Assembly: GCA_000995965.1 (NCBI GenBank) | Contig: LBYD01000001.1 | Span: 279,040-343,039 of the forward strand | DNA length: 64,000 bases | Source of the DNA: Candidatus Moranbacteria bacterium GW2011_GWC2_40_12 | GTDB lineage: Bacteria; Patescibacteriota; Minisyncoccia; Moranbacterales; UBA11712 | Reading direction: 5' to 3' | Shown here: positions 1 through 64,000 of the stretch, in pieces | How the letters are laid out: the number at the start of each line of letters is the position of its first letter | Position numbering within the stretch: the first letter of the stretch is position 1 | Notes under the pieces: model-generated | Database searches by the model: none | What the model was told of the DNA's origin: nothing | Seen by the model: only the letters and a program-made list of their open reading frames with translations | Made by a program: the position numbers and the translations under genes

Positions 1-74
1 CGCAAAATGTCCATTCCGCTGACCATGGCCAAAATAAACATGGCGATAACCAGGACGAAAAATATTTTTATCAT
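1..74 (-). CDS. partial CDS: N-terminus of a small hydrophobic membrane protein that continues beyond the window start
   Basis: ATG at 74-72 on minus strand; translation MIKIFFVLVIAMFILAMVSGMDIL... runs off the window. Confidence 0.3.
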   Translation of the reverse strand, partial: MIKIFFVLVIAMFILAMVSGMDIL

Positions 75-96
75 TTTCAAGTTGAATTCGGCCATG

Positions 97-1470
97 TTAT
101 CTTGTTCCCCATCCGCGATCGTTTATGCGAAGAAGCGCGTAGATGGTAAGAAATGACAAAAAAAACAAATTGAACAGCGCCCAAGGGAAATAATATATCC
201 AGTATTTGTTCTCCGGCGCAACCGAACGGTAGTATGCCAGAAAAATAGCCGCGAGAAGCAATACTCCCGCCACATGAAAATATGGGAATATTCCTTTTAG
301 GATCGGCAAATAGAAAAGAGCCCGCCCCGCCATTATTGGAGAAAGATAGGTCACGCCTACCAGCGGAAAAAAATAGGTGAACGCCACGAAGGGCTGCGTC
401 TTCCAAATGAATCGGGCATTGTAAAAGGCATTCACCAGCCAAGATTTTTTCCAGCGTATTTGCTGATTTATAAGCTGTCGAAGATTCTCCGGAACAATGG
501 TTTCTGCTTTCACCTTGTTTGAATAAATGGTGCGATATCCGGCTTTCAGCACTCGGCTCGTGAGCGCCCTGTCATCTCCCCACGGAACAGGATTCCCCAG
601 AAATGTTTCTTCCATCCATTCATCCAGAAGAGGAAGTACCAGGCTTTTTCTGTAGGCTGATGCGCAGCCGCTGCAACAAAAAACCGTGAGAAATGATGAC
701 TCTGCCGCCTTGAGGACCCGAAATGACATGAAATAGTAGGCGGCCTGCATTTTTGTGAGAAAATTCCGGTCGGCATTCCTCGGGTCGGTGTGGGCGGATA
801 CCGCGCCTATGACCGGATTGCGGAACGGCTCGATGATTTTTTTGAATGTCGCAGGGTCGATAAAACTGTCGCTGTCCAGCTGAACCACTATTTCTCCCTT
901 GGCAAGGCGAAATCCCTCATTCATGGCATGTTTTTTTCCCTTGTTTTCCGACCAGTCGATGACCAGAAGGTTTTCATGTTTTTTCAGCATCCCCTTCATT
1001 ATCTCCCCCGTTCCGTCAGTGCTGCCGTCGTTGACGGCAATCACCTCGATTTTTTCCTTTGGATAGTCCGCCCGGAAACAATTGGTGATGGCCTCAGCGA
1101 TTTCTTTTTCTTCGTTCTTGCATGGAATCACAAAAGTCACATTCGGTTCAAATTCCCCGTTTTTTCCCGAAGTTGCCGGATTTTTGCCCGCATCCCACCC
1201 GTTTGCGCTCGTCGCCAAAACACTGCCCCGATATGAATTTTCATAAAACATGGCGGCGATCAGCCTCGAAAGCTGGAATGTTGTCACAAAAATCGTATAA
1301 ACATAAAGAAGCGGTTCGAACCCGAAAGATTCCGCCACTTCGGCTTTCATCAAAGTGATGAAAAATAAAAAAGCGATCCCCAAAAAAATCAGAAGGAGTT
1401 GAAAAAGGGCTCCTCGGAAAGAAAATTGGGAAAAAATATTTTCGGAAGTTTTTGTCTGTATGCCGTTCAT
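97..1470 (-). CDS. family-2 glycosyltransferase, processive membrane type (cellulose synthase/NodC/PgaC-like)
   Basis: VIAVNDGSTDGT, DSD (DXD) and QQIRW (QxxRW) motifs; several TM helices either side of the catalytic domain. Confidence 0.85.
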   Translation of the reverse strand: MNGIQTKTSENIFSQFSFRGALFQLLLIFLGIAFLFFITLMKAEVAESFGFEPLLYVYTIFVTTFQLSRLIAAMFYENSYRGSVLATSANGWDAGKNPATSGKNGEFEPNVTFVIPCKNEEKEIAEAITNCFRADYPKEKIEVIAVNDGSTDGTGEIMKGMLKKHENLLVIDWSENKGKKHAMNEGFRLAKGEIVVQLDSDSFIDPATFKKIIEPFRNPVIGAVSAHTDPRNADRNFLTKMQAAYYFMSFRVLKAAESSFLTVFCCSGCASAYRKSLVLPLLDEWMEETFLGNPVPWGDDRALTSRVLKAGYRTIYSNKVKAETIVPENLRQLINQQIRWKKSWLVNAFYNARFIWKTQPFVAFTYFFPLVGVTYLSPIMAGRALFYLPILKGIFPYFHVAGVLLLAAIFLAYYRSVAPENKYWIYYFPWALFNLFFLSFLTIYALLRINDRGWGTR

Positions 1471-1564
1471 TGCCCTATCGCTTTGTTTCCAGTTAGCTGT
1501 TTGCTAATACGTATTTTTTTTATTTATTGTTTCTCCATATCGACAAGTCAGCAATGTCGAAGAT

Positions 1565-1606
1565 AATAAAAAAAGCCTGGCCTTATTATCCCCCGGGCTT
1601 TTATCC
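1565..1606. terminator. bidirectional intrinsic terminator (hairpin AGCCUGG...CCGGGCU flanked by A-run and U-run)
   Basis: aaaaaaagcctggccttattatcccccgggctttt immediately 3' of alaS. Confidence 0.45.
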
Positions 1607-1655
1607 TCCCTTTGACGATATTTCAAAGGATGCGTCGATATTTTCCGATGGAAGC

Positions 1656-3497
1656 TTATTCCAATACTGCCTTGATTCTGCGCACTCCCGCACTGGAGGC
1701 TTCTTCTTTTTTTATACGAAAATTTCCAAGCGCACCTGTCGCGTCCGCGTGCGGACCGCCGCAGATTTCGGAAGAAAAATCAAAAATGCTGTATACCTTG
1801 ACTTTGTCCCCGTATTTTTCCCCGAATACCCCCATGGCACCCATTTTTTGCGCGTCTTCAAGCGTCATTTCCTCGCATTTCACGGGAATATCTTTTGAAA
1901 TGGCTTCGTTGACTAATCCTTCGGTTTTTTGAATTTCTTCTGGAGTCATTTTCTTTTCGTGGGAAAAATCAAGCCGCAATCTCTCGCCTGTGATGTTTGA
2001 TCCTTTTTGGATGACATGGTCACCCAATACTTTTCGGAGAGCCGCCAGAAGAAGATGCGTGGCTGTGTGAAGCCTGGCCGCGCTTTCGCCCGCATCCGCC
2101 AGTCCTCCCTTGAACATTCCCGCGCTGACCGTCCTCGACAGCTCCTGATGCTTTTTGAAATGTTCGTGATAAGATTCTTCATCTACTGCGATGCCATGTT
2201 CACGTGCGATTTCTTTGGTGAGTTCAAGCGGAAAGCCATATGTTGAAAAAAGATGAAAGGCTTTCTCGCCGGAAATTTTTTCCGCGCTCCGGCTTTCAGC
2301 GATGATTTCTTTTATTTTTTTGAGGCCTTTTTCAAGTGTTTGCCGGAATTTCATTTCTTCCTGATTGAGAGCTTCGATGATTTTTTCCGTTTCGCGTCCA
2401 AGCTCGGGATAAACTTCCTTATATTCGGAAATCACGACTTCCGCGATTTTCGAAGTGAAATTGCCTTCGATTCCCAGAATTTTTCCCTGGCGGACCGCCC
2501 GCCGGATGAGCCGGCGAAGGACATAGCCCCGCTCGACATTCGAAGGCAAAACGCCGTCCGCGATCATGAAAGTGGCCGCCTTCAAGTGGTCGGAAACTAT
2601 TCTCATGGAAATTTTTGATTCATCTTCGCTATAGTTTTTTGCGGACAACTCCTCGATCCTTCTGATAATGGGCTGAAAAAATTCCGTGTCAAAAACATTG
2701 TCTTTTCCGGTCAAAACGACAAGCGTTCTCTCCAGCCCCATGCCCGTGTCAACATTTTGCTGTTTCATTTTTTCAAAAGTCGCGTCCGCTTTTTTGTTGA
2801 ATTCCATGAAAACATCATTCCAGATTTCCATCAGACGAAAATTCTTGACAAGGCTTCCGAAAGTATCGTTCACTTTTCCGAGTTCCGGCGAAACATCATA
2901 AAACATTTCGGTGCAAGGCCCGCAAGGCCCCGTTTTTCCTGCCGGTCCCCACCAGTTGTCGTCTTTTCCAAGCGGAATAATTCTTTTCTCATAATTCACA
3001 ATCCTATCTTCGCCGGCTGCTTCGGCTTTGATGCCGACTTTGGCAAATTGCTCCTGCCAGATCCGGATGGATTCTTCGTCACGCACCGCGTCCTCATCGC
3101 CTTCAAACACCGTCACATAGAGCCGGCGCGGGTCGAGCCCCAGCCATTTTTCGCTTGTTATAAATTCAAAGCTCCACTCAATCGCTTCGCGTTTGAAGTA
3201 ATCTCCGAGCGACCAATTTCCGAGCATTTCAAAGAAAGTGAGATGGCGGTTGTCGCCCACTTCGTCAATATCAACAGTGCGGACGCATTTTTGGACGTTC
3301 GCGAGGCGCTTTCCTTTGGGATGTTTTTCGCCCATGAGAAAAGGCACGAGGGGATGCATTCCGGCGGTCGTGAAAAGCACCGTCGGGTCGTTTTCCGGAA
3401 CAACCGGAGCAGACGGAATGATGGCGTGTTCTTTTTCCTTGAAAAAATCGAGATATTTTTGTCTTAATTCTCGAGAGGTCATAAATTTCTTGGCCAA
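1656..3497 (-). CDS. alaS: alanyl-tRNA synthetase, short form (613 aa; catalytic + editing domains, no C-terminal C-Ala domain)
   Basis: N-terminus FTTAGMHPLVPF..., WSLGDYF, editing-domain HTATHLL motif; ends after GGPHADATG. Confidence 0.9.
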   Translation of the reverse strand: MAKKFMTSRELRQKYLDFFKEKEHAIIPSAPVVPENDPTVLFTTAGMHPLVPFLMGEKHPKGKRLANVQKCVRTVDIDEVGDNRHLTFFEMLGNWSLGDYFKREAIEWSFEFITSEKWLGLDPRRLYVTVFEGDEDAVRDEESIRIWQEQFAKVGIKAEAAGEDRIVNYEKRIIPLGKDDNWWGPAGKTGPCGPCTEMFYDVSPELGKVNDTFGSLVKNFRLMEIWNDVFMEFNKKADATFEKMKQQNVDTGMGLERTLVVLTGKDNVFDTEFFQPIIRRIEELSAKNYSEDESKISMRIVSDHLKAATFMIADGVLPSNVERGYVLRRLIRRAVRQGKILGIEGNFTSKIAEVVISEYKEVYPELGRETEKIIEALNQEEMKFRQTLEKGLKKIKEIIAESRSAEKISGEKAFHLFSTYGFPLELTKEIAREHGIAVDEESYHEHFKKHQELSRTVSAGMFKGGLADAGESAARLHTATHLLLAALRKVLGDHVIQKGSNITGERLRLDFSHEKKMTPEEIQKTEGLVNEAISKDIPVKCEEMTLEDAQKMGAMGVFGEKYGDKVKVYSIFDFSSEICGGPHADATGALGNFRIKKEEASSAGVRRIKAVLE

Positions 3498-3739
3498 CCT
3501 TTTTCAATATCTAAACTATGAATTATCCGAGTCTTGCCCGCCAAAGCCTTGGCGTCGGCGGGTCGGAGTTGGTTGGCTGTCATATCTTATTTGAGGCGGT
3601 CCGACCGCTCACCCCTTCGTCTGCGATCGGAACGCTTGAATTCCAGTGATTACAAAAGTAGCTTATTTTATTATAATTGTAAAGAAAAAGCCCGATGACT
3701 TCTTCGGGCGCAAGGCATTCAGCTGGATCCGCGAATTGA

Positions 3740-4045
3740 CTACTGTATAATTTTCATTTTCTTTTTTAGGCCCCTGATCTCTTCTTCCGAATACCTCTGG
3801 TTTTCCTGAATTTTTTTCAGCTTCCTGTCAAGGGCGTCACGTTCGACCCGGATGCGCTCTTCGCTTTTTTTCAGCCTTCTCTGCTCAATTTCAAGAATTT
3901 CTCTTTCGCGGAGAATTTTTTTTAGATTGGATTCGGAAATCACAATCTGGCTCTCGAGCTCCATTTTTTGCCGGCGGATATCGCCCGGATCAGAAGCGCC
4001 GCCGCTATCGTCACTGTTTTGTGAATAATCGTCGAGTAATCCCAT
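3740..4045 (-). CDS. hypothetical small coiled-coil protein (K/E/R-rich)
   Basis: 101-aa ORF, heptad-like charged repeats, tightly packed upstream of mnmA. Confidence 0.45.
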   Translation of the reverse strand: MGLLDDYSQNSDDSGGASDPGDIRRQKMELESQIVISESNLKKILREREILEIEQRRLKKSEERIRVERDALDRKLKKIQENQRYSEEEIRGLKKKMKIIQ

Positions 4046-4051
4046 AAGAAT

Positions 4052-5155
4052 TCAAATTATTGTGCCTCCCCCCAAAACTTCTCCATTTTTATAAAAAACC
4101 GCTGACTGGCCCGCTGTCACCGCCCGAAATGGCCTTTTAGTCTCGACAAGAAGCCTTCCCGACTTGCCTGGTATTATTTTAGCAGATATTCTCGTTGAAT
4201 GGTAGCGAATTTGAACGTCAGCCCGGAACGGCGATTTTTTCTTTTCATTTGTCCAATTGACTTTGCTCACCCAAAATTTCTCTTTGTGCAGCTTTTTCGA
4301 GTCGTTTGTGACAATCAGTTCATTTTTTCGAATATTTTTTCCGATTACCCAATACGGTCCGGTTCCTCCGATTTCGATCCCTTTTCGCTGTCCGATCGTA
4401 AAAATGGGCAAACCTCTATGTCTTCCCAAAACTTTTCCCGCTTCATCAATGATGTTTCCGGTTTCTGATTCAATATTCTTTGAAAAATATTTCATGGCGT
4501 CATTATCCGGCATAAAGCAGATATCTTGCGACTCATTCGTGGCAACCGGCAATTTCATTTCTTTCGCCATTTTTTTTACTTCTGATTTTTTATATCCTCC
4601 CAGCGGAAAAATAATTTTCGACAGATCTTTTTGAGCCAATTTATATAGAAAATACGATTGGTCTTTTGTTTTGTCTTCAGCTTCAAAAAGTCCGGCTTTG
4701 AAAAATTTCGGCGGCTTGCTGGCTGAAAGGCAAAGGCCGGACTTTGATTCACCGGCTAAAATACGCCCGCTTATTTTGGCGTAATGACCGGTTGCCGCAT
4801 AATCCGCCTTTTCTTTCTTCATCAAATCGAAAAGCAGGCAAAATTTCATCTCCTTGTTGCATACGACGCAGGGATTGGGGGTCTGGCCTTTTTTGTACGC
4901 GTTGAGAAAATAATCAATCACCCGCTTTTTGAATTCTTTCCGCGCGTCAATTATTTTCAGCGGAATTCCCAATTTATTCGCGATTTTTTTCACTTGGAAA
5001 CTTAGTTTCCAAGTTTGTTTGGTGAAGACAAAATAAGCACCAATAACTTCGTATCCCTGCTTTTTGAGCAGCGCCGCCGCCACTGCCGAATCCACCCCGC
5101 CGGAAAGGGCGACAACGATTTTTTTATGATTATCTTTTGGTCGCTTGTTCATCAT
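4052..5155 (-). CDS. mnmA: tRNA-specific 2-thiouridylase MnmA
   Basis: PP-loop SGGVDSAVAA, catalytic NPCVVCNKEMKF; contains an in-frame palindromic-element insertion (TWKLSFQV). Confidence 0.9.
   Translation of the reverse strand: MMNKRPKDNHKKIVVALSGGVDSAVAAALLKKQGYEVIGAYFVFTKQTWKLSFQVKKIANKLGIPLKIIDARKEFKKRVIDYFLNAYKKGQTPNPCVVCNKEMKFCLLFDLMKKEKADYAATGHYAKISGRILAGESKSGLCLSASKPPKFFKAGLFEAEDKTKDQSYFLYKLAQKDLSKIIFPLGGYKKSEVKKMAKEMKLPVATNESQDICFMPDNDAMKYFSKNIESETGNIIDEAGKVLGRHRGLPIFTIGQRKGIEIGGTGPYWVIGKNIRKNELIVTNDSKKLHKEKFWVSKVNWTNEKKKSPFRADVQIRYHSTRISAKIIPGKSGRLLVETKRPFRAVTAGQSAVFYKNGEVLGGGTII
4982..5004. repeat. PE-A: 23-nt perfect palindrome ACTTGGAAACT-T/A-AGTTTCCAAGT, copy inserted in-frame in mnmA
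   Basis: identical to the palindromes flanking and inside the RAYT-like gene at 14337-14996. Confidence 0.8.
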
Positions 5156-5202
5156 CTAGCTTTACATGATAGGTTATTTAATGGCTGCTGTCAATTCCGC
5201 GA

Positions 5203-5268
5203 TAAGAAGAAAATCCCTTTTACAAGGGATAAAAATGAGCCTAGAGCACAATCATTCGCCCTAGGCTC
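5203..5268 (-). terminator. two tandem intrinsic terminators (GAGCCUAGGGCG..CUCUAGGCUC + AUUUUU; AUCCCUUGUAAAAGGGAU + UUUCUUCUU)
   Basis: hairpins each followed by U-runs on the minus strand, downstream of ORF 5287-5796 and upstream of mnmA. Confidence 0.45.
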
Positions 5269-5286
5269 AACTCGTTGAGGGTGATA

Positions 5287-5796
5287 TTACAGCCCTTGAA
5301 AAGGCAGGACCGGGAAAAGCCGCGGTGAAGCTTGCGACTTGGGGCTGCTGCTCCATACGGTAAGCTGATCCATTGATCGGAGGATTTGCTCCGGCCGAAC
5401 CTGACTCAGAAAAGACCCGAGCGAGCCCCCCAGGAGTTGCAAACCGGAATTTCCAGCAACCTCCCTTAACGACTTTGTGAATATCCATCCTTCTCCGAGA
5501 TCCAACACCTCGTGGCGAAATACGAATTCACACTGGGTCTCGGTTAAAAAATCCACCCGGATGATGTCGGCCGACATTTGTCTTCCCCAGAAAGCGGTGT
5601 CGGAGCAGAAGATCAAATTGACGATTCCCCACTTTCCAGGTTCACGCACGAGTCCCGTGGGCCAGAAATTTAGTTTGAGCTCGCGAATGAACTCGTGAAT
5701 TGCCGCCCCCAAAACGAGCTGAGGCGGATAATTGTGGGGTAAAAGCAAACGCAAGCCGCGCACTATTTCAAAAAACAATTCGAGTCTCAACTTCAT
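5287..5796 (-). CDS. hypothetical protein, GC-elevated, no recognisable family (alternatively a structured RNA locus)
   Basis: strong SD AAGGAGGU 6 nt before ATG; TTGACA-like promoter upstream; two terminators downstream; composition about 50% GC versus about 38% in flanks; C-terminal half is low complexity. Confidence 0.35.
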   Translation of the reverse strand: MKLRLELFFEIVRGLRLLLPHNYPPQLVLGAAIHEFIRELKLNFWPTGLVREPGKWGIVNLIFCSDTAFWGRQMSADIIRVDFLTETQCEFVFRHEVLDLGEGWIFTKSLREVAGNSGLQLLGGSLGSFLSQVRPEQILRSMDQLTVWSSSPKSQASPRLFPVLPFQGL

Positions 5797-6030
5797 CGCC
5801 GACCTCCTTGAAATTTATATTGCCAATAAAAAACTTCAATCACGCTGCCGAACGTTCTCGACATAGTATTGAAGCATTTTTTTGAACATCTGTCAATAGC
5901 GCACTAAAGAAAGCAATAAATTGTTATATTTAAAGCTTTTTTACCCCATGAAGTGTATAACGCTACAAAATAAATTGCATTTTCAAGGCGCTTCCCCCAG
6001 CCGTATTTCATCTTTTGGCGACAAAAAATT

Positions 6031-7917
6031 TCAGCGGCTGCTTAGGCTCTCTTTAATCAGGCTCCGCACTTCCGCAAGATTCACCTGCTTTCTTGGCCGC
6101 TCGTTTCTTTCCCGCTTGAATTGCCGTGGCGGCATTTTTGACGCTTCACGAAGAGTAACAGTTCTTTGCGGCTGAAATCTTTCATTTCGCGGCTCTCTTT
6201 GATCGTTTGCGGCTCGGCTGCCTTGCGACTGCTGGATCTTGGCCTGCTGGCGCTGATAATCCTTGAGGCAGTCTTTGCAAAAAGTGGGCCGGGATCCGTC
6301 CGGCTTGAAGGGTACTTCTATGTCTATGTCGCAGCTCGCGCACTTGGCCGCATACATTTGCCTGCCGGAGTCGTTTCGCCCGCCTGCTTCGACTCGCGAA
6401 GCATTTCGGGCAGGTGAAGCTTTGCCGGCGGGACGATTGACGCCCGCAACGACCGCTTTTTGATTTTCGCCGGAACTTTTGATTCGTCTTGCGTCTTCCG
6501 CTTTGGCCGGCGGTTTTATTTTTTTCCCGACGATGTCATTTTTCATGTTTTTAGGGATTGAATTTGTTTGCTTGTCTTTCGTCCTTAGCTCTCTGATGAT
6601 ATTTTTCTGGCTGGCCAAATCTTTTTCAGTTACCATCCCGCTCCAGCGGGCGATTTTGTCTTCAACAATTTCCCGATCCGTCCCATACCGCTCCCGCGTG
6701 ATGCGAATCACTTTTTCTTCATTTTCCAGCGTTTTCGAAAGGTCAAACGGCGGAAGTGTCGAGGCTGAAAAAGCGTTTCCGGCTATTCCGTCAATCATCA
6801 GCTTTATATAAATTTGCCGGTTTGGAAGATTCACGAGATCCTGGATGACAAATACCGGCTCAAATTCCTTCTCCAGGAATTCGGCATCTTCTGCCCCGAC
6901 CCTGAAAACGCAAAGTGTCCCGACGTTCCCAAAAACCGCGTCTCGAACCCTCGTTGACGTATCCGTCACCAGCTGGCCGATATACTGATGGGCAATAATC
7001 AAATTAAGGTGATATTTTCTCGCTTCAGACAGAATATTGGCAAACGAATCAGTCGCGAAATTTTGGAATTCATCAACATACAAATAGAAATCTTTTCGCT
7101 CTTCTTCCGGAACATCCACCCGGGCCATGGCGGCCAGCTGAATTTTGGTGATCATCATCGCCCCGAGGAGAGCGCTGTTATCTTCGCCTATCCGGCCTTT
7201 GGAAAGGTTCATGACGAGAACTTTTCCCTGGTCCATCAGCTCGCGGATGTTGAAAGCCGATTTTGTTTGCCCGACAATGTTCCGGATAAGGGCGCTCGAA
7301 AGGAATTGACCGACTTTGTTTTGAATCGGCGAAATCACTTCTTGAAGGACCCGCTCATTCCATTGGGTGAATTCATCCACCCAGAACGACCTGACAACGG
7401 GATCGGAAATTTTTTCGACAACGCGCGCCCGGTAATGTTTATCAACCAGAATGCGGGTAACTCCCAAGAGTGTGCTGCCCGGATATTCCAGAAGTGCCAA
7501 AATAGCATTGCGAAGAATGTATTCGAGTCTTGGCCCCCATGAATCCGCCCAAATTTTTTTGAACACTCCGACCAGTCCCGATGCAATGAGATGCCGGTAT
7601 TCCGTGTCAACTTTTTCCATCACGTTGAATGCGATGGGATATTCCTGATCGGCCGGATTGAAATAAATGATGTCGTTTATCCGGTTGGAGGGAATCGATT
7701 TGATGACGGTTTCGGCAAACTCGCCGTGCGGATCAACGATTGCCACGCCCCGGCCGCTGTGGATATCCTGTATTGCCATATTTTGGATCATGGTGGTTTT
7801 TCCGGTTCCGGTTTTCCCGACAACATAAAAGTGCCGGCGCCGATCGTCGGTTTTGATTCCAAAAACCCTGTCCTGCCCGCGGAAATTTGTTTTAGCGAAT
7901 GTTGTGATCTCGTTCAT
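6031..7917 (-). CDS. P-loop ATPase of the T4SS DNA-binding-domain / VirD4-TraD-TraG-like (FtsK-HerA superfamily) with basic C-terminal tail and Cys4 zinc ribbon
   Basis: Walker A VVGKTGTGKTT after HFYV; DEFQNF Walker-B-like; C-terminal CASCD...CKDC ribbon and R/K-rich tail. Confidence 0.7.
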   Translation of the reverse strand: MNEITTFAKTNFRGQDRVFGIKTDDRRRHFYVVGKTGTGKTTMIQNMAIQDIHSGRGVAIVDPHGEFAETVIKSIPSNRINDIIYFNPADQEYPIAFNVMEKVDTEYRHLIASGLVGVFKKIWADSWGPRLEYILRNAILALLEYPGSTLLGVTRILVDKHYRARVVEKISDPVVRSFWVDEFTQWNERVLQEVISPIQNKVGQFLSSALIRNIVGQTKSAFNIRELMDQGKVLVMNLSKGRIGEDNSALLGAMMITKIQLAAMARVDVPEEERKDFYLYVDEFQNFATDSFANILSEARKYHLNLIIAHQYIGQLVTDTSTRVRDAVFGNVGTLCVFRVGAEDAEFLEKEFEPVFVIQDLVNLPNRQIYIKLMIDGIAGNAFSASTLPPFDLSKTLENEEKVIRITRERYGTDREIVEDKIARWSGMVTEKDLASQKNIIRELRTKDKQTNSIPKNMKNDIVGKKIKPPAKAEDARRIKSSGENQKAVVAGVNRPAGKASPARNASRVEAGGRNDSGRQMYAAKCASCDIDIEVPFKPDGSRPTFCKDCLKDYQRQQAKIQQSQGSRAANDQREPRNERFQPQRTVTLREASKMPPRQFKRERNERPRKQVNLAEVRSLIKESLSSR

Positions 7918-7950
7918 TTTATTGCAAGGAGCCTAAGCTTCTTATGAATC

Positions 7951-9222
7951 TTATTCGACGGGTAAATTCAATGGCGCGCCGCTTTTCTTGGCTTCAATGT
8001 GGGCAATCGCCGGAGACATGGCTGACATGTCCGGCAAATGCCAGATTGTCGCCAGTTCTTCCGTATTCAGATACATATTGGGCCCGTCATTGTCTCGAGT
8101 CAGATACCGGCGGAAAATTTTTCTCTGAGCCCATTTCATGCGATAAGGCCTGAACCAATAGTTGGCGAATGTTTTTGTTTCATTATCCTTGGCAAAGGAA
8201 TTCAAGTTGGGATCGCCAAACTGATGGGTAAATCCGTCCGGCGCCTGATAAAAAACCTTCTTGAAGCTTTCCCGCGGCGCAATATAAAGCAGCCTCAATT
8301 TCGTCCTAAAGGCCTTTTTGTTGAGGCTCTCCTCAACCGCCTGAAGGACATCCTTTTCCACCGGAGTCAGCCGAAACTGCAAAGGCTGTTCCTCTTTTTT
8401 TTCAGCTTTTTTTTCCTCGATCGGCCCAAAAATATTTTTTATTGAAGAGGCCAAAATGTCGAGAACCTCCGAAAAGAAATACACGATAGCCCATGATTCT
8501 TTTTTTATTTCCCGGTTGGCCAGTTTTGCCACCACTTTTTTGACCTCCGGCGCCCACTCTTTATCCTTGACGGGCCTTACGAGTATCTGGAGCCAAATTT
8601 GGTGGCCTGGCGGCAGAGTCGTGATCATGTCCGCCAGGGGCGCCAAAGGCTCGATCATCCCCTTGGTTACCTCTTCCTGGAATTTGTGATACGTCCGGAT
8701 AGGAAAAGCATCGTCTTTCGCCAGCTTATAATCCGTTCCCCACAAATTCCACTCCGGATTGGGAGCATTGGAAGGCACCGAATTGACATAGTCTTCCGCT
8801 TCCTCGATTTCGGCTTCCGGATACTGCGAATATACCGCCGATTCGATCAAATTGCGATAGCGGGATTCGGTCCGGATATAAAAATGCATTTCGCCATTCA
8901 CTCCCTGGATTTCGAAAGCAAAAATCGACTGGAAAAATCTCCCTTGAAAATATTTGTCGAAATAGTTGGGCGTTGACCAAATCCCGTGCAGGACAATAAA
9001 AATCTGCTCCATTGTTCTGGGGCTTCGCTCGATATTTCGGGGAGGCTTGATTTCAAGAAGCGTCCATTTGATGGTTGAAGAATAGTCCCTCCAGAGCTGC
9101 CGCCAATAAAGCTCGAAAAAAGTGAAATACAGCGCCACGGGAAAAACAAACCACCAGGTGGCTGAAACGGCCATTTTTATCTGAAGATAATATTCGATTA
9201 TGGGCTGAAAAATGCTTCCCAT
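7951..9222 (-). CDS. hypothetical N-terminally membrane-anchored protein, probable partner of the VirD4-like ATPase
   Basis: 423-aa ORF with two N-terminal TM helices, 34-nt gap to the ATPase gene downstream, same strand. Confidence 0.5.
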   Translation of the reverse strand: MGSIFQPIIEYYLQIKMAVSATWWFVFPVALYFTFFELYWRQLWRDYSSTIKWTLLEIKPPRNIERSPRTMEQIFIVLHGIWSTPNYFDKYFQGRFFQSIFAFEIQGVNGEMHFYIRTESRYRNLIESAVYSQYPEAEIEEAEDYVNSVPSNAPNPEWNLWGTDYKLAKDDAFPIRTYHKFQEEVTKGMIEPLAPLADMITTLPPGHQIWLQILVRPVKDKEWAPEVKKVVAKLANREIKKESWAIVYFFSEVLDILASSIKNIFGPIEEKKAEKKEEQPLQFRLTPVEKDVLQAVEESLNKKAFRTKLRLLYIAPRESFKKVFYQAPDGFTHQFGDPNLNSFAKDNETKTFANYWFRPYRMKWAQRKIFRRYLTRDNDGPNMYLNTEELATIWHLPDMSAMSPAIAHIEAKKSGAPLNLPVE

Positions 9223-9247
9223 TGCCAGTTTTTGTTTTTAAATTATT

Positions 9248-9340
9248 TGCGAATTACGAATACGCTTCGCTCTACAAATATGCCAATTACGAATATTTTT
9301 TACATTTGTATATTCGTAAAAGATTCATAATCCGTAAAAG
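9248..9340. repeat. about 95-bp TACGAAT/ATTCGTA-rich imperfect palindromic dispersed element (full copy 1)
   Basis: about 93% identical to 61838-61934; partial copies at 18820, 41622, 47796, 51075; fills the whole intergenic space directly 5' of a minus-strand start codon. Confidence 0.7.
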
Positions 9341-10453
9341 TTATCTTAATTTGTATCCGTCCGCTTTTTTTTCAAAGACTTTCCTGTTGGCCAGATTGAC
9401 GGCGATAGTCGCCCTTTTTACTTTTCTTTTCCCAAGAACTTCCTCATAAAGTTTTTCTCTCTTCAGAAAACCGCCAGCCGAATTCAAAAGATTGACGATG
9501 ACATCCTTCACTGTTCCCTCTTCGAAGCCCCACTCGCGCAAGGCATAGGTTCCCCGGCCAACCAGGACGAATCTTTTGTCGCGGATCAGTTCATTGTGAA
9601 CAGTTTGAGGATGGACTTTTTTTCCGCTCAACTTCAATTCTTCAATCAGTTGGCTTATTTCGCGGAAATGGAGCGGTTTTCCTTTCTTCATCAGAACCAG
9701 TGTGGCTTTTTCGCGCACTCCTCGCGGCCGGATGAGCGGCCACCGGGCTTTTCCCCAGTCTCCGAAAACATTTTGTCCGAACTTTTTGGAAATTTCGAGA
9801 AAACTCAGTATATGCTCCGGCTTCATTTCGGAATATTTTTGGGAAAACTCGCTATGATCCAGTTTCTTGAGAACTTCCTCGAGGGTCAATATTTTTTTCC
9901 CCGTGTCGAAGATCATCTCCAATTCATCAACTGCTGCCTTGAAATATTTTTTGTCGAAATCTGGGTGAATCCATGTATCTTCCATTTCCCGATTTGATCT
10001 CGCTTTTTTGATCCCGGTCATGAGAAAAATTACTTCAAGCAATTTGGCTTCCTGCAGTGAAAGTTTTTCATTTCCCGTGTATCTCAAGAAAACGCCGCTC
10101 GCCAGTTTTTCTGCTTTGATGATTCCCCCGTTTTCTTTGATTATATCGTTTACGCAAGCTGAAAGGTTATCGAGGTTACTGACTTTTTCCGTTTTTTTCA
10201 GGGCCTTCACGGCATCTCCTTCGATTTGCCTCACTCTTTCCCTTGTGATATTCAGATTTTTTCCGATAGCCTCGAGTGTTTTTGGCTGTCCGTTTCCAAT
10301 CCCGAAACGGCTGGAAAGAACCAGTTTCTGCTTGGCGCTAAGACTGTCCAAAAGGCTTTCAACGACAGACTTCAAATCTGCTGTTTTTACTGGGATTTTT
10401 TGGGATAAATCCGAATTTTCCCTTGAATTTACCATATTTCTTGAAGCAAACAT
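9341..10453 (-). CDS. sigma-70 region-4 domain protein with C-terminal HARE-HTH domain (atypical sigma-like regulator)
   Basis: LVLSSRFGIG...TLEAIGKNLNITRERVRQIEGDAVKALKK (region 4.2) near N-terminus; C-terminus LHFREISQLIEE...RFVLVGRGTYALREWG (HARE-HTH); annotated ATG at 10501 overlaps the -10 box so start moved to 10453. Confidence 0.6.
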   Translation of the reverse strand: MFASRNMVNSRENSDLSQKIPVKTADLKSVVESLLDSLSAKQKLVLSSRFGIGNGQPKTLEAIGKNLNITRERVRQIEGDAVKALKKTEKVSNLDNLSACVNDIIKENGGIIKAEKLASGVFLRYTGNEKLSLQEAKLLEVIFLMTGIKKARSNREMEDTWIHPDFDKKYFKAAVDELEMIFDTGKKILTLEEVLKKLDHSEFSQKYSEMKPEHILSFLEISKKFGQNVFGDWGKARWPLIRPRGVREKATLVLMKKGKPLHFREISQLIEELKLSGKKVHPQTVHNELIRDKRFVLVGRGTYALREWGFEEGTVKDVIVNLLNSAGGFLKREKLYEEVLGKRKVKRATIAVNLANRKVFEKKADGYKLR

Positions 10454-10500
10454 TATTGTTTTGCTATTGATTATTATAGCGCGATTAATCTCGGTATGCA

Positions 10501-10529
10501 ATCATAACACAGGGTTGTCAGATTGTCAA
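10501..10529 (-). promoter_or_regulatory. sigma-70-type promoter TTGACA-N17-TATGAT
   Basis: minus-strand cTTGACAatctgacaaccctgtgtTATGATtgc upstream of 9341-10453. Confidence 0.55.
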
Positions 10530-10607
10530 GAAACTGGTAAAAATTCAGATTTTTTAACGAACTTTTTACAAAATATATCGCCCGCGGCGCGATGCCAGAA
10601 CATTTTT

Positions 10608-11537
10608 TTAATTTTGCTTATTGGCCTGAAATTTCCACCAATCCACCATCAAAGCCGACGCAACAAATATTGAAGAATAAGTGCCGAAAGTGATTCCGAT
10701 GAGCAGCGCTAACGTGAAGTTTTTTATGGATTCTCCGCCAAAAATAAGAATGGCCAGAAGAGTGATGACAACGGTAAGAGAGGTGTTGATTGACCTGGCC
10801 ATCGTTTCATTGAGGCTTTGATTGACCGTTTCATCAAATGTTTCTCTCGCGCTTCCCCGCAAAAGATTTTCCCGCGTCCGGTCATAGACAACAATCGTGT
10901 CATGAACCGAAAAACCGAGGATTGTGAGAAGGGCCGCGATGAATGTGGTGTCAATCTCGATGTTCCAATAATGGCCGAGGATAGAAAAAATTCCGACCGT
11001 GATGAGAACATCATGCACCAGCGCCGCCACCGCTCCGACTCCGTATTTCCACGACTCAACCGGGCGCGACACTTTCCGAAAGGCGTAAGAGATATACAGC
11101 GCTATGCCGATCACCGCCACAAGTAGCGCCCAAATGGCTTTCTTTTTGAGCTCCGAAGAAATCGAGGGACCGATATAATCAAGGCGGGTATTTTGAACAT
11201 CCGGAAATTTTTCTTTGAGCTTTCCAAGAACCGCTTTGTTTTTTTCGTCGTCAGAATTTCCATAACGAATCAAAAAAGCTCCATTTTGCGCAGGAGTCAC
11301 AACCGCGTCTTCTATGCCAATCTCCTTTAGAGAAGCTTTTATCTCGTCATTTTCTATGTCTAATTTCTCATTTCTTATCTCCATCAGTGTTCCTCCAGTG
11401 AAATCCAATCCGTACCGGAGTCCCCACGCCGAAAGACTAATAATCGAGGAGACTATCAAAGCACCGGATAAAATATAGAAATATTTGCGCTGGCCGATGA
11501 TGTTATACATAAAAAAGTATAATTTATTGCAAATCAA
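10608..11537 (-). CDS. secF: protein-export membrane protein SecF
   Basis: SecF periplasmic and TM signature (GITFGTYSSIFVAS); 4-nt overlap with secD stop. Confidence 0.9.
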   Translation of the reverse strand: MICNKLYFFMYNIIGQRKYFYILSGALIVSSIISLSAWGLRYGLDFTGGTLMEIRNEKLDIENDEIKASLKEIGIEDAVVTPAQNGAFLIRYGNSDDEKNKAVLGKLKEKFPDVQNTRLDYIGPSISSELKKKAIWALLVAVIGIALYISYAFRKVSRPVESWKYGVGAVAALVHDVLITVGIFSILGHYWNIEIDTTFIAALLTILGFSVHDTIVVYDRTRENLLRGSARETFDETVNQSLNETMARSINTSLTVVITLLAILIFGGESIKNFTLALLIGITFGTYSSIFVASALMVDWWKFQANKQN

Positions 11538-13240
11538 AACTCTTCCTTTTCGAGAATCTTTTTATCAGCTATTATCCAGCTCTTTCGCTCTTCCGCCCAA
11601 TCTCCGACAACCGCCGTGAGAATCGTCCGCACTAAAATGATTGCCGTGAACATGGAAACCAACACTCCCAAAAGAAGTGTCACCGCAAAGCCTTTCACGA
11701 ATCCCGTTCCGAACCAAATCAAAATAAGAGAAGTAATGATCGAAGAAATATTGCTGTCCCGAATGCTCGGCCAGGCCCGGTGAAATCCTTCGTCAATTGC
11801 CCCTTTGAGGCTCCGGCCTTTTCGAATTTCTTCTTTGGTCCGCTCAAATATCAAAATATTCGCGTCCACCGCCATTCCGACGGAAAGAATAAACCCGGCA
11901 ATTCCGGCAAGAGTCAGAGTGATTGACCACGGCGTTCCGGTGGACATCTTGAAAAGCGCGACCATGATGGAGGTATATAAGACAAGAGCCGCTGAAGCGA
12001 CAAGGCCGAGGAACCGGTAATAGAAAATCATGAAAATCATGACGACAACGATGCCGATTGCCCCAGCTTTGAGGCTTTTTTCAAGCGAGACTTTCCCAAG
12101 CGAGGCTTCGACGCTTTGCTGGCCAATGAGCGTGATTGGCAGCGGGAGAGCGCCTTCATTGAGCCTCTGAGCCAGTTTTTTGCATTCTTCAAGTGTGAAG
12201 TCTCCGGTGATGACCGCTTTTCCGTCGCTGATTTCAGACTGCACCGTTGGCGCGCTGATGACTTGCCCGTCAAGAAATATGGCGATTTGCTTTCCGATAT
12301 TTTCTTTTGTCAGCTGGGCGAATATTTTTGCGCCTTCGCTGTCAAATTCGATTCCCACTTCAGGCTTTCCGGTTTGCGACATAAACTGGACGTCCGACCT
12401 TTTCAGATTTTTCCCGGTAAGTCCCGTGTCAACAAATATCGGCTGCTGCTGAACAGGAGGCGGAGTTTTTATGGCTAAGAGAATATGCTGGGCCTGAACC
12501 TCTTTTGCTTCACCATCGCCTTTCACTTCAAGCAATTTTATTATATGATATCCGAATTGAGATTCAACAATTTGCGGATAAATTTGCCCCGGCGGGAGGT
12601 CGCTGTCAAACAAAACCTTGTCAAATTCCGGAACAAAAGTTCCTTTTTTCACAAAACCCAAGTCACCGCCCTGGTCTTTTGATCCCGGATCTTCTGAATT
12701 TTGTTTTGCGAGCTCCGCAAAATCAGCGCCGCCTTTTGTTTGCGCGAGCAAATCTTCGGCTTTTTTCTTTTGATCCTCGTTATATTTTTTGTCTTCGGCG
12801 GAGATTTCTTGAGGAGGCTGCTCGGGGGGCGCTTCCATTTTCTTGAACTCCAAGAATGGAGTCTCTTTGATCATTTCTTTCGCTTTTTCGATGTCTTTCA
12901 CGCCAGCGAGCTCGACAATAAGCCTTTGTTCCCCGCCTGATTTTGAAGTTTCGATCAAGGGCTCCGCCACTCCAAACGCATTCACCCGCCTCTCAATGAC
13001 ATCCTGAAGGCCAGTGAGAGCATCCGGTATTTTCTCCGAATCCACTGCGCTCGTGTCGACTTTATAGATAAGGTGAATCCCGCCTTGAAGGTCAAGGCCG
13101 AGATTGATTTTCATCTTCGCCAAAAAATTTCCAAGCCAGGCCGGTTTCGAAATCGGTTTCGGGGAAGCAATTAGCGCCGCCACGGCAAAAAGCAACGCGA
13201 CAAGAAAAAATTTTACCCAGATTTTTCGTCGGATGGACAT
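11534..13240 (-). CDS. secD: protein-export membrane protein SecD carrying an inserted PpiC/parvulin-type PPIase domain
   Basis: SecD N-terminus LGLDLQGGIHL; aa about 150-255 GADFAELAKQ...GGDLGFVKKG...FGYHIIKLLEV (parvulin signature); SecD P1/TM region resumes after. Confidence 0.9.
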   Translation of the reverse strand: MSIRRKIWVKFFLVALLFAVAALIASPKPISKPAWLGNFLAKMKINLGLDLQGGIHLIYKVDTSAVDSEKIPDALTGLQDVIERRVNAFGVAEPLIETSKSGGEQRLIVELAGVKDIEKAKEMIKETPFLEFKKMEAPPEQPPQEISAEDKKYNEDQKKKAEDLLAQTKGGADFAELAKQNSEDPGSKDQGGDLGFVKKGTFVPEFDKVLFDSDLPPGQIYPQIVESQFGYHIIKLLEVKGDGEAKEVQAQHILLAIKTPPPVQQQPIFVDTGLTGKNLKRSDVQFMSQTGKPEVGIEFDSEGAKIFAQLTKENIGKQIAIFLDGQVISAPTVQSEISDGKAVITGDFTLEECKKLAQRLNEGALPLPITLIGQQSVEASLGKVSLEKSLKAGAIGIVVVMIFMIFYYRFLGLVASAALVLYTSIMVALFKMSTGTPWSITLTLAGIAGFILSVGMAVDANILIFERTKEEIRKGRSLKGAIDEGFHRAWPSIRDSNISSIITSLILIWFGTGFVKGFAVTLLLGVLVSMFTAIILVRTILTAVVGDWAEERKSWIIADKKILEKEEF

Positions 13241-13276
13241 ATCTAATTCTGCGGCCGAACCGCTTTATTTGACTTC

Positions 13277-13285
13277 ATTATAGCA
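13277..13285 (-). promoter_or_regulatory. extended -10 element TGcTATAAT upstream of secD
   Basis: minus-strand gTGcTATAATgaag about 40 nt upstream of secD ATG. Confidence 0.3.
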
Positions 13286-13307
13286 CGGATGGAAGAAATA
13301 ATAAAGT

Positions 13308-13556
13308 TCATCCGTATTTCATTTTCAACTTTGCCAAAATCAGTGAGCAAAGAAGCGGACTAACGTTCATATAGACGATATAGTTGTCTGTCTTCAAGAG
13401 ACCATAAGAAATAAGGCATACAGACTGGAGAAATAAAATCAACAAAAAATAACCCGACAGATCTTCAGTTTGTTTCGTCGTCCAGCTTTTGTAAACCTGC
13501 GGAACCAGCCGAATAGTATTCAAAACTCCTGCCGCAATTCCAAAAAACTCAATCAT
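13308..13556 (-). CDS. PQ-loop / SemiSWEET-family small membrane transporter
   Basis: 82 aa, three predicted TM helices, PQ motif (RLVPQVYKSWTTK). Confidence 0.65.
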   Translation of the reverse strand: MIEFFGIAAGVLNTIRLVPQVYKSWTTKQTEDLSGYFLLILFLQSVCLISYGLLKTDNYIVYMNVSPLLCSLILAKLKMKYG

Positions 13557-13575
13557 CTTTAGTTGAAAATCAAAA

Positions 13576-13818
13576 TCAAGGATTTGACACTTCTTTTCTT
13601 CTCATATACTCCTCCACCTCTTCCCAGCGCTGAACCAGATCTTCTCGCAAAGCAATATTATCCTCATTATCATCCAATTCGCCCCACTCAATTTTTTCCG
13701 CGAGCAAATCATCGACGAGTTCCTCAAATGCGGCTTCGTCTGTCACCAGCTCTTCCTTGGCCTTTTTTTTGAGTTCAAGCAGAAGATTTTCAGGCGATGG
13801 TTCAATCACATTTTCCAC
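13576..13818 (-). CDS. hypothetical small acidic protein
   Basis: 80-aa D/E-rich ORF tightly packed between the NUDIX and PQ-loop genes. Confidence 0.4.
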   Translation of the reverse strand: MENVIEPSPENLLLELKKKAKEELVTDEAAFEELVDDLLAEKIEWGELDDNEDNIALREDLVQRWEEVEEYMRRKEVSNP

Positions 13819-13827
13819 AATATGTTT

Positions 13828-14313
13828 TTATTTCTTAAGATAATTTAGCAAAAATCTATTTGCTTCCTTGAAAGCATTGCGTGAATTCTTGTATGTAATA
13901 CGCTTGAGGGATTCTTTGTATTCCAGCCAGGAAAAGTTGACGTGTTCAAATGACAATCTCACCTCTTTTTCTTCTGTTTTTGCTAAATAGGCTGTAACTA
14001 TTTTAAAAATGTTTATTCCTCTATTTGACGCCTTTCGTTCTTTTTTCTCATTACCTTTTGCGCGGTAAAAATATTTATACCAAGTATAAAATCCCGGAAT
14101 TATTTCAAATTTTGTAATCCCTGTTTCTTCTTTGACTTCACGGCGCAATGCATCTTCCCATGTTTCTCCTTTTTCAATATGTCCTTTGGGGAAATCCCAA
14201 TGACCCTGAAAGCCATCGCTTTTCGGATGCTGGATTAGTAAATACAATATTTTATTTTTTTCCCTCCGGAACACCACTGCTCCGACTGATTTTTCAAATG
14301 GCATACTCTCCAC
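13828..14313 (-). CDS. NUDIX hydrolase
   Basis: Nudix box GHIEKGETWEDALRREVKEETGI. Confidence 0.85.
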   Translation of the reverse strand: MESMPFEKSVGAVVFRREKNKILYLLIQHPKSDGFQGHWDFPKGHIEKGETWEDALRREVKEETGITKFEIIPGFYTWYKYFYRAKGNEKKERKASNRGINIFKIVTAYLAKTEEKEVRLSFEHVNFSWLEYKESLKRITYKNSRNAFKEANRFLLNYLKK

Positions 14314-14334
14314 TTGGAAACTTAGTTTCCAAGT
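14312..14334. repeat. PE-A palindrome copy at the 3' flank of RAYT-1
   Basis: ACTTGGAAACTTAGTTTCCAAGT, ends 3 nt before the RAYT-1 stop. Confidence 0.85.
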
Positions 14335-14336
14335 CG

Positions 14337-14996
14337 TTATTCGATTATTAATTTTTCCATCTCCTTTTTGTCTTTTATAGAAACCAGCGATTCTTCCGCA
14401 AATTTTCGATAATCTTCCCCATTTTTGAAATCATCCAAAATCACGCGTTTTTCTCCGCAAAACGTCTTTTCTGAAAAATTATCCGTATATTCCCTCCAAC
14501 TTGAAATCGACTTGGAAACTAAGTTTCCAAGTGAATGGACACGGTCATTGAGATTCACGTAGGCGCTTAAGTGCAACAGATAGCTGTTTGTTTTTATATG
14601 GACTGCTTTGAATGTTCCCTGGAAAAGAGAACCAGAGCGCTCGTGCCTCTTGTTGAAATATTTTGTATAACCTATTCCGAGACGGTGCATGAATTTCTCA
14701 ATGCCCTGCTCGGCTGTCTGTTTGAGAATGAAATGATAGTGGTTAGGATTCAGGCAAAAACACACGAAACCGACCAATTTCTTTTTGGATTTGTTCTTTT
14801 CTTTTCTGTCGCGAAAAAAATTTTCATATATGCTTCCGATCGGATCAAGCGTATTGAATTCATCCATACTCTGAAGAAATCTCCGCATATCCAATTGATC
14901 ACTGAAAATTTCCCGCTTGTCCACTCCGCGATTGAAAATGTGGTAATATTCGCCTTCAGCCAATTGTATTTTTCTCATAGCTGGATTATAGCACAA
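14337..14996 (-). CDS. IS200/IS605-family Y1 (HuH) transposase, REP-associated tyrosine transposase-like (RAYT-1)
   Basis: EYYHIFNRG..., HuH motif NHYHFIL, conserved Y in YLLHLSAYVNLN, SGSLFQGTFK; flanked by PE-A palindromes on both sides and contains one in-frame. Confidence 0.8.
   Translation of the reverse strand: MCYNPAMRKIQLAEGEYYHIFNRGVDKREIFSDQLDMRRFLQSMDEFNTLDPIGSIYENFFRDRKEKNKSKKKLVGFVCFCLNPNHYHFILKQTAEQGIEKFMHRLGIGYTKYFNKRHERSGSLFQGTFKAVHIKTNSYLLHLSAYVNLNDRVHSLGNLVSKSISSWREYTDNFSEKTFCGEKRVILDDFKNGEDYRKFAEESLVSIKDKKEMEKLIIE
14510..14532. repeat. PE-A palindrome copy inside RAYT-1 coding sequence (in-frame, encodes LGNLVSKS)
   Basis: ACTTGGAAACTAAGTTTCCAAGT. Confidence 0.85.
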
Positions 14997-15004
14997 AACA
15001 ATCC

Positions 15005-15027
15005 ACTTGGAAACTAAGTTTCCAAGT
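15005..15027. repeat. PE-A palindrome copy at the 5' flank of RAYT-1
   Basis: ACTTGGAAACTAAGTTTCCAAGT, 9 nt upstream of the RAYT-1 start. Confidence 0.85.
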
Positions 15028-15120
15028 CAAATAAGATAAAAAAAACAGGCCCGTCGAGCTCTCTTCCCCCTCCGGAGAAAAGAATCACTCAACGAGCCTT
15101 GATGGTACACAGGTAATGCG

Positions 15121-15840
15121 TTACTTAAGCAGTTTTTTTTCGCCGGAGTCGAAGGCCTCGCCCACACCGATGCTACCCACCGCGCTGACGGCGCCAACGG
15201 CAACCGCCATTTCCGGAACTGTCATGCCCAGGACCGGTGCCACAATACCGGTTGACGCGGCAACGGGCGGAATCATGGTGCCCGCCATTTCTGCCATTTG
15301 GGCAATGGGGCCGCGCTGTTTGGCCCGTTCTCCCAGCCAGTTAAGCTTGGTGGGATCGTAGTATTCCGTTTTACCAGTAAAACCGGTCAGGAATTCGGTG
15401 ATCACACCCACGGGATGATAGAGCAGCTGACTCTTGGCCGTGTTGACTGCCCGACACGCCTGGGATATGGGAGTCTCGAACTTTGATTTTGTGACATAAT
15501 TAAACCCTTCTCCCAGGGCCATGAGGCCGGTGCCAACAGTCATAAAAGGTGCGAGGATGAGGGTTTTGATCGGACTGGGCAACCCGCGATCTGCACTCGC
15601 CACTGGAATCGCCGCAGACTGGGCCTCAGCCCGCCGCTCCAGATCCTGCCGTCTTAGGGAGTACCTCAAATCGATCACGGTTTTTTCCGCCGCGGCCCGC
15701 TGGTCAGCCGCCAGACTCTTCGCCCTGGCCGCCGCCATCTTGGCGTCCAGCTCGGGGAACATCCCCGCTCCGACCGTCCCGGCGCACAGAAAGACCATTG
15801 CCATCATCATTACCATCATAAACCCCAAGTACCGTTTCAT
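15121..15840 (-). CDS. hypothetical secreted/membrane protein within the GC-rich island
   Basis: SD GGGAGGAAG before ATG at 15840; N-terminal signal-like MKRYLGFMMVMMMAMVFLCAG; about 60% GC. Confidence 0.5.
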   Translation of the reverse strand: MKRYLGFMMVMMMAMVFLCAGTVGAGMFPELDAKMAAARAKSLAADQRAAAEKTVIDLRYSLRRQDLERRAEAQSAAIPVASADRGLPSPIKTLILAPFMTVGTGLMALGEGFNYVTKSKFETPISQACRAVNTAKSQLLYHPVGVITEFLTGFTGKTEYYDPTKLNWLGERAKQRGPIAQMAEMAGTMIPPVAASTGIVAPVLGMTVPEMAVAVGAVSAVGSIGVGEAFDSGEKKLLK

Positions 15841-16109
15841 AGCCACTTCCTCCCTTTTTGCCTTTCGGCAGAAAATTCCCTCTCGATGAGAGGGGCCAAA
15901 CAATTTTCAAATAATGCTGCTATGGATAAAAATTAACATCTGCAAAAATCCTGTCAATGGGGAAAATTTATCAAAAAACAAAATTGACACTCTGTAAAAA
16001 ATGTTTACTTAAAAGATTTTTCTTATATTCCGATGGACAAAAAGGATATCCTAAGCGTAGAATAGAATAAAGGAAATTTTTCTCAATAAAATCTAAGGAG
16101 GTGCGCTCA

Positions 16110-16973
16110 ATGAAGCGCGAAAGCGAACTTTTTTTACTGGCAATTATTTTGGTGACAATTGCCTTTTCGGCAGGCTGCGTCGGACCCATCCATGAGATGG
16201 AAAAAAGCGGATTAGTCCAGCTTCAAACCGCAGCTCCTATCTCTGCTCGGCCGGGAGGAAAGTATGTCTACGTTAACTGCCGCGACGGGACGGGCAATAA
16301 TCTCGACATCCAGAATCGAGTCATTTCCTTGATTCGCTCGCGGGGATATATTTCCGTCAGCGACCCGAAGTTGGCTGACTACCAGCTCACTGGCGGTCCT
16401 AATTCCATCAGTTATCAGCAAGACCGTTCTCGGACGACCGGCGGGGGACAAGCTATTGGAGCGCTTATGCTGGGTGCTTTGGCCGGAGGACTTGTTGGGG
16501 GATTTACGGGAAATGCCGGCCTTGCAACCGCTGCTGCCATCGGCGGAGCAGCCGCGGGAGCAGCTATTGGAGGAACTGCGGAAGCCCACGCTGCGCCGGG
16601 AATTGTCATTGCTTCGGTAAACATCCGGATTGATGAACGGATCAATTTTTTGAGCGAAAGACAAGCCAAACTGCCCCAACCTATCCAAAAAGTCCGGAAA
16701 GTGAAAAAAACTCTGAAGTCCGGAAAAAAAGTATGGGTGACAGAGGACATCACTGAAACCGAAGACGCTGAAACTCCGGTGAAATCCACCGTTGCTGCGG
16801 CTCAATCCGGCGCTGGTGCTACCACAGTAGTCACTGATCGCCGGGTGGCTGATTTTGTTCCTCATCAGGCGACTTTCGAGGTCAAGCATGTAGTGGAATC
16901 TTCCACGCCGGCTGACCAAATAAAAAATCTGCTGGCGGAAAAAATCGCCGCTGCCATTGCCAACATTCTCTAG
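16110..16973 (+). CDS. traT: TraT-like outer-membrane lipoprotein (complement-resistance / surface-exclusion family)
   Basis: lipobox LVTIAFSAGC; Gly/Ala-rich central segment; C-terminus ...AEKIAAAIANIL closely resembles TraT C-terminus (...LAKSIANIL); SD AAGGAGG 7 nt upstream; about 58% GC. Confidence 0.75.
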   Translation: MKRESELFLLAIILVTIAFSAGCVGPIHEMEKSGLVQLQTAAPISARPGGKYVYVNCRDGTGNNLDIQNRVISLIRSRGYISVSDPKLADYQLTGGPNSISYQQDRSRTTGGGQAIGALMLGALAGGLVGGFTGNAGLATAAAIGGAAAGAAIGGTAEAHAAPGIVIASVNIRIDERINFLSERQAKLPQPIQKVRKVKKTLKSGKKVWVTEDITETEDAETPVKSTVAAAQSGAGATTVVTDRRVADFVPHQATFEVKHVVESSTPADQIKNLLAEKIAAAIANIL

Positions 16974-17004
16974 GCCGAATCTGACGACCAAGAGACAGGA
17001 ACGG

Positions 17005-17035
17005 GGCCCTCACCGGCTCCGTGTTTTTTTTGCAT
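17005..17035 (+). terminator. intrinsic terminator after traT-like gene
   Basis: ACGGGGCCCTCACCGGCTCCGTG followed by TTTTTTTT. Confidence 0.4.
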
Positions 17036-17080
17036 AAGTTCTATTTTCGCCAAATGTCAATTGATATTGCTGCAGCAAAA

Positions 17081-18817
17081 TTATTTGACATTTCGTTTTC
17101 TGTTTTCCAGAAAAGCAACAATTTGATCCGCCGTTAAACAATTCACTATATCCCCTTTCTTTGCCCAGCCCCTGCGCGCCTGTGCGATGCCGAGATCAAG
17201 ATTATGCAATTGATTTTTGCTGTGCGAATCAGTGCCAAGAGAAAGCTTCACGCCGTGTTCGATCGCCCGCCGGATATTCAGGTCGTTCAAATCCAGTCTG
17301 TCCGGATAGGAATTTATTTCGAGAATGGTTTTTGTCCGAGCCGCCGCGCGGAAAATTTCTTCCATATCAAGTTCGTATCCCGATCTTTTGTGGATCACCC
17401 GCCCCGTCGGGTGGGAAATGATATCCACGCGCGGATTTTCCATCGCCCGAATCAATCTTTTTGTCATCTCGGAGCGAGACATTTTGAAATTCGAATGAAT
17501 CGATCCCAAGACAATATCAAACTTCAAGAGGTATTTGTCTTCGAGCGCGATTGTCCCGTCGGGATTTATATCAGCCTCACAGCCCTTAAGTATCCTAAAA
17601 TTCCTAATTTTCCTATTTAAACCATCGATTTCCCTCCACTGTCGTTCGATTGTTTTCACGTCCATTGCCCCTGCTATTTTGAGATGCCCCACATGGTCGG
17701 TGATGGCAATATATTTTCTTCCCAATTTTTTGGCCGCTTCAGCCATTTCTTCAACTCCCTGCGCCCCGTCAGAATAGGTCGTGTGCATTTGCAGATCGCA
17801 TATTACATCTTCGTATTCAACAATTTTCGGGAGCTTATGCGCGAGCGCCAGCTCGATCTCTCCCCGGTTTTCGCGCATTTCAGGACTCATCCAGTCGAGG
17901 CCCATTTTTTTATAAATTTCCTCTTCCGTCCGGCCGGCAATTTGCCGATTATTTTTATCAAAGAGTCCGTATTCATTGAGTTTCCAACCCTTCTTGATGG
18001 CGATTTTTCGAAGCTCAATGTTGTGATCCTTGCTGCCGGTGAAATACTGGAGCGCCGCGCCAAAAGATTTTTCCGGAACGACCCGGAGATCCGCGTCAAT
18101 CCCGATGTCAAGACGCACCATCGATTTCGTTTCGCCCCGCGCGATTATTTTCTCCACATTCGGCAAAGAAACGAAATATTCCATGATTGCACGGGAATCC
18201 CTGGCACTGGCAAGAATATCAATATCCCCGATCGTTTCTCTCCGCCGCCGGAACGACCCGCAGGCCAAAATTTTTTGGACGCCAGGCGCGGAAGCGAGAT
18301 CTTTTTCCATTTTCGAAACGATAGGGGAGACAAAGCCAAGCAAAAAACGGCCCCGATGCTCGCGGGAAAGCGCGATCGAGCGCAAAATGTTCTTTTCTGT
18401 TTTTTGCCCGAAACGGGGGAGTCGGCGCACTTTCCCCGCCCGCGCCGCTTTTTCAAGGTCGCTGATATTCTTCACTCCGAGATTTTTGTATAAAGCGAGG
18501 AGCATTTTCGGCCCGACGCCTCCAACCGAGGAGAAGCTGTCAAGATCAATAGGGGCATCTTTTTTGAGCTTTTCGAAATTTTTAATCTTCCCTGTCTTCA
18601 CATATTCTTCAATATGCTCGGCCATTCCTTTTCCGATCCCCTCGATTTCCATGAGCCCTTTCACGCCCGATTTTTTGTATATATCCTCGAGGTCGTCTTC
18701 CATTGATTCAATAAGCCGCGCCGCCTTTTCATAGGCTCTCGGCCGGAATCGGTCGTCTTTCATCGTATATAGTTCCGCCATTTGAGAGAAAACTTTCGCG
18801 ATTTTGAGATTGAGCAT
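17081..18817 (-). CDS. polX: DNA polymerase X family protein with C-terminal PHP domain
   Basis: HhH motifs, Pol-beta-like nucleotidyltransferase core, PHP motif DLQMHTTYSDG. Confidence 0.9.
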   Translation of the reverse strand: MLNLKIAKVFSQMAELYTMKDDRFRPRAYEKAARLIESMEDDLEDIYKKSGVKGLMEIEGIGKGMAEHIEEYVKTGKIKNFEKLKKDAPIDLDSFSSVGGVGPKMLLALYKNLGVKNISDLEKAARAGKVRRLPRFGQKTEKNILRSIALSREHRGRFLLGFVSPIVSKMEKDLASAPGVQKILACGSFRRRRETIGDIDILASARDSRAIMEYFVSLPNVEKIIARGETKSMVRLDIGIDADLRVVPEKSFGAALQYFTGSKDHNIELRKIAIKKGWKLNEYGLFDKNNRQIAGRTEEEIYKKMGLDWMSPEMRENRGEIELALAHKLPKIVEYEDVICDLQMHTTYSDGAQGVEEMAEAAKKLGRKYIAITDHVGHLKIAGAMDVKTIERQWREIDGLNRKIRNFRILKGCEADINPDGTIALEDKYLLKFDIVLGSIHSNFKMSRSEMTKRLIRAMENPRVDIISHPTGRVIHKRSGYELDMEEIFRAAARTKTILEINSYPDRLDLNDLNIRRAIEHGVKLSLGTDSHSKNQLHNLDLGIAQARRGWAKKGDIVNCLTADQIVAFLENRKRNVK

Positions 18818-18819
18818 AA

Positions 18820-18885
18820 TATTTCTTTACGAATTTATTGTATTCGTATATTCGTAATAGATTCGTAATTCGTAAAATAATCATA
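18820..18885. repeat. partial copy of the TACGAAT-rich element, directly 5' of polX
   Basis: ctttacgaatttattgtattcgtatattcgtaatagattcgtaattcgtaaaa. Confidence 0.6.
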
Positions 18886-18952
18886 CCACTATTTTCAAAA
18901 ATAAAAAAAGGGCAGACCTCCATTTCTGCCCGGTTAAACCTTGTTGAAAGGT

Positions 18953-19282
18953 TCATAGATTCCTGCCTGCAGGACAGTATTTATTGCGCTTTTTAAGACG
19001 CGGAGAACTGGCCGTAGCACCGCATAGCTTGCAGAGATTATCCCGCTGTTGATAATTATGCCGCAGATTTCCCTGCCCGCTGAAATACAGCATGGACAAG
19101 AGAGAGCCGCGTGTTGGGTAAAGACGTTTGATCTTGCATTGCTGCCGGCGCTGACATTTATCACAGGAAGCAATTTCACCTTCCTTATTGAAATCGCAAC
19201 CGACTAGAGAAAATCCACACCTTGCCAACGCGCAAAAGCCCAACGTTAGCGGTCTTCCCAAAATATTTCTTCTTTTTGCCAT
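18953..19282 (-). CDS. small cysteine-rich protein A (109 aa)
   Basis: SD AAGGAGG 7 nt before ATG; C-x4-C-x6-C-x10-C-x2-C pattern resembling the ORF at 39991-40242. Confidence 0.5.
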   Translation of the reverse strand: MAKRRNILGRPLTLGFCALARCGFSLVGCDFNKEGEIASCDKCQRRQQCKIKRLYPTRGSLLSMLYFSGQGNLRHNYQQRDNLCKLCGATASSPRLKKRNKYCPAGRNL

Positions 19283-19362
19283 CGACTGACCTCCTTAGTC
19301 AAATGGATTTTTGAATAGATATATTAAAAATATCCTGACAAGTGACAAGAGCCCGGCTCTTG

Positions 19363-20418
19363 TCAAAACTTTTTCAACTCCTTCATAAACTCTTTGAGCA
19401 GATTTTTCTCCTCGACTTTTCTCAAAATTTTTCCCTTTTTGCAAATGAGCCCGACGCCTTCGCCGCCGATGACCGCGAGATCCGCTTCGCGCGCTTCGCC
19501 CGGTCCGTTCACCACGCACCCCATCACGGCCACGTGGATATTTTTATCCACGCCTTCGACCATTTTTTCCACTTTTTCCGCCAAACTTATCAAATCAATT
19601 TTTGTCCGCCCGCAAGTCGGGCAGCTTGTCACTGTGATTCCGCGTTTTCGAAGCCCCAATGATCGCAAAATTTCCCATGATACCTTCACTTCCTCGACTG
19701 GATCGGCCGTCAAAGATACGCGGATTGTATCACCAATGCCTTCGTAGAGCAAGTGGCCGATCCCAATAGACGACATTATCGTACCACGGAAAATGGTTCC
19801 CGCTTCGGTGATTCCGAGATGCAAAGGATAATCCACTTTTCGGCTCAAAAATTTATAGCTCTCGACCGTCCGCTCAATATCTGACGCTTTGAGTGAGATT
19901 ACAATATCCCTAAATTTTAGTTTTTCTAATATTTTTATATGCCGCATCGCCGATTCAACCATCCCTTCAGCCGTCACTTTATTTTTGTGCTTCGCGAGAA
20001 TATCTTTTTCAAGCGAACCCGCGTTCACCCCGATCCGGATGGGAATTTTTTTCTTCCGGCAGGCCGCGACGACAAGACCCACTTTTTCAACCGAACCAAT
20101 ATTCCCGGGATTAATCCGCAATTTGTCCACTCCCTGCTTCACGGCTTCCAGCGCCAACTCGTGCGAAAAATGAATGTCCGCCACGAGCGGAATGTTTATC
20201 CTTTTCTTTATTTTTCCCAATACTTTCGCCGCCGCCATATCCGGCACAGCCACGCGAATGATTTCACACCCCGCTTTTTCTAGTTTTTTTATCTGCGCGA
20301 TTGTCCCGGCGACATCCTCTGTTTTTGTGTTCGCCATCGACTGCACCGCCACCGGCGCGTCGCCACCGATGAAAATTTTCCCGACTTTTATTTTTTTGGT
20401 TTTTCGGCGTTTGATCAT
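19363..20418 (-). CDS. ispG: 4-hydroxy-3-methylbut-2-en-1-yl diphosphate synthase IspG (GcpE)
   Basis: KIFIGGDAPVAVQSM..., C-terminal Cys cluster; start placed at MIKRRK (TATAAT just upstream) rather than the 105-aa upstream extension in the ORF track. Confidence 0.9.
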   Translation of the reverse strand: MIKRRKTKKIKVGKIFIGGDAPVAVQSMANTKTEDVAGTIAQIKKLEKAGCEIIRVAVPDMAAAKVLGKIKKRINIPLVADIHFSHELALEAVKQGVDKLRINPGNIGSVEKVGLVVAACRKKKIPIRIGVNAGSLEKDILAKHKNKVTAEGMVESAMRHIKILEKLKFRDIVISLKASDIERTVESYKFLSRKVDYPLHLGITEAGTIFRGTIMSSIGIGHLLYEGIGDTIRVSLTADPVEEVKVSWEILRSLGLRKRGITVTSCPTCGRTKIDLISLAEKVEKMVEGVDKNIHVAVMGCVVNGPGEAREADLAVIGGEGVGLICKKGKILRKVEEKNLLKEFMKELKKF

Positions 20419-20488
20419 ACACTTAATATTATACAAATCCGGAAAAAAGAAAAGGGCAGCCCTCCATGGCCGCCCCGGGGAATCTAAA

Positions 20489-20692
20489 TTATTTTTCTCT
20501 AACCTTGCTTCTTGCGGGCTGACGTATCTTTGCCACATAGCCCTGGCTGACGCCGTCTTTGGGATTCTTGGAGTTCTCCTTTTTTTCACACCTCTTAGTC
20601 CTATCACAGTTATTACACTCCGTATACCCTTTCCTGCGATAGCAATATTCAGTTCCCGTAAAAATACAACGAAACCATAATGATTCTGCCAT
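20489..20692 (-). CDS. small cysteine-rich protein B (68 aa), downstream member of tandem pair
   Basis: SD GGAGGG 4 nt before ATG; CIFTGTEYC...CNNCDRTKRC. Confidence 0.5.
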   Translation of the reverse strand: MAESLWFRCIFTGTEYCYRRKGYTECNNCDRTKRCEKKENSKNPKDGVSQGYVAKIRQPARSKVREK

Positions 20693-20702
20693 GTTTCCCT
20701 CC

Positions 20703-20885
20703 TCAAAATAATGGTGGCTGTCTCTTTTTGCACTTGTCACAGATAGTTTTTCTTGTCCGATCGTTTTCCTCCGCGCCGCATGTCTTTGGATCAAGATCGC
20801 ATTCGGCGCATTCACTGAGTCCGGACTCGTCTTCACAGGAGAGATTCCTCCCGCAAACACAACATTTCTCAGTCAGAGTTTTCAA
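20703..20885 (-). CDS. small cysteine-rich protein C (60 aa, TTG start), upstream member of tandem pair
   Basis: SD AAGGAGG 6 nt before TTG; four CxxC-like pairs (CCVCG, CEDESGLSEC, CAEC, CDKC). Confidence 0.5.
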   Translation of the reverse strand: MKTLTEKCCVCGRNLSCEDESGLSECAECDLDPKTCGAEENDRTRKTICDKCKKRQPPLF

Positions 20886-21054
20886 AGTTCCTCCTTATAA
20901 TGTAATCATAAACATTTGGATATTTACGATTAATTTTGTATTTTCCTGCCAATTTCATATCATATTTTCACCCTAAAAGTCAAACTACGACATATTTTTT
21001 AATGAATATATCAACAATAATTATGCTATAGCATAATTATTGTCTATGGACATT

Positions 21055-23850
21055 TTAGGATTGAGATTTATTTTTACTTTCCGCTTTTCTTGCTTCCTCG
21101 AATATGAATACGGCCAGAGTCGCTCCGATCACCACCAGCCAGTCCCAAAAATCAATTGGCGACATATGAAGATATTTTTGAAAAAATGGAATATACATAA
21201 ACGCCAGAAGCATTCCCACTGAAATGAAAATTGAACCGATAAGCCACCTGTTCTTGAAAAATCCGATTTTGAAAACAGAGAGTTTTTCGCTTCTCGCTTG
21301 CATCAAATTGGCCATCTGGGTCATCGAGAGCACCGCATATGTCACCGCCGTCGATTTGATATAGAGCGCTGAACTGAAATCTATTTTTTCTCCGAAATTC
21401 CATCCGCCTCTTTTCATAGACCAGAGAAAGGCTACAATAGCTCCTGTCGCCATGATGAACCCGATATAAAAGAGCCGCCCGAAACCAAAACTCCCAATTA
21501 GCCGCTCGTTGGGATCAAATGTTTTTCTTTTCGTATTTCCCGCCTGCCTGCCCGTTGGCAAGGTTTCGGCCGGCTCGACGCCAAGCGCCAGCGAAGGAAA
21601 TACGTCTGTTCCAAGATCGATCGCAAGAATTTGCACTGCCGTGATGGGAGCCGGAATCATAAACAGGGTTCCGAAAATGACCGTCAAAAATTCGCTGGCG
21701 TTCGAAGAAAGGACATAATAGATGAATTTGCGAATATTTTGATAAATTGTCCTCCCTTCTTTGATTCCGGCAACAATTGAAGAGAAATTATCGTCAAGGA
21801 GAATCATGTCCGAGGCTTCCTTGGAAACATCTGTGCCGATTATTCCCATTGCCACTCCGACATCCGCCTTCTTGAGAGCTGGCGCGTCATTCACTCCGTC
21901 TCCTGTCATCGCTATAACCGCTCCCGATTTTTTGAGAACCGATGCTATGCGCAGTTTTTGCTCGGGAGTGATGCGGGCAAAAACCGAAGCGCCATTTTTA
22001 ATTCGCTTAACAATTTCATTGTCTGGCAAAGTATTCAATATCTTGCCATTAATCACAAAATTATCCGAATTATCAATTGCGAATTTCGAATTACTGCGCA
22101 AAAGATTCACCTTTTGCGCTATCGCTCTCGCTGTCACCTCATAGTCACCTGTTATCATAATCACTTTTATTCCCAATTGCTGGCATTCTTCAATGGCTTT
22201 GGCAACATCGGCTCTCGGCGGGTCAATCATCGCCATCATTCCGACCCAAATCAAATTTTTTTCGGATTCTTTTTTGCAATCGTTTTTATTATAGTTTTCG
22301 AGTGGGCAATAGGCGAAAGCCAAGACCCGAAGCGCTTGTGAAGACATCCGGTCATAAATTTCTTTTGTCTTCTTCTTTTCTTCATCTGAAAAGGGGACTA
22401 TCCCCTCCCTGGTCAATTTTTTGGGGGAGAGGCTCAAGAGAACATCCGGCGAACCCTTAATATACGAAAATATTCCATCCTTACTTCCTTGATTTCCATT
22501 GTTTTTTTCATAAATAACGCTCATGCGCATCCGTTCCGATTCGAACGGATTTTCGTCAACTTTTCGCTCCCCTGCCCCGAAATATTTCTCATCCGGATTA
22601 TATTTCCTCGCCGCGACAATCAGCGCCCCCTCTGTCGGATCGCCAATAATTTTATAATCTTCGCCTTCTTTCTCCAGGCTCGCGTCATTGCAAAGCGCGC
22701 CGATTTTGAGAATTAGGCCCAGGTTCTGAATCTTTTTCGGATCGATCGGCTTGCCATTCACAAGAAATTTTCCAGCCGGCCTGTATCCCTCCCCGCTCAC
22801 CTCGATTTCTTTCTCATCCAAAACAATTTTGGTCACCATCAGCTCATTTTTGGTGATTGTTCCCGTTTTGTCCGTGCAAATGATATTTATCGATCCGAGT
22901 GTTTCGACCGCAATCAATTTTTTTACTAGCACATTTTCCTTCATGAGCCTTCGCATCCCAAGTGAAAGAGCGACTGACATGGCCGCCGGCAGTCCTTCCG
23001 GAACCACCGAGACCGCAACCGCAAGCGCGAAAAGGAAATTCTGATACCAGGAAAGATGCTGAAATCCTCCGGCAACAAGTACCAGAACCGCGATCACCAT
23101 CGCCAAAATCGAAATATCCCTCCCAAGGGTGCGCATTTTTTTCTGAAGCGGGGTCAATTCATCCGCCACTTCTGTTGCGAGCTCGGCGATTTTTCCGAGC
23201 TCTGTTTTTATCCCCGTTGCAACGACAACCGCTTTTGCCTCGCCCTTCGTCACCTGTTCTCCAGTAAAAACCATATTTTCAATGTCCGCTATTGGAAGAC
23301 TTTCTTCAGCGATCAGTTTCGCTTCCTTTCGCTCCGGTTTTGACTCTCCCGTGAAAACAAAACTGTTCGTGTGGAGATTGTAGCTTTCGAGAATATGTCC
23401 GTCCGCCGGGACATTGTCGCCTGAAGCCATAAAAATTATGTCTCCCGGCACAATTTCACTGGCATCAATTTCTTTTTTTCGGCCATTGCGGATAACCGTC
23501 GCTTTGTCAGATGCCAGTTTTTGGATCCGATCCATAATCCGCTCTGCTTTCCATTCCTGAGAAAAACCGATTATCGAGTTAATAAGGATAATGATCAGAA
23601 TGATTGTCACGTCCTTCATTTCTCCAAACGCCAAAGCCAAAACAGCCGCTATCAGCAAGATCCATACCAATGCGTCATTGAATTGGTGCAAAACCAGCTT
23701 TGCCCATCGCCATCTCTCACGTTTTTCAATTTTGTTCGAACCGTATTCTCTCAATCGATTCCCGGCTTCCTCATCCGAAAGCCCGCCCAAATTCGTCCCA
23801 AACTTCCCCAAAACCTCTTCCGCGCTCAAATTGTATATTTGTTTTTCCAT
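21055..23850 (-). CDS. cation-transporting P-type ATPase (type II, Ca2+/Mg2+-like)
   Basis: ICTDKTGTITKN phosphorylation motif, MTGDGVNDAPALKKADVGVAMG, TGES, 10 TM. Confidence 0.9.
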   Translation of the reverse strand: MEKQIYNLSAEEVLGKFGTNLGGLSDEEAGNRLREYGSNKIEKRERWRWAKLVLHQFNDALVWILLIAAVLALAFGEMKDVTIILIIILINSIIGFSQEWKAERIMDRIQKLASDKATVIRNGRKKEIDASEIVPGDIIFMASGDNVPADGHILESYNLHTNSFVFTGESKPERKEAKLIAEESLPIADIENMVFTGEQVTKGEAKAVVVATGIKTELGKIAELATEVADELTPLQKKMRTLGRDISILAMVIAVLVLVAGGFQHLSWYQNFLFALAVAVSVVPEGLPAAMSVALSLGMRRLMKENVLVKKLIAVETLGSINIICTDKTGTITKNELMVTKIVLDEKEIEVSGEGYRPAGKFLVNGKPIDPKKIQNLGLILKIGALCNDASLEKEGEDYKIIGDPTEGALIVAARKYNPDEKYFGAGERKVDENPFESERMRMSVIYEKNNGNQGSKDGIFSYIKGSPDVLLSLSPKKLTREGIVPFSDEEKKKTKEIYDRMSSQALRVLAFAYCPLENYNKNDCKKESEKNLIWVGMMAMIDPPRADVAKAIEECQQLGIKVIMITGDYEVTARAIAQKVNLLRSNSKFAIDNSDNFVINGKILNTLPDNEIVKRIKNGASVFARITPEQKLRIASVLKKSGAVIAMTGDGVNDAPALKKADVGVAMGIIGTDVSKEASDMILLDDNFSSIVAGIKEGRTIYQNIRKFIYYVLSSNASEFLTVIFGTLFMIPAPITAVQILAIDLGTDVFPSLALGVEPAETLPTGRQAGNTKRKTFDPNERLIGSFGFGRLFYIGFIMATGAIVAFLWSMKRGGWNFGEKIDFSSALYIKSTAVTYAVLSMTQMANLMQARSEKLSVFKIGFFKNRWLIGSIFISVGMLLAFMYIPFFQKYLHMSPIDFWDWLVVIGATLAVFIFEEARKAESKNKSQS

Positions 23851-23857
23851 AGCCCTT

Positions 23858-23878
23858 CGTAGGTGTCGGACACCTACG
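23858..23878. repeat. PE-B: 21-nt perfect palindrome CGTAGGTGTC-G/C-GACACCTACG at 3' flank of RAYT-2
   Basis: distinct from PE-A; located between P-type ATPase start and RAYT-2 stop. Confidence 0.85.
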
Positions 23879-23880
23879 AT

Positions 23881-24528
23881 TTATTCTAGTAAATATTTCT
23901 CCCTTTCCTTTTTCTCTTTCATATACAAAGAATTTTCTTTTATAAATTCTCGATATTCATTCTTATTTTTAAATTCATTAAGAATAACACCTGTGTCACA
24001 AATCCCCCCGTTTCTTTTCCCAGTATAATCTAAAAAACTGGAATATGGCCAGTCAAAATCGTCACCGTATCCATGAATAAAATAGTTTTTGTTAACATAG
24101 GCTGATAAATAAAGAAGATGTGCGTTTGTCCTTATACGGATCGATTTAAATTTCCCCTGAAACAATACTCCGGATCTTTTGTAATGATAGTTGAAATAAT
24201 TTGTATAACCGCCTCCGAGCCTTTTCATATATTCAGAAATTCCATGTTCTGTTGATTGTTTTAAGATCAAGTGAAAATGATTCGGATTAAGACAATAACA
24301 TATGATTTCAACTAATTTTTCCATTCGTAGGTGTCCGACACCTACGTCTTGCTTTCTTTCTTGCTGACTGTGCCTATACAAGCTATGGATAGGATCAATT
24401 TGGTTAAATTCTTTCATGGACGTTAAAAATCGATTATAGTCTCTGTTGGATAAAAAAACTTTCCGTTTTTCAACGCCACGGTTATAAATGTGGTAATATT
24501 CATTGACATCTAGGGGTTGTTTTCTCAT
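23881..24528 (-). CDS. IS200/IS605-family Y1 transposase, RAYT-like (RAYT-2), paralog of 14337-14996
   Basis: EYYHIYNRG, NHFHLIL (HuH), YLLYLSAYVNKN, SGVLFQGKFK; own palindrome PE-B on both flanks and in-frame (VGVGHLR). Confidence 0.8.
   Translation of the reverse strand: MRKQPLDVNEYYHIYNRGVEKRKVFLSNRDYNRFLTSMKEFNQIDPIHSLYRHSQQERKQDVGVGHLRMEKLVEIICYCLNPNHFHLILKQSTEHGISEYMKRLGGGYTNYFNYHYKRSGVLFQGKFKSIRIRTNAHLLYLSAYVNKNYFIHGYGDDFDWPYSSFLDYTGKRNGGICDTGVILNEFKNKNEYREFIKENSLYMKEKKEREKYLLE
24326..24346. repeat. PE-B palindrome copy inside RAYT-2 coding sequence (in-frame)
   Basis: CGTAGGTGTCCGACACCTACG. Confidence 0.85.
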
Positions 24529-24534
24529 AAACCT

Positions 24535-24552
24535 TAGGTGTCGAACACCTAC
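24535..24552. repeat. degenerate PE-B copy at the 5' flank of RAYT-2
   Basis: TAGGTGTCGAACACCTAC (one mismatch in loop). Confidence 0.7.
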
Positions 24553-24580
24553 AAAATCATTTTACCACAAAACCGGCCGC

Positions 24581-24610
24581 TTGACGCCCCCCCCAAAAAA
24601 AAGAGATAAT
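24581..24610 (+). promoter_or_regulatory. sigma-70-like promoter TTGACG-N18-GATAAT whose spacer is a C8A8 homopolymer tract
   Basis: gcTTGACGccccccccaaaaaaaagaGATAATgg about 35 nt upstream of the PilX-like gene. Confidence 0.4.
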
Positions 24611-24642
24611 GGATATAGCTTAACCTTCTAAAACAAAAACAT

Positions 24643-25209
24643 ATGCGCGAAAACAAAAAAGGTTCCGCCCTTCTTCTCACCACCATTCTTCTTTTCGTGG
24701 TGCTTTCTATGGTAATCAGTCTTACCTATATAACCGTAATGGAGCAGAAGATGAGCGGGAAAACCAAAAGCTCCGTCGGTTCCTTCTTCAACGCCGATTC
24801 TGGAGTGGAATGGGCGCTCAACAGAATTGCCAATGCAGACAGCGATATCACCATCGCCACAGCTTTTGGCGACTCGGATATAGCTGATGGCGTCACTTGT
24901 CCCTTTCCGGGTTGCAACCTCTATTTTCTCGATGAAAATGGAAAAGTGATCTCTGACGGCAATACCTTCCGTGTTTCCGACATCAAAGCAGTCCGCTCCG
25001 TCGGGACCAACGAGACCGGTGATCCCACCCAGCGGGCTATTGAAGCGGCGGTGGCGGAGACGGGCATCGGAAAATATCAAATATCTTGCTCATTATCTGG
25101 TGCTCTAACTATGTGCTGCAGAGTGGATACAGAAACGGGATCGACCGAATGCAAGATGACTCCCGATCACCCGAATCCTTGGATTACATTTGGCAATAAG
25201 CCTTGGTAA
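24643..25209 (+). CDS. PilX-N-domain minor pilin / pseudopilin-like protein
   Basis: N-terminus KKGSALLLTTILLFVVLSMVISLTYITVMEQKMSGKTK matches PilX_N (hydrophobic helix followed by EERMAGN-like motif); Cys-rich globular C-terminal part. Confidence 0.6.
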   Translation: MRENKKGSALLLTTILLFVVLSMVISLTYITVMEQKMSGKTKSSVGSFFNADSGVEWALNRIANADSDITIATAFGDSDIADGVTCPFPGCNLYFLDENGKVISDGNTFRVSDIKAVRSVGTNETGDPTQRAIEAAVAETGIGKYQISCSLSGALTMCCRVDTETGSTECKMTPDHPNPWITFGNKPW

Positions 25210-25248
25210 TTAGAGCTTCGCTAAAGTTGAACCTTAGCGAGAATAGAA

Positions 25249-25276
25249 AGAGCGGATATTTCCGCTCTTTTTCTTT
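25249..25276 (+). terminator. intrinsic terminator downstream of the PilX-like gene
   Basis: AGAGCGGATATTTCCGCTCT + TTTTCTTTATTTT. Confidence 0.5.
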
Positions 25277-25642
25277 ATTTTATAACATAACTCGACCCAA
25301 CATTAACCATTCCTAAAGTTGAACTTTAGGAAGAGAGGATATCTCGTGGATATTGTCAGTTATTGATTGATGTCAAATCACTATCATACGATAGTAAAAC
25401 AAAAAGCTAAAAAAGGAATCGAAAAATTTTAGAGTTTTGCTAAGGTTCGACCTTAGCAAAGGCAGGAATTGGAAATTTTTTTATATTTCCTTCCTTCCCT
25501 CAATTGCGCCGGTGAGTAACCATTCCTAAAGTTTAACTTAAGGAAGTCAAAAAGAACGAGTCCACAGCTCGTTCTTTGAATATTATCCAAAAATTTGTTA
25601 TCCTAAGGCTTCCTAACATCCGATGTTAGAAAATAGAAAACT

Positions 25643-25674
25643 CACCGCTTTCGAGCGGTGGGTTTTTCTTTTGC
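25643..25674. terminator. bidirectional intrinsic terminator (serves htrA on minus strand)
   Basis: CACCGCTTTCGAGCGGTG flanked by A-rich (5') and T-rich (3') runs. Confidence 0.45.
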
Positions 25675-25747
25675 GGATTCTTTTGTAACCCTTACCAACA
25701 TTGAATGTTGGTAAGATGTTGGTAAGAAAAAAAGCGGTTTAGTTTTT

Positions 25748-25768
25748 GTAGGTGTCCGACACACCTAT
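25748..25768. repeat. degenerate PE-B copy just 3' of htrA
   Basis: GTAGGTGTCCGACACACCTAT. Confidence 0.6.
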
Positions 25769-25773
25769 GAGTT

Positions 25774-27045
25774 TCATTTCCTCTCCTCCAGTTTCACTTG
25801 AACTGTTTTTTCCTCGCCTTTGTGCCAGATTTTCAGGTTGATTGTGTCGCCGACGTTCGATTTCGCGATTTGGTCGCTCAATAGATTTTTTTCATCAATC
25901 TTCACGCCGTTTATTTCAAGAATAATGTCATTTTCCGTGAGTCCCGCTTTGTCCGCCGGACTTCCCGGAACAACCGCGAAGTCAGTCACTTTTTGCCCGC
26001 GAAGCACCAGCGCGCCATAGCCATATGGCAAATTATTTGCTTTCTTTATTTCTTCCGTTATTGGTATGTATCGCACGCCAATGTAAGGCTGGACTATTTT
26101 TCCTTTCGATTTCACGCTTTCGATGCCCTTTTTCACGATATTTATGGGAAGCGCAAAACCGATGTTTTCAGCCCCTTGCGCCATTGCAACATTCACGCCT
26201 ATCACCTGTCCGCTGATATTGAGAAGAGGCCCGCCGGAATTCCCCGGATTGATGGCCGCGTCTGTCTGAATCACCTCGCTCAAAGTTTCCGCCTGCCCGA
26301 ATCCATCTCCGGCCGTCACATTGCGTTTGAGGCCGGAAATGATTCCTTTGCTGACCGTGTTTCGAAATTCCCCGAGCGAATTTCCGATCGCAATGACCGT
26401 CTGCCCAATTTTCAAATTGCCTGAATCGGCCAATTCCAAAACCGGCAAATTGTTTCCGGCTTCGATCTTGAGAATGGCAACGTCGTTCACCGGATCGATT
26501 GCCATCACCTTAGCCGCGTGTTTTTTTTCGTCATTTGTCATCACGGTATATTCCGCCTCCTGGTCGGAAACAACATGCTTATTGGTCACAATCAGCCCAT
26601 CTTTTGAAACGATAAATCCCGAACCTCCGCCAATTTCCTGTTTTTCCGTCTCTCCCTGATTTTGCTGTTGCCTCTGGCTCGATCCGAAAGGATTGAAAAA
26701 AGGATCAAAACCGAAGGGATCGGAAAAAAAGTCCTGCATTTTTGGAATGTCTTTGGAAACAATGATACTCACCACAGCCGGCGAAGCTTTTTCGACTGAC
26801 GCCGTCACGGCCGATTCTTCATCGGGAAAATTGATGGTGCTCCCCGCACTGCCAGAATTCTTTTGCCCGACCTGATTTTGATTTTTCTTCAAAAAATCAA
26901 GGCTGAATTTTCCCTGCCCCAGATTCCCAGCCATAAAACCAAAAAGAGCCCCGAAAAATGAGGAAATGAGAAATGTGATAACAAAAAAACCGATCAGAAT
27001 TTTTTTATAAGTTTTTACCAATTCTTTGTTTTCTCGATTGAGCAT
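25774..27045 (-). CDS. htrA: HtrA/DegP-family periplasmic serine protease with PDZ domain
   Basis: GNSGGPLLN catalytic Ser motif, His/Asp triad context, C-terminal PDZ, N-terminal TM anchor. Confidence 0.9.
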   Translation of the reverse strand: MLNRENKELVKTYKKILIGFFVITFLISSFFGALFGFMAGNLGQGKFSLDFLKKNQNQVGQKNSGSAGSTINFPDEESAVTASVEKASPAVVSIIVSKDIPKMQDFFSDPFGFDPFFNPFGSSQRQQQNQGETEKQEIGGGSGFIVSKDGLIVTNKHVVSDQEAEYTVMTNDEKKHAAKVMAIDPVNDVAILKIEAGNNLPVLELADSGNLKIGQTVIAIGNSLGEFRNTVSKGIISGLKRNVTAGDGFGQAETLSEVIQTDAAINPGNSGGPLLNISGQVIGVNVAMAQGAENIGFALPINIVKKGIESVKSKGKIVQPYIGVRYIPITEEIKKANNLPYGYGALVLRGQKVTDFAVVPGSPADKAGLTENDIILEINGVKIDEKNLLSDQIAKSNVGDTINLKIWHKGEEKTVQVKLEERK

Positions 27046-27170
27046 AATGAGAAATAATAAATTAAAAATAAAATAGAAGAAATAAATATCAGAAAGAGGA
27101 AAATTTCAAGAAACACAAAAAAGCATTTCTAATTTCTGCTATTTATTTCTTCTCTCTCATATCTTATGTC

Positions 27171-27353
27171 TTATTTCTCTAGTGATATCGCGTTCACCGG
27201 GCAGCTGGACACCACTTCACTGCAATCACAATCTTGGCAAGAATCCGCAATCACACTCGATTTTCCGTTCTCAACCTTAAAGGTTTTCGGGCACAGTGCC
27301 TCGCACGTCCCGCATCCGATACACAATTCTGTGTTTACTTTGGGTTTTGACAT
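27171..27353 (-). CDS. small 4Fe-4S ferredoxin
   Basis: CIGCGTCEALCP plus second Cys cluster CQDCDC...SCP; directly downstream of the por operon. Confidence 0.7.
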   Translation of the reverse strand: MSKPKVNTELCIGCGTCEALCPKTFKVENGKSSVIADSCQDCDCSEVVSSCPVNAISLEK

Positions 27354-27408
27354 ATTTTTCGCTTATTTATTACGCTTATACTATAAATTTATTTTCAAAG
27401 ATAAGCAT

Positions 27409-28320
27409 TCAAATTTGGACCAAATTTACCAGCCTCTTCCATTCTTCATTCACCTCTTTTTGCATTTCGGCAATCACTTTTTCCCCACTGGGACGAAATA
27501 AATGTTTGAACCTTCCCTGCGTTTTCAAAAAATCTTCGATCGGTTTGGGATTTTCAGTCGCCCAGTTTATTTTATACTTGCCGTCAAAATATTCCCAAAG
27601 AGGCCAGAAATTGGTTTCGGTCGCCATTTTTCCAATACGGACATATTCGGAAGTCGGATATTTCCACAAATTCGTGCAAGGCTGAAGCACAAGCAAAAAT
27701 CTCGGACCATCGAGCGCAAAGGCTTTTTTGGCTTTCATTTTGAGGTCGGCTAAATACGCAACATTCGTCTGCGCAGCGTATTTCAGGTGATGCGCAATCA
27801 CAATTGACATCAAATCTTTTCTTTTTTCCAGCTTCCCAAAACTCTTCTTCCCCGCCGGAGTCGTTTCCGTGTCCGCTCCTCGCGGGGTCGCACCGCTCCT
27901 TTGCCCGCCGGTGTTCATATAGGCTTCGTTATCGTAGCAGACATAAAGGAAATCGTGCTGGCGTTCGAGCGCACCGGACAAGCTCTGAAGGCCGATGTCA
28001 TATGTTCCCCCGTCGCCCGCAAAAACGACCACTTGAATTTTTTTGCCGGCCGGAATCTTATTCCTTTTTCGCAAAGCTTTGATTGCCCCGTCAATTCCCG
28101 CCGCCGTCGCTCCGCCATTTTCAAATGCGCTGTGGATATACGGCACTTTCCAGGCCGAATAGGGATAAAGCGTTGAAGTCACTTCCAGGCACCCCGTCAC
28201 GCTCACGACGATCACGGGATCATCCGTCGCCCCCAAAACCGTTCGCACGATGGCCGGAATGCCGCATCCGGCGCAAGTGGAATGCCCGGGGGCCAAGTGT
28301 TTGGTTAATTTTTCATTCAT
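27409..28320 (-). CDS. porB: 2-oxoacid (pyruvate):ferredoxin oxidoreductase beta subunit (TPP-binding)
   Basis: CAGCG, GDGGTYDIG TPP motif. Confidence 0.85.
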   Translation of the reverse strand: MNEKLTKHLAPGHSTCAGCGIPAIVRTVLGATDDPVIVVSVTGCLEVTSTLYPYSAWKVPYIHSAFENGGATAAGIDGAIKALRKRNKIPAGKKIQVVVFAGDGGTYDIGLQSLSGALERQHDFLYVCYDNEAYMNTGGQRSGATPRGADTETTPAGKKSFGKLEKRKDLMSIVIAHHLKYAAQTNVAYLADLKMKAKKAFALDGPRFLLVLQPCTNLWKYPTSEYVRIGKMATETNFWPLWEYFDGKYKINWATENPKPIEDFLKTQGRFKHLFRPSGEKVIAEMQKEVNEEWKRLVNLVQI

Positions 28321-28321
28321 T

Positions 28322-29488
28322 TTATTTCAAACCAATATATCTTATTCCTTCGGCTTCGTCTTTTTCCAAACCCACAAAAACCTTTTTTATGTCCTCTTTG
28401 AGAATTTCTCTTCCGCCCAAGCCGTATATGAATGACTGTAATTTATAATTTGTAATGTGTAATTTGGATAAGCTGTTTAGTATTTCCATGTACAGTGGCG
28501 CCTGCGAACCAAAAGAAACCGTCCGGTCCAGAACCGCGATTTTTTTCACGTTTTTCAAGGCTTCAGCGATCTGCTTATGCGGAAACGGCCGAAATAATTT
28601 TATTTTAAGAAGTCCAACTTTTTCGCCTTGCTCTCGCAATTCGTCAACTGCGGACTTCGCCGTTCCGGCGGTTGAGCCGGCCACCACGATCACTCGTTCG
28701 GCGTCATCGATTTTATATTCTTCAAAAATATCATAAGTTCTTTCGCTAATATTTCTGAATTCCTCAAATATTCCCCCGATTTCACCGATTACCCCATCCA
28801 TCGCCTCAATTTGCTGTCTTTTAAATTCAAAGTATGAATTAGGCAGTGAAACTGGCCCGAATGTTTTTGGATTTTCAAAATCAAGCAAAGAGTTTTTCAT
28901 CTGGTATTCAGAGACGAAGCTTCGCGCGGCTGAATTTTCGAGAATTTCAATATTTTCCACGCTATGCGAGGTCGTAAAGCCGTCCATGATCACCATCGCC
29001 GGCAATCTTACTTTTTCAGCCAATCGCAAGGAGATAAAAACATTGTCATACACTTCCTGCGCATTTTCGGAAAATATTTGAATCCACCCGGAATCCCGGA
29101 CAAACATCACGTCCTGATGATCGCAATGGATATTTATCGGCGCGGAAATTGCCCGCGCGCTAACCAGCATCAAAATCGGCAGCCGCATTCCCGCGGCGAT
29201 CGGCAATATTTCTGCCATGAGCAAAATTCCCTGCGAGCTCGAAGCCGTCATCGCCCGCACTCCCGCCGCTTGGGCTCCCACTGCCGCGCTCATCGCGCTG
29301 TGTTCCGACTCGACTTCAATCATTTCCGTGTCCGCTTCACCGTCAGCAACAAACTTCGCAAAGGTTTCAATGATCGGCGTCTGCGGCGTGATCGGATAAA
29401 CCGGCATCACATCCGGATTGATTTGCTTCAAGGCTTCAGCGGCCGCGGCTCCGCCAGTCAGGGCCAGGTTTTTATTTTTATTAATCAT
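28322..29488 (-). CDS. porA: 2-oxoacid:ferredoxin oxidoreductase alpha subunit
   Basis: PorA N-terminal YPITPQT..., domain order; contains an unusual in-frame GTAATT-repeat segment near C-terminus. Confidence 0.85.
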   Translation of the reverse strand: MINKNKNLALTGGAAAAEALKQINPDVMPVYPITPQTPIIETFAKFVADGEADTEMIEVESEHSAMSAAVGAQAAGVRAMTASSSQGILLMAEILPIAAGMRLPILMLVSARAISAPINIHCDHQDVMFVRDSGWIQIFSENAQEVYDNVFISLRLAEKVRLPAMVIMDGFTTSHSVENIEILENSAARSFVSEYQMKNSLLDFENPKTFGPVSLPNSYFEFKRQQIEAMDGVIGEIGGIFEEFRNISERTYDIFEEYKIDDAERVIVVAGSTAGTAKSAVDELREQGEKVGLLKIKLFRPFPHKQIAEALKNVKKIAVLDRTVSFGSQAPLYMEILNSLSKLHITNYKLQSFIYGLGGREILKEDIKKVFVGLEKDEAEGIRYIGLK

Positions 29489-29518
29489 CGTTATTTTACA
29501 GAAATCGATCCCTTATGA

Positions 29519-29785
29519 TTATGTATTCTTCATCATCGTTATCGCTTTTTTCGGGCAAACTGTCGCGCAAACGCCACAGCCCTTGCAAACGTCGTAGTCA
29601 ATATCCGCTTTGCGCTCGCTGTCGTAGTCAATCGCCGCTTCCGGGCACACATCAAAACAATTCCCGCAACCAAGACAGGTTTTCTTGTCCACTTGTGGCT
29701 TCATATATCGCCAATCTCCCGTACGCGGTGACTTTTTTAGATCGTGCTCAATAATTGCTCCTTCTTCTATGTTTTCCCAATCCAT
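29519..29785 (-). CDS. porD: 2-oxoacid:ferredoxin oxidoreductase delta subunit (2x[4Fe-4S] ferredoxin)
   Basis: CLGCGNCFDVCP and CKGCGVCATVCP. Confidence 0.85.
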   Translation of the reverse strand: MDWENIEEGAIIEHDLKKSPRTGDWRYMKPQVDKKTCLGCGNCFDVCPEAAIDYDSERKADIDYDVCKGCGVCATVCPKKAITMMKNT

Positions 29786-29916
29786 AAATTAATGCAAAAT
29801 GCAAATCTCAAAATTACAAATGACATTTCAAAATGTTTAAATACCCCTAAAACAAATATGACAATAAACTTTACATTTTAAACTGTCATTTTCCATTTTG
29901 ATTTATTAATTTTCAA

Positions 29917-30495
29917 TTATAATGAATCATACGCCTCCTCAATCGCCCGGATATTTTTTTCTGTTTTTTCGGAACCTATTTTTCCCGTGTATTTTTCCCG
30001 AAAAACATCAACCAGATTTTCGAGTTTCACAATTTCAGATATCTTTACCATTTTTCCTAAAATTGCCGTATTCGGACGAGGCTCCCCGACAATTTCAAGA
30101 GAAAGCCCCGTCGCGTCAATAGGATAGACATTTCCCGCATAGCCCGTTTTTTGCCTGACTGCTTCACGATCCGAGGTAGTGTTCACGATCATAGCTTCGT
30201 TTTCATCAAGATTTTTGGTAACTTCAATAGTTCCGAGAAGCGTTTCGTCCAAAATCACCACCATGTCCGGATCAACCACCGGCTCGTGCGTGAGTATCGG
30301 CTCGGCCGAAACCCGCACGAATGTTTTCATCGGCGCTCCTGTCCGCTCGGGACCGAAATCGGGAAAAGCCTGGACAAACTTCCCTTCCGCGAGCGCCGCC
30401 TGCGCCAAAAGCTCCGCGGCCGTTTTCGCCCCCTGACCACCCCGCGCATGAAAAACAATTTCAAAAATTTTCTTTTCGAGTTTCATCCCAGTCAT
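29917..30495 (-). CDS. porG: 2-oxoacid:ferredoxin oxidoreductase gamma subunit
   Basis: GGQGAKTAAELLAQAA...; start trimmed to MTGMKLEKK. Confidence 0.85.
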   Translation of the reverse strand: MTGMKLEKKIFEIVFHARGGQGAKTAAELLAQAALAEGKFVQAFPDFGPERTGAPMKTFVRVSAEPILTHEPVVDPDMVVILDETLLGTIEVTKNLDENEAMIVNTTSDREAVRQKTGYAGNVYPIDATGLSLEIVGEPRPNTAILGKMVKISEIVKLENLVDVFREKYTGKIGSEKTEKNIRAIEEAYDSL

Positions 30496-30569
30496 TATAC
30501 CATAAAAAAACTCAGCTTCAAACAAGAAGCTGAGTTTCCAAAGAAACATGAAATTCTGAAGCTTTTTGG

Positions 30570-31745
30570 TTATTTCGCCAATTCCTCATCCAGCATTTTT
30601 TTCATTTCTTCGTATGAAACAACGCCGCCGATGAACTGGTCATTCACGAAAAAGGCGGGAGTTCCGGAAATTCCAAAGTTGGCTGCTTCCTCCTGGTCAG
30701 CTGCGATTTTGTCTTTCGGCTTATTTTGGTCAACACATTCGCTGAAATTCGCCGCGTTCAATCCGAGAGCCGCGGCATACGACTTAAATTTCGCGACTCC
30801 TTCCGTGCTTTGCCAATCGGCTTGCGATCCATAAAGCCTGTCCGACATTTCCCAAAATTTTCCCTGGTCGCCGGCGCAACTGGCTGCCACGGCCGCGTTC
30901 ATTGCCTGCTTATGAAAGTCGAGTGGAAGATATTTGTAGGCAAACAAGACCCTATCCTTGTATTCACTGATGGCCTTTCGATAAGTTTCGTGAAATGATT
31001 TGCAATAGGGGCATTGAAAATCGCTGAAAAGAACCACTTTCACTTTCGCGTCTTCGGGGCCGATTTGCGGATTATCTTTTGAGACACTGGGAGTTTCAAG
31101 ATATTTTCCGGCCTTGAACCCAACCTGTTCCGTGTTCATGAGATACTTGTTGTCTTTCTTTTCAAAAATTCCCTGGGCTTGGGCATAAACATCCGTTTTT
31201 GCCACATTTTCGTCAAAAATGAACGCGGGAATGCTTTTCACGTTTAATTTCTCAACTATAGCCTTTCCTTCTTCAGAGTCCATTTCAACTTTCTTGGCCA
31301 GCGTCGTCGGAATAACCCTTTTCAGCCATTTAAGATACTCGGTTGGATCGCACGCTTCACATTTGCTGTCGGTCAAGACTTGAAGAGTGATGACCGGCTC
31401 GCTATAGGCAACCCAGGTTTTTCCATCAAAAGGAAATACATCCACATTCTTCAGAACCCTCGGCGAAACGCCCTGCTGGCCAAAGAATTGGGCCACATCC
31501 ACGAAAATGCTGCCAATCAGGAGCCCGGCCATCAGAATAACCACTGAGACATAGTTTTTCATTTTTCGGCGACAAGACTCATCGGAACATTGAGAATATT
31601 TTTCTCCCTCCCGTTTTTCCATCGGCGCTTCTCCCGCCGAGTTTTCTTCTTTTTTTTCTTCCATTGGATATTTATCCCACACCACTTTTTTTGATAGTTC
31701 AAAGGCTCTAAAAAACCTTTGCTGAATGGATTTTTTTAGTAGCAC
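30570..31745 (-). CDS. membrane-anchored DsbA-family thiol:disulfide oxidoreductase with two thioredoxin-like domains
   Basis: CEAC and CPYC active-site motifs; TM anchor VSVVILMAGLLIGSIFV; true start probably an internal Met (31664/31622/31562). Confidence 0.7.
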   Translation of the reverse strand: MLLKKSIQQRFFRAFELSKKVVWDKYPMEEKKEENSAGEAPMEKREGEKYSQCSDESCRRKMKNYVSVVILMAGLLIGSIFVDVAQFFGQQGVSPRVLKNVDVFPFDGKTWVAYSEPVITLQVLTDSKCEACDPTEYLKWLKRVIPTTLAKKVEMDSEEGKAIVEKLNVKSIPAFIFDENVAKTDVYAQAQGIFEKKDNKYLMNTEQVGFKAGKYLETPSVSKDNPQIGPEDAKVKVVLFSDFQCPYCKSFHETYRKAISEYKDRVLFAYKYLPLDFHKQAMNAAVAASCAGDQGKFWEMSDRLYGSQADWQSTEGVAKFKSYAAALGLNAANFSECVDQNKPKDKIAADQEEAANFGISGTPAFFVNDQFIGGVVSYEEMKKMLDEELAK

Positions 31746-31816
31746 TTTTGAATAATCTCGGAAAGAGGTGGGAGGATGAAGTTATTTAATTAAGCTATAT
31801 TTTTATTCTGCGAGAG

Positions 31817-32101
31817 TTATTGCTGTTCTGCACCGCCTGGCACATTCGGCGCTTCCTGATTTGCCTCCCCGCCTGGAGCCGCCTGATCTGACGGCGCTGT
31901 TAACGTTTCCTGCTTGGACAAATCAAAATCCTGTTTCATTTCCGAAACGAGATAATCTCCGAATCCTATCGTAACCCTTTTCTTGGCTTCCGTTTTCACC
32001 GCCACTCCCACGAGAAAACCCAGAATTAGAATAAGAAGATAGTTTATCGTCTTTTCGTTTATTTTGATCTTTTTTGCCAATCCAGATATTTTTTCTTTCA
32101 T
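31817..32101 (-). CDS. hypothetical small membrane protein
   Basis: 94 aa, one TM, Pro/Gly/Ala-rich tail. Confidence 0.4.
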   Translation of the reverse strand: MKEKISGLAKKIKINEKTINYLLILILGFLVGVAVKTEAKKRVTIGFGDYLVSEMKQDFDLSKQETLTAPSDQAAPGGEANQEAPNVPGGAEQQ

Positions 32102-32219
32102 GTTTGATTGCCCTAAGAGTTATTCCATTTGACAGTCTAGCAAAAGAGTTTATTCGAAGCAATATTGACAAAGGGATGAAATTATATGTTTGTGGGAACC
32201 GGTCCTTTATAAAATTCAG

Positions 32220-32681
32220 CTATTCAATTCGAACCGGATCATTCAGTTGAACATCGTTCTGCTCGCAAAAACCGGCATTTACTTCAAGGACTACGCTGGA
32301 TTTCTCGGGAGACGTGAAAATCCGCTGGTCATCCTGCGAAATTCTTCCCTCACAGCCGACCACCCGACCGTTTTCGATCCAGATAATGTCGATTGGAAAC
32401 TGCATTCCCTTCATCCAGAAGCGCTGGAAATCATCTTGCGGCATCAGAAAAAGCATGCCCCTTCCCTCGCCGATATTTTCCCTTCCGGCGAGCCCCAATT
32501 TGATTTTTTCCGCCGTTGCCACGGCTTCCGCCTTCACGAAAGCATTTTTGAGATACACCCTTTTGATAGGATTCCCGTATTGCAGCGAATAAAATTCACT
32601 GGAGACATAGTTGAGTAAAATCATCATTATTATCGATAAAATCAATGCAACGAAGATTATTTTTTTTGATATTGAGGACAT
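32220..32681 (-). CDS. DUF192-domain protein
   Basis: signal anchor + GMLFL...QFPIDIIWIENGRVVG motif. Confidence 0.7.
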   Translation of the reverse strand: MSSISKKIIFVALILSIIMMILLNYVSSEFYSLQYGNPIKRVYLKNAFVKAEAVATAEKIKLGLAGRENIGEGRGMLFLMPQDDFQRFWMKGMQFPIDIIWIENGRVVGCEGRISQDDQRIFTSPEKSSVVLEVNAGFCEQNDVQLNDPVRIE

Positions 32682-32707
32682 GGCGCTAGTTTAAAAATAA
32701 ATTCATG

Positions 32708-33670
32708 TTAAATTTTGAATTTTATTCTCTGTAGAATGAAATATGCAGCAGAAAAGATTGCGATAAAAACCATCTTTCCGATCGCGTTTAAATTCAGTGC
32801 CGCAAGCCCAACAATCATGCCAAAAACACATACCAATACCACGATCTGCTTTTCGCCTAGTCCCAATTTTAGCAGTTTGTGATGAAGATGTCGACTGTCC
32901 CCGCCTGAAAATATGGATCCGCCGGCATGATGCCTTTCCCATATCACACTCACCAGATCCAAAACTGGTATAAGTGTTACCATGAAAACTGTCGCTATTT
33001 TTGCTCCCGCAAATATGGACAGGCTGGCAAGGAGAAACCCAAAAAACCAGGCGCCAGATGTCCCGGCTATGATTTTTGCCGGATGCCAGTTGAAAACCAA
33101 GAAAGCCAAAACTGCCCCAGCAGCGGTTGCGCACAAAATTGCCGCCGCCGGCTGATTGACATGCGGCAAGAGGCTCAAAAAAAATATCTCGGCCAGTGCC
33201 ACGAATGTCACGCTTCCCGAAAGACCGTCAATTCCGTCAAGCCAATTCAATGCATTAATAAAGAGCAAAAAGTATAACGTGTAAATAAAAATGTATACGG
33301 CAGGATTTTCGAGATTTATGGTTCCACCGAAAGGATTTGCCGTATATCCGCTCCGCACACCAAATAATATCGCTGTGATCGCTATTATAACTTGAAATGC
33401 CAACTGCCATTTCCAATTTAGATTTTTTATATCATCCCACAACCCAAAAATCAGAATCAACAGTCCACCGGTAATAATCCCCGCAATCGGTTTCGTGATG
33501 ACCAAGTCTTTATCGTATAGTACGAATAAAATGAAAATTACAATCACAACTAAACCTCCCAACCTCTTTTTAAGGTTCGGCCTTAAAAATGGCGTCCGCA
33601 GCAAAAAAAATATCGCGATGATCGATAATAAAAAAGAAAATAGAAATGGGAGAAGAAATTTTGCCGCCAC
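32708..33670 (-). CDS. glycosyltransferase family 4 polyprenyl-phosphate hexose-1-phosphate transferase (WecA/MraY superfamily)
   Basis: IFGLWDDIKNL, NALNWLDGIDGL, 10 or more TM. Confidence 0.85.
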   Translation of the reverse strand: MAAKFLLPFLFSFLLSIIAIFFLLRTPFLRPNLKKRLGGLVVIVIFILFVLYDKDLVITKPIAGIITGGLLILIFGLWDDIKNLNWKWQLAFQVIIAITAILFGVRSGYTANPFGGTINLENPAVYIFIYTLYFLLFINALNWLDGIDGLSGSVTFVALAEIFFLSLLPHVNQPAAAILCATAAGAVLAFLVFNWHPAKIIAGTSGAWFFGFLLASLSIFAGAKIATVFMVTLIPVLDLVSVIWERHHAGGSIFSGGDSRHLHHKLLKLGLGEKQIVVLVCVFGMIVGLAALNLNAIGKMVFIAIFSAAYFILQRIKFKI

Positions 33671-33757
33671 TTGACTTTTTGGTTATTTTACGAATTGCCC
33701 ACTACGATATATCGTAGTGAGTTTTTATTCGCGAAAAAAAATACGAGATACTATATA

Positions 33758-35461
33758 CTAATCTTTTTTTCTCACCTTCTCCGTCACCCAGAATTCACCG
33801 AAGTATTTGCCGAGAAGGATCCGGGTCTGGGAATCGACAGCCGGAGCGGCCCCGAGGAATGGCGCGGTGATGGGGACCAAAAACCACTGAAGAAACATAT
33901 ATATATAGCGTTTTCGGCCGTACCGGGCGGGACGCGGCGGAAGAAGCATCAGGCTCAAAAACATCGAGATGACCAGGCCGATAAGTGCCGCGTTCATCAG
34001 GTATCTCGTGAAATAAGGCAGGTTATGGGCCAGAACGCTTCGGTTAAATTCCGGACCGCCAATGATAACCGGCAGCCAACCAAGGAGCGCGATAATGAAA
34101 GAGTTGGTTGCCCAAGACCAATGGCCTTCAAGCATCGTGAAAAGATGTTTTGCTTTTTTCATCGGCCGGATTTTTTTGTTTCTCCAAAAAGCGCGGGCGA
34201 GCAGAGGAAAATTCTCAATTCCGTAGGCCCAGCGCCGTTTTTGCTTATACTGGTTGACAATTGTTTTCCAATAAGTGTTCGCCAAAACCGCGTCGAGTGA
34301 CACCGGGAGGTAAATTGGCTTTACTTCATAATCTCCGCTAAAAAACGTATAGCACTTCCAAAAAATGACGCTGTCCTCGGAAATCATGTTCACCGGCCAA
34401 TAATCAACGTCAACGATCGTTTTAAAAGCCTCCGAATGCGAAGAAAACGTCACCATATGCTCCGGCCGCATCGCCTCCACCATGTGCCAAAAGCTTGAAC
34501 CGGTGACGATGATTCTCACAAAGGCGTTTGTGTCCCAAATATTGTTGTGATACATCGGCAGAGGCTGGTAGGCAAAATTGAGCCGCCTCGGTTCAGTGGC
34601 GTATTTCAGGGTGAGAGCCGCAAAATATTGGGGATGGGCGCAGGTATCACAATCAAAATTGGAAAGAACGACGCGTTCGAGCGGAATATTTTTTTCTTCC
34701 AGATATTCTTTAAGCTTTTTTGCGGCAAAGGTGGTGTTGGACGCTTTGGCTCTCATCTCTCCCGGAGCCACTTCGTGAACCGTCACCAAAAAATCAAAAA
34801 ATGTTTTACCGAATTTATTTCTTAGATAGTTAATTTTGTGCTCCCTTTTCTTTTTGTCCTCCCGCTCTTCGGTCGCGAGAAGAATGATAAATTTTTCGTT
34901 AGGATAGTCAGATTCAGCGACAGCCTGAATGGCCGGCTCGATGATTTCCGGTCCTTCGTTAGCAGTCGGAAGCATTACTACGTGATAGATATCTTCCCAA
35001 CGCAAAAATTTTGACCTGTCGCGCCTTGAGATTTCCAGAATTTCCTTTTTGATCTCCTTCACAGCGCACAATTTCTTTTTGGATGACTTTTTTTCTGCTG
35101 AAAACAATTTCCAGCGTTTCTTGGAAAAATCCTCTTTCGCCCGCCGATAGTTTTCTTCCGTTTCTTTGAGAAAGTCGTCTATATCAGACATTTTCCGGCA
35201 TGCCTGCATCCAGTCAATCGCTTTGTGGCACTGCATTTTCCGGAAAGCGACGATTGAATATGTCGAGATATAAAGGGTGCGGAAAAGCCAGTATATGTCG
35301 AAGGCTATTATAAAAACCGCTACCCAAACAGGAAGCCAGAAAGAAAAAACAAACATGCCAAGAATCGTGAACCAGGCCAGCGACCCGGGAATAATTTCAA
35401 ATATTCTTTGTAAGCGACGTTCACGAGGATCGGTTGTGCGGGGATCGGGATAGGAAAACAT
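33758..35461 (-). CDS. integral-membrane processive family-2 glycosyltransferase (cellulose-synthase-like)
   Basis: DCDT and QYKQKRRWAYG (QxxRW) motifs; TM clusters at both ends. Confidence 0.7.
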   Translation of the reverse strand: MFSYPDPRTTDPRERRLQRIFEIIPGSLAWFTILGMFVFSFWLPVWVAVFIIAFDIYWLFRTLYISTYSIVAFRKMQCHKAIDWMQACRKMSDIDDFLKETEENYRRAKEDFSKKRWKLFSAEKKSSKKKLCAVKEIKKEILEISRRDRSKFLRWEDIYHVVMLPTANEGPEIIEPAIQAVAESDYPNEKFIILLATEEREDKKKREHKINYLRNKFGKTFFDFLVTVHEVAPGEMRAKASNTTFAAKKLKEYLEEKNIPLERVVLSNFDCDTCAHPQYFAALTLKYATEPRRLNFAYQPLPMYHNNIWDTNAFVRIIVTGSSFWHMVEAMRPEHMVTFSSHSEAFKTIVDVDYWPVNMISEDSVIFWKCYTFFSGDYEVKPIYLPVSLDAVLANTYWKTIVNQYKQKRRWAYGIENFPLLARAFWRNKKIRPMKKAKHLFTMLEGHWSWATNSFIIALLGWLPVIIGGPEFNRSVLAHNLPYFTRYLMNAALIGLVISMFLSLMLLPPRPARYGRKRYIYMFLQWFLVPITAPFLGAAPAVDSQTRILLGKYFGEFWVTEKVRKKD

Positions 35462-35548
35462 ATGAGATATAAAAAATAAGAAATAAGAAAGTTGAAAAGA
35501 GGAAAGCTAATAAAAATAATTTCTTTTCTCTTATTTCTTATATCTTAT

Positions 35549-35929
35549 TTAAAAGTTTATCAGTATCACGCTCCCCAGCCCCACCGCCATAAGAAGCTGA
35601 ACGAGAAGCGCCATTGCTGCAAAAAGATACGAAGCCAGCCGCTCTTTATAATAGAAAAAACGCGAAAGAACCGCGTTAACCAAAAAAATAACCGCCGCCA
35701 GCGCAGGCATCAGAAAAACATTTCTCCAATCCCCTATCGAGTCAACGCCAAAATAGACATTGTAGTGAAGAATTATCGGCCGGCTGGCGGGTTCCACTAT
35801 CTGCCAAACCGCTATCCACATGCCAAGATTCAAAAGAATCGCCAGAACCAGTGAAAAAAATATCACTGGATCGGTCCAATAGCTGTGCCAAAAAAACCTT
35901 TTAAATTTTTCCTTCAGTTTTTGCATCAT
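35549..35929 (-). CDS. hypothetical membrane protein (start trimmed; annotated ORF overlaps rmuC 3' end)
   Basis: 3 predicted TM helices; start set at MMQKLKE. Confidence 0.4.
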   Translation of the reverse strand: MMQKLKEKFKRFFWHSYWTDPVIFFSLVLAILLNLGMWIAVWQIVEPASRPIILHYNVYFGVDSIGDWRNVFLMPALAAVIFLVNAVLSRFFYYKERLASYLFAAMALLVQLLMAVGLGSVILINF

Positions 35930-36980
35930 TTGATTTGTCCTCAGCCAGCAATGGGACGCTTTCAACCTCCTCGAATTCTCTCGTTTTTGATTTTTCGAGG
36001 CGATTTTCAAATCTGTCCAGCCTTTTTTCGGTATCTCCGTATTTCTTGGCGGCATTATTAAGATGCGTCCCCAGCAAAACAAAGTCACTCCTAATTTTCT
36101 CGAACTCTATTTCCAGTCTCTTGAGATTTTTCAAAATATCCTTGGCGTTTTCTTCTATTTTCATACCTTTGAGTCCCATAACTATAGTTGAAAGATAGGC
36201 ATAAAGGGTGTTTGGCGAAACCGGAATGACCCTTTTTCCTGTTGAATAATCAAATAATTTTATTTCACCAAAATTATGGCTGACGATTTCATGGTATACA
36301 TTTTCAGCCGGAATATACATCAAGGCAAAATCAACTGTCCCCTCATCCGGCAAAATATATTTTTTGGCGATTGAATCTATATGCTTCTTCACATCGGTAT
36401 AAAATATCCGGGAATATTGTTCGCGATTGTCTTCGTCCGCATCAGATGCTTTTTGAAAATTCTCAAGCGGAAATTTGGAATCGATCGGCACCAGATAATC
36501 TTTCAACTTTACAATTGCGTCCACCTTTTCGCCGCTCTTGAATGTGTGCTGGATTTCATAATGGTCTCCGCTGAATATCTGCGCCAAAAGGTTTTCGAGC
36601 AGAAATTCTCCCATCACCCCCCGCAGTTTTGGAGCCCTCAGGATATCCTGGAGACTTGAGATGTTTTTCCCAACCTCATGCATCTGCTTTACGCTTTCAT
36701 GGACTTGCACCAGTTGTTTTTGCACTTCCCCATAAGAACGGCTGGCATTGTCGAGCCGATTCGTATTCTCTCCCAGCCTAAGATCTACACTTTTTTGGAT
36801 GGTGCCAATGGTCCCTGAAAGTTGCTGAATTTGATTGGTAATATTCGAAATAATATCGATATTTTTTTGATCTAACTCTTGCTTTTCCGAGTTATCTAAT
36901 TTTCTACGTAATGATAAAATAAACCCAGCCAGAGCCAGGATAACCAGAACCAACACAAAAAAAATGATATACAAGGACAT
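35901..36980 (-). CDS. rmuC: DNA recombination protein RmuC
   Basis: N-terminal TM + coiled coil, RmuC nuclease-like C-terminal domain (AIVKLKDYLVPIDSKFPLENF). Confidence 0.85.
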   Translation of the reverse strand: MSLYIIFFVLVLVILALAGFILSLRRKLDNSEKQELDQKNIDIISNITNQIQQLSGTIGTIQKSVDLRLGENTNRLDNASRSYGEVQKQLVQVHESVKQMHEVGKNISSLQDILRAPKLRGVMGEFLLENLLAQIFSGDHYEIQHTFKSGEKVDAIVKLKDYLVPIDSKFPLENFQKASDADEDNREQYSRIFYTDVKKHIDSIAKKYILPDEGTVDFALMYIPAENVYHEIVSHNFGEIKLFDYSTGKRVIPVSPNTLYAYLSTIVMGLKGMKIEENAKDILKNLKRLEIEFEKIRSDFVLLGTHLNNAAKKYGDTEKRLDRFENRLEKSKTREFEEVESVPLLAEDKSNDAKTEGKI

Positions 36981-37002
36981 GACTTTGATTTGTTAGTCGA
37001 GT

Positions 37003-37602
37003 TTATTTCCTCCGGTTCGCTATCTCTTTCAAATTAGGAATCCTGCAGATAATCTCCTCATAGGGGCCTTCCAGAAATTCCATGACGAACTTGTCCAGCA
37101 TATCCGTGCGGTATTTGAATTCGTCCGAGCCCATAATTGAATAGTTGATTTCCTTTCCCACTTCCGCCTCCAAACTTTCGAGCAGATGCTTCAGTTTTGC
37201 CCGGCTCAATTCATCTCCGACGACCAAAAGGTCGGCCCGGCCTTTGGGATAATTGAGAAATACTCCGGACATGAGAGCCAACTTCACTTTTCCAAGACCT
37301 TTGATCCGATGGAGGCTTCGGCATTCAGGAAGCGTGTTCGATTTGATGACAAGATTCCTGAGTTCCGGATAGAAAATGAAATCCCGGTTGGTTTCGAAAA
37401 TCTTATGGCCTTTTTTGGAACGCGAAACAATCATTTTCATCCTTTCCATCCGCGCAAGTTCCCGATTGGCCTGCTGGGAAGAAAGCTGGCTCTTCCTGAT
37501 GATATCCTTGAGCGAATAGCTTTCTTTGTCATTTAGCATGAAAAATTTCACCAGCCTCGACCGGGCACGCGTATCAAAAAGCTGCGAAAATATCTCGGAC
37601 AT
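37003..37602 (-). CDS. putative winged-helix transcriptional regulator
   Basis: N-terminal HTH-like segment (SLKDIIRKSQLSSQQANRELARMERMKMIV). Confidence 0.5.
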   Translation of the reverse strand: MSEIFSQLFDTRARSRLVKFFMLNDKESYSLKDIIRKSQLSSQQANRELARMERMKMIVSRSKKGHKIFETNRDFIFYPELRNLVIKSNTLPECRSLHRIKGLGKVKLALMSGVFLNYPKGRADLLVVGDELSRAKLKHLLESLEAEVGKEINYSIMGSDEFKYRTDMLDKFVMEFLEGPYEEIICRIPNLKEIANRRK

Positions 37603-37798
37603 ATTTTAGATATTCTTAATTCTTAGTGAAAAAAACTGCCCCTATTATAGCGATCGATCAGAAAAAAGTCCAATTTTCGCATGGCGCGAAACGCAATTGG
37701 GAAAAGAATGATAAATGTTGTCGCGTCATGGATTGTGCGTCATCAGTTATGCGAAAAATTGATATTTTTCTGCTTTTCCCCTATAATGGGCTCAAATT

Positions 37799-39826
37799 TT
37801 GAAAAATGAAAAAACGAAGAAAATGACCACTTCTTCCAGGAAAAGAAGGGAAAAGGAATATCACGCGGCAATTCGCGATATTTTGATTTGTTCAAAAAAC
37901 GAGCTTACGCCTTTTGCGACTGTTTTTTCCTTTCCCCCTGAAAATTTCGAACAGCAGCGATTCGGAACAATTTTTGGGATTATCAAAGTGGATGACCATT
38001 CGGAGGATTCTTCATATATCGCAAATCTCCTGACTTCCGTGATCAAGAAAGAATACTTCGGAAAACCGCAGCGCAGCGCAGAAGAGAGCTTCGAAGCCAG
38101 TCTTCGAAAAGCCAACCTTGCTCTGGCGGAACTGGTCCGCCATGGCGCCACAGCCTGGGCCGGAAAAATCAACTTTGCCGCAGGCGCCATTGAAAGAAAC
38201 AACCTTCATTTTGCTTGCTTGGGAAACGCGTCAATTTTTCTGATTCGCGAAGGTGAAATCGCTGAAATAAGTGCGGAACTTGATGAAGAAAAAGTCGCTG
38301 AATCTCATCCGCTCAAAACTTTTTCCAATACTTCAAGCGGCAAACTCGAAATCGGCGACAAACTCATTTTCACGACGCACGAGCTTATGGATATTTTTTC
38401 CCGAGAAGAGCTTCGCCAGAACGCTTCGCATTTTTCACGCGAAGAATACCCGGGATTTTTGGAAATTTCCCTAAGGGCAAACAGCGAGCTGGCCGGCACG
38501 ATTGTCATCGACCTTTCCGATTCAAATGAAGCGAAACCGATGATTGTCGAAGCTCCGGTCATCGGCGAAGAAAAGGTGAAGAAAATAGATTCGTTTGCGG
38601 GAGCAAAAGACATATTCGAGAAAGAGGCGCAAAGCCGCGACGCGAAAACTGCTTTCCCGAAAGAAACTCCGATTTTCCGCGAGATCCCTGGAAATATGGT
38701 GTTTTTCAACTTTTTTGTTAAAGTCAAAAGCATTTTATTATCTATCTCAGCCAATGCAAAAAAGATCAATTTCAAGCATTATTTCACCAAAATTTCCGCT
38801 TGGGCAAAGCTCTTGCTTTTGAAAATAAAGCCATTTTTTGTGTCTTTTTTTCATAATATAAAGAAAATAGAATGGAAAGAAAAAGGGATGCAGGCAAAAA
38901 TAGTTGCCGCAATAGCGATCCTGGCGATCGCATCGTTTGTTTCAGTGGCAATCATGAGAGATAGGAGTGAACAAAGAAAGTTGGCGGAAGAAACGACTGC
39001 CCCACCCACTGAGCCAGAAACGGCTCTTCAAAACCTTGAAGACGTGAATGTCAAAAAAATTGAAACGATTGAGGAGATCGTGAGCCTTGGTCAGCCAGCC
39101 GATCAAATGACAATTCTTGGAAATTATCTCTATATCATTCCGGAAGAAAGCCAGTCAGTTTTGAAAGTCGATCTTGGATCCAAAAGTGTTGAGGAAACAA
39201 AAACTAGCCTTGCCGTTGGAAATTTCAAGCTTGCGGCGGCTATGCCCCATCTCGAAAGCCTGTTTTTCCTCACGGAGAACAATAAAATCGTTTCCTTCAC
39301 TCCGATAAACAAAAATTTCCAGGAGAACGGCATTTCACTTCCCGGCAATCTTAAGGCAGCTGATATGAAAACTTTTCTAACTTATTTATATATACTTGAC
39401 CCAGAGGCGAATCAAATTTATCGCTATCCCCGCGCCGAAGGAGGCTTTGGTGAAATGCAAAACTGGCTCCGAAGCGGATCGGAAATCAAAAGCGCGAAAG
39501 GTTTCGCGATCAATGATGATATCTTCGCCGCAGGTTCAGGCGACATCACGGCATATCTGCAGGGAAAAACGGACAGCAGCATCAATTTCGAAAAGCCAGA
39601 TGTTCCGCTTGCCATCGACAAAATATTTTCCGAACCGGAAATGGAAGGAATTTATGTTCTCGACAATAAAAACCATCGAATAGTGAAATATTCAAAAGAA
39701 GGAAAAATTTTCAATCAGTATTTCAGCGCCGATATTGTTTCTATCAAGGATTTTTTGGTGGACGAAAAAAACAAAGTCATTTATCTGCTCAAAGGAACTT
39801 CTGTAAAAAAATTCTCTTTTGAATAA
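37799..39826 (+). CDS. large hypothetical protein: N-terminal PP2C/SpoIIE-like domain (weak), central TM helix, C-terminal beta-rich extracellular domain
   Basis: 675 aa; TM IVAAIAILAIASFVSVAI; divergent from regulator gene with TATAAT-containing intergenic region. Confidence 0.55.
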   Translation: MKNEKTKKMTTSSRKRREKEYHAAIRDILICSKNELTPFATVFSFPPENFEQQRFGTIFGIIKVDDHSEDSSYIANLLTSVIKKEYFGKPQRSAEESFEASLRKANLALAELVRHGATAWAGKINFAAGAIERNNLHFACLGNASIFLIREGEIAEISAELDEEKVAESHPLKTFSNTSSGKLEIGDKLIFTTHELMDIFSREELRQNASHFSREEYPGFLEISLRANSELAGTIVIDLSDSNEAKPMIVEAPVIGEEKVKKIDSFAGAKDIFEKEAQSRDAKTAFPKETPIFREIPGNMVFFNFFVKVKSILLSISANAKKINFKHYFTKISAWAKLLLLKIKPFFVSFFHNIKKIEWKEKGMQAKIVAAIAILAIASFVSVAIMRDRSEQRKLAEETTAPPTEPETALQNLEDVNVKKIETIEEIVSLGQPADQMTILGNYLYIIPEESQSVLKVDLGSKSVEETKTSLAVGNFKLAAAMPHLESLFFLTENNKIVSFTPINKNFQENGISLPGNLKAADMKTFLTYLYILDPEANQIYRYPRAEGGFGEMQNWLRSGSEIKSAKGFAINDDIFAAGSGDITAYLQGKTDSSINFEKPDVPLAIDKIFSEPEMEGIYVLDNKNHRIVKYSKEGKIFNQYFSADIVSIKDFLVDEKNKVIYLLKGTSVKKFSFE

Positions 39827-39873
39827 ATTATTTGAATATAATTGCTATATCATAATTATTCAAATTTTGTCAT

Positions 39874-39912
39874 CACACCCGTAAACTGGTTTACGGGTGT
39901 GTCTTTATTTTC
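39874..39912 (+). terminator. intrinsic terminator, 13-bp stem CACACCCGTAAAC/GTTTACGGGTGTG + T-run
   Basis: immediately after stop of 37799-39826. Confidence 0.6.
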
Positions 39913-39921
39913 AGTGTTCAG

Positions 39922-39954
39922 GCAAAAAGAAAAGGCGGGGATGAAGCTCCCGCC
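39922..39954 (-). terminator. intrinsic terminator for the Cys-rich gene pair (GGCGGG..CCCGCC + U-run on minus)
   Basis: aaaaagaaaaggcggggatgaagctcccgcc. Confidence 0.5.
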
Positions 39955-39990
39955 TTGGATTTCGCATGACTCTTTCACCTCCCGGCCGTT

Positions 39991-40242
39991 TTATGCGCCC
40001 AGGAGCTGCGCCCGGGAGCAATAGGTGGTCTGCAGAGCCAGGCAGCCCTTTTCAACGTTGAGGCTTTTGCAGGCTGACCCCGCGCAGTTTTTGGGATGAA
40101 AGTTATACCCCTTGATGAAATTCGCCAAACTGCAGTAACTCGCTTGCCCCGCCGTACAGCCGACTGCCCAACTAAACAAGTAGCATTTTGAGAAAAGGCA
40201 GTTCACGGGAAGAGTATTTTTCGGTATTATCCTTTCATTTCT
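39991..40242 (-). CDS. small cysteine-rich protein D (84 aa), downstream member of tandem pair; Cys spacing like protein A
   Basis: SD GGGAGG before ATG (MRRNERI); CLFSKCYLFSWAVGC...C...GYNFHPKNCAGSAC. Confidence 0.5.
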   Translation of the reverse strand, partial: RNERIIPKNTLPVNCLFSKCYLFSWAVGCTAGQASYCSLANFIKGYNFHPKNCAGSACKSLNVEKGCLALQTTYCSRAQLLGA

Positions 40243-40258
40243 TCTCATACCATCCTCC

Positions 40259-40441
40259 CTAATATTTCGCCCGGCCATCGTGGGCAAGTTCGTCTTTGGG
40301 AACACTGTAGCAATTGCATTTTCCCTTACCGACTATTTCCAATACTTTTCCTTCTAGGGCAATCTTGCAGAAACCAAGCTGATTCTTATTTCCGCACTTT
40401 GCCGTGCATTTGAAAGAAATACTATCTTCTCCCTTGCTCAT
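40259..40441 (-). CDS. small cysteine-rich protein E (60 aa), upstream member of tandem pair
   Basis: SD AGGAGA before ATG; FKCTAKCGNKNQLGFCK...KCNC. Confidence 0.5.
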   Translation of the reverse strand: MSKGEDSISFKCTAKCGNKNQLGFCKIALEGKVLEIVGKGKCNCYSVPKDELAHDGRAKY

Positions 40442-40538
40442 CTGACAGTCTCCTATTGAGGAATTTTACGAATGAAAAAAGAGCTGGATAGCCCTTCTTT
40501 CTTCTATCATATTCTGAAATTTATTTCAAGCCTGTCGT

Positions 40539-40561
40539 TTCCTAATCTCCGAGATTAGGAA
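40539..40561. repeat. 23-nt perfect palindrome TTCCTAATCTC-C-GAGATTAGGAA (CTAA-N9-TTAG family) just 3' of rplL
   Basis: same termini (TTCCTAA...TTAGGAA) as array members at 25310 and 25610. Confidence 0.7.
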
Positions 40562-40566
40562 ATTGA

Positions 40567-40992
40567 TTATTTCAGATTCACAGTCGCGCCCGCTTCTTCG
40601 AGCTTCTTTTTCAGTTCATCCGCCTCGGCTTTCGGAGCTTTCTCTTTGATCACCTTTGGAGCCGCGTCAACCAGGTCTTTGGCGTCTTTCAAACCTTTTC
40701 CGGTGATTTCACGAACAACCTTGATCACATTGATCTTGGCATCCCCGGGCGCTACCAGTTCGATGTCGAATTCACTCTTTTCTTCAGCCGCCGCGCCCGC
40801 CTCTCCGCCGGCCGCCGGCATTCCAGCCATCATCATTGGAGCTGCCGCGCTTACCCCGAATTTCTCTTCGAGTATTTTCACGAGCTCGGAAAGCTCAAGA
40901 ACAGACATTTTTTCGATCTGCTCAACAAGAGCTTTGAATTTTTCCGGAACCTCGACTTCTATTTTTTCTTCCGTTGTTTTTTCTTCTGACAT
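40567..40992 (-). CDS. rplL: 50S ribosomal protein L7/L12
   Basis: N-terminal dimerisation helix, Ala/Gly hinge, C-terminal [26 protein letters not shown]. Confidence 0.9.
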
Positions 40993-41039
40993 AATGTTAG
41001 GATTATAAATTACAATTTATGAATTATGAGTTAGCCTAT

Positions 41040-41074
41040 CCGCCCAACTCGCTTCGCGACTCGAAGCGGGCGGG
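41040..41074. repeat. GC-rich hairpin CCGCCC..CGCTTCGCGACTCGAAGCG..GGGCGG in rplJ-rplL spacer (shares CGCTTCGC/GCGAAGCG arms with the 110-bp repeat family)
   Basis: 7-bp inner stem and 6-bp outer stem. Confidence 0.5.
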
Positions 41075-41105
41075 CTCGAAAAAAACTATATTTTCACTGG
41101 CCTAA

Positions 41106-41621
41106 TCATTTTGCGTCTCCAATCGCCTTCAAAACTCCCACCAAATTCCTCAAATTTCCCGCCAGCACATTCACAAATCCGGAAACCGGAGCGTTGATTG
41201 TGCCGACAAGCTTCGCAAGCAGCTCCTCACGCGAAGGAAGCGCCGCCAAAGCCGCGACTTCTTTTTCAGAAATGACTTTTCCTTCCAGAATCCCCTGCAA
41301 TATTTTGAAATTTTTGTTCTCTTTTGAAAATTTTGCCAGTATTTTCGCCGCCGAAACTTCATCTTCTTCACCAATCGCGACGCCAATCTGGCCTTTCATA
41401 TTCTTCACGTCCACTTCGATTCCAGAATTTTTGAAAGCCAGCTCCAGCAATTTCTTTTTGGAGATTTTGTAACTTGATCCTGTTTTCCTCAGTTCATCGC
41501 GCAATTCTTTCATTTTGCCGACCGTCGTTCCCGCATAATCTGAAAAAACCATGACTTTTCCGGCTTTCACTTTTTCGGATAATTTTTTCACTAATTCCTC
41601 TTTTTGGGGTCGCGTAAGCAT
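41106..41621 (-). CDS. rplJ: 50S ribosomal protein L10
   Basis: MLTRPQKEELVKKLSEK..., L10 fold. Confidence 0.9.
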   Translation of the reverse strand: MLTRPQKEELVKKLSEKVKAGKVMVFSDYAGTTVGKMKELRDELRKTGSSYKISKKKLLELAFKNSGIEVDVKNMKGQIGVAIGEEDEVSAAKILAKFSKENKNFKILQGILEGKVISEKEVAALAALPSREELLAKLVGTINAPVSGFVNVLAGNLRNLVGVLKAIGDAK

Positions 41622-41665
41622 GATATTCTTTACGAATTACGAATCAGTTACGAATATACGAATTT
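41622..41665. repeat. partial TACGAAT-rich element directly 5' of rplJ
   Basis: ttctttacgaattacgaatcagttacgaatatacgaattttt. Confidence 0.55.
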
Positions 41666-41896
41666 TTATAAAAAATAAAAAGCCCGCTATATCCACAGGC
41701 CCAGAAAAAAACAATAAAAACTGTAATTTCCTCGTTGGGACTTAATCCGCTAGCTGGCGGAGCCCAATTTCTGCGGAAAATGATTATTTAACTGACAAAA
41801 TACATTATATATGGCCCAAATAATATGTCAAGGCCACCCTCCATATTCGATCAGATATTCTAGTACTTTAGCGAATTAAAATGTATGTTTAATAAA

Positions 41897-42853
41897 TTAC
41901 TTTAATTTACTCTCAAAAACCCTCGCAATATTTCCATATGTCATTTTTTCAATCAATTCCTGGCTAACCCCCAAGCTCGGCAAAAAATTTTCCACAAAAT
42001 CCTTATAAAGGCAAAGGGAGGGATAACCGGACATATACGGCGGGAACATTTTTTCACCCACCTGATGCGGCGCGTAATCAGTTTCGATCCAGTCTATTTT
42101 CCCGTTCTTCACGCATTCGAGAAGTCCGGCAACGGTCTTTTTATCCCGAAGCGGAGGGTTCATTTTGTAGAGAAGTCCATCGGGCCTTTTTTGCATTTTC
42201 TGGTCCCAAAGCGCGTGATGAGGCGTAACGCCGCAAGTGACAGAAATTTCCTTCCTGGCCAGATCAACCAATTCGACTGACTCGGGACAAGTGATGTGGC
42301 AGATGTGAAGCGTCCCGAGAAAACCAGCCTTTTTCGCGAGCTCGATCTGATCTTTCACCGATTTTATCTCGGCTCTTTTGGGACGGCTTTTCGAGTGCGT
42401 CAACGGATTTTTCGGATCCCAAATTTCTCCTTTGATCAGACTTTCTTTCTCGCAGTGGACAGCTATCACTCCTTTATAGCCGAGATTTGCCAAAGTTTTA
42501 TACACTTTTTTTTGGTCTTCTTTTTCCAGAACCGTGAGATCGCCGACTGATTTTCCGGCAAACATCTTGAGACCGATGACATTTTTCCGGTTTTCATAGC
42601 ATTTCACCGCTCCTTCAAGCTGTCCGGCATCAGAAGTGACGCCAATCCAGACATAATAATCATTGATTCTCTCACTAGGCACGAGCTTCAACCGCTCGTC
42701 AATATCCTTTTCCGCAGTTATCGGCGGATCGGTGTTGGGCATATCAAATATTTTTTGCACACCCTGCGCGTCAGCTACGGCGAACACGTGCGCGATTGTT
42801 TCTTTATATGACTGCTTGCCGTCGCGGCAATGAACATGGGGATCGATTTTCAT
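41897..42853 (-). CDS. pyrC: dihydroorotase-like cyclic amidohydrolase (short form)
   Basis: DPHVHCRD, FDMPNTDPP, HxH/K/H/D metal ligands. Confidence 0.7.
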   Translation of the reverse strand: MKIDPHVHCRDGKQSYKETIAHVFAVADAQGVQKIFDMPNTDPPITAEKDIDERLKLVPSERINDYYVWIGVTSDAGQLEGAVKCYENRKNVIGLKMFAGKSVGDLTVLEKEDQKKVYKTLANLGYKGVIAVHCEKESLIKGEIWDPKNPLTHSKSRPKRAEIKSVKDQIELAKKAGFLGTLHICHITCPESVELVDLARKEISVTCGVTPHHALWDQKMQKRPDGLLYKMNPPLRDKKTVAGLLECVKNGKIDWIETDYAPHQVGEKMFPPYMSGYPSLCLYKDFVENFLPSLGVSQELIEKMTYGNIARVFESKLK

Positions 42854-42868
42854 ATATTTGTAAAAAAA

Positions 42869-43978
42869 TTATAATCCATATTTTATCTTGTTGGCATCAT
42901 GCTCTTCGATCGTCTTGGAAAAAATTGTTTTTCCTGTTTCCGGGTCTGAAAGAAAATAGGTATAATCCGTTTTCGTCGGATAAATGGCCGCTTTTATCGC
43001 ATTCATTCCCGGGTTATTGATCGGACCGGGCGGAAGGCCTTTGTTCATATAGGTATTATAGGGCGAGGGAGTCCTTGTGTCCTCATAGGAATACTGTTTT
43101 TTTTCTTTTCCAAGGACATAGGCGATAGTCGCGCAGCTTTGAAGCGGCATGCCATATCCTATCCGATCCCAGAATATCCCGCTTGCTGTTTTCATATCTT
43201 CGGGTGTTTTCACTTCTTTTTCCAAGATGCTCGCCATTGTCACAATTTCAAAAACCGTGCGGTTTTGTTCTTGTATTTCGTTTCGCATCTGGGGCGTCAA
43301 TTTCTCGTCAAAATTGAGCAGCATCCGGCTCACGATGTTCGCCTCATTTGTGTCTTTGAAGAAAATATACGTGTCAGGGAATAAAAATCCTTCGAGATTC
43401 ATTTTTTCCGGCTTGCTTTTCAGGAATTCATAATCCTTTTTTGCTCCCGCGCCGGATTTCGCGGCATTCAAAAAATTTTCGCCGTCAAAACCCTTATTCT
43501 TGAGAACATCCGCCATATCCTTGAGACTCGTCCCCTCGGGAAAAGTGATTTTCACTTCATTCGGAACCACTTCGCCCATGCTCAAAACCTGGACAATTTC
43601 CGGGATAGTCATCGACCCGCGCAGTTCGTATTTTCCGGCTTGTATTTTTCCCCTACTATTTGTTTTCCAAATAAAATAGTTGAAATATAAATCTTTTTTT
43701 ATATATTGTCCGTTTTCCAGATTGTTCGCGATATCTTTCACTCCCTCTCCAGACTTTATTTCAAAAGTTTGCATGATATTTCCCGTTCCGTGAGAATAGT
43801 AGACTTGCCGGTGAAACCAGTATCCGGCGACTGATAAAACAGCCAAAAAAACAAAACCTTTCCAGAAAAAAGATTTTGGCCGATAATTTTCGTTTTGGGA
43901 AGATTCATATCGCACGGACTTAATAATAGCAGATTCATCTCTTACTACGCAATGGCGCAAAAACCACTTTTCCGGCAC
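42869..43978 (-). CDS. mltG: endolytic murein transglycosylase MltG (YceG family)
   Basis: N-terminal TM, YceG-like domain, GLPPGPINNPG. Confidence 0.85.
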   Translation of the reverse strand: MPEKWFLRHCVVRDESAIIKSVRYESSQNENYRPKSFFWKGFVFLAVLSVAGYWFHRQVYYSHGTGNIMQTFEIKSGEGVKDIANNLENGQYIKKDLYFNYFIWKTNSRGKIQAGKYELRGSMTIPEIVQVLSMGEVVPNEVKITFPEGTSLKDMADVLKNKGFDGENFLNAAKSGAGAKKDYEFLKSKPEKMNLEGFLFPDTYIFFKDTNEANIVSRMLLNFDEKLTPQMRNEIQEQNRTVFEIVTMASILEKEVKTPEDMKTASGIFWDRIGYGMPLQSCATIAYVLGKEKKQYSYEDTRTPSPYNTYMNKGLPPGPINNPGMNAIKAAIYPTKTDYTYFLSDPETGKTIFSKTIEEHDANKIKYGL

Positions 43979-44082
43979 GACGGCGCAACTAAAATGAGGA
44001 TTTCAATATTTTGGCAAAATTTTACCCTCCGCATCCCAATAGGCTGCGGAGGGCTCTCTCCATGTTGCTATTCTGACTAATT

Positions 44083-44406
44083 TCACTTCATATTTGGAGG
44101 CCTGTTTGTTTTCCAATTCCTTGGAGGAATTGGAGGAATGGGGTTCTTCGGCGTAGTGTTGCGGTCGCTTTCGCAACACGCGAAGCAGTGATAATCACGC
44201 CAAGTTGCTTTTCCCGATAGAATGCGTTCGATTTTCGTCCACGCCAGGGTTGTTTCACATCCCTCCGTGTCGCATTTCATTGGCGGCAAATCATGCGAAA
44301 TGTGCTTTTTGGCAGCCTCGGGCGAAGCATAAATCGATTGATCAACTCCGCCAGAGCTCTTCCGGGCGGGAAGTGAAGTGCTCCATCCTTTATCTTGATT
44401 TTGCAT
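44083..44406 (-). CDS. small cysteine-rich protein F (107 aa), downstream member of tandem pair
   Basis: SD AAGGGAG before ATG; CDTEGCETT...HCFACCES; Pro-rich tail. Confidence 0.45.
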   Translation of the reverse strand: MQNQDKGWSTSLPARKSSGGVDQSIYASPEAAKKHISHDLPPMKCDTEGCETTLAWTKIERILSGKATWRDYHCFACCESDRNTTPKNPIPPIPPRNWKTNRPPNMK

Positions 44407-44417
44407 CTATCTCCCTT

Positions 44418-44651
44418 CTAATTGGTGGTTTTCGGAAAAGGATCGCCGAAAGCCGTGCAGCATGCCCCCGTGCAGCGAGCTTGCCCCAGCTGAATGGCAT
44501 TTACTTCTTCTGGCGAAAGTTCTCTTGTTGATCTCCCGCCGCTATGAAGCCTCTTGCCTTCCCACGTGCCTCCGAAGAAATCAAGTTTCTTGATTTCTTC
44601 CAAATCCGTGAGTTCACTTTCTCTTGGGATACTGGCACAACCAGATCCGAC
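44418..44651 (-). CDS. small cysteine-rich protein G (77 aa; start at second Met), upstream member of tandem pair
   Basis: SD AAGGAGGTG 7 nt before ATG (MVGSGCAS...); CTGACC near C-terminus. Confidence 0.45.
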   Translation of the reverse strand, partial: VGSGCASIPRESELTDLEEIKKLDFFGGTWEGKRLHSGGRSTRELSPEEVNAIQLGQARCTGACCTAFGDPFPKTTN

Positions 44652-44759
44652 CATGAGATTCACCTCCTTTTGATTTGAAATCATAAAAGCTTAGCATAAA
44701 GAAAAGCTTTGTCAATATCGTTGATATTTTATATCTTCTCTCTTATTTCTTACATCCCT

Positions 44760-45203
44760 TTATTCCCCGATTATCTGCAAAGCAATTTGGCGCGGGCGGG
44801 CGTTGTCGAGCTCCACGGCGAAAATCCGCTGCCATTGACCCAGTTGAAGATCGCCTTTCATTATATTCAAATAACAGCTTGTTGGCAGAAATGCCGCCTT
44901 GCAATGAGAATGTCCGTTTTTCGGCTCATTGGGATTCATATTCACCGTCCGGATGTCAAAGTTGTCGTGCATATATTTCACAGTCCGCGGAGCAATTTTA
45001 TCCAAAACTTTTCTGAGATCTGATATCATAAGCGGTTCTGCCTCTTGCACCAGAATCGCCATCGTTGTGTGAAGGCTCTGGATGTTCACAACACCTCTTT
45101 TTATGCCCGCTTTTTTGAGTTTCGTCTTGATTTTGTCGGTTATGTCGATGAAATCCAGCGTCGTCGCGGTTTTGAGTTTGATGAGATGATTAATAATTTT
45201 CAT
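44760..45203 (-). CDS. yjbQ: YjbQ/UPF0047 family protein (secondary thiamine-phosphate synthase-like)
   Basis: GHSHCKAAFLPTS signature. Confidence 0.85.
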   Translation of the reverse strand: MKIINHLIKLKTATTLDFIDITDKIKTKLKKAGIKRGVVNIQSLHTTMAILVQEAEPLMISDLRKVLDKIAPRTVKYMHDNFDIRTVNMNPNEPKNGHSHCKAAFLPTSCYLNIMKGDLQLGQWQRIFAVELDNARPRQIALQIIGE

Positions 45204-45258
45204 TTTGATATAAGATATTAAAAATAAGATAGAAGAAATAAATATTAGAAATAATAAA

Positions 45259-45657
45259 TTATTTTTTTCCTCTTAACGTTAACAAGCTTGACCCAAATAT
45301 CTTAGAATACTCATCTAATTCCTTCAGAAACCATTCGACACTTTCGGGTTTCACTCTTTTACTGTCCCGCAAAAGCGCAAACCACAATTTACTTTCATTA
45401 TTCGACTTATAGGAATGATTGAAAAAATTAGTGAAGTCTTTTTTACTACTGGCACATTGCCCCTCCACAAAATTTGCAATAATACTCGTGCCACTTCTTA
45501 ATAATTGATCACCAATTCTTTTCGAAACATTGTCATTTGGGAGTTTATCAATAAATTCGATAAGTTTCAATGTAAAAATATAAAGCCTCTTTTTAAAATC
45601 ATTTCTTAATACTTCTTTCTCATCTTTCATTTTTATTTCTTCTTTTTTATATCTCAT
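45259..45657 (-). CDS. four-helix-bundle protein (bAvd / 23S rRNA IVS protein family)
   Basis: ...SIIANFVEGQCASSKKDFTNFFNHSYKS... matches TIGR02436-type four-helix bundle. Confidence 0.65.
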   Translation of the reverse strand: MRYKKEEIKMKDEKEVLRNDFKKRLYIFTLKLIEFIDKLPNDNVSKRIGDQLLRSGTSIIANFVEGQCASSKKDFTNFFNHSYKSNNESKLWFALLRDSKRVKPESVEWFLKELDEYSKIFGSSLLTLRGKK

Positions 45658-45665
45658 TTCTTATT

Positions 45666-47417
45666 TCACCAGCTTCCTCCGCCTCCGCCACCGAATCCAC
45701 CGCCACCTCCCCCTCCGGAAAAACCGGAACCGCCGCCGGATGCTGAAGATGGCTGGCTGGCCATGGCCGTCCCGGCTGTATTCGAAAAATCATTTATCAG
45801 GCTTGATAAAATTATAGCATTGAAAGCCCGCCCAGACGAATCCTCGTACCAGTCCGGCTGCTGGTTGTATATTCCTTCAAATTGCTTCGCCCATTCTTTT
45901 TCAACCCCAAGAACCATCGCGTAGGGTAGAAATCTTTCGAACATCTGGGGATTTTTCTCGGGCGCGTTATGAAATTTCAACCGATCCGTTTCCGTGACAG
46001 AGAGAAAATCCTTGAATCCCAGAATATTTTCCTTGATCCCGGCGCCTTTTTTGGTCACCGCCGGCATCAGCCAGCCAAAGATTGCTATGATTATCGTCGA
46101 GACAATCCCGCTAAACACTCCCCATCCTCCCTGAAGATTGCCGAAAATCACTGTGAGGAATACTCCGCCGATTATCCCGCCAATAAGCCAACCAGCTCTC
46201 GTACTATTCGGATTTGAAACATAATATCCTTTTTCTGTGATGCCCTTATAAAGCTGGTCTTTTACCGCCGCGAGGGTTTTGAAAAATTTGTTTTTGAGAT
46301 CCGATAATTTCTTTTCTTTATCCCCATTGAAGATTCCCTTCATCACTTCTTTTTCAAAATCCCGCGTCGGCTCTTCATCCTTGATTTTAATAAACGTATA
46401 ATCCTTGCTTTTCGTCCCGAAAAATCCCTTTTCCTCCGTGCGTTTGATTTTCAAGAATTTGTTGACAGCCAGATCAATGATTGTCGAAGAAACATCCTTG
46501 TTGTCCGCCGAACCATCCATCATTGTTCCGATTTCCGCCGGCGCGAGCTTGTCCGGCGGTTCATATTGCGCGATGATTGTCCCCCGCCCTTTCGGGTCAC
46601 GGCCCTTTTTGCTCCAAAGGCGATACATAAAGACAAAAACAATGATTGGAAAAAATAGCGTCCAGTTATCGCGCGCGATATCCATAATTTTTACCCTAGA
46701 GCTCAGCTCTAGGGTAATTCCTTTCGGCCAGCCGGCGACAATCGTCATCCCTTCGCCGGGATTGATTATTCCCGTTGATTTATATTCTAAAATATTTCCG
46801 CTCGCGCTTGCCACGCATTCATTCGTGGTCCCAAAAACTCCTTCAAAGCATTTGTACTGCAAATTTTCTATGGCGTTTTCTGGAAGAATAATTTTGAGCG
46901 CTGCGCTCTCAATGGGGACTGGCCATTTGTCGCCCGTGAAGTTCCAATAAAGCTCATCGTGATCTGGGAAAAAATTCACCGCCCGACGAATTACGTAACT
47001 AATTACGTAATTCTTCGTCCCGCTGACGTATTTGTCCGCGTCGCCGATTTGAAATTTTATATTCTCGCCCTCGTAATCCGTGGTGAAATTATACGGCGCG
47101 CCGTTTTCGTCCGTGATTTTCATGTTCGAAACCCGCAAATTATAATTCCCTCCCCGCGCTTTGTATTTCACCGGAATGAACCGGAAAATTCCGTGCTTCT
47201 GCTGGTCGCCAAAGTCATAAGCGATAGTCTCTTTTACATCAATCGTGCTGTCTGAGTTTATTCGGATATCGCCGATGAAATTTATGATTTTCTCGGTGCT
47301 AGGATAACTTTGTGCAAAAGATGAATTTAAGGAAAATATAAGAAATAAGAAACAAGAAATAAGAAAAATTGGAAATTTTTTATTTCTTCTATTTATTTTT
47401 TCTATTTTATTTCTCAT
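45666..47417 (-). CDS. DUF2207-like membrane protein (large extracytoplasmic N-domain, C-terminal TM pair, Gly-rich tail)
   Basis: signal peptide, ...GGGSGFSGGGGGGGFGGGGGGSW tail; carries in-frame PE-C palindrome (TLELSSRV). Confidence 0.65.
   Translation of the reverse strand: MRNKIEKINRRNKKFPIFLISCFLFLIFSLNSSFAQSYPSTEKIINFIGDIRINSDSTIDVKETIAYDFGDQQKHGIFRFIPVKYKARGGNYNLRVSNMKITDENGAPYNFTTDYEGENIKFQIGDADKYVSGTKNYVISYVIRRAVNFFPDHDELYWNFTGDKWPVPIESAALKIILPENAIENLQYKCFEGVFGTTNECVASASGNILEYKSTGIINPGEGMTIVAGWPKGITLELSSRVKIMDIARDNWTLFFPIIVFVFMYRLWSKKGRDPKGRGTIIAQYEPPDKLAPAEIGTMMDGSADNKDVSSTIIDLAVNKFLKIKRTEEKGFFGTKSKDYTFIKIKDEEPTRDFEKEVMKGIFNGDKEKKLSDLKNKFFKTLAAVKDQLYKGITEKGYYVSNPNSTRAGWLIGGIIGGVFLTVIFGNLQGGWGVFSGIVSTIIIAIFGWLMPAVTKKGAGIKENILGFKDFLSVTETDRLKFHNAPEKNPQMFERFLPYAMVLGVEKEWAKQFEGIYNQQPDWYEDSSGRAFNAIILSSLINDFSNTAGTAMASQPSSASGGGSGFSGGGGGGGFGGGGGGSW
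46691..46717. repeat. PE-C: palindrome TTACCCTAGAGCT-C-AGCTCTAGGGTAA in-frame in DUF2207 gene
   Basis: identical 25-nt core also inside secA at 55354-55378. Confidence 0.8.
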
Positions 47418-47429
47418 TTCTTATATTGA

Positions 47430-47795
47430 TTAGAATCTCGCGTTTTCATCAACTACCATTTTTTTCTTGAGCGAGCGGCCGCCGCGGCGGCGGAGGGTCG
47501 TGATTTTGTCCTTGTCCCTTTCAATTTGCGATTCCAGGCTTTCATAGACACTGTCTATTGAACCCTCGACTGACACAGTTGTATCTTCCCCCCGATATTT
47601 TTGATAAGGCGTTTGAAGCATCACTTCCACACGGAATTTTCCTTTTTTGTCGAGATTTATTTCCACTTCGGCCGAAATTTCAGCGTCTTTGCGAAAAGAC
47701 TCGAAGAATTTTCCAAGTTTCTCGACTTTTTCCCTGACATAACTTTCTGTCCTCCCGTCAATTTTGACCTCCTTGAAAAGAAATCTGATATTCAT
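47430..47795 (-). CDS. hpf: ribosome hibernation promoting factor (HPF/RaiA)
   Basis: sigma-54 modulation protein fold; KFFESFRKD...VEVML. Confidence 0.85.
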   Translation of the reverse strand: MNIRFLFKEVKIDGRTESYVREKVEKLGKFFESFRKDAEISAEVEINLDKKGKFRVEVMLQTPYQKYRGEDTTVSVEGSIDSVYESLESQIERDKDKITTLRRRGGRSLKKKMVVDENARF

Positions 47796-47920
47796 GAATT
47801 CTTTACTAATTACGAATTAAATACGAATATACGAATTTTAAATGAAGAATGCTTACACAATGATAATACGCTCTACATTACACATTATTCGTACATTCGT
47901 AAAGATTCGTAATTCGTAAA
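47796..47920. repeat. variant copy of the TACGAAT-rich element between smc stop and hpf start
   Basis: ttactaattacgaattaaatacgaatatacgaa...atacgctctaca...ttcgtacattcgtaaagattcgtaattcgtaaag. Confidence 0.6.
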
Positions 47921-47922
47921 GA

Positions 47923-50259
47923 TCATTTTATTTCCCCTTTTTCATCCACCTGATCCAGTTTCACCGAAAGAACCTTGGAAACTCCGTCTGCACTCATAGT
48001 CACGCCATAAAGAACCGACGCCTGCCGCATAGTTTCCCGGTTATGCGTGATAAGGATGAACTGCGTTTCACTCGAAAGCTCATTGAGAATCCGGCTGAAC
48101 CTTTTGGAGTTGGCTTCGTCGAGCGCCGCTTCAACCTCGTCGAGGACCGTAAACGGAGGGGGGCTGTTGGAGATAATGGCAAAAAGCAAGGCGAGGGAGG
48201 TCAGCGCCCTTTCTCCTCCGGAAAGCATATTGAGCGTGGAAATTCTTTTCCCCGGGGGGCAGGCCTTGATTTCAATACCCAGCTCTTTTGGCTGATCTTC
48301 CTCGACTTCCGCCTCCTTTTCATCGGCCTCATCTTTGCCATTTTCATCTTCCGTCTTGTCCGCTTCAATATCCCCGATATTTCTTCTCGCTTCTATTTTT
48401 GTTTTCACGAGCTCCGCGCCGCCGCCGCCGAAGATAATTTTGAAATACTTCGAAAATTCAGAGTTTACTTTTTTGAAGGCTTCTTCAAAAGATTCCTTGA
48501 TCCTGTCGTCCATTTCTTTGATAACTTCCTTGAGAGTCAGCATTGATTTTTCAAGATCTTCTGACTGGCTAGTGAGAAAATCATATCTTTTTTGTGTTTC
48601 TTCAAATTCTTCGATTATCATCGGGTCGATCGCGCCGATTTGTTCGGCCTGGATTTTGAGCCGGTTTATCTCCCTTTCAAGCGCGTCAGAATCGGAAAAT
48701 ATTTCAGATTCTTTCGGCTTTTCAATTAGATTGGGATCGCTTATATTCAGATCTTCCCGCATTCGTTTGGCCATATCTTCTTCGCGCACTTCGATTTTTG
48801 CCATTTCTACTCGAATTTCGTTCAATTTCTCCCGGATGCGTGAAATTTCAAACTGCTTTTCGCGAAGTTCCGACTCCATTCGAAAATACGATTCGCGGGC
48901 CTCCCGGTCCGCCTTAATCATATTGTCGATCTCGCGGCGATTTTCTTCAATAGCCCGGCCCAGCTCCTCTATTTTTTGGTTCGCGGCTTTCTTTTTTTCT
49001 TCAAGTTCGCCAATTGTTTTCAAATTGATGACGTTTTCTTTTTTCGGCAAGTCTTTTCCCGCTTTTTTCTTTCCTTCATTGATTTCCTGATATAGCCGGC
49101 TTATTTCATTGCCGAGAACCCTAAATCCATTTCTTATTTCCTGAAGTTCTGCCATTTCCTTGACTTCCGCCAGCTTTTTTTCCAATTGTCCGTAGTTATC
49201 CTTGAATTTCTTGAATTCGTCCCTGAAATACGGCATATCGACTGGAATTTCCCGGATCATCTCGAAATTTTTGGCTTTCTCTTTTTCAATTTCTATTTTT
49301 GCGCCTAGCATCGCCGCCTCTTGCCTGATATTGTTTATATTTTCAAAAATTTCATTCCGTCTATTCTCAAGCCTCGCGCGTTTTTCGTCAAACGCCGTAT
49401 CATTTTTCGCTTCTTTTTTTATTTTTATTTCCAAATCGTCAAGAAGGCGCTGAATTTTCATCTCTTCGCGGCTCACTTCCTCCCTTTCGGACAATATTCT
49501 GAGTTTATTTCTTTGAAGCTCATGCCACAAGAATCCAAAGTAAAAATTTTGTTTTTCCTTGAGTTCCCGCGACACGCCTTCGCCTCTTTTGGCTTTTTCC
49601 GACTGGCGCTTTAGCACCCGAAGATGAGGGGCGATTTCTTTTATGAGGTCGGCAACTCTCGCAAGATTCTGGCGGGTCGATTCAAGTTTCCGGGCAGAAC
49701 GATCTTTTTTGAGCTGGTATGGTTTCACTCCGGCTGCCTCTTCAAGAATAACTCTCCGCTCGACAGGCGAGGCGTTCAATACAGAATCGGCCATACCTTG
49801 ATTGATAATGCAATAGCTTCTCTGCCCAATGCCGGCTTTTGCTAAAAGGTCGGCAATGTCAATAAGACGCACTTTCGAGTTGTTGATGAAATATTCCCCT
49901 TCGCCGCTCCGGTATACTTTTCTCGAGATAATTACCTCTTCAAACTCAATCGGAATTTGCTTATCGGAATTGTCAAAAAAAAGAGAAACTTTGGCGCTTC
50001 CAAGCTGGGCTTTTTTTCCGCTGCCGGCAAAAATCACGTCTTCCGATTTCTTTCCGCGGATATTTTTGAGTGATTGTTCGCCCATCGCCCATTTTACGGC
50101 ATCGGCCACATTTGACTTTCCGCTTCCATTTGGGCCAACAATGGCTGTAACTCCGCAAGCTTTTCCGTTTTCCGCAATATTGCACGACGGCAAAAAATCC
50201 AAGACTGTCTTGGTCGCAAATGATTTAAAACCAGTGAGTTCAATACGCTTTAGGTACAA
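47923..50259 (-). CDS. smc: chromosome segregation SMC-family ATPase (short, 778 aa)
   Basis: Walker A GPNGSGKSN, long coiled coils, C-terminal LSGGERALTSLALLFAI...D-loop. Confidence 0.85.
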   Translation of the reverse strand: MYLKRIELTGFKSFATKTVLDFLPSCNIAENGKACGVTAIVGPNGSGKSNVADAVKWAMGEQSLKNIRGKKSEDVIFAGSGKKAQLGSAKVSLFFDNSDKQIPIEFEEVIISRKVYRSGEGEYFINNSKVRLIDIADLLAKAGIGQRSYCIINQGMADSVLNASPVERRVILEEAAGVKPYQLKKDRSARKLESTRQNLARVADLIKEIAPHLRVLKRQSEKAKRGEGVSRELKEKQNFYFGFLWHELQRNKLRILSEREEVSREEMKIQRLLDDLEIKIKKEAKNDTAFDEKRARLENRRNEIFENINNIRQEAAMLGAKIEIEKEKAKNFEMIREIPVDMPYFRDEFKKFKDNYGQLEKKLAEVKEMAELQEIRNGFRVLGNEISRLYQEINEGKKKAGKDLPKKENVINLKTIGELEEKKKAANQKIEELGRAIEENRREIDNMIKADREARESYFRMESELREKQFEISRIREKLNEIRVEMAKIEVREEDMAKRMREDLNISDPNLIEKPKESEIFSDSDALEREINRLKIQAEQIGAIDPMIIEEFEETQKRYDFLTSQSEDLEKSMLTLKEVIKEMDDRIKESFEEAFKKVNSEFSKYFKIIFGGGGAELVKTKIEARRNIGDIEADKTEDENGKDEADEKEAEVEEDQPKELGIEIKACPPGKRISTLNMLSGGERALTSLALLFAIISNSPPPFTVLDEVEAALDEANSKRFSRILNELSSETQFILITHNRETMRQASVLYGVTMSADGVSKVLSVKLDQVDEKGEIK

Positions 50260-50305
50260 ATTTTTGTTTTAGAGAATTTAGAATTTGGAATTGCGAATGG
50301 GAATA

Positions 50306-50370
50306 GAGAATTGTGAATTTAGAATTCCAAATCCTATATTTATATTCTCAATTCTAAATTCACAATTCTC
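50306..50370. repeat. long inverted repeat: 21-nt arms GAGAATTGTGAATTTAGAATT / AATTCTAAATTCACAATTCTC separated by 23 nt, between rnc and smc
   Basis: perfect 21-bp complementary arms; embedded in GAATT-rich direct repeats. Confidence 0.6.
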
Positions 50371-50380
50371 AATTCTATTT

Positions 50381-51073
50381 TTACCATCCTTTCGCCTCGA
50401 GACCGGCTCTCGCTGCTTCTCTTTGCGCCTGCTGCTTTGAATTTCCTTCGCCTCGGGCCACTTCTTCGTCTTCAAGATAAACTCCAACAATGAATTTTTT
50501 GTCATGGTCCGGTCCGGATTCGGAAATCACTCGATAATTCGGGGTTATTCCAGCCCGGGCCTGGGATTCTTCTTGAAAATTGGATTTGGGATCAATATAT
50601 AATTTCCTTTTTATGACTTCTTCGAGTCGGGACAGGATATTTTCTGATATGAATTTTTTGGCCGCGTCGTATCCTCGATCGAGATAAATCGCTCCGATGA
50701 TCGCTTCAAACGCGTTGGCGAGAAGATATTCCCGCGCCCGGCCTGTATCTTTGGCTTCACCGCGGCTCATTTGCAAATATCCCTCGACGCCCAATTCGCG
50801 CGAAACCTTCGAGAGCATATCCTTGTTCACGAGCGCCGCCCGCCAGTTGGTAAGTTCGCCCTCGGGATTGGGAAAATTGAGATAGAGATAATCCGTCACC
50901 ACCAATTCCAAAACTGCGTCGCCTAAAAATTCGAGCCGTTCATTGTGGTCAAGCTTATAGCTGCGGTGCTCGTTGATGTACGAGCGGTGAGTCACAGCGG
51001 TTCGCAAAAGATCGATATTTTTGAGTTTTATTTTTATTTTCTTCTCGAGTTCTTCGATATTTTTGACAGTCAT
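50381..51073 (-). CDS. rnc: ribonuclease III
   Basis: ERLEFLGDAVLELVVTDYLY signature, C-terminal dsRBD. Confidence 0.9.
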   Translation of the reverse strand: MTVKNIEELEKKIKIKLKNIDLLRTAVTHRSYINEHRSYKLDHNERLEFLGDAVLELVVTDYLYLNFPNPEGELTNWRAALVNKDMLSKVSRELGVEGYLQMSRGEAKDTGRAREYLLANAFEAIIGAIYLDRGYDAAKKFISENILSRLEEVIKRKLYIDPKSNFQEESQARAGITPNYRVISESGPDHDKKFIVGVYLEDEEVARGEGNSKQQAQREAARAGLEAKGW

Positions 51074-51074
51074 A

Positions 51075-51170
51075 GCATGACTGTAATTGGTAATTTGTAA
51101 TCGGTAATTGGGGATTTTAAAAATATCCTAATTACGAATTACTAATTACGAATTACTAATTACTTAAAAA
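51075..51170. repeat. GTAATT/TACGAAT-type repeat block between nusB stop and rnc start
   Basis: gtaattggtaatttgtaatcggtaattgggg...cctaattacgaattactaattacgaattactaattac. Confidence 0.55.
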
Positions 51171-51172
51171 AA

Positions 51173-51658
51173 TTATTTATTATTTTCAGATTTATCCCTT
51201 TCTTTTTCTTCCTTTTCCGCTTTATCCTCCTTCATCGGTTCTCCCATCTCACGATATATTGTCCCAAGGACACCGTTCACAAACCGGCCTGACGATTCCC
51301 CGCCGTAGGTTTTGGCAAGTTCAATCGCTTCATTGATGGCCACCTTTGGCGGAACTTCTTCGTAATTTCCAAAAACCAGCTCAAAGATCCCCAAACGCAG
51401 GACATTGCGGTCCACGACCGTCACTTGCTCGAGCGGCCATTCAGGCGCGCATTTTTCGATGAGTTTATCTATCTTTGGCTGATTTTTGAGAACGCCGTTC
51501 ACCAGATAGTGCACGAAAGAAATATCTTCGGCTCCCGGACCGAATTCCTGTACATTGCGCGCCATGATTTCAGGAGCCGTTTCCTTTTTCTTTCCCTTGA
51601 AATCCCATTCGTAGAGGGACTGCATGGCGATGCTTCGGAGTAGGTGGCGATTAGCCAT
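51173..51658 (-). CDS. nusB: transcription antitermination factor NusB
   Basis: NusB fold; [13 protein letters not shown]... Confidence 0.85.
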
Positions 51659-51732
51659 AAAATTAGAAATTTTTCAACTTGGAATATTCAATATTCAAAA
51701 AAATCTTCAACTTGTCAAATTTCAACGGCAAA

Positions 51733-52929
51733 TCATTTGAAAACCAGTCTGCAAAAATGCAACTTACCGATCTTTATATCTTTGCCACTATGATTTTTTT
51801 TGTTCAATTCATAATTGAAATCCGTTATTCTATCACCGTCAATTTTCACCCCTCCCTGTTCAATTTTTCTCCTTGCATCGGACAAACTTTTTGCATAACC
51901 AAAATATACCATTAAATCAATCAGTTTGGTTTTTGGCCTAAAAATCTCGATAACGTCAATGGCGTTCGGAGATTTTCTTTCCTGAAATACCGTTATAAAT
52001 TCTTTCTGCGCCTTCTGCGCAGCTCTTTCCCCGTGATATTTCTTTGCTATTTCAAAGGCCAGCTTCATTTTTGTGTCTCGAGGATTTGACTTCTCTGCCA
52101 TTATCTTATCAATTTCATTTTTTTCCAAATCCGTTGCCAGCTCAAAATATTCCTTCATCGCCGAGTCCGGAATAGACATGGTTTTCCCGTACATTTGAAC
52201 CGCTGATTCGGCAATTCCAATATAATTGTCGAGTGACTTGCTCATTTTTTCTTTCCCGTCCGTTCCGACCAGAATTTTCAATATGATCAGCGCTTGGGGA
52301 TCCTGCCCGAATTTTTGCTGATAGTGCCGTCCGAAAAGTTCGTTGAATTTTTGATCGTTCCCGAGAAGAACCACATCCGCGCATAGTTCAGCGCTGTCAT
52401 ATCCCTGCATAATCGGATAAACCAGCTCATGGAGCCCGACATCTCGTCCTGATTTCATCCGCTTCTGAAACATGTCTCTTTCTAAAATCCTCGCCGCCGT
52501 AGTCATAGTCATCAGCATCAGAAATTCATAAAAACTCATTTTTGAAAACCACTCGGAATTATATTTTATTTCGAGAAGGCTTTTTTCCGTTTTTAAGATT
52601 TTTGACGCCTGTTTTACATAAGTTTTTGCGTTATTTTTGATTTCCGCGTCGGTCATTACCGGACGGGTTTTGTCCTGTCCCGTCGGATCTCCGATTTTCG
52701 AGGTGGCATCCCCGATCAAAAACATGACTTTGTGCCCCAAATCCTGAAATTCGCGCATTTTGCGGAGCGCCACGGCATGCCCCAAATGCAAATCCGGCCT
52801 CGTGGGATCGGCTCCGAATTTCACTATCAATTTTTTTCCGGATGTGAGCTTTTTTTCGAGCTCTTTTCGGCCAATAATTTCCGCCACGCCGCCTTCCGAA
52901 AGAAGCTTCCTGATTTTTTCGCTGCTCAT
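51733..52929 (-). CDS. tyrS: tyrosyl-tRNA synthetase
   Basis: HIGH (HLGH), KMSKS, C-terminal S4 domain. Confidence 0.9.
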   Translation of the reverse strand: MSSEKIRKLLSEGGVAEIIGRKELEKKLTSGKKLIVKFGADPTRPDLHLGHAVALRKMREFQDLGHKVMFLIGDATSKIGDPTGQDKTRPVMTDAEIKNNAKTYVKQASKILKTEKSLLEIKYNSEWFSKMSFYEFLMLMTMTTAARILERDMFQKRMKSGRDVGLHELVYPIMQGYDSAELCADVVLLGNDQKFNELFGRHYQQKFGQDPQALIILKILVGTDGKEKMSKSLDNYIGIAESAVQMYGKTMSIPDSAMKEYFELATDLEKNEIDKIMAEKSNPRDTKMKLAFEIAKKYHGERAAQKAQKEFITVFQERKSPNAIDVIEIFRPKTKLIDLMVYFGYAKSLSDARRKIEQGGVKIDGDRITDFNYELNKKNHSGKDIKIGKLHFCRLVFK

Positions 52930-52981
52930 AATTTTCCTTTTTCTCTTTTCAGATCATACCACTTCCCGTCTTTTTTTTCAA

Positions 52982-53758
52982 TCATTGAGAAACTTGCGCC
53001 TTCCGGGGATCAACCCACAGGGTATCAAGGTCCACGATATAATAACTGCCCATATTGCTCTCAAGCGTGAGAGGATTTCCAACTGTGTATTTCACGCCGT
53101 TATGCGTGTTGAAATATTGCGCGTGCCAATGACCCGCAAGCGCCAGCTTTACTTTTCCGCCATCACTGAACCATTTTTCCGCCTCCCGATATGCCTTATA
53201 GATCGAATCGTCGCGCCTGTCAAAGAATGGATAATGCATCAGGGCAAGGACGGGCTTGTCTGTTTCCTCCAAAAGATTCTCCAGCCATTTCTGCTCGGCA
53301 TTTCTCATCCCGCCTTCTTTGACTGAAAGCCGTTGGGAATTGTCGAGGGCGACTATTCTCCAGCCATAGCGGTCAATGAAATAATAACTCTTTTTTTGTT
53401 TCATATATTTTTCCACCGCCCCCTCGCTATCATGGTTTCCCCTCGCCCAAACCATCTCCATGCCCTTTTCCCTGATCATTGATCTTATTCTTTTCGCATA
53501 TTTTGTTTGCCTGCTTTTATCCGTTAAATCACCGGAAATTATGACAGTTTGAATCCCTTCGTTTTTCATTTCCCTCAGAACTTGAGAGAGATATTTTTTA
53601 TATTCCCTTGGATAAAAAATATTCACCGGGCTTTTCTTTTTTTTCTTGGCTGATCCGGCATGAATGTCGGTTATCCAGCCAATTTTCTCGGCGTGTGAAA
53701 AAAGAGGAGAAAGAAGTGCCAACAAAACAAAAATTATTGTGAGTTTCTTGAATTTCAT
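52982..53758 (-). CDS. calcineurin-like metallophosphoesterase (secreted)
   Basis: signal peptide; DIHAG, GDLTD, GNHD motifs. Confidence 0.8.
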   Translation of the reverse strand: MKFKKLTIIFVLLALLSPLFSHAEKIGWITDIHAGSAKKKKKSPVNIFYPREYKKYLSQVLREMKNEGIQTVIISGDLTDKSRQTKYAKRIRSMIREKGMEMVWARGNHDSEGAVEKYMKQKKSYYFIDRYGWRIVALDNSQRLSVKEGGMRNAEQKWLENLLEETDKPVLALMHYPFFDRRDDSIYKAYREAEKWFSDGGKVKLALAGHWHAQYFNTHNGVKYTVGNPLTLESNMGSYYIVDLDTLWVDPRKAQVSQ

Positions 53759-54393
53759 TTTTTTATATTATCATATTCCTTCTTCCAAAGAAATCTCCCT
53801 TTCTGGAATTCTTTTTTCAGCCTTCCTTTCACGGCTTTCAGAAATTTTTTTAATTCCGAAAAATCGGCGACTGCCTCGTCCGGATATGTCGCGATCAGCT
53901 CGGGAAAATCGTATTTTTCATGTCCCGCTTCAATGAGATGAATTGTCGTTTCGATTTTGTCGAGCGCTTTCACGAACTTTGCTTCCCTCGTGCGGCTGTT
54001 CTCATAATCTTGCCACAAATCAAATATTTCTTTTCCAAGTTTTTGAGGAAGCGTTTTTCGAATTTTCAGCATAGCTTTCCGCTCCCGCGCGTTTTTTTCT
54101 TTTTTTGACATTTTGCCAAAAAAAATCAGCCGATAGTCAATTTCGCCCGTGAGCCCTTCGGCAATATCGTGGACCAGCGCGATCTTCATCGCCCGCTCAA
54201 TGTTTATTTTCAGTTTCAATTCCCCGGCAACCGTGAAAACCAAGAGCGCCAATCTCCAGGAATGATCCGCCGAAGAATCCCCTTTGATTTTTTTCGCCGC
54301 CGAAAACCGGATTGCCTGCTTGAGTTTTCCGGCAATTTCGAAGAAATCAAGAAGTTTTTCTCTATTCTTCTGATTATTTTGCATTATAATCAC
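53755..54393 (-). CDS. HD-domain phosphohydrolase (YfbR-like)
   Basis: H...HD...D motif (HSWRLA...VHDIAE...D). Confidence 0.75.
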   Translation of the reverse strand: MIIMQNNQKNREKLLDFFEIAGKLKQAIRFSAAKKIKGDSSADHSWRLALLVFTVAGELKLKINIERAMKIALVHDIAEGLTGEIDYRLIFFGKMSKKEKNARERKAMLKIRKTLPQKLGKEIFDLWQDYENSRTREAKFVKALDKIETTIHLIEAGHEKYDFPELIATYPDEAVADFSELKKFLKAVKGRLKKEFQKGRFLWKKEYDNIKK

Positions 54394-54671
54394 AGTCCCA
54401 ATTTTTCTTTCGCCATTTTCATCTGCTCATCCGTCAATTGCCCTGATTTTTTCATCTGCTCCATTGCGGCGATGATTTTATCTTTGTTTTTGGCGATATT
54501 TTCCGGCGCGAGAGCCTTTTGCATCAGCTTTTCGCGCTCTTTCGGATCCATTTTTTCAAGCTTTTTCATCGCCAGCCGCTGAAGTATGCCCATTTTCGGG
54601 GCGTCATTATTCTCATCGCTGAATTTTTTCTTTTTCCAAAACATTATTTTTTTCCTATTACTTGTATCCAA
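54390..54671 (-). CDS. hypothetical small K/E-rich protein
   Basis: 93-aa ORF overlapping neighbours by 4 and 28 nt. Confidence 0.35.
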   Translation of the reverse strand: MDTSNRKKIMFWKKKKFSDENNDAPKMGILQRLAMKKLEKMDPKEREKLMQKALAPENIAKNKDKIIAAMEQMKKSGQLTDEQMKMAKEKLGL

Positions 54672-55252
54672 TTTGTATTCCCCAGATCAGTGACAGCCTC
54701 ATGCACAATCTTCAGCCCGATTTCTTTCATATAGCCGATAATTTCGTCTTTTGAAAAATAGCTGAAAAATCTTTCATATTCGTATCCATAGTCATTTTCT
54801 AATACTACTTCTTCTTCCTGACCGTTTTTTCTTTTTTCTTTGACCGCGATATATAAATATCCGCCTTTTTTCAGTTTTTTGGCTACCTTTTCCAAAACAG
54901 GAATAATCTTTTTTTTGGGTATATGAAGCAGTACCGCTTGCATAAAAATACCGTCGAAAGTTTCTTTCAAATTTTCAATATCATCCAAGTCCAAAACCAT
55001 GAACCGGCCGGCGGGAACTTCTTTTTTGGCGATTTTTATCATCTCTTTGGAAAAATCAATCCCGACAACCTCTAATCCTTTTCCAATCAAATATTTTGAT
55101 TTTGTTCCAGCTCCGCAACCAACGTCGAGAACCAGATCATTTTCCGCAAGAAGCGAAACAAATTTGTCAGTCCCGACAACCCACCACTCGTCTTTTTGAT
55201 GGTCCTTGTGCCAGTCTTTCGCAATTTTATTATAGGTATCTTTCAAATCCAT
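54644..55252 (-). CDS. class I SAM-dependent methyltransferase
   Basis: motif I VLDVGCGAGTKS, motif II-III spacing. Confidence 0.8.
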   Translation of the reverse strand: MDLKDTYNKIAKDWHKDHQKDEWWVVGTDKFVSLLAENDLVLDVGCGAGTKSKYLIGKGLEVVGIDFSKEMIKIAKKEVPAGRFMVLDLDDIENLKETFDGIFMQAVLLHIPKKKIIPVLEKVAKKLKKGGYLYIAVKEKRKNGQEEEVVLENDYGYEYERFFSYFSKDEIIGYMKEIGLKIVHEAVTDLGNTNWIQVIGKK

Positions 55253-55258
55253 AAATTC

Positions 55259-57904
55259 TTACGCCCCGCAACATTTTTTATACTTTTTCCCCGATCCGCA
55301 TGGGCATGGGTCATTGCGGCCGATTTCGGTTTTATTGCGGATAGTCTGGCCGCTTACCCTAGAGCTCAGCTCTAGGGTCGAATCTGAAGCGAATTGCGCC
55401 GGCTGTTCCTCCGCCCCCTGATATTTCGCCTCTTCAAGGATATTTTTTTGCGGAGCCGGCTCTTCTTTCAATAAGCCGACTTTGAAAATATTTGTGATGA
55501 CCGCGATTCGGATGGCTGCCATCAAATTCTGGAAAAGAAGGTAGGCTTCTTTTTTATATTCCACCAGCGGATCCCTCTGTCCGTATCCCCGAAGCCCGAT
55601 TCCTTCCCGAAGATAATCAACATCGTCCAAATGGTTCATCCAAAAAGTATCGATGGCGCGCAGATACATAGCTTTTTCAATCTGGCGCATAATTTCCGGC
55701 TTGATTTCCTGCTCTTTCTTCCCATAAGCTTCTTTGGCCAATCCTTTTAAAAATTCGATAATGGCAGAAACTTTTTGAACATCATTCATGTGATCCTTGG
55801 AGCGCTTGAGTTCCAAAAGTCTCTTGAAAGAGTCCTCATCAACCCGAAAAATTTGTCCCAAAGCATCTTTTATCTCTCCCACATTCCAATCCTCCGCGTG
55901 TCCAGCCGTGTGAAGACCCACAATCTGCTCGATTTCTTCTTCAACCATCCCGATGATTTCACTCTTCAATGTTTCCTTTGTGAGAATTTCTTTGCGTTTC
56001 TTGTATATCACTTCCCTTTGCTTGTTCATCACGTCGTCGTATTCCAAGACATGTTTTCTGATATCAAAATTGAAACCTTCAATCTTGGCTTGGGCGGACT
56101 CGATCGATTTTGAAATAATTTTGTTCTCAATCGGCTGGTCTTCAGGAAGGCCGAAGCGGTCCATGATATTTTTCACCCGGTCGCCGCCGAAACGTCTCAT
56201 CAGCTCATCCTCAAGTGAAACATAAAATTGCGAAGCTCCCGGATCGCCCTGCCGGCCGGCGCGACCGCGCAGCTGATTGTCGATCCTCCGCGCTTCGTGC
56301 CGTTCGGTTCCGATGATGCGAAGGCCGCCCAGACCTGCCACACCCTCGCCGAGCTTGATGTCAGTTCCCCGCCCGGCCATATTCGTGGCAATGGTCACCG
56401 CGCCGCGCTGCCCGGCTTTGGCGATGATAAGCGCTTCCCGTTCGTGATTTTTGGCATTCAAAACTTCGTGCTCGACACCGGTTTTGGCAAGCATGTCCGA
56501 AAGGACTTCCGACTTCTCAATCGCGACTGTACCCACCAGCACCGGCTGTCCCTTTCCGCTGAGGCGCTTTATTTCCTCGATCACCGCCCTGAATTTTCCG
56601 TCTTCGGTTTTGTATACCATATCCGGGTGGTCTTCACGGATCATCGGCACATTGGTCGGTATCGGAACCACATCGAGATTATAAACTTTGGCGAATTCTT
56701 CGGCACTGGTGAGTGCCGTCCCGGTCATCCCGGATAATTTTTTGTAGATGCGGAAATAATTTTGGAAAGTAATCGTTGCCAGAGTCCTTGATTCTTTCTG
56801 CACTTCGACGTTTTCTTTGGCTTCTATGGCCTGATGAAGTCCTTCGGAATATCTTCGCCCCGGCATCAAGCGACCAGTGAAATCGTCAACTATGATGACT
56901 TGCCCGTCCCGAACGACATAATCGCGATCAAGCTTGAATAAAATGTTGGCTTTCAAGGCCTGCTCGAGCTGGTGGACATAGGAAATTTTCGATATGTCAT
57001 AAATATTTCCGATGCCGAGCATTTCTTCGACTCTTCCGATTCCTTTTTCTGTGAGCGACACTGCCCTCATCTTCTGATCAACTGTGAAATCTTCATCTTC
57101 TTTGAGCCGCGGGACGATTTGGGCAAATCGTTTATAAAGTTTGGTTGATTCCGAATCCGGCGCGCTGATGATAAGAGGCGTCCTGGCCTCATCAATCAAA
57201 ATGCTGTCTACTTCGTCCACAATGGCATAATTCAGTTCTCGCTGCACCATTTGGTCAAGACTTTGCACCATATTGTCCCGGAGATAATCGAACCCGAATT
57301 CGTTGTTTGTGCCATAGGTGATGTCAGCCGCGTAGGCCTCGCGTCGCGAAACGGGTCTCAGATTTTCCGTTTCAATGCTAACTTCGTCAGAATCATGAAT
57401 TTTTGGTTCGTACATAAAAGACGCATCATGCTGGATGCTCGCACAAGTGAGACCGAGGAAATGATAAATCGGTCCCATCCAATTCATATCCCGCTTGGCG
57501 AGATAATCATTGACTGTCACCACATGAACTCCTTTTCCTGAAAGCGCGTTGAGATATACTGCGGTAGTGGCTGTATGCGTCTTTCCTTCTCCTGTTTTCA
57601 TTTCGGCAATTTTTCCTTCATGAAGAGTGATTCCGCCCAGGAGCTGGACATCGAAAAGCCTTTTTTCATCCACTCTCTTTATCGCTTCGCGCACTACGGA
57701 AAAAGATTCCGGAAGTATATCATCCGTTTTTTCGCCTCCGCCAGACGGCGGATTCAGCCTCTTTTTGAATTCATTCGTTTTTGCTTTCAGCTCTTCGTCG
57801 GACAGCTTGCTGACCGCCGCTTCGAGTTCGTTTATCTTTTCGACCAAAGGCTGGAGCTTTTTCACTTGCCGTTCGGCTCCGCCAAATAAGCGTTTTAGAA
57901 TCAT
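55259..57904 (-). CDS. secA: preprotein translocase ATPase SecA (with C-terminal zinc finger [14 protein letters not shown])
   Basis: DEAD-like motor domains, full-length alignment to SecA; PE-C palindrome in-frame near C-terminus. Confidence 0.9.
55354..55378. repeat. PE-C palindrome copy in-frame in secA (encodes TLELSSRV)
   Basis: TTACCCTAGAGCTCAGCTCTAGGGT identical to 46691-46715. Confidence 0.8.
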
Positions 57905-58053
57905 AATCGTGGTTTTTTATACTTTCCAATATTAACTGATTTACTCAAGAAAGTAAACTTCAATGACCGTAGAATAACAAAAAATGAAGACAGCTCACCA
58001 ATGACAAACGTGAACTGCCTAAAAACCCCTTTATACATAATAATACGTAGATC

Positions 58054-58746
58054 CTAGTCGTGTTTTTCGGTAATTTCCTGCCTGATCTTTTTTAGGATCA
58101 AAGCCGCTTCATCTTTTCCGCCCAATCCAAAGGCAAGGCCGCCGGCCAAGGCCAGCATCGCCACAAAGCCGATAAAGAGCGTATTGATAAGCGAAGCCGC
58201 AATTCCTAGCTGGATAAGCGCCGCCAAAAAACCAAAAATCACAATAGCCCATTTGGCCACCGTCGCGAGAAGAGTCGCGGAAACGATTCCAGCCACTTTC
58301 GTGCTTCCTTTCACAACCGCGAAAACAAAATTGGCGACTAAAAAAGCGACAGCTAAAATAACGGCCGCTACAACTACGTTCGGGAGATAAAGAATGATAC
58401 TGTTGAGGAAATTGGTAACCTGCGTCAGCCTCAGTATGTCTGTTGCCGCCATAAGAAACACCAGAATCAAAAACCATTTGACCAAACCACCCATAAATTT
58501 GGCGACATTGAGCTCCACTCCGACTTTCTTAAACCTGGCTTTTGTCCCGGCTTTTTCCATTACGTCATCCACCTTTATCATCTTGAAAATATGCTCAACA
58601 ACTTTCCCAAGTGCTGCCGCAACAATCCAACCGGCTACAAAAACCAAAATTGCGCCAACAAGAGACGGCACAAAATTCACGAACTTCGCCCAGAGATTCA
58701 AAAGCGACAAAGTGATCGCCTCTCCCCAAGTTTGCACTGATTCCAT
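58054..58746 (-). CDS. hypothetical polytopic membrane protein (conserved TM-helix repeat type)
   Basis: 230 aa, about 6 TM helices, K/E-rich C-terminal tail. Confidence 0.55.
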   Translation of the reverse strand: MESVQTWGEAITLSLLNLWAKFVNFVPSLVGAILVFVAGWIVAAALGKVVEHIFKMIKVDDVMEKAGTKARFKKVGVELNVAKFMGGLVKWFLILVFLMAATDILRLTQVTNFLNSIILYLPNVVVAAVILAVAFLVANFVFAVVKGSTKVAGIVSATLLATVAKWAIVIFGFLAALIQLGIAASLINTLFIGFVAMLALAGGLAFGLGGKDEAALILKKIRQEITEKHD

Positions 58747-58774
58747 TTAATCACCTCCCTTCATGTTAATTTTT

Positions 58775-58784
58775 GTGTTATAAT
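58775..58784 (+). promoter_or_regulatory. extended -10 promoter element TGTGtTATAAT for the plus-strand methyltransferase gene
   Basis: ttttGTGTTATAATcc about 50 nt upstream of ATG. Confidence 0.35.
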
Positions 58785-58831
58785 CCTTTTGGCTATATTG
58801 TATCATATCAATACTAACAAAGACACTTTGA

Positions 58832-59407
58832 TTGTGGATAACTAAAATGAAAAATAATAATTTGTTTTTTAAAGCTTTTATCAAAAATCCTCGCCAAGTT
58901 GGCGCTTTGAAGCAAACTTCAAATTTTGTAATCAAGGAAATTGTTAAGTCAATAGATTTCGAGAAAGCTCGCTGTCTGGTCGAGTTAGGAGGCGGAATGG
59001 GCAATATCACTAAAAAAATAATAAATAAAATGCATCCGGAATGCATTTTATTTTGCTTTGAGATTGATCCAATTTTAGCGAAGCATCTTGCGGAGAAAAT
59101 CCAAGATAATCGGGTGAGAATAATTTCAGACAGTGCTGAAAATATTGGAAAATATCTGCTCCAATCAAATATAGAACGGGTGGATTATGTCATTTCAACT
59201 GTTCCGCTAACAACTATTCCTTATCGCAAAATGAAAGAAATTTTGAAATTATCCTTCCAGTACCTTCGAGGCGGAGGAAAATATATCCAGGTGCAATATT
59301 CACTTCTGGGGCGCCGCTATCTGCGGATGCTATTCCCAAAAATTGGCGTCAACTTTGTTTTCCTCAACATACCGCCGGCTTTTGTTTATATTTGTGTGAA
59401 AAATTAG
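58832..59407 (+). CDS. class I SAM-dependent methyltransferase (small, rRNA/phospholipid MTase-like)
   Basis: VELGGGMGNITKKI glycine-rich SAM motif. Confidence 0.65.
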   Translation: MWITKMKNNNLFFKAFIKNPRQVGALKQTSNFVIKEIVKSIDFEKARCLVELGGGMGNITKKIINKMHPECILFCFEIDPILAKHLAEKIQDNRVRIISDSAENIGKYLLQSNIERVDYVISTVPLTTIPYRKMKEILKLSFQYLRGGGKYIQVQYSLLGRRYLRMLFPKIGVNFVFLNIPPAFVYICVKN

Positions 59408-60459
59408 CCGACTTTCTCCCACGGGAACTCGTCTCGCCCGAAATGGCCGTAAGCGGCTGTTTTTTTGTATATCGGCCGGCGCAAATCAAGTTTTTTGATA
59501 ATAGCATTCGGTTTGAAATCGAATCTTTCTTCAACCGCTTCGCGAATACTCTCGCCTTTTTCATTGAGGGCCTCAACCATGAGAGGCTCCGCTCTTCCAA
59601 TCGCGTATGCGACAGAAACCAGGCATTCCCTGGCCTTCCCCTCAGAAACGAGAGTTTTCGCCACGTAGCGGGCCATATACGCGGCGCTGCGATCCACTTT
59701 TGTCGGATCTTTTCCCGAAAAACATCCTCCGCCATGCGGAATGAGTCCGCCGTAAGTATCGACCATAATTTTTCTGCCGGTAAGTCCCGTATCGCCCTCG
59801 AATCCGCCAATGGCAAATTTGCCGGTGGGATTCACCAGAATTTCAATGCCGGAAATATCGCCGGAAATGGGTTTGACCAATTTTTCAATGAGAGCTTTTC
59901 GAATTTCTTCCTGGATGATATTTTCGTCGTGCTGGGTGCTGATGAGAATTGACCGAACTTTTCCTCCCCTCGTTTCATCTATTGTCACCTGAGCCTTCCC
60001 GTCCGGACCGAGCCATGCAATTTCCCCGCTGGTTCGCAAATTTTCAAGGCCTTTTGTCAGCTTGTTCACCAAAACTACACCGTGCGGAAGAAGTTCCGGC
60101 GTCTCATCCGTCGCGTAGCCATACATAATTCCCTGATCGCCCGCTCCGCCAGTGTCCACGCCTTGGGCAATGTCCGGCGATTGCTTCACGACGTTCGTGA
60201 TGACTTTTATGTCCTTCATATAGCCAATTTCTTTATAAACATCCCGCGCGACTTTTTCAAAGTCCACTTTTGCTTTGGTAGTCACTTCTCCTCCGACAAT
60301 CAAAAGGCCGTGGCCACCGAAGGCTTCCATTGCCACCCGGCTCATCGGATCCTGCTCGAGACACGCGTCCAAAATCGCGTCCGAAATCTGGTCGCAAATT
60401 TTGTCCGGATGCCCGGCTGTCACGCTTTCGACTGTGTAGATCTTTGGTTTGTAGATCAT
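59404..60459 (-). CDS. metK: S-adenosylmethionine synthetase
   Basis: GHPDKICDQISDAILDACL, GGGAFSGKD-like motifs. Confidence 0.9.
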   Translation of the reverse strand: MIYKPKIYTVESVTAGHPDKICDQISDAILDACLEQDPMSRVAMEAFGGHGLLIVGGEVTTKAKVDFEKVARDVYKEIGYMKDIKVITNVVKQSPDIAQGVDTGGAGDQGIMYGYATDETPELLPHGVVLVNKLTKGLENLRTSGEIAWLGPDGKAQVTIDETRGGKVRSILISTQHDENIIQEEIRKALIEKLVKPISGDISGIEILVNPTGKFAIGGFEGDTGLTGRKIMVDTYGGLIPHGGGCFSGKDPTKVDRSAAYMARYVAKTLVSEGKARECLVSVAYAIGRAEPLMVEALNEKGESIREAVEERFDFKPNAIIKKLDLRRPIYKKTAAYGHFGRDEFPWEKVG

Positions 60460-60465
60460 TTCTAT

Positions 60466-60611
60466 TTCATTAAAAATAAAATCTTCCGCATAGGAAGATA
60501 AGAAATTTATATCTTTCCCTTGCGGGCTAGAGGTAGCACCACGTCTAATAAAAATTAGATTGGTTGCTGGCAGGTCGCAGGGCTAGTTCCCTCGCTGCGC
60601 TCTTGATACTC
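60466..60611 (-). promoter_or_regulatory. SAM-I (S-box) riboswitch with terminator expression platform in the metK leader
   Basis: minus-strand AUCAAGAG-CGCAGCGAGGGAACUAGCCCUGCGACCUGCCAGCAACC...GGUGCUACCUCUAGCCCGCAAGGGAAAGAUA matches SAM-I core; followed by AUCUUCCUAUGCGGAAGAU + UUUAUUUUU just before ATG. Confidence 0.7.
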
Positions 60612-60699
60612 GCCCCGACCTTAATGCGTCGGGGCTTTATTCAATTTTCGAAAGATATATGTATTATAGCGTTTTATATATTCGAGTCAAGGACAATAG

Positions 60700-60772
60700 T
60701 GGACCCGAGGGGATTCGAACCCCTCGCCTCCTCGGTGCAAACGAGGCGCTCTACCAAATGAGCTACGGGCCC
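60700..60772 (-). tRNA. tRNA-Ala (anticodon UGC)
   Basis: cloverleaf folds; G3:U70 identity pair; anticodon loop UUUGCAC. Confidence 0.85.
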
Positions 60773-60789
60773 AAATATACAGTTTATCT

Positions 60790-60860
60790 TGTAAGGCTGT
60801 AAAACAAAAAAGGCGCTCGGACCCTGTCCGCCTTTGGCGGAAAATGAGCTACGGGCCCGC
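60790..60860. repeat. element upstream of tRNA-Ala: conserved hairpin (GGCGCUCGGACCCUGUCCGCC) plus direct copy of the first 20 nt of tRNA-Ala
   Basis: aaaatgagctacgggcccgc at 60841-60860 duplicates tRNA 5' end (60753-60772). Confidence 0.6.
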
Positions 60861-60877
60861 AAACCTAGTTCAAGATG

Positions 60878-60990
60878 CAAAAATCAAAATGAAAAATTTT
60901 GGTGTTCGCTTCGCTCACTTATTTTTAAAAAATAATCATCGCGAAGCGATACATTAATTTTGCACTTTTAATTTTGAATTTTCAATTTAT
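60878..60990. repeat. about 110-bp dispersed repeat with inverted TCGCTTCGC/GCGAAGCGA arms (copy 1)
   Basis: about 85% identical to 63068-63175. Confidence 0.7.
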
Positions 60991-60994
60991 TATG

Positions 60995-61068
60995 TGGGCG
61001 ATCGAGGATTCGAACCTCGGACCTCGTCATTATCAGTGACGCGCTCTAACCAACTGAGCTAATCGCCC
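60995..61068 (-). tRNA. tRNA-Ile (anticodon GAU)
   Basis: cloverleaf folds; anticodon loop CUGAUAA. Confidence 0.85.
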
Positions 61069-61118
61069 AAAGTTTGTTTCTTGCTACGTAGTTTGTTACG
61101 TAACGAGGTAAGTAAATG

Positions 61119-61191
61119 TGGGTCGTGCAGGGATCGAACCTGCGACCATCAGCTTAAAAGGCTGCTGCTCTACCAACTGAGCTAACGACCC
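61119..61191 (-). tRNA. tRNA-Lys (anticodon UUU)
   Basis: cloverleaf folds; anticodon loop CUUUUAA. Confidence 0.85.
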
Positions 61192-61214
61192 GTGATTATT
61201 CACTTTAATTTCTA

Positions 61215-61277
61215 TTTTGCAAAAGTCTGTTGCTCGGACCTTGCCCGCCTCTGGAGGGAACTGAGCTAACGACCCGA
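61215..61277. repeat. element upstream of tRNA-Lys: conserved hairpin (UUGCUCGGACCUUGCCCGCC) plus direct copy of first about 18 nt of tRNA-Lys
   Basis: gaactgagctaacgacccg at 61259-61277 duplicates tRNA 5' end (61173-61191). Confidence 0.6.
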
Positions 61278-61335
61278 AAACACATAAAAACGGCCTATAT
61301 CTAGGCAACGATAAAATTATACTATAAAAATAAAT

Positions 61336-61833
61336 TTAGTCAATTCTTTTCCGCACCGCACCCAAATAAATGAGCGGAGCGACAGCCCAGGCAAATCTCC
61401 AGATATCATCTGTGAAAAATTTCCGCGTGGCGGGAGTGATGATGTCAGCCAGTTCCTTGGGTGTGTACCAGTTCAATATGACCGAAAGCGAGAGCCCGAT
61501 CACAATGGCCGTGCCAAGCACCAACTTGACCATCAGCATCGGGCCATGTCCGGAAACACTTCCTCTGATTATTTTCGAGAAAAACAGCACAAATCCCGCT
61601 AAAATAGCCAAAAAAATCAGTACTTTGGCGCTCGGTTCTTTCAGGAAATCAAAATCGGCGAAATTCACCACGACGTAGGCAACATAAACCCCAAGAAGCG
61701 AAACCAGAACCCGATGCTTGCCGAGCGCAAATGAAGCGACAAAACTAACCAGCAGAAAAATAATCAAAAAAGATACGTCGCCCGCCAAATTGCTTTTTAT
61801 CCCCAGGCTGCTAAGTAGATTGTTGAGATTCAT
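61336..61833 (-). CDS. CvpA-like small membrane protein
   Basis: 165 aa, 4 TM helices. Confidence 0.45.
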   Translation of the reverse strand: MNLNNLLSSLGIKSNLAGDVSFLIIFLLVSFVASFALGKHRVLVSLLGVYVAYVVVNFADFDFLKEPSAKVLIFLAILAGFVLFFSKIIRGSVSGHGPMLMVKLVLGTAIVIGLSLSVILNWYTPKELADIITPATRKFFTDDIWRFAWAVAPLIYLGAVRKRID

Positions 61834-61837
61834 GTGT

Positions 61838-61934
61838 TTCTTTACGAATTACGAATACGCTTCGCTCTACGAATATACCAATTACGAATATTTTTACATT
61901 CGTATATTCGTAAGAGATTCGTAATTCGTAAAAG
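61838..61934. repeat. about 95-bp TACGAAT-rich imperfect palindromic element (full copy 2)
   Basis: fills dnaJ-stop to next start codon; about 93% identical to 9248-9340. Confidence 0.7.
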
Positions 61935-63047
61935 TTAACTTTTTAATTTTTCAAAAATTTCTTTCTCCTCTCTCGTAAGGTTTCTGGGTGTGACAACTTG
62001 TATTCTAACATATTGGTCGCCATGCCCAAAACGCGACAAGTGCTTCACCCCGTGCCCTTTGAGGCGAAAAATTTCTCCCGACTGCGTCCCGGCGGGTATT
62101 TTGAGCTTCACTTCGCCACCGATTGTTTCAACGGAAATTTTATCCCCAAGTGCCGCTTGGGAAAAAGAAATTTCGGTTTCAGAATGGATATCATCGCCAT
62201 CACGTTCAAACCTTTTATCAGAAATAACATGGACATTGACATACAAGTCCCCGGCTTCCCCGCCTTTTTCTCCCGCCTCTCCCATGTTTTCAAGCCGGAT
62301 CGTCTGGCCATCCTTGATTCCGGCCGGGATTTTGATTTTGATTTTTTCGTATTCACGCGTCCGTCCATCCCCGCCGCATTTTTTGCATTTTTTTTCCGGA
62401 ATTTTTCCCTCGCCCTGGCACTCGGGACAAACACTCGTTTGCTGAAAAGTTCCCAAAATTGTCCTTCTCGCCGTCCGAATTTCACCTTCGCCCTGGCATT
62501 TCGGACATTCCACTTTTTTACTTCCCGGTTCCACACCTTCACCTGCACAACGCGGGCATTTCACCCTTTTATAAAGTTCAATCTCTTTTTCAACACCCTC
62601 CGCCATTTCCTTGAAAGTTATTTCTGCGTCAACTTGGATATCTTCACCGCGATAACGCCGTCTGCTTCGTCCGCCTCGCGCGCCCCTTCCGAATCCGGCC
62701 TGCTCAAAAATATCCCCAAAAATATCCGAAAATCCGCCTTGCTGGCCTCCGCCAAAATTGAAATCAAAACCTTCCGCATAAGAGGAAAAATCACGAAAAC
62801 CCTCAAAACCAGAAAATCCGCCCTGCGATTGGGCTTGCTCAAAAGTCTGGCCGTATTGGTCATATTGAGTGCGCTTTTCCTTGTCTGAAAGCACCTGATA
62901 GGCCTCATTCACTTCTTTGAACTTCGCCTCATCCCCTCCGGATTTGTCCGGATGGTGCTGATGCGCCAGTTTCCGATAGGCCTTTTTTATTTCATCGTCA
63001 GTTGCGCCTTTGCCAACGCCGAGAATGTTGTAGTAATCTTTGGGCAC
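61935..63047 (-). CDS. dnaJ: molecular chaperone DnaJ
   Basis: J domain HPD, G/F region, four CxxCxGxG repeats. Confidence 0.9.
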
Positions 63048-63067
63048 CGTAATTAATGTAAAATTAA

Positions 63068-63175
63068 AAAATCAAAATGAAAAATTTTGGAACTCGCTTC
63101 GCTCGTAAACTATTTTAAAAAACTATAGTCGCGAAGCGACACCTTAATTTTGCATTTTGATATTTTCATTTTGAA
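63068..63175. repeat. about 110-bp dispersed repeat (copy 2)
   Basis: aaaatcaaaatgaaaaattttgg...tcgcttcgctc...gcgaagcga...ttaattttgca... Confidence 0.7.
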
Positions 63176-64000
63176 TTAAATCGAGTATTCAATCACAGCC
63201 ACTTCTTTTTTCTCCTGGTTCACTTCGACAATCCCGCCCGTCCGGAGCAATTTGATGATGAGCAGAATAAGGAGTCCCAAAAATATATCCACCGCCGTCC
63301 CAAGAATCCGCGCCGTGAGAAACAGTCCAAACGCCAGAATCACGGGAATATAAAATTTTTCCGAACCCGAATATTCAAAAAAGCTTCTTTCCGTCTTGTC
63401 GATATATGCCATCAATACTTCCTTCATCGGCTGCTCTCCTACCACGTTCACTCCGAGCTGTTTAGCAAGGTCTTTTTTTGATTTTTCCAGCATTTCTTCT
63501 CGGATTTGAAAAGCCGTAGCTTCGCCGATTTGCATCGTCGCTTCCGTCGGGCCGCCCGGGATTATATTTTTCGCCGCGGCCATATTCTCATCGATTTTCG
63601 GATCCACAAAATTTTTCGAAAGGAATTCGTCTACTGTCACATTATTCGTAATTTCGTTGGCCAGGACTTTTTTGTCTTCCGGAAGAAATATGCTTGCCGC
63701 TTTGAGGCCCCAATCCATCTCCATTTCAAGCGTTTTTGTTTCAATAAATGTCGGGGAAGGTGCCGCGGACCTTTCCGTGATGGAAAAGTAGTAGGAAATT
63801 GCAATCACAAGGCATACAGTGGTCACAAAATACTTGAGAGTATGGCTGACAATGTGAAAGAAATCTATTTTTATTCCGCGGTCAATTTCCTTTTTTGTCT
63901 GGTATTCGGTAAAGATGAAAAGAAGGACCGCAAATCCAGCTCCCAGAGCTGAAAAGCTTATTCCGAAAAATAGCAGGTACCCGGCTGCGCCGGCAACATA
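63176..64000 (-). CDS. partial CDS (C-terminal part in window) of a hypothetical membrane protein; reading frame stays open to the window end
   Basis: no in-frame stop between 63826 and 64000 on minus strand; hydrophobic segments. Confidence 0.45.
   Translation of the reverse strand, partial: YVAGAAGYLLFFGISFSALGAGFAVLLFIFTEYQTKKEIDRGIKIDFFHIVSHTLKYFVTTVCLVIAISYYFSITERSAAPSPTFIETKTLEMEMDWGLKAASIFLPEDKKVLANEITNNVTVDEFLSKNFVDPKIDENMAAAKNIIPGGPTEATMQIGEATAFQIREEMLEKSKKDLAKQLGVNVVGEQPMKEVLMAYIDKTERSFFEYSGSEKFYIPVILAFGLFLTARILGTAVDIFLGLLILLIIKLLRTGGIVEVNQEKKEVAVIEYSI

Follow-up and report, generated by a model that had tools for sequence, protein, structure and literature searches.

A probable contingency tract in the promoter spacer of an orphan PilX-like minor-pilin gene of Moranbacteria

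Introduction

In Neisseria meningitidis, the length of the homopolymeric tract in the promoter spacer of opc (poly-C) and of porA (poly-G) determines whether expression is high, intermediate or absent. In Mycoplasma hyorhinis, a poly-A run of approximately 17–20 nt between the −35 and −10 elements switches the vlp lipoprotein family on and off, and in Haemophilus influenzae, a TA repeat common to the spacers of the overlapping hifA and hifB promoters makes the two genes switch together. In Bordetella pertussis and B. bronchiseptica, the surface-appendage genes fim2, fim3 and fimX carry a poly-C run in their promoters; this C-stretch, usually longer than the Moranbacteria run and up to C19, lies between the region of the BvgA ‘fim box’ and the −10 element, and expression is activator-dependent. 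Among Bordetella strains, C7 and C8 alleles of fimX are associated with different transcript levels (PMC1891110). For nspA of N. meningitidis, a poly-A promoter tract of length-dependent strength is reported (PMC6389960).

Here we analyze a locus of Moranbacteria in which eight cytosines directly followed by eight adenines (C8A8) occupy the promoter spacer of a gene encoding a PilX-like minor pilin. The locus lies in a 64,000-nucleotide stretch of DNA, which, at its full length, is hereafter referred to as the window. We read the C8(A8) spacer as a probable homopolymeric contingency tract in the promoter of this orphan gene. By analogy, the device would be mechanistically of the same kind as the opc and porA tracts of Neisseria, the fim tracts of Bordetella and the vlp tracts of Mycoplasma.

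The likeness differs in degree from one system to another. As in opc and porA, a homopolymer is located between the −35 and −10 elements of a surface-protein gene; however, the Neisseria tracts are experimentally proven, occur at many loci of a Gram-negative pathogen and are typically 9–14 nt long, whereas the Moranbacteria case is a comparative one and concerns an uncultured bacterium from groundwater that belongs to the Candidate Phyla Radiation (CPR). The Moranbacteria locus shares with vlp a promoter-spacer homopolymer in a reduced-genome, host-dependent bacterium, but its tract is poly-C and 8–10 nt long (plus A8 in the present case), and it belongs to a single slot with interchangeable cargo. 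As in hifA/hifB, there is a pilus gene, a spacer repeat and a pair of divergent, back-to-back promoters in one short intergenic region; in the Moranbacteria locus, however, the tract is in the spacer of only one promoter and upstream of the other. The original prediction had invoked the Bordetella fim promoters, a comparison that is apt in principle, given the poly-C run in the promoter of a surface-appendage gene, but not in detail: the Bordetella stretch separates an activator site from the −10 element, whereas the Moranbacteria run, C8 to C10, lies between canonical −35 and −10 hexamers, with no activator known.

A life attached to other microbes is assumed for the CPR, or Patescibacteria. 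A full-text literature search found no paper linking Patescibacteria/CPR with phase-variable promoters or homopolymer phase variation; the CPR case that comes closest is that of a Gracilibacterium with a hypervariable tandem-repeat gene (PMC6851277). Cultivated Saccharibacteria are reported to require type IV pili in order to attach to their hosts (PMC9894109, PMC11623550). A conserved, slippage-prone promoter in front of a pilus-tip-like gene would lead to the hypothesis of stochastic on/off or graded display of an adhesin, which can be tested with existing metagenomic reads, without cultivation. Should the tract prove stable, the analysis still maps a conserved architecture of sigma-70-type promoter and leader for a large family of Moranbacteria pilins.

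Results and Discussion

Anatomy of the promoter and its spacer

On the plus strand, positions 24580–24612 of the window read cTTGACG-CCCCCCCC-AAAAAAAA-GA-GATAATgg, exactly the TTGACG-N18-GATAAT arrangement with a C8A8 spacer that the original prediction had described. The −35 hexamer TTGACG (24581–24586), recognized in a consensus scan, is followed by C8 (24587–24594), A8 (24595–24602) and a terminal GA (24603–24604), and thus 16 of the 18 nt of the whole spacer CCCCCCCCAAAAAAAAGA (24587–24604) belong to two homopolymers. The −10 hexamer GATAAT (24605–24610) ends 32 nt upstream of the ATG, and transcription is predicted to start approximately 7 nt past it. The intervening leader (24611–24642, plus strand, ending in …CTTCTAAAACAAAAACAT) is short and A-rich and contains no Shine-Dalgarno motif. 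The tract is flanked by …GCTTGACG and GAGATAAT….

An uninterrupted G/C homopolymer of about 7–8 nt or more was taken as capable of slippage; the C8 run is of this length, and A8 directly adjoins it. The C8 half, which is represented by C8, C9 or C10 at the equivalent place in orthologues, is presumably the slippage-prone, conserved part of the spacer, whereas A8 is confined to the species of the window, the orthologues having GAAAAAA, GGAAAGAG or similar.

Within 23800–25900, TTGACG/GATAAT is the sole plus-strand sigma-70-like site found by the consensus scan, with 10 of the 12 consensus positions matched, and the same scan found no second candidate promoter for the pilin-like gene in the divergent intergenic region, the 114 nt that separate the start of the transposase gene (24528) from that of the pilin-like gene (24643). 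A 10/12 match is weak evidence by itself (there are 30 promoter-like sites with at least 10/12 matches in the window compared to 19.6 ± 5.1 in shuffled sequences), so that its meaning must come from context and comparison. Given both, TTGACG and GATAAT probably constitute the working promoter of the PilX-like gene.

Apart from C8, no G/C run in the 64-kb window exceeds 6 nt (none has a length of 7). A single G/C run of at least 8 nt per 64 kb is not surprising given the composition, with 0.8 expected if bases are independent and 1.7 if they follow a first-order Markov model; the window is depleted in G/C runs of at least 6 nt, with 9 observed vs. 23.7 expected. Runs of A8 and T8 are common (28 in the window), and no homopolymer is longer than 8 nt. 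The expectation for the composite C8A8 is 2.5 × 10−5. The modest enrichment of promoter-like matches over shuffles and the compositional expectation of about one long G/C run are the observations compatible with a chance homopolymer pair, or with an error of sequencing or assembly, beside a fortuitous promoter match. Such an origin seems extremely improbable: the tract is identical in seven assemblies produced from different samples with different assemblers, the arrangement is conserved in orthologous loci (see below), and the composite expectation is minute. Thus, the independent assemblies and the orthologous conservation already largely refute chance or artefact.

The PilX-like gene and its product

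The gene downstream of the tract (24643–25209, plus strand, ATG at 24643) encodes a 188-aa protein of the PilX_N family, identical to the ‘putative exported protein’ of Candidatus Moranbacteria bacterium GW2011_GWC1_45_18, and is followed on the same strand by a terminator-like hairpin with a T-run (25245–25272; 12-bp stem with 5 G-C pairs, T-rich tail). The match of the protein itself to PilX_N (PF14341) is marginal, at 25.9 bits against a gathering cut-off of 25.5, and among 31 homologues, 26 hit PilX_N as well, with a best E-value of 1.7 × 10−9. The N-terminus, MRENKKG|SALLLTTILLF…, is prepilin-like and takes the form of a class III leader (MRENKKG|SALLLTTILLFVVLSMVISL), with a short basic segment, Gly at −1 and a hydrophobic helix of about 20 residues; G7 is invariant in the 31 homologues, and a prepilin peptidase cleavage site is predicted after it. 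The leader has no Glu at +5, which is likewise missing in minor pilins of the GspK/PilX type. The AlphaFold model (pLDDT 76.6) consists of a long N-terminal helix followed by beta-sheet, and a Foldseek search of this model against the PDB gave no significant match. Across the family, a conserved N-terminal module of approximately 140 residues is combined with highly variable, Cys-rich C-terminal domains. The PilX_N matches and the leader bear out the pilin-like product of the original prediction, and the protein is plausibly a pilus-associated adhesin.

The gene is an orphan. Its neighbours encode a P-type ATPase, a RayT-like transposase, HtrA and subunits of pyruvate:ferredoxin oxidoreductase, and no genes for type IV pilus assembly were found among the scanned ORFs of the window, an absence that, given this scope, counts against membership in a pilus operon only. 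Nearly all other genes of the window are on the minus strand, so that the gene is indeed one of the few plus-strand genes, as had been noted. A tblastn search with 120 family proteins found neither silent C-terminal cassettes nor further PilX paralogues in the 560 nt of non-coding DNA at 25210–25773 or in the rest of the window.

Promoters and leaders across the gene family

Among 48 non-redundant family genes surveyed for leaders and promoters, −10-like hexamers peak 25–34 nt before the ATG (29 of 48 genes), and GATAAT of the window falls within this peak. The A-rich leader motif TAAAAYAAAA is present in 22 of the 48, and a Shine-Dalgarno-like motif was found upstream of none (0/48); such motifs are rare across the window as well (6 of 45 genes). 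In paralogue promoters that have no tract, the modal spacer is 17 nt long (7 of the 12 with a callable −35). The call of a promoter at this site is thus borne out in the family, with the −10 hexamer at the family-wide position and no competing candidate in the intergenic region, and also in orthologous loci, where the −35 element, the C-run and the −10 element persist at 70–78% DNA identity.

An orthologous slot with a conserved promoter module

The family alignment was used to scan GTDB genomes and JGI metagenomes, which yielded about 95 loci. Orthologous slots were identified by way of the pilin family and also by way of transposase orthologues. The order in the slot is the same across lineages, namely, P-type ATPase, RayT-like gene, hairpin, promoter, cargo gene and HtrA, and the module of −35, C-run and −10 occurs at this slot in at least 7 other lineages. 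Three elements, namely, TTGACR, the run of cytosines and the ATAAT core of the −10 hexamer, are conserved across 11 aligned orthologous modules, the ATAAT core being invariant; in 10 orthologous promoters, the −35 element takes the form TTGACR, or TTAACA in one lineage.

The spacers vary in both halves. A PilX-like cargo is preceded by TTGACG and C8 A8 GA in the window (18 nt), by TTGACA and G C8 GAAAAAAG in L008 (17 nt), by TTGACA and G C9 GGAAAGAG in L028 (18 nt), by TTGACG and C9 GAAAAAAGA in L029 (18 nt), and by TTGACG and CCTCCCCGGAAAGAAGA, in which the run is interrupted (CCTCCCC), in L058 (17 nt). A 182-aa signal-peptide protein is found behind TTAACA and G C9 or C10 GAAACGAA (L100 and L101, 18 and 19 nt, respectively), a 145-aa signal-peptide protein behind TTGACG and C9 or C10 GAAAAAGGA (L117 and the L115 group, 18 and 19 nt), and a 206-aa N-anchored protein behind TTGACA and G C9 or CCCTCCCC TTAAAATG (L122 and L121, 18 and 17 nt). 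Thus, C8 is shared by the window and L008, C9 by L028, L029, L100, L117 and L122, and C10 by L101 and L115/116/118/119/120, and these pure runs make spacers of 17–19 nt; only L058 (CCTCCCC) and L121 (CCCTCCCC) have interrupted alleles, both with 17-nt spacers.

The cargo behind the module differs among lineages, yet its product is always exported or membrane-anchored, being either the PilX_N pilin-like protein or a protein with a signal peptide or an N-terminal anchor; a Pfam search with the three alternative cargo proteins matched no family. In other lineages, a LOOT RNA and larger genes take the place of these cargoes in the slot, and the tract is absent.

These alleles bear on the principal alternative to a switch, namely, that the hexamers are real but C8A8 is an inherited, fixed spacer of functional 18-nt spacing, in a promoter that is constitutive or otherwise regulated. 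Sigma-70 promoters function with spacers of 17–18 nt, and with 18 nt inside this range, the promoter may simply be constitutive. In the two interrupted alleles, the promoter is retained without a pure repeat, and the succession of a C-rich and an A/G-rich part survives, so that composition rather than the repeat could be the conserved feature. One G/C run of at least 8 nt per 64 kb is, moreover, what composition predicts (0.8–1.7). Against a fixed spacer, a neutral run of 8–10 bases should have decayed in flanking DNA that is only 70–78% identical between the other lineages and the window, whereas pure C8–C10 runs persist in seven lineages. Altogether, we regard such a static promoter as possible but doubtful.

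Invariance in the window species and polymorphism in sister lineages

The chief argument for a static promoter comes from the species of the window itself. C8A8 is identical in all seven assemblies compared (7/7), namely, the window and six others of its species that come from different samples, including L001, L003, L133, L134 and L135, the last of which retains C8A8 unchanged despite 12 substitutions nearby. The identity of independent assemblies shows that the tract is not an assembly artefact; at the same time, with no length variation among these seven assembly consensuses, switching is inferred rather than observed. The identical 188-aa protein is encoded on 23 further contigs, which lie outside the seven-assembly comparison. 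A pattern scan of JGI metagenome contigs (CCGGCCGCTTGACG N4-34 GAGATAATGGATATAGC) found no other tract lengths in a collection that apparently does not contain this species.

Sister lineages behave differently. L100 and L101, which come from different samples and encode an identical transposase protein, differ over approximately 2.9 kb (L100 734–3592) solely by the C9/C10 indel. L115 and L117 differ in 2415 nt by one mismatch and the C10/C9 indel, and C10 recurs in four further assemblies of the L115 lineage. The two pairs with C9/C10 differences are thus otherwise 99.9–100% identical around the tract, and in the same compared stretches, none of 13 A/T runs of 7–8 nt differs, compared to two of two C-tracts. 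L121 and L122, with 98.4% DNA identity and the same transposase protein, carry CCCTCCCC and C9, respectively. All these tract lengths are short-read assembly consensuses, which represent the dominant allele of each population and may contain homopolymer miscalls. With this reservation, the idea that such tracts change in length is supported for the promoter class, in which C9 and C10 alternate in two sister lineages, but not visibly to the species of the window; the comparison of tract length across strains that had been proposed with it gives the same divided answer, with variation between assemblies of the sister lineages and uniform C8A8 (7/7) in the window species.

A fixed spacer accommodates the one-base differences in the sister lineages only as slow evolutionary indels or as short-read consensus errors, an account that we hold open with considerable doubt, given that the C-tracts alone vary between near-identical assemblies (2/2 vs. 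0/13 A/T runs). Conversely, a switch has to contend with the absence of polymorphism in the seven assemblies of the window species, with the fact that C8 is the shortest pure allele whereas variation was seen elsewhere at C9/C10, and with the possibility of miscalls in the C9/C10 consensuses.

If the tract is a contingency device, slipped-strand mispairing at replication would add or remove one C (or A) and thereby change the distance between the −35 and −10 hexamers. The present spacer of 18 nt is one above the usual 17 of the clade; loss of one base would give 17 nt and a stronger promoter, and gain of one base 19 nt and a promoter that is weaker or off. The outcome would be heritable, reversible differences between cells in how much pilus-tip or surface protein each contains. 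That spacer length sets the strength of this promoter is expected by analogy with the general sigma-70 rule and with known phase-variable promoters, and the C8 allele of the window species may slip at a useful rate.

The contigs of L118 and L120 break off 13 nt from the tract, that of L119 breaks off at a distance of 31 nt, and L131 begins within its G-run. Contig ends near the tract were considered as a sign of heterogeneity but were given no weight, the distances being unlike those of simple k-mer branching.

Long homopolymers in related loci

In 347 kb of related loci, A/T runs of 7, 8, 9 and 10 nt number 404, 109, 6 and 1, respectively. This cliff after 8 nt explains the maximum of 8 nt in the window and suggests that long homopolymer runs are costly in this lineage. 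A technical ceiling at 8 nt was rejected as an explanation: the same A/T cliff appears in related loci from many assemblies, and C9, C10 and G10 are present in such loci.

G/C runs of at least 8 nt are found seven times in the 347 kb, all seven at genes of the PilX family. Five are in promoter spacers (three of the C-type and two of a G10-type), and two are in coding sequence. The G10-type promoter, TTGACA-N9-G10-TATTCT, is unrelated to the C-type and lies upstream of PilX-like genes in two loci (L007 and L051); in 2 of 7 assemblies, a T-to-G variant extends its run to G11. The coding runs, G8 and G9, are located where the conserved N-terminal domain meets the variable C-terminal domain or shortly beyond this point, that of L037 encoding a Gly linker, and a shift by one base there would replace or truncate the C-terminal domain. 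Both the confinement of all seven runs to this gene family and the independent second promoter type in the same family argue against a static spacer and are consistent with a contingency tract.

The divergent RayT-like transposase and the REP-like palindromes

Opposite the pilin-like gene, a 215-aa Y1 transposase (IS200-like, RayT-type) is encoded on the minus strand at 23881–24528 (PF01797, E-value 9.5 × 10−8); the JGI name for its orthologues is ‘REP element-mobilizing transposase RayT’. The extended −10 sequence TGGTAAAAT (24559–24567, minus strand) is a putative promoter element of this gene and belongs to a block, ATTTTAnCAnAAAA, that is kept in 10 of the 11 orthologous modules. Together with the cargo promoter, it would place two promoters back to back in the 114-nt region.

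The REP-like palindrome TAGGTGTCGAACACCTA (24535–24551) is situated between the promoters and the start of the transposase gene, and a second REP-like palindrome is located directly past the transposase stop (23860–23876); at the place equivalent to the former, a hairpin is also present in orthologues. The window contains 4 copies of TAGGTGTCGAACACCTA, compared to 0.02 expected, all of them within 23860–25765, that is, no more than 2 kb from the transposase gene as far as the 64 kb of the window extend. Thus, the gene has the marks of a RAYT: a Y1 domain, flanking palindromes at 23860–23876 and 24535–24551, and a single-copy occurrence at a fixed chromosomal position, unlike a mobile multi-copy IS, with the synteny of ATPase, transposase, slot and HtrA kept in many lineages.

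This arrangement raises the question of which side the tract serves. It might belong to the transposase/REP-hairpin module, as an UP-like element or as part of the site that the Y1 enzyme recognizes or cleaves. Read on the minus strand, G8 and T8 lie just upstream of the −35 position of the transposase gene, where UP elements sit; the minus-strand extended −10 (TGnTAAAAT), which is 14 nt away from the −35 hexamer of the cargo promoter, is conserved; and the hairpin, ATTTTAnCAnAAAA, TTGACR and the C-run always stay with the transposase side while the cargo changes. On the other hand, the tract is positioned exactly between the hexamers that face the cargo gene, L121 and L122 retain the module with an adenylate kinase gene in place of the transposase as the divergent neighbour, and the other REP-like palindromes of the window have no adjoining C-run. 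The transposase does not appear to need the tract either, being present at the LOOT RNA loci, where the tract is absent. A role of the tract in the transposase/REP-hairpin module, in place of the cargo promoter, is therefore improbable.

A broader form of the contingency-tract reading can be put forward as a tentative proposal, namely, that Moranbacteria possess a phase-variable expression slot, in which a poly-C promoter cassette at a fixed chromosomal position is physically linked to the hairpin and gene of a domesticated RayT-type transposase, and the surface-protein cargo is swapped. In this speculative scheme, the cargo would comprise PilX-like tip pilins with exchangeable C-terminal domains as well as small secreted proteins. 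If so, these loci, together with the G10 promoters and the poly-G Gly linkers, would be the first contingency loci described for the CPR, and stochastic switching of attachment proteins would amount to bet-hedging in finding or keeping host cells.

Apart from the REP-like palindromes described above, other 19-nt palindrome families are present in the window.

Variation in the PilX family

Homologues of the pilin-like gene (window 24643..25209, + strand) carry G-runs both in promoters and in coding sequences. A second type of promoter, with the layout TTGACA-N9-G10-TATTCT and a 19-nt spacer, lies upstream of other PilX-like genes, with the G10 run at positions 2396–2405 of the related locus L007 and 176–185 of L051, and again in L127–L132; at L007, the gene next to this promoter is, once more, a Y1 transposase gene. 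The run is extended to G11 by a T-to-G change in two of the seven assemblies, and one contig begins within the G-run.

Within PilX-family coding sequences, poly-G tracts were found in L037 (G8, 2903–2910, part of a Gly linker) and in L055 (G9, 494–502), in both cases where the conserved N-domain meets the variable C-domain, or just after that point. A shift by one base in either of these tracts would cut the protein short of its C-terminal domain or exchange that domain for another sequence, so that they may be sites of translational phase variation or C-terminal switching.

Variation of the same domain is apparent among the aligned PilX-family proteins, of which P0002, P0033 and P0036 share a near-identical N-terminal module of ~135 residues joined to unrelated C-terminal domains. 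This arrangement, together with the location of many PilX-family genes at contig ends, suggests shuffling of C-terminal domains among multi-copy PilX-family paralogues. In the species of the window itself, comparison with L135 revealed 12 differences in total, all within 156 nt (window 24702–24857) of the pilin-like gene, in the region that codes for its conserved N-terminus; such clustering suggests either that the gene has recombined with a paralogue or that the assembly is chimeric. Another conspecific locus, L134 (JGI 3300009285 population), has a 1-base deletion at window 24208 that truncates the product of the divergent RayT-like Y1 transposase gene (window 23881..24528, – strand) to 122 aa; in some strains, this gene may be undergoing decay.

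The slot between the RayT-like gene and HtrA

Several related species have a LOOT RNA at this chromosomal position (Rfam RF03000, 54–95 bits; L099 12–135, L102 1322–1455, L103 1271–1402 and L069 2277–2411), followed by genes of 231–402 aa without Pfam matches; in these four slots, both the poly-C promoter and the pilin-like gene are absent.

In the window, the palindrome TAGGTGTCSGACACCTA occurs in 4 copies (vs. 0.02 expected by chance), all inside 2 kb around the RayT-like and pilin-like genes. Two copies flank the transposase gene (23860–23876 and 24535–24551), a third is located in frame within its ORF (24328–24344), where it codes for …DVGVGHL…, and the fourth is found in the interval from the pilin-like gene to HtrA (25749–25765). 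The 560-nt non-coding stretch 3' of the pilin-like gene (25210–25773), in which a search for pilin-family coding similarity found none, is dense in differing 19-nt palindromes with an 8-bp stem and a 3-nt loop, such as CCTAAAGTTGAACTTTAGG and GCTAAGGTTCGACCTTAGC. Two further 19-nt families of this format are TTGGAAACTWAGTTTCCAA, with four copies (window 4994, 14314, 14512 and 15007), and CCTAGAGCTCAGCTCTAGG, with two (46695 and 55358). By their coordinates, several of these copies are inside long ORFs (a DUF2207 protein, SecA), a placement that recalls palindromic elements known to enter genes without disrupting the reading frame.

Homopolymers and other features of the window

Across the whole window and the related loci L004–L098, A/T runs of 8 nt are frequent (28 in the window and 109 in the loci, which total 347 kb); runs of at least 9 nt are nearly absent (0 and 7, respectively). 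The cliff after 8 nt looks lineage-wide rather than an artefact of a single assembly. Tandem 7-nt repeats (50272–50377, 51128–51164, 47338–47366 and 28437–28466), including GAGAATT x8, AATTCTA x8 and CTAATTA x5, are found mostly in gaps separating long ORFs, and in the related loci many pilin-family genes are preceded by comparable repeats of the GAAAATT type.

With the start codons chosen by a mechanical ORF finder, only 6 of the 45 long ORFs in the whole window are preceded by a Shine-Dalgarno-like motif; leaders are A/T-rich, and …CTAAAACAAAAA… is common to several. A SAM riboswitch (RF00162, 60506–60612), which scores 47.1 bits where the gathering threshold is 44.4, lies on the – strand of the window, as do three tRNA genes (60700–61191).

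Follow-up and report, generated by a model that had tools for sequence, protein, structure and literature searches.

Organisation of the locus

The window (the whole stretch of DNA that was analysed, 64 kb of the genome of Candidatus Moranbacteria bacterium GW2011_GWC2_40_12) contains a convergent intergenic gap of 564 bp (25210-25773), which extends from the stop codon of a PilX-like pilin gene on the forward strand to the stop codon of HtrA on the reverse strand and is filled by an array of short palindromes (Table 1). As originally predicted the array is devoid of ORFs of 60 aa or more, the longest ORFs in the gap being 45 and 40 aa. An independent hairpin scan (stem ≥9, ≤1 mismatch) recovered all six predicted palindromes at the positions given in Table 1, albeit with lengths of 23–25 nt instead of a uniform 23 nt. 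Using the same criteria terminator hairpins were detected at 25247-25270, 25551-25577 and 25637-25666, so that the two intrinsic terminators of the prediction have to be replaced by three terminator-like hairpins plus a weak fourth hairpin. Altogether, 9 of the 49 hairpins of the window fall within the 0.56-kb array.

The proposed core CTAA-N9-TTAG is exact in four of the six array palindromes, whereas the palindrome at 25523 has TTAAG and the one at 25691 reads CCAA..TTGG. Window-wide there are five exact matches, four in the array and the fifth after rplL, as compared to 0.44 expected, and none of 100 shuffles reached five. The copy after rplL, predicted as a seventh member, and the degenerate PE-B copy were both found to be real. 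In total the palindromes amount to 8 copies in the 64-kb window, with 2 copies outside RAYT loci in some 64 kb. The possible eighth member is situated inside the 5' end of an ORF for an MraY-like glycosyltransferase, or upstream of it if a shorter start is the true one; the GenBank gene call (L003) begins downstream of the palindrome. Over 13 copies 91.6% of the cells of the arms pair and both sides have changed in 7 of 11 pairs, and the covariation score is not reached by any of 500 shuffles; palindromy is maintained through compensatory change. A covariance model (R1) built on 13 copies found no window member beyond the 8 copies used for training, and in relatives it found copies only near HtrA. 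Since the array sequence is identical in six independent assemblies or contigs, the array is no assembly artefact; by the same token it offers no population polymorphism for analysis.

Table 1. Features of the palindrome array, its neighbourhood and the dispersed copies (window coordinates).
Feature	Position	Strand	Remarks
RAYT-2 (Y1_Tnp, 215 aa)	23881..24528	-	Neighbour of the array
RAYT-2 palindromes	24537-24555; 24326-24346; 23857-23879		Before ATG; in frame, VGVGHL; after stop
PilX_N pilin-like gene	24643..25209	+	Pfam PilX_N; 86% nt identity over 399 nt to L167 5182-5574
Palindrome A1 (TCGCTAAAGTTGAACCTTAGCGA), A-type REP	25218..25240	.	5' flank TTAGAGCT at 25210-25217
Intrinsic terminator 1	25245..25275	+	Stem GAAAGAGCGGA/TCCGCTCTTTT plus T run; 12 pairs; DNA fold -11.0 kcal/mol; homologue of L171 terminator
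psiRAYT-3, RAYT pseudogene fragment, codons ~56-100	25297..25430	+	Reads ..FLKLNFRKRGYLVDIVSY*LMSNHYHTIVKQKAKKGIEKF
Palindrome B1 (TTCCTAAAGTTGAACTTTAGGAA), in-frame internal REP of psiRAYT-3	25310..25332	+	Codes FLKLNFRK
Palindrome A2 (TTTGCTAAGGTTCGACCTTAGCAAA), A-type REP	25436..25460	.	5' TTAGAGT (25429-25435) matches PilX stop flank of L169
Weak A/T-rich hairpin (GGAATTGGAAAT...ATTTCCTTCC)	25464..25495	.	DNA fold -5.4 kcal/mol
RAYT-3 locus 5'-region remnant	25517..25609	+	Homology to region just upstream of intact RAYT-3b in L167; TAACCA flank, B2 (25523-25545), terminator hairpin (25551-25577), spacer, truncated ATG-proximal REP start (..TTGTTATCCTAAGG)
Palindrome C (TTCCTAACATCCGATGTTAGAAA), C-type REP	25610..25632	.	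Match to REP upstream of RAYT P0156, L172
Bidirectional intrinsic terminator (AAAACTCACCGC...GCGGTGGGTTTTT)	25637..25670	.	Called on both strands; DNA fold -12.4 kcal/mol
TAACC flank, palindrome B' (CTTACCAACATTGAATGTTGGTAAG, 25691-25715), duplicated right half (ATGTTGGTAAG)	25686..25726	.
Degenerate RAYT-2-type REP (GTAGGTGTCCGACACACCTAT), the PE-B copy	25748..25768	.	5 nt past HtrA stop
HtrA	25774-27045	-
Possible eighth member (TTTTTAAGGTTCGGCCTTAAAAA)	33567..33589	.	Hairpin scan; included in covariance model training set
Dispersed D-type REP (TTTCCTAATCTCCGAGATTAGGAAA)	40538..40562	.	4 nt after rplL stop

A dead RAYT gene inside the array

To which transposase do the array palindromes belong? 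The original prediction regarded them as REPs of the adjacent RAYT-2. However, the cognate palindrome of RAYT-2 is GTAGGTGTCSGACACCTAC, which is found ahead of the RAYT-2 start codon, within the ORF and behind the stop codon, and RAYT-2 as well as RAYT-1 were rejected as partners of the array, as in both of them the three fixed positions are taken by another palindrome. The array palindromes are those of another RAYT lineage, of which a dead gene fragment, psiRAYT-3, is found among them. As the 40-aa peptide of this fragment matches Pfam Y1_Tnp only weakly (E 0.038), its assignment is based on nucleotide homology: the intact gene in L169 is 84% identical over 135 nt (E 3e-38), and the one in L167 is 78% identical over 121 nt. 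The translation (FLKLNFRKRGYLVDIVSY*LMSNHYH..) is 80% identical in amino acid sequence to the RAYT of L055, and a tblastn comparison with RAYT-1 gave an E value of 1.4e-4. The fragment contains an in-frame TGA at 25364-25366 and the HUH motif at 25379-25387, and reading by eye from the L169 protein (..NLNHFLK..) it looks like it suffered a 1-nt deletion just before 25310. Position and reading frame of palindrome B1 are those of the internal copy at +199 of intact RAYT-3 genes.

psiRAYT-3 represents a third RAYT lineage, distinct from RAYT-2, the true lineage having been identified only via a DNA-pattern scan. Among other candidates for this lineage P0116 and P0095 were rejected, as their REPs are of the TGGAAGCTAAGCTTCCA type instead, and so was P0090, around which no palindrome family was seen. 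In the closest relative (L007, HtrA 86% identical) the orthologous gap contains an N-terminal RAYT remnant, MRKTPLVDNEYYHIYNRGV, between B-type palindromes.

Intact RAYT genes and their cognate palindromes

At intact RAYT loci of this clade the palindromes occupy recurrent positions. In RAYT-3 loci a terminator hairpin comes after an upstream REP; as a rule a second REP lies some 25-50 nt ahead of the ATG; an in-frame copy is found at about +200 nt of the ORF in the variable loop before the HUH motif; and another REP, usually followed by a terminator, lies just after the stop codon. The in-frame copy is present in 12 of the 13 intact RAYT genes with DNA examined, none being found in the intact RAYT of L049, and the copy after the stop codon in 11 of the 12 intact loci examined. 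In the intact RAYT-3 genes of L055, L069, L105, L167 and L169 the B-type palindrome is found before the ATG, in frame around +200 and after the stop codon. The C-type palindrome takes the same three positions in the intact RAYT of L172 and the D-type palindrome in that of L173, and RAYT-2 and its orthologues as well as L047 and L048 have the same layout with other palindromes. The A-type RAYT of L171 has two upstream copies and an internal copy, with no REP seen after its stop codon. The three-position layout (11 of 12 intact loci examined) therewith offers a practical way to pair a RAYT with its REP from sequence alone and constitutes a natural data set for studying how a DNA hairpin co-evolves with its recognizing enzyme.

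The internal and flanking REPs of the RAYT P0156 (L172) are TTCCYAACATCSGATGTTRGGAA, with the loop peptide FLTSDVGK. Similarly, the rplL copy has the same 23-nt core as two REPs of the intact RAYT P0163 (loop FLISEIRK), the internal one and the one on the stop side. P0163 is encoded in L173, a contig of the MAG of a close relative, and its pre-ATG REP shares a 21-nt core with the rplL copy. Moreover, loop peptides among 240 RAYT homologues translate the array variants: FLKLNFRK, FLRLNLS, FLTSDV[RG]K and FLISEIRK. Every variant checked, namely A, B, C and the rplL copy (D), is the cognate REP of an intact RAYT sublineage of its own, located in other contigs. The REP-like character originally proposed for the palindromes is well founded, as they are REP-type hairpins tied to Y1/RAYT transposases, with the rplL copy in the same superfamily. 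The notion of a diversifying reservoir is not, since the variants are discrete REP types matched to intact RAYT sublineages elsewhere and are not products of local drift.

The RAYT proteins themselves score 32.6 and 30.0 bits against Pfam Y1_Tnp (cut-off 23) and have invariant HUH (NHFH or NHYH) and Y (SAYVN) motifs. Several homologues carry the JGI label RayT. At E ≤ 1e-10 at least 7,984 homologues were found, and the paralogues compared are only about 38-83% identical to one another. The species of the window has at least three intact RAYTs plus dead ones, and RAYT-2 is retained syntenically between HtrA and a P-type ATPase in L008, L010 and L012.

Could the palindromes simply serve transcription, as a stack of terminators or of 3'-UTR stabilising hairpins for PilX and HtrA, being a non-canonical class of terminators that recurs after genes such as rplL? 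Three canonical terminators are located in the array, the rplL copy follows the stop codon at 4 nt, and many of the B-type copies in metagenomes are found 4-25 nt past a stop codon. However, the palindromes themselves lack a T tract, the same sequences also occur immediately ahead of start codons and, in frame, within RAYT ORFs, locations that are incompatible with a terminator, and the palindrome sequence is tied to the RAYT sublineage. Of all the readings considered this one deserves the least credence; termination or stabilisation may well be a function acquired secondarily by exaptation, and then would not compete with the RAYT reading.

Probable origin and decay of the array

The evidence points strongly to the array being the relic of one or more RAYT loci that were once located between the PilX-type pilin gene and HtrA. 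In addition to psiRAYT-3, the other segments of the array are homologous to sequences that flank the gene on its 5' or 3' side in intact RAYT loci of the A, B and C types. Palindrome A1 and terminator 1 (25209-25279) match the REP and terminator upstream of the intact A-type RAYT of L171 with 89% identity over 71 nt (E 8e-20). The 5'-region remnant (25518-25604) is 88.5% identical over 87 nt (E 2e-28) to L167 5888-5974, and its palindrome B2 is identical in 23 of 23 positions to the L167 REP at 5893-5915. The stretch around palindrome C (25608-25640) matches the REP upstream of P0156 with 94% over 33 nt. In the bidirectional terminator 25643-25667 is 92% identical over 25 nt to L167 6716-6740, the terminator after the intact RAYT-3b, and the terminator also has a counterpart in L008 (7299-7335, 87% over 38 nt). 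The match of 25430-25447 to L169 5863-5880 is weak (94% over 18 nt, E 0.007). Degenerate counterparts of B' lie beside the pilin gene in L007 and L009, and a REP of the local RAYT-2 type is found at the same position after HtrA in L008, L009, L010, L011 and L012. Elsewhere in the same species the intact RAYT-3b is preceded by a PilX gene, of which the PilX_N gene upstream of the array is a paralogue. Terminator 1 probably ends the PilX transcript. The weak hairpin is possibly a degenerate terminator; a search for homologues of it found none.

How could a transposase locus end up as a string of hairpins? Deletion of most of the 660-bp RAYT ORF would leave the 23-nt palindromes some 80-130 bp apart with terminators between them, as observed in the array. 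The deletions would have ended at REPs, either by recombination from REP to REP or by RAYT-mediated excision. Because the ORF fragment lies upstream of the 5'-region remnant, at least two loci or a duplicated module would have been involved, a reconstruction that rests partly on short matches of 18-33 nt with E values of 0.007 to 1e-9. By analogy to characterised REP/RAYT systems, the hairpins would form on single-stranded DNA and be bound and cut by RAYT. As an intact RAYT-3b whose REPs are identical in 23 of 23 positions persists in the same species, the copies in the array may still be substrates in trans. At present the array probably does no more than supply the convergent transcripts of PilX and HtrA with hairpins and terminators at their 3' ends.

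As an alternative it had been proposed that the palindromes are an array of small hairpin RNAs; a processed regulatory transcript with multiple hairpins would be a variant of this reading. Consistent with it every array palindrome can fold (-4 to -10 kcal/mol as DNA), terminators follow several palindromes, which creates units of hairpin and terminator, and the stems covary. The covariation, however, follows the RAYT sublineages, whose ORFs encode the same palindromes, indicating a partner at the DNA level. Furthermore, the units are accounted for by homology to the flanks of RAYT loci, and their layout is not conserved between close relatives. A promoter scan found no sigma-70-like site within the array, the sole match in 24400-26000 being located at 24581 upstream of PilX, and independent sRNA genes are therefore unsupported. 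In Rfam 15 nothing in 24500-25900 reached the gathering threshold (best 26 bits as compared to 56; E ≤ 10 gave matches at chance level), and in the whole window only three tRNAs and one SAM riboswitch did, all far away from the array. RNA genes are thus a very improbable explanation.

Comparison with known systems

The relic of a RAYT locus described here is a known kind of selfish-DNA system, REP/RAYT (TnpAREP), in the form of a decayed locus. As in other members of this kind, palindrome copies are dispersed and extragenic, one gene per sublineage has been seen so far, and RAYT-2 is retained in synteny (three relatives). Among these systems TnpAY1 subclass 2.4 comes to mind in particular, for which in-frame REP insertions in tnpAREP genes and 'double-foot' REPs were described (Quentin et al. 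2018, PMC6006769). The Y1/HUH gene flanked by its own short palindromes, the in-frame REP copy within the transposase gene and the 'double-foot' palindromes (GTAG...CTAC of RAYT-2) recall such systems. Differences concern 1) the REP site, which in subclass 2.4 lies between HuH and Y (PMC6006769) but here before HUH; 2) the feet of the array family, CTAA...TTAG in place of GT[AG]G; 3) the Tyr motif, Y---N[YS] instead of the Y---NP of class 2; 4) the scores against NCBIfam REP_Tyr_transpos (29.5 and 23.2 bits), which are far under the equivalog cut-off of 80; and 5) the host, which here is a Patescibacteria (CPR) genome. The array palindromes also lack the tag of the GTAG- and CGTC-tagged REP superfamilies (Di Nocera 2013) and have CTAA/TTAG or CCAA/TTGG in its place, whereas the neighbouring RAYT-2 family does have GTAG...CTAC.

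With the IS200/IS605 elements and their hairpin-ended derivatives the system shares the Y1 HUH transposase, subterminal hairpins and presumably a single-strand mechanism. However, the near-identical copies that an active IS leaves behind and whole-element copies were not seen here, and it is the hairpins that spread, not the gene. The array palindromes resemble the REPINs of Pseudomonas in being non-autonomous hairpins tied to a vertically inherited RAYT (Bertels & Rainey 2011, PMC3116915), but they are singlets with spacings of 82-128 nt instead of doublets, and their copy number appears low. Head-to-head doublets of the same palindrome do exist in other contigs, namely in L060, L065, L086 and L128, with a 2-nt GC spacer (..TTTAGGA GC TCCTAAAG..).

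Known BIMEs are clusters of REPs, and like those of E. coli the array has several REPs packed into one intergenic region at the 3' ends of genes. Could it be a functional BIME-like array, kept for a host role such as binding of gyrase or IHF, stabilisation of mRNA or insulation of domains, and not a decayed transposase locus? Such a retention would be consistent with the identical sequence in six assemblies of the population. A convergent gap is moreover a typical place for REPs, which predominate in unidirectional and convergent gaps (PMC3733652). Nevertheless, the array contains a RAYT pseudogene fragment and pieces homologous to the flanks of RAYT loci. Being symmetric, the palindromes have no orientation of their own; the one asymmetric element, the TAACCN or TTAGAG flank, is on the same strand in all units, and there is no alternation of Y and Z types or orientations, all TAACC flanks being on one strand. 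Defined linkers are missing as well, and BIME linker motifs are not known from this clade. Instead, the units belong to several cognate types, with terminators and a transposase pseudogene between them, and spacing and terminators are inherited from the flanks of RAYT loci. In addition, number, order and type of the units differ between relatives, and one of them (L013) is without the whole region. A functional BIME-like array is thus improbable, though slightly less so than an array of RNA genes.

CRISPR was rejected as well: the repeats are 62-93% alike and irregularly spaced (84-213 nt from one start to the next), what separates them are terminators and gene remnants, and there is no cas gene among the neighbours scanned or annotated. 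Readings as integron attC or dif-like sites were rejected on account of repeat divergence, irregular spacing and the lack of an integrase among the neighbours scanned or annotated.

Turnover and wider distribution

The comparison with related genomes that had been suggested along with the original prediction revealed that unit number, order and type vary among genomes with 80-86% identical HtrA. The counterpart of the array in L008 consists of only A, B and one terminator, the one in L009 of only a degenerate B', and L013 lacks PilX, RAYT and the array altogether. Three related contigs end 200-720 nt from the HtrA stop codon, and caution is warranted in annotation, as such gaps break assemblies. 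Short palindromes inside ORFs of this kind should likewise be annotated as in-frame REP insertions and not be taken for errors.

What seemed an odd array of palindromes becomes interpretable as a fossil of RAYT loci. REP/RAYT systems are best studied in Proteobacteria and have also been catalogued in phyla such as Cyanobacteria and Bacteroidetes. Here they are abundant and diversified in streamlined Patescibacteria (CPR) genomes, and a full-text literature search found no paper linking RAYT or REP with CPR/Patescibacteria. A much broader picture can be drawn, although we consider it speculative and rather doubtful. The small Patescibacteria genomes of this clade would host several coexisting RAYT/REP systems, in which every RAYT would 'write' the hairpin cognate to it into a surface loop while keeping the reading frame; the loop peptide would then diversify together with the REP stem (FLKLNFRK, FLRLNLS, FLTSDVRK, FLISEIRK and others). 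If so, the protein sequence alone would predict the DNA partner. The loci would be found time and again immediately behind PilX/N_methyl pilin genes, with deletions and duplications from REP to REP as the mode of turnover, and RAYT/REP activity may in consequence drive the plasticity of minor-pilin loci.

The B-type 21-mer TCCTAAAGTNNAACTTTAGGA was found in at least 116 metagenome contigs, in a scan that was keyed on this one 21-mer, so that the figure refers to this variant alone. When 80 of its loci were compared with the window, a single one turned out to come from the window's own genome. Of 114 sites of this 21-mer 100 (88%) lie outside genes; most are in gaps between tandem or convergent genes, and few between divergent ones. 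The TAACC(A/C) 5' flank was considered as a guide-like motif and dropped, as it is not conserved across 141 metagenome sites. In one lineage the TAACC flank is plain coding sequence (..LNH..).

Architecture of the palindrome array

The 564-bp gap at 25210-25773, which the original prediction had described as a BIME-like REP cluster, is bounded by the stop codons of a PilX_N pilin-like gene on the plus strand and an HtrA gene on the minus strand and is therefore a convergent 3'-3' intergenic region. As had been stated, no ORF of 60 or more amino acids overlaps it. An independent hairpin scan recovered all six palindromes (A1 at 25218, B1 at 25310, A2 at 25436, B2 at 25523, C at 25610 and B' at 25691) and additionally three terminator hairpins, one more than the two intrinsic terminators first reported, and this 0.56 kb holds nine of the 49 hairpins of the 64-kb window. 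The proposed core CTAA-N9-TTAG occurs five times in the window (0.44 expected; 0 of 100 shuffles reach five), albeit two of the six palindromes depart from it. The first observation is thus confirmed with small corrections. When the array palindromes were aligned with copies from the closest relative, 91.6% of the cells paired, seven of 11 pairs were altered on both sides and no shuffle attained the score. The array is identical base for base across six assemblies from different samples. CRISPR and attC readings fit neither the degree of repeat identity nor the spacing nor the neighbouring genes that were examined.

A dead RAYT within the array

In tblastn the window's two RAYTs (REP-associated Y1/HUH tyrosine transposases) matched the array itself at 25343-25429 (+), where the translation LVDIVSY*LMSNHYHTIVKQKAKKGIEKF corresponds to the HUH region with an in-frame stop. 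B1 (25310-25332) extends the frame of this pseudogene, psiRAYT-3, as FLKLNFRK, 10 nt ahead of the LVD codons. The orthologous gap of the related contig L007 contains an N-terminal RAYT remnant, MRKTPLVDNEYYHIYNRGV, between B-type palindromes; the array peptide is 80% and the L007 remnant 95% identical to the RAYT protein of locus L055. Further segments of the array match parts of intact RAYT loci (see table). Because the ORF fragment is followed downstream by a 5'-region remnant, two or more loci, or a duplicated PilX-RAYT module, would have decayed here.

A second such graveyard was seen at 1470-1970 of L171, upstream of an intact A-type RAYT, with an N-terminal RAYT pseudogene remnant (YYHIFNRGVDKREVFTD*), two C-like REPs (TCCTAACATTCAATGTTAGGA), a further A-like palindrome (TTCGCTAAAGCTTAGCTTTAGCGGA) and A-type REPs, suggesting that mixed-type REP clusters with RAYT debris may be common in the clade.

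Coordinates of features in the window and in related loci
Feature	Sequence	Position	Strand	Match or remark
RAYT-2	window	23881-24528	-	Pfam Y1_Tnp; other side of PilX from array
PilX_N pilin-like gene	window	24643-25209	+	stop borders array
HtrA/DegP protease	window	25774-27045	-	stop borders array
Terminator	window	25245-25272	+	terminator scan
Hairpin	window	25551-25577		better T run on minus strand
Terminator	window	25643-25660	both	terminator scan
Paralogous pilin gene	window	24661-25056		L167 PilX gene; 86% over 399 nt
5' region of A-type locus (A1 + terminator 1)	window	25209-25279		L171 1822-1890, upstream of intact A-type RAYT; 89% over 71 nt, E 8e-20
RAYT ORF fragment + internal REP	window	25297-25430		L169 6185-6319, within intact ORF; 84% over 135 nt, E 3e-38
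Possible second PilX 3' end	window	25430-25447		L169 PilX stop flank + A-REP; 94% over 18 nt, weak match
5' region of B-type locus (B2 + terminator + spacer + start of next REP)	window	25518-25604		L167 5888-5974; 88.5% over 87 nt, E 2e-28
REP unit of C-type locus (C + AATAGAAAA)	window	25608-25640		L172 2392-2424; 94% over 33 nt
3' terminator	window	25643-25667		L167 terminator after RAYT-3b; 92% over 25 nt
Pilin-like gene	L167	5143-5832
Pilin-like gene	L169	5116-5865
Pilin-like gene	L055	~9769-10461
Pilin-like gene	L172	780-2317
In-frame internal palindrome	window	24326-24346		RAYT-2
In-frame internal palindrome	L008	8521-8541
In-frame internal palindrome	L010	4048-4070
In-frame internal palindrome	L012	7501-7521
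In-frame internal palindrome	L047	1517-1553
In-frame internal palindrome	L048	4180-4216
TACGAAT/ATTACG-type repeat	window	46984-47017
TACGAAT/ATTACG-type repeat	window	51137-51161
TACGAAT/ATTACG-type repeat	L008	3222-3249
TACGAAT/ATTACG-type repeat	L009	3009-3039
TACGAAT/ATTACG-type repeat	L086	~8790-8825

Palindrome layout of intact RAYT loci

Where do intact RAYT genes carry their palindromes? In 11 of the 12 intact loci examined the RAYT's own palindrome is found three times. One copy precedes the ATG by a few to about 50 nt, one lies in frame inside the ORF (about +170 to +250 nt), where it falls in a hypervariable loop ahead of the HUH motif, and one comes just past the stop. This layout is found in RAYT-2 (24537, internal 24326, 23857), in its orthologues of L008, L010 and L012 and, with a TGGAAGCTAAGCTTCCA palindrome, in L047 and L048. 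The palindrome of RAYT-1 (14337-14996), ACTTGGAAACTNAGTTTCCAAGT, lies at 14310-14336, 14510-14532 and 15005-15027, the internal copy being further downstream than in the other RAYTs, past the Tyr motif. An in-frame cognate palindrome is present in 12 of the 13 intact RAYT genes with DNA examined, at about +170 to +250 nt in eleven, and co-varies with the flanking copies of the gene; for the intact gene of L049 (protein P0090) no such copies, internal included, were found. Moreover, the loop peptides of many of 240 homologues among the matches listed resemble translated palindromes (VGVGHL, GSLAS..EAKLP, GSTSIMEVEP). A pure terminator stack cannot account for the copies ahead of start codons and inside ORFs. 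The three intact terminators and the hairpins near the stop codons probably now function at the 3' ends of PilX and HtrA transcripts.

An extra RAYT-1-type copy lies at 4992-5014, in frame within mnmA about 140 nt from its start, and topA of L167 contains a doublet of this type (3043-3084).

Dispersal of the B-type palindrome and its intact RAYT

Palindromes of the array type do occur elsewhere: a metagenome scan found the B-type palindrome TCCTAAAGTNNAACTTTAGGA in at least 116 contigs, and the window's genome is just one (L101) of 80 loci compared with the window. Among the contigs listed, 100 of 114 sites are extragenic, 52 of those in tandem, 11 in convergent and only three in divergent gaps; many sites are no more than 25 nt away from a stop or start codon, and head-to-head doublets with a 2-nt spacer were also found. 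This corresponds to the classical REP distribution (PMC3733652). Four contigs among the matches listed encode complete RAYTs of about 221 residues that share 38-42% identity with RAYT-1 and RAYT-2. In L055, L069 and L105 the palindrome lies ahead of the ATG, in frame within the ORF (DFLKLNFRK; +199 counted from the conserved MRK start) and past the stop. The fourth, L120, begins 27 nt ahead of the ATG with a variant copy there; its exact 21-mer overlaps the stop and its protein reads FLKLNFRK.

Searching proteins with the L055 RAYT brought up P0133, whose annotation places it in Moranbacteria GW2011_GWC1_45_18 and in contig series UX02_C0002, to which the window's RAYT-2 (identical to P0001) also belongs. 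The window's species thus keeps an intact RAYT-3 copy, P0133 (RAYT-3b). Its locus, L167, reads PilX_N gene, truncated REP, REP, terminator, REP, RAYT-3b with internal REP, REP, terminator, and the same PilX-RAYT arrangement is found for P0121 of the L007 species (locus L169). Because RAYT-3b has REPs identical to those of the array, it may still act on the array copies in trans.

In several contigs REP doublets (L060 2484-2527, L065 1094-1137, L086 8840-8883, L128 1599-1642) end ..TTTAGGAA, 1-6 nt ahead of the downstream ATG, and in RAYT-3 loci the ATG-proximal REP ends TTTAGGAGG or TTTAGGAAAAA; the AGGA(GG) within the hairpin might also serve as a sequestered Shine-Dalgarno sequence.

Each palindrome type checked has its own RAYT

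The partner of each variant was predicted from the loop peptides of RAYT-3 homologues: FLKLNFRK for B, FLRLNLS for A, FLTSDV[RG]K for C and FLISEIRK for the copy after rplL. The three pairings besides B were confirmed on fetched DNA. L171 (P0146) carries A-type REPs in frame within the ORF and twice upstream, with none seen past the stop; L172 (P0156) carries C-type REPs ahead of the ATG, in frame and past the stop; and in L173 (P0163), from the same MAG as L008, the internal and stop-side REPs match the rplL copy TTCCTAATCTCCGAGATTAGGAA in 23 of 23 positions. No cognate RAYT was identified for B'. Since A, B, C and the rplL copy each pair with their own RAYT, the variants checked are discrete RAYT-matched REP subfamilies and not, as had been proposed, a diversifying reservoir; the covariation of the arms reflects co-diversification of hairpin and enzyme and not local drift.

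Turnover among relatives

Syntenic loci were obtained through HtrA homologues from GTDB genomes. Every close relative has a short palindrome 5-19 nt past the HtrA stop, the sequence of which varies by genome: GTAGGTGTC.. in the window and L011, GTAGACGTC.. in L008 and L010 with a degenerate form, CAGACGTC.., in L009, and TTAGGGATC.. in L012. Past HtrA, CTAA-type palindromes recur as about eight units in L007, two in L008 and one degenerate unit in L009; L026 has them there as well. In L013, HtrA directly adjoins a P-type ATPase without PilX, RAYT or array. The proposed presence/absence comparison thus reveals a unit content that differs by genome, indicating fast turnover at HtrA protein identities of 71-86%. 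This turnover, the pseudogene and the flank homologies contradict a selected BIME-like array. The alternative of an array of small RNAs lacks support, the region being without promoters, Rfam support or conservation.

The contigs L007, L009 and L011 end 181-717 nt past the HtrA stop, such breaks presumably being caused by repeats. In L026 (a Portnoybacteria bin) HtrA is matched only from residue 306 on, right after a REP (TTCCGAAAGCTCAACTTTCGGAA, 1011-1042), possibly through REP-associated truncation or a chimeric join.

A decayed REP/RAYT locus

The array is a REP/RAYT system in the form of a decayed locus, nearest to subclass 2.4 as defined by Quentin et al., from which it differs in the feet of the palindromes (CTAA/TTAG), the insertion site of the internal REP and a variant Tyr motif. 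For the observed sequence relationships, fixed RAYT layout, pseudogene, and dispersed, mostly extragenic B-type REP, established knowledge of REP/RAYT and IS200/IS605 systems (PMC3479197, PMC6006769, PMC3116915) suggests the following course. Hairpins would form on single-stranded DNA, where the cognate HUH/Tyr enzyme would bind and cut them; REPs would accumulate close to the RAYT gene, and REP-to-REP deletions would have taken out most of the ORF. These RAYTs score below the NCBIfam threshold; some homologues are already labelled 'RayT' by JGI, and full-text literature searches found no paper tying RAYT or REP to CPR/Patescibacteria. A better lead than the decayed array itself is the broader pattern, in which several RAYT/REP lineages share one CPR genome, the protein encodes a 'barcode' of its cognate hairpin and the loci repeatedly adjoin pilin genes.

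Pilin genes and other elements of the window

In five of the loci examined a PilX_N or N_methyl pilin-like gene lies directly upstream of a RAYT-3-type gene, and among the matches listed about 12 of about 115 non-window contigs have a PilX-like gene, several with a B-type REP shortly past its 3' end. The window's PilX is a paralogue, 86% identical in the 5' part, of the PilX beside the intact RAYT-3b. RAYT/REP loci are possibly linked to pilin-gene duplication.

A further palindrome family (ACCCTAGAGCTCAGCTCTAGGGT), for which no cognate RAYT was identified, lies within coding regions at 55356-55378 and 46691-46717; one copy is in the SecA linker from the Wing/Scaffold domain to the SEC-C motif and the other in a linker joining two DUF2207 domains, and both look like in-frame intragenic REP insertions. 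The palindrome TTTTTAAGGTTCGGCCTTAAAAA (33567-33589) falls within the first 35 codons of a 320-residue MraY-like glycosyltransferase ORF; as the GenBank call (265 residues) starts downstream, the palindrome represents a REP in the 5' UTR or else an in-frame insertion. At 60506-60612 (-) and 60700-61191 (-), the only Rfam matches in the window are a SAM riboswitch, whose 47.1 bits barely exceed the gathering score (44.4), and three tRNA genes. Finally, A/T-rich palindromes and repeats of TACGAAT/ATTACG-type words (e.g. CGACGAATTACGTAACTAATTACGTAATTCTTCG) recur in relatives at other loci.

Follow-up and report, generated by a model that had tools for sequence, protein, structure and literature searches.

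Short palindromic repeats served by their own transposase, i.e., the REP/RAYT (TnpA_REP) systems and the REPINs, are well described in Proteobacteria, including E. coli, Pseudomonas, and Stenotrophomonas. Classical REPs form an imperfect hairpin, carry a GTAG/CGTC tetranucleotide at the foot, are mostly extragenic, and occur in hundreds of copies. Elements of the IS200/IS605 family are autonomous and multicopy; their left and right ends differ, and their target is a defined tetra- or pentanucleotide. For RPE-1, one of the Rickettsia palindromic elements (RPE), we know of no cognate transposase. Intragenic REPs and RPE lie in frame in functional genes, among them genes for tRNA synthetases, and add short peptides to the products (Di Nocera et al. 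2013, PMC3733652), and the intragenic copies were a small minority in those surveys (PMC3733652). A literature search that was thin on subscription journals returned no paper linking RAYT or REPIN with CPR, Parcubacteria, or Patescibacteria, and we did not find a REP/RAYT-type variant described for Patescibacteria.

Here we describe a palindrome family, PE-C, which together with a transposase gene, RAYT-C, works like a REP/RAYT pair, albeit a non-canonical one. As in REP/RAYT systems, a short dispersed palindrome brackets the gene of its partner Y1/HUH transposase, which is apparently single-copy, several families are found per genome, each with its own transposase, REPIN-like inverted doublets occur, and RAYT-C is predicted to have a fold most like that in the E. 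coli RAYT-REP hairpin complex (PDB 4er8). Unlike the described systems, this one occurs in the phylum Patescibacteria (CPR) and has perfect palindromes (21 to 27 nt with a single unpaired center base); PE-C appears to be present in roughly 10 copies per genome rather than hundreds, about half of its distinct sites are intragenic, cognate copies occupy two conserved positions inside the transposase open reading frame (ORF), and the protein is too diverged for an NCBIfam equivalog or PDB sequence match. PE-C therefore differs from canonical REPs in the GTAG/CGTC tag, the imperfect hairpin, the extragenic location, and the equivalog score. Like intragenic REPs and RPE, it lies in frame within functional genes, but the two copies in the DNA analyzed here replace ancestral codons and add no length, and in contrast to RPE, which are roughly 100 to 150 bp, PE-C measures 21 to 27 nt and has a cognate transposase gene. 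With IS200/IS605 elements such as IS608 and ISDra2, whose transposases act on subterminal hairpins in single-stranded DNA, it shares a structurally similar Y1 HUH transposase, whereas the transposase genes here are single and diverged and only a hairpin of ~23 nt is repeated. We propose, with a probability of about 80%, that PE-C is a short REP-like family with its own RAYT-like transposase gene elsewhere in the genome and that its intragenic copies are tolerated passengers.

With a minimum arm length of 10 nt and a maximum spacer of 3 nt, the window, by which we mean the whole 64,000-nt stretch of DNA analyzed, contains 18 perfect palindromes, versus 0.6 in shuffled sequences, and Rfam assigned no family at the palindromes. 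The PE-C 23-mer, ACCCTAGAGCTCAGCTCTAGGGT, is present in exactly two copies, at 46693-46715 and 55356-55378; allowing up to three mismatches gave no window match beyond these two, and 100 dinucleotide-preserving shuffles of the window gave none, i.e., a chance expectation of 0. The copy in secA (55356..55378, no strand assigned) is a 23-nt perfect palindrome with 11-nt arms and a 1-nt center, and the copy in a DUF2207-family gene (46691..46717, likewise without strand; core at 46693-46715) is a 27-nt perfect palindrome with the outer ends TTACCC...GGGTAA. A preliminary description of this DNA had started the two copies at 46691 and 55354. The first position fits the 27-nt palindrome, whereas the TT at 55354-55355 is not matched by an AA on the other side, so that the secA palindrome stops at 23 nt. 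PE-C begins with ACCC, includes CTAG, and is devoid of a GTAG/CGTC foot tetranucleotide; folded as DNA, its hairpin has a predicted energy of −9.6 to −11.2 kcal/mol (z about −5 to −6).

Both copies are in frame. The secA gene (55259..57904, minus strand) encodes 881 aa in which Pfam recognizes every SecA domain as well as the SEC-C motif; the palindrome-encoded peptide TLELSSRV forms residues 843 to 850, in the linker that separates SecA_SW (last residue, 809) from the SEC-C zinc motif (863 to 880), i.e., near the C-terminal zinc finger, as had been reported. This SecA is 100% identical to that of Candidatus Moranbacteria RIFOXYB1_FULL_44_23 and its relatives, which are Rifle aquifer genomes. 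The DUF2207-family membrane-protein gene (45666..47417, minus strand) encodes 583 aa with the Pfam N- and C-terminal domains; here TLELSSRV forms residues 235 to 242, between the N-terminal domain (44 to 230) and the first hydrophobic stretch. Only one phase of PE-C is free of stops, namely, xCC CTA GAG CTS AGC TCT AGG Gxx, which gives TLELSSRV, and the remaining two frames run into TAG whichever strand is read. Because the center base yields either CTC or CTG, both of which specify Leu, the same peptide results in either orientation. The claim that both strands encode one peptide holds for copies elsewhere, since glmM and the secA of a second lineage have copies of opposite orientation. The two window copies are alike, with a G center on the coding strand; as their genes also share a strand, the window itself does not demonstrate the either-strand property.

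No match to the exact 23-mer was found in 185,579 species-representative genomes; either the representative is evidently a strain other than that of the window, or its copies have a different sequence. A scan of public metagenomes recovered 16 loci, representing ~12 distinct genic and intergenic sites in independent assemblies, a count that covers exact matches and misses diverged copies; one RAYT-C locus was recovered alongside. The third palindrome family postulated in the preliminary description is thus real, and the window pair are not its only copies. At least 6 of the ~12 sites lie within conserved genes, i.e., secA (in two lineages), DUF2207, leuS, glmM, and ychF, and every genic copy is in the TLELSSRV frame, with both orientations represented. 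The copies in leuS, glmM, and ychF all encode TLELSSRV in frame; in ychF, a duplicated half arm adds SSRV, and in glmM, as in the in-frame copy in the second, different SecA lineage (locus L006), the center base on the coding strand is opposite to that of the window copies. A further copy is in frame where the N-terminus of an Nramp gene is annotated, and three are intergenic (L003, L005, and L007). The flanks left and right of the copies read TTA/TAA, TCTTA/TAAGA, CCTTTA/TAAAGG, TTTTTTA/TAAAAAA, and TCGA/TCGA. Half-arm duplications adjoin several palindrome copies, and inverted, REPIN-like doublets are found among these palindromes.

The distribution of the copies bears on two alternatives. 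One is that TLELSSRV, or the hairpin in DNA or RNA, is a module that the host selects for its usefulness, e.g., as a protein motif, for binding a regulator, or for mRNA structure. That several essential proteins have the peptide in a flexible linker, and several lineages have palindrome-derived segments in the SecA linker, would fit such a role. However, the copies agree at all 22 specified bases, synonymous positions included, and the same sequence is found in intergenic DNA; moreover, the host proteins are unrelated, their orthologs do without the peptide, and PE-C is tightly associated with a transposase gene (see below), which together make selection by the host highly improbable. The other, that PE-C is an assembly or sequencing artefact, we regard as negligible, as assemblies made independently from different samples (JGI, ENA, and NCBI) show the same sites with the same flanks; nothing was found in its favor, and the sole irregularity was that two assemblies have a gap or deletion of 63 nt within RAYT-C.

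A six-frame HMM scan identified only two Y1-transposase ORFs in the window, RAYT-A and RAYT-B, neither of which is associated with PE-C, in line with the earlier observation that the window holds no cognate RAYT. RAYT-A (14337..14996, minus strand; Pfam Y1_Tnp, 30.0 bits against a gathering score of 23) is a paralog of RAYT-C with ~48% identity. Its palindrome, ACTTGGAAACT.AGTTTCCAAGT, flanks the gene at 14312-14334 and 15005-15027 and is also found inside the ORF (14510-14532, peptide LGNLVSK) and inside mnmA (4992-5014, peptide TWKLSFQV). RAYT-B (23881..24528, minus strand; 32.6 bits) is a second paralogous Y1 transposase, whose palindrome (PE-B), TCGTAGGTGTC.GACACCTACGA, contains GTAG and is located on the 3' flank (23857-23879), as a degenerate copy on the 5' flank (~24535-24551), and inside the ORF (24326-24346, peptide VGVGHLR).

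The suggestion that a third RAYT may exist elsewhere was borne out by RAYT-C, a 219-aa Y1/HUH protein encoded on a contig other than the window's and flanked on both sides by PE-C, in a layout that agrees with those of RAYT-A and RAYT-B. The upstream PE-C copy is 38 nt from the start codon, the intervening DNA containing an extra half-arm repeat, and the second copy lies 2 to 4 nt past the stop codon. This bracket was recovered at loci L009 (332..928, with a 63-nt deletion in RAYT-C), L011, L014, and L099 (17879-18538) to L103. Annotated 182-aa and 171-aa "truncated" versions reflect gene-calling or scaffold-gap differences; the DNA is identical in L099, L100, and L102, and the 219-aa ORF is intact. 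That RAYT-C belongs to the genome of the window is supported by accession series and UX02 locus tags rather than by contiguous sequence: RAYT-C has accessions HBU25264, KKT33159, KKR43373, and OGI35817, which are close in number to those of the window SecA, HBU25067, KKT33914, KKR44716, and OGI34992. One RAYT-C copy is tagged UX02_C0007G0024, a prefix common to the RAYT-B of the window, which is identical to UX02_C0002G0168 of GW2011_GWC1_45_18. The nearest non-self relative of RAYT-C is 77 to 85% identical and is located on contigs without a link to this genome.

RAYT-C and its homologs have a precomputed match to PF01797 (Y1_Tnp), and H68/H70 (the HxH motif) and Y128 are invariant in 56 homologs. 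The HxH motif and the SAYVNxN tyrosine are common to RAYT-A, RAYT-B, and RAYT-C, whose pairwise identity is ~50%. Some relatives had already been labelled "REP element-mobilizing transposase RayT" by the JGI pipeline. The RAYT-C AlphaFold model based on the 56 homologs (pLDDT 81.8) has 4er8 as its best PDB fold match (E value of 6.3e-7; TM scores of 0.53/0.62), ahead of the IS200, IS608, and ISDra2 transposases (E value of ~1e-3). At the sequence level, the NCBIfam RAYT equivalog NF047646 scored 23 to 30 bits for these transposases (27.7 for RAYT-C) against a cutoff of 80, and phmmer and hmmsearch comparisons of the RAYT-C sequence and the 56-sequence profile with PDB sequences gave no relevant match.

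The Y1_Tnp domain, the hairpins at both ends of the transposase gene, and the structural similarity to the TnpA proteins of IS608 and ISDra2 could also mean that the palindrome-bracketed gene is an autonomous IS200/IS605-like insertion sequence rather than part of a domesticated REP/RAYT pair and that the solo palindromes are end remnants or miniature derivatives of it. Yet such an element would be expected to have distinct left and right ends, where we see the same symmetric hairpin at both; no multicopy identical insertion sequence was seen, the three transposases each have a different palindrome, no tnpB adjoins these genes, and the best structural match is a RAYT rather than an IS200 transposase. 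We therefore consider this origin very unlikely.

To place PE-C and RAYT-C in a wider context, GTDB genomes were scanned with a RAYT alignment, which yielded at least 552 loci, of which 80 were kept for analysis; most have Patescibacteria titles, and ~12 have other MAG titles, such as "uncultured Gammaproteobacteria" and "Bdellovibrionales." Lineage-specific perfect palindromes flank such transposase genes and co-vary with the protein. A perfect palindrome lies within 150 nt of the gene end at the 5' side in 46 of the 80 loci and at the 3' side in 50, with the same palindrome on both sides in 28. Transposase divergence correlates with divergence of the palindrome arm over the loop-proximal 9 nt (Mantel r = 0.39, a value reached in 0 of 2,000 permutations), with mean arm differences of 1.7 at <30% protein divergence and ~6 at >55%. 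The nearest relatives of RAYT-C (L019 to L021) have palindromes of the CC[T/A/G]AGAGC type, i.e., CCGAGAGC, CCTAGAGC, and CCAAGAGC. Perfect palindromes are also present inside the transposase ORF in 59/80 loci, where they cluster at +160 to 200 nt (45) and +440 to 480 nt (17); the internal palindrome matches the flanking one in 43/80 loci, often as an inverted doublet. Where the flanks of same-family copies have diverged, the sequence stays palindromic past the point of divergence in 62% of cases versus an expected ~25 to 30%. Such mirrored flanks suggest either that insertion targets the center of a short palindrome or hairpin loop or that extension is templated by the hairpin.

The preliminary description spoke of palindromes "inserted" into genes, and this describes some sites better than others. 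Without the 21-nt core CCCTAGAGCTSAGCTCTAGGG, leuS has the length of its orthologs and glmM that of solved homologs, and in both genes the gain is a clean +7 codons between A and T. The window genes instead show a substitution of about 8 codons. In DUF2207, the 31 orthologs examined are all of equal length, and PE-C swaps 24 nt for 24 nt, a net change of 0, with conserved flanks; the closest ortholog (L106, 78% identity) has ACG CCG GAG CCA ACT TTC TTT CAA where the window gene has ACC CTA GAG CTG AGC TCT AGG GTA. In secA, homologous GA(A/T)TC(T/G) is followed by 8 differing codons, after which identical sequence resumes; SecA orthologs at 85 to 89% identity have QF-GAAKESQKGKSVPT-SGQ at this linker, relative to which the window protein is shorter by 2 aa (net −2), and the secA of L006 likewise shows a net −2 aa relative to P0020. 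Given the clean 21-nt gains in leuS and glmM and the comparisons at the window sites, a mobile core of 21 nt is probable. Where linkers are constrained, the arrival of PE-C appears to be coupled with a loss of 21 to 27 nt of target, which may be either mechanistic or a result of selection on length.

An alignment of SecA orthologs, as had been proposed, shows that TLELSSRV is absent from those at 79 to 89% identity, and the DUF2207 orthologs are also without the segment; judged from these alignments, PE-C would be a recent arrival in both genes. A comparison of near-identical SecA alleles revealed no polymorphism between empty and filled sites. In the SecA of another species (P0021, 83% identity), a related palindrome, AACCGAGAGC-CGA-GCTCTCGGTT (encoding NREPSSRL), is found at the same linker position and differs from PE-C by two mirrored substitutions. 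SecA P0028 has the segment QEPSSRV. Two readings of the secA site were discarded: the replaced codons are not a decayed PE-C (4/24 identity, not palindromic), and a left flank produced by local inversion (GAATCT on the opposite strand) may be a chance 6-mer, since GA(A/T)TC(T/G) aligns directly.

A 24-nt replacement at both window sites is not predicted by simple IS200-type single-site insertion, and it raises the possibility that the palindromes are spread or renewed by templated, length-preserving conversion instead of cut-and-paste, with the RAYT supplying only a nick or an oligonucleotide. Conversion might take the form of hairpin-for-hairpin exchange, template switching at replication forks, or the incorporation of excised hairpin oligonucleotides when a gap or break is repaired. 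The exact 8-codon replacement in DUF2207 amid conserved flanks and equal-length orthologs, the resumption of identity after 8 codons in secA, the mirrored changes on both arms of the palindrome in the other species' SecA linker, the tracking of flanking palindromes by ORF-internal ones, and the excess of symmetric copy-specific flanks would all be consistent with it. On the other hand, conversion does not predict the clean insertions in leuS and glmM, from which removal of the core restores ortholog length; microhomology between the replaced DNA and one palindrome arm is inconsistent (8/12 at DUF2207 but 2/12 at secA) and so is not a general need for insertion; and replacement could be mimicked by selection on linker length combined with hairpin-stimulated deletion of adjacent DNA. 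On balance, conversion seems to us unlikely.

A broader form of this idea, which we likewise regard as doubtful, is that Patescibacteria harbor a distinct class of RAYT-driven hairpins that propagate and are homogenized by symmetric, often length-preserving DNA rewriting, either through exchange of hairpin for sequence or through hairpin-primed synthesis after a nick at the foot of the stem. Rewriting of this kind would jointly account for the always-perfect palindromes, the mirrored copy-specific flanks, and the mirrored arm substitutions between orthologous copies, as well as for the 8 codons overwritten in secA and DUF2207 and the hairpin at two fixed ORF positions. The cognate hairpin inside the transposase gene possibly serves autoregulation. 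If true, symmetric rewriting would represent a new way for REPs to propagate, and it would amount to a natural system for rewriting short stretches of essential genes.

According to the reading that we favor, a REP-like family with its own transposase and tolerated intragenic copies, each 21- to 23-nt perfect palindrome would fold in single-stranded DNA into a hairpin with a 10-bp stem and a 3-nt loop, and the apparently single-copy RAYT-C would most likely recognize and cut this hairpin, thereby dispersing PE-C. As the genome is densely coding, many landing sites would lie within genes, where a copy is expected to survive only in the stop-free phase and in a tolerant loop or linker. These two filters would explain why the same octapeptide is found in the linkers of SecA and DUF2207, in a loop of LeuRS, and in GlmM and YchF. 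The mechanistic and selective routes named above are the candidates for the loss of target DNA at some sites.

To our knowledge, REP movement is still undemonstrated for any RAYT. A small-genome lineage in which many short, perfectly symmetric families lie beside their own enzymes offers a compact system for studying this movement in vitro, and follow-up would be most worthwhile for the replacement without length change, the symmetry of the flanks, and the cognate hairpins inside the ORFs. Selfish hairpins can, on this evidence, repeatedly rewrite linkers of the essential proteins SecA, LeuRS, GlmM, and YchF without lethality, which is relevant to the evolution of protein linkers and to the annotation of CPR genomes.

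The C-terminal linker of SecA, in which the window's secA carries the 23-nt palindrome PE-C in frame, looks like a recurrent landing site. A palindrome related to PE-C, AACCGAGAGC-CGA-GCTCTCGGTT, is found in the gene for SecA homolog P0021 (L107, about 2805-2830), where it encodes NREPSSRL; it occupies the same linker position as PE-C, from which it differs by substitutions mirrored on both arms. The closer SecA orthologs have no palindrome at that position. Extra segments of 10 to 14 aa, among them PASLREALLAG and SASLREASLAG, are also present in this linker in other SecA lineages (P0014, from L018, and P0016, P0052, P0060, P0064, and P0065). At the DNA level, the segment in P0014 is a degenerate palindrome.

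Another gene of the window, mnmA (tRNA 2-thiouridylase), contains a copy of PE-A at 4992-5014, read in frame as the peptide TWKLSFQV. The MnmA loop with this peptide is 8 aa shorter than that in solved MnmA structures, indicating that there, too, the palindrome makes no net insertion.

The RAYT-like genes themselves harbor palindromes. Both RAYT-like ORFs of the window (14337-14996 and 23881-24528) contain their own cognate palindrome in frame, and across 80 related loci (L019 to L098) such internal copies fall into two clusters, at +160 to 200 nt and +440 to 480 nt from the start. Many of them are inverted doublets, and the flanking palindrome is matched by an ORF-internal copy in 43 of the 80 loci. 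A Y1_Tnp (RAYT-like) gene was also observed at 2997-3255 of L108, from the genome encoding SecA P0020, with its start 42 nt past the stop codon of secA.

The gene for RAYT-C, the transposase bracketed by PE-C, has a 63-nt in-frame deletion in its 5' region in L009 (GW2011_GWF1_44_4) relative to L099 to L102, and in L101 a scaffold gap falls where L009 has the deletion. Gene-caller products are 171, 182, 198, or 219 aa, with the DNA otherwise identical. Direct duplications of one arm, some including a few bases of the flank, adjoin complete palindrome copies at several places (L009, about 941-966; L001, 222-233; window, 25715-25726); one of them separates PE-C from the start codon of RAYT-C.

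Outside the palindrome subject, many Moranbacteria LeuRS homologs (P0247, P0248, P0273, and others) are 950 to 1,040 aa long; the long ones carry an additional NUDIX (PF00293) or PF10706 domain and appear to be LeuRS fusion proteins. A SAM riboswitch (60506-60612; 47 bits versus a gathering score of 44.4) precedes a minus-strand gene and adjoins a tRNA-Ala/Ile/Lys cluster (60699-61191) without rRNA.

Further single-copy palindromes occur in the window. One, TGACAAGAGCC-C-GGCTCTTGTCA (19343-19365), overlaps the 3' end of ispG (GcpE; 19363..20733, minus strand), whose TGA stop codon is formed by the palindrome's final three bases. Two others, both perfect, are TTTCCTAATCTC.GAGATTAGGAAA (40538-40562) and TCCAATTCCT-TGG-AGGAATTGGA (44112-44134), the latter with a half copy at 25464. 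The intergenic stretch at 25210-25775, downstream of a PilX_N-like ORF, is crowded with at least six different hairpins, among them TTCCTAAAGTT.AACTTTAGGAA, which is present twice; TTTGCTAAGGT...ACCTTAGCAAA; CTTACCAACATT.AATGTTGGTAAG, accompanied by a duplicated half arm; and a degenerate copy of PE-B. L099 contains further members of the TTCCTAAAGTT.AACTTTAGGAA and CTTACCAACATT.AATGTTGGTAAG families (5321-5368, as a doublet; 20228; 2720-3314), which brings the number of palindrome families in the genome to at least five.
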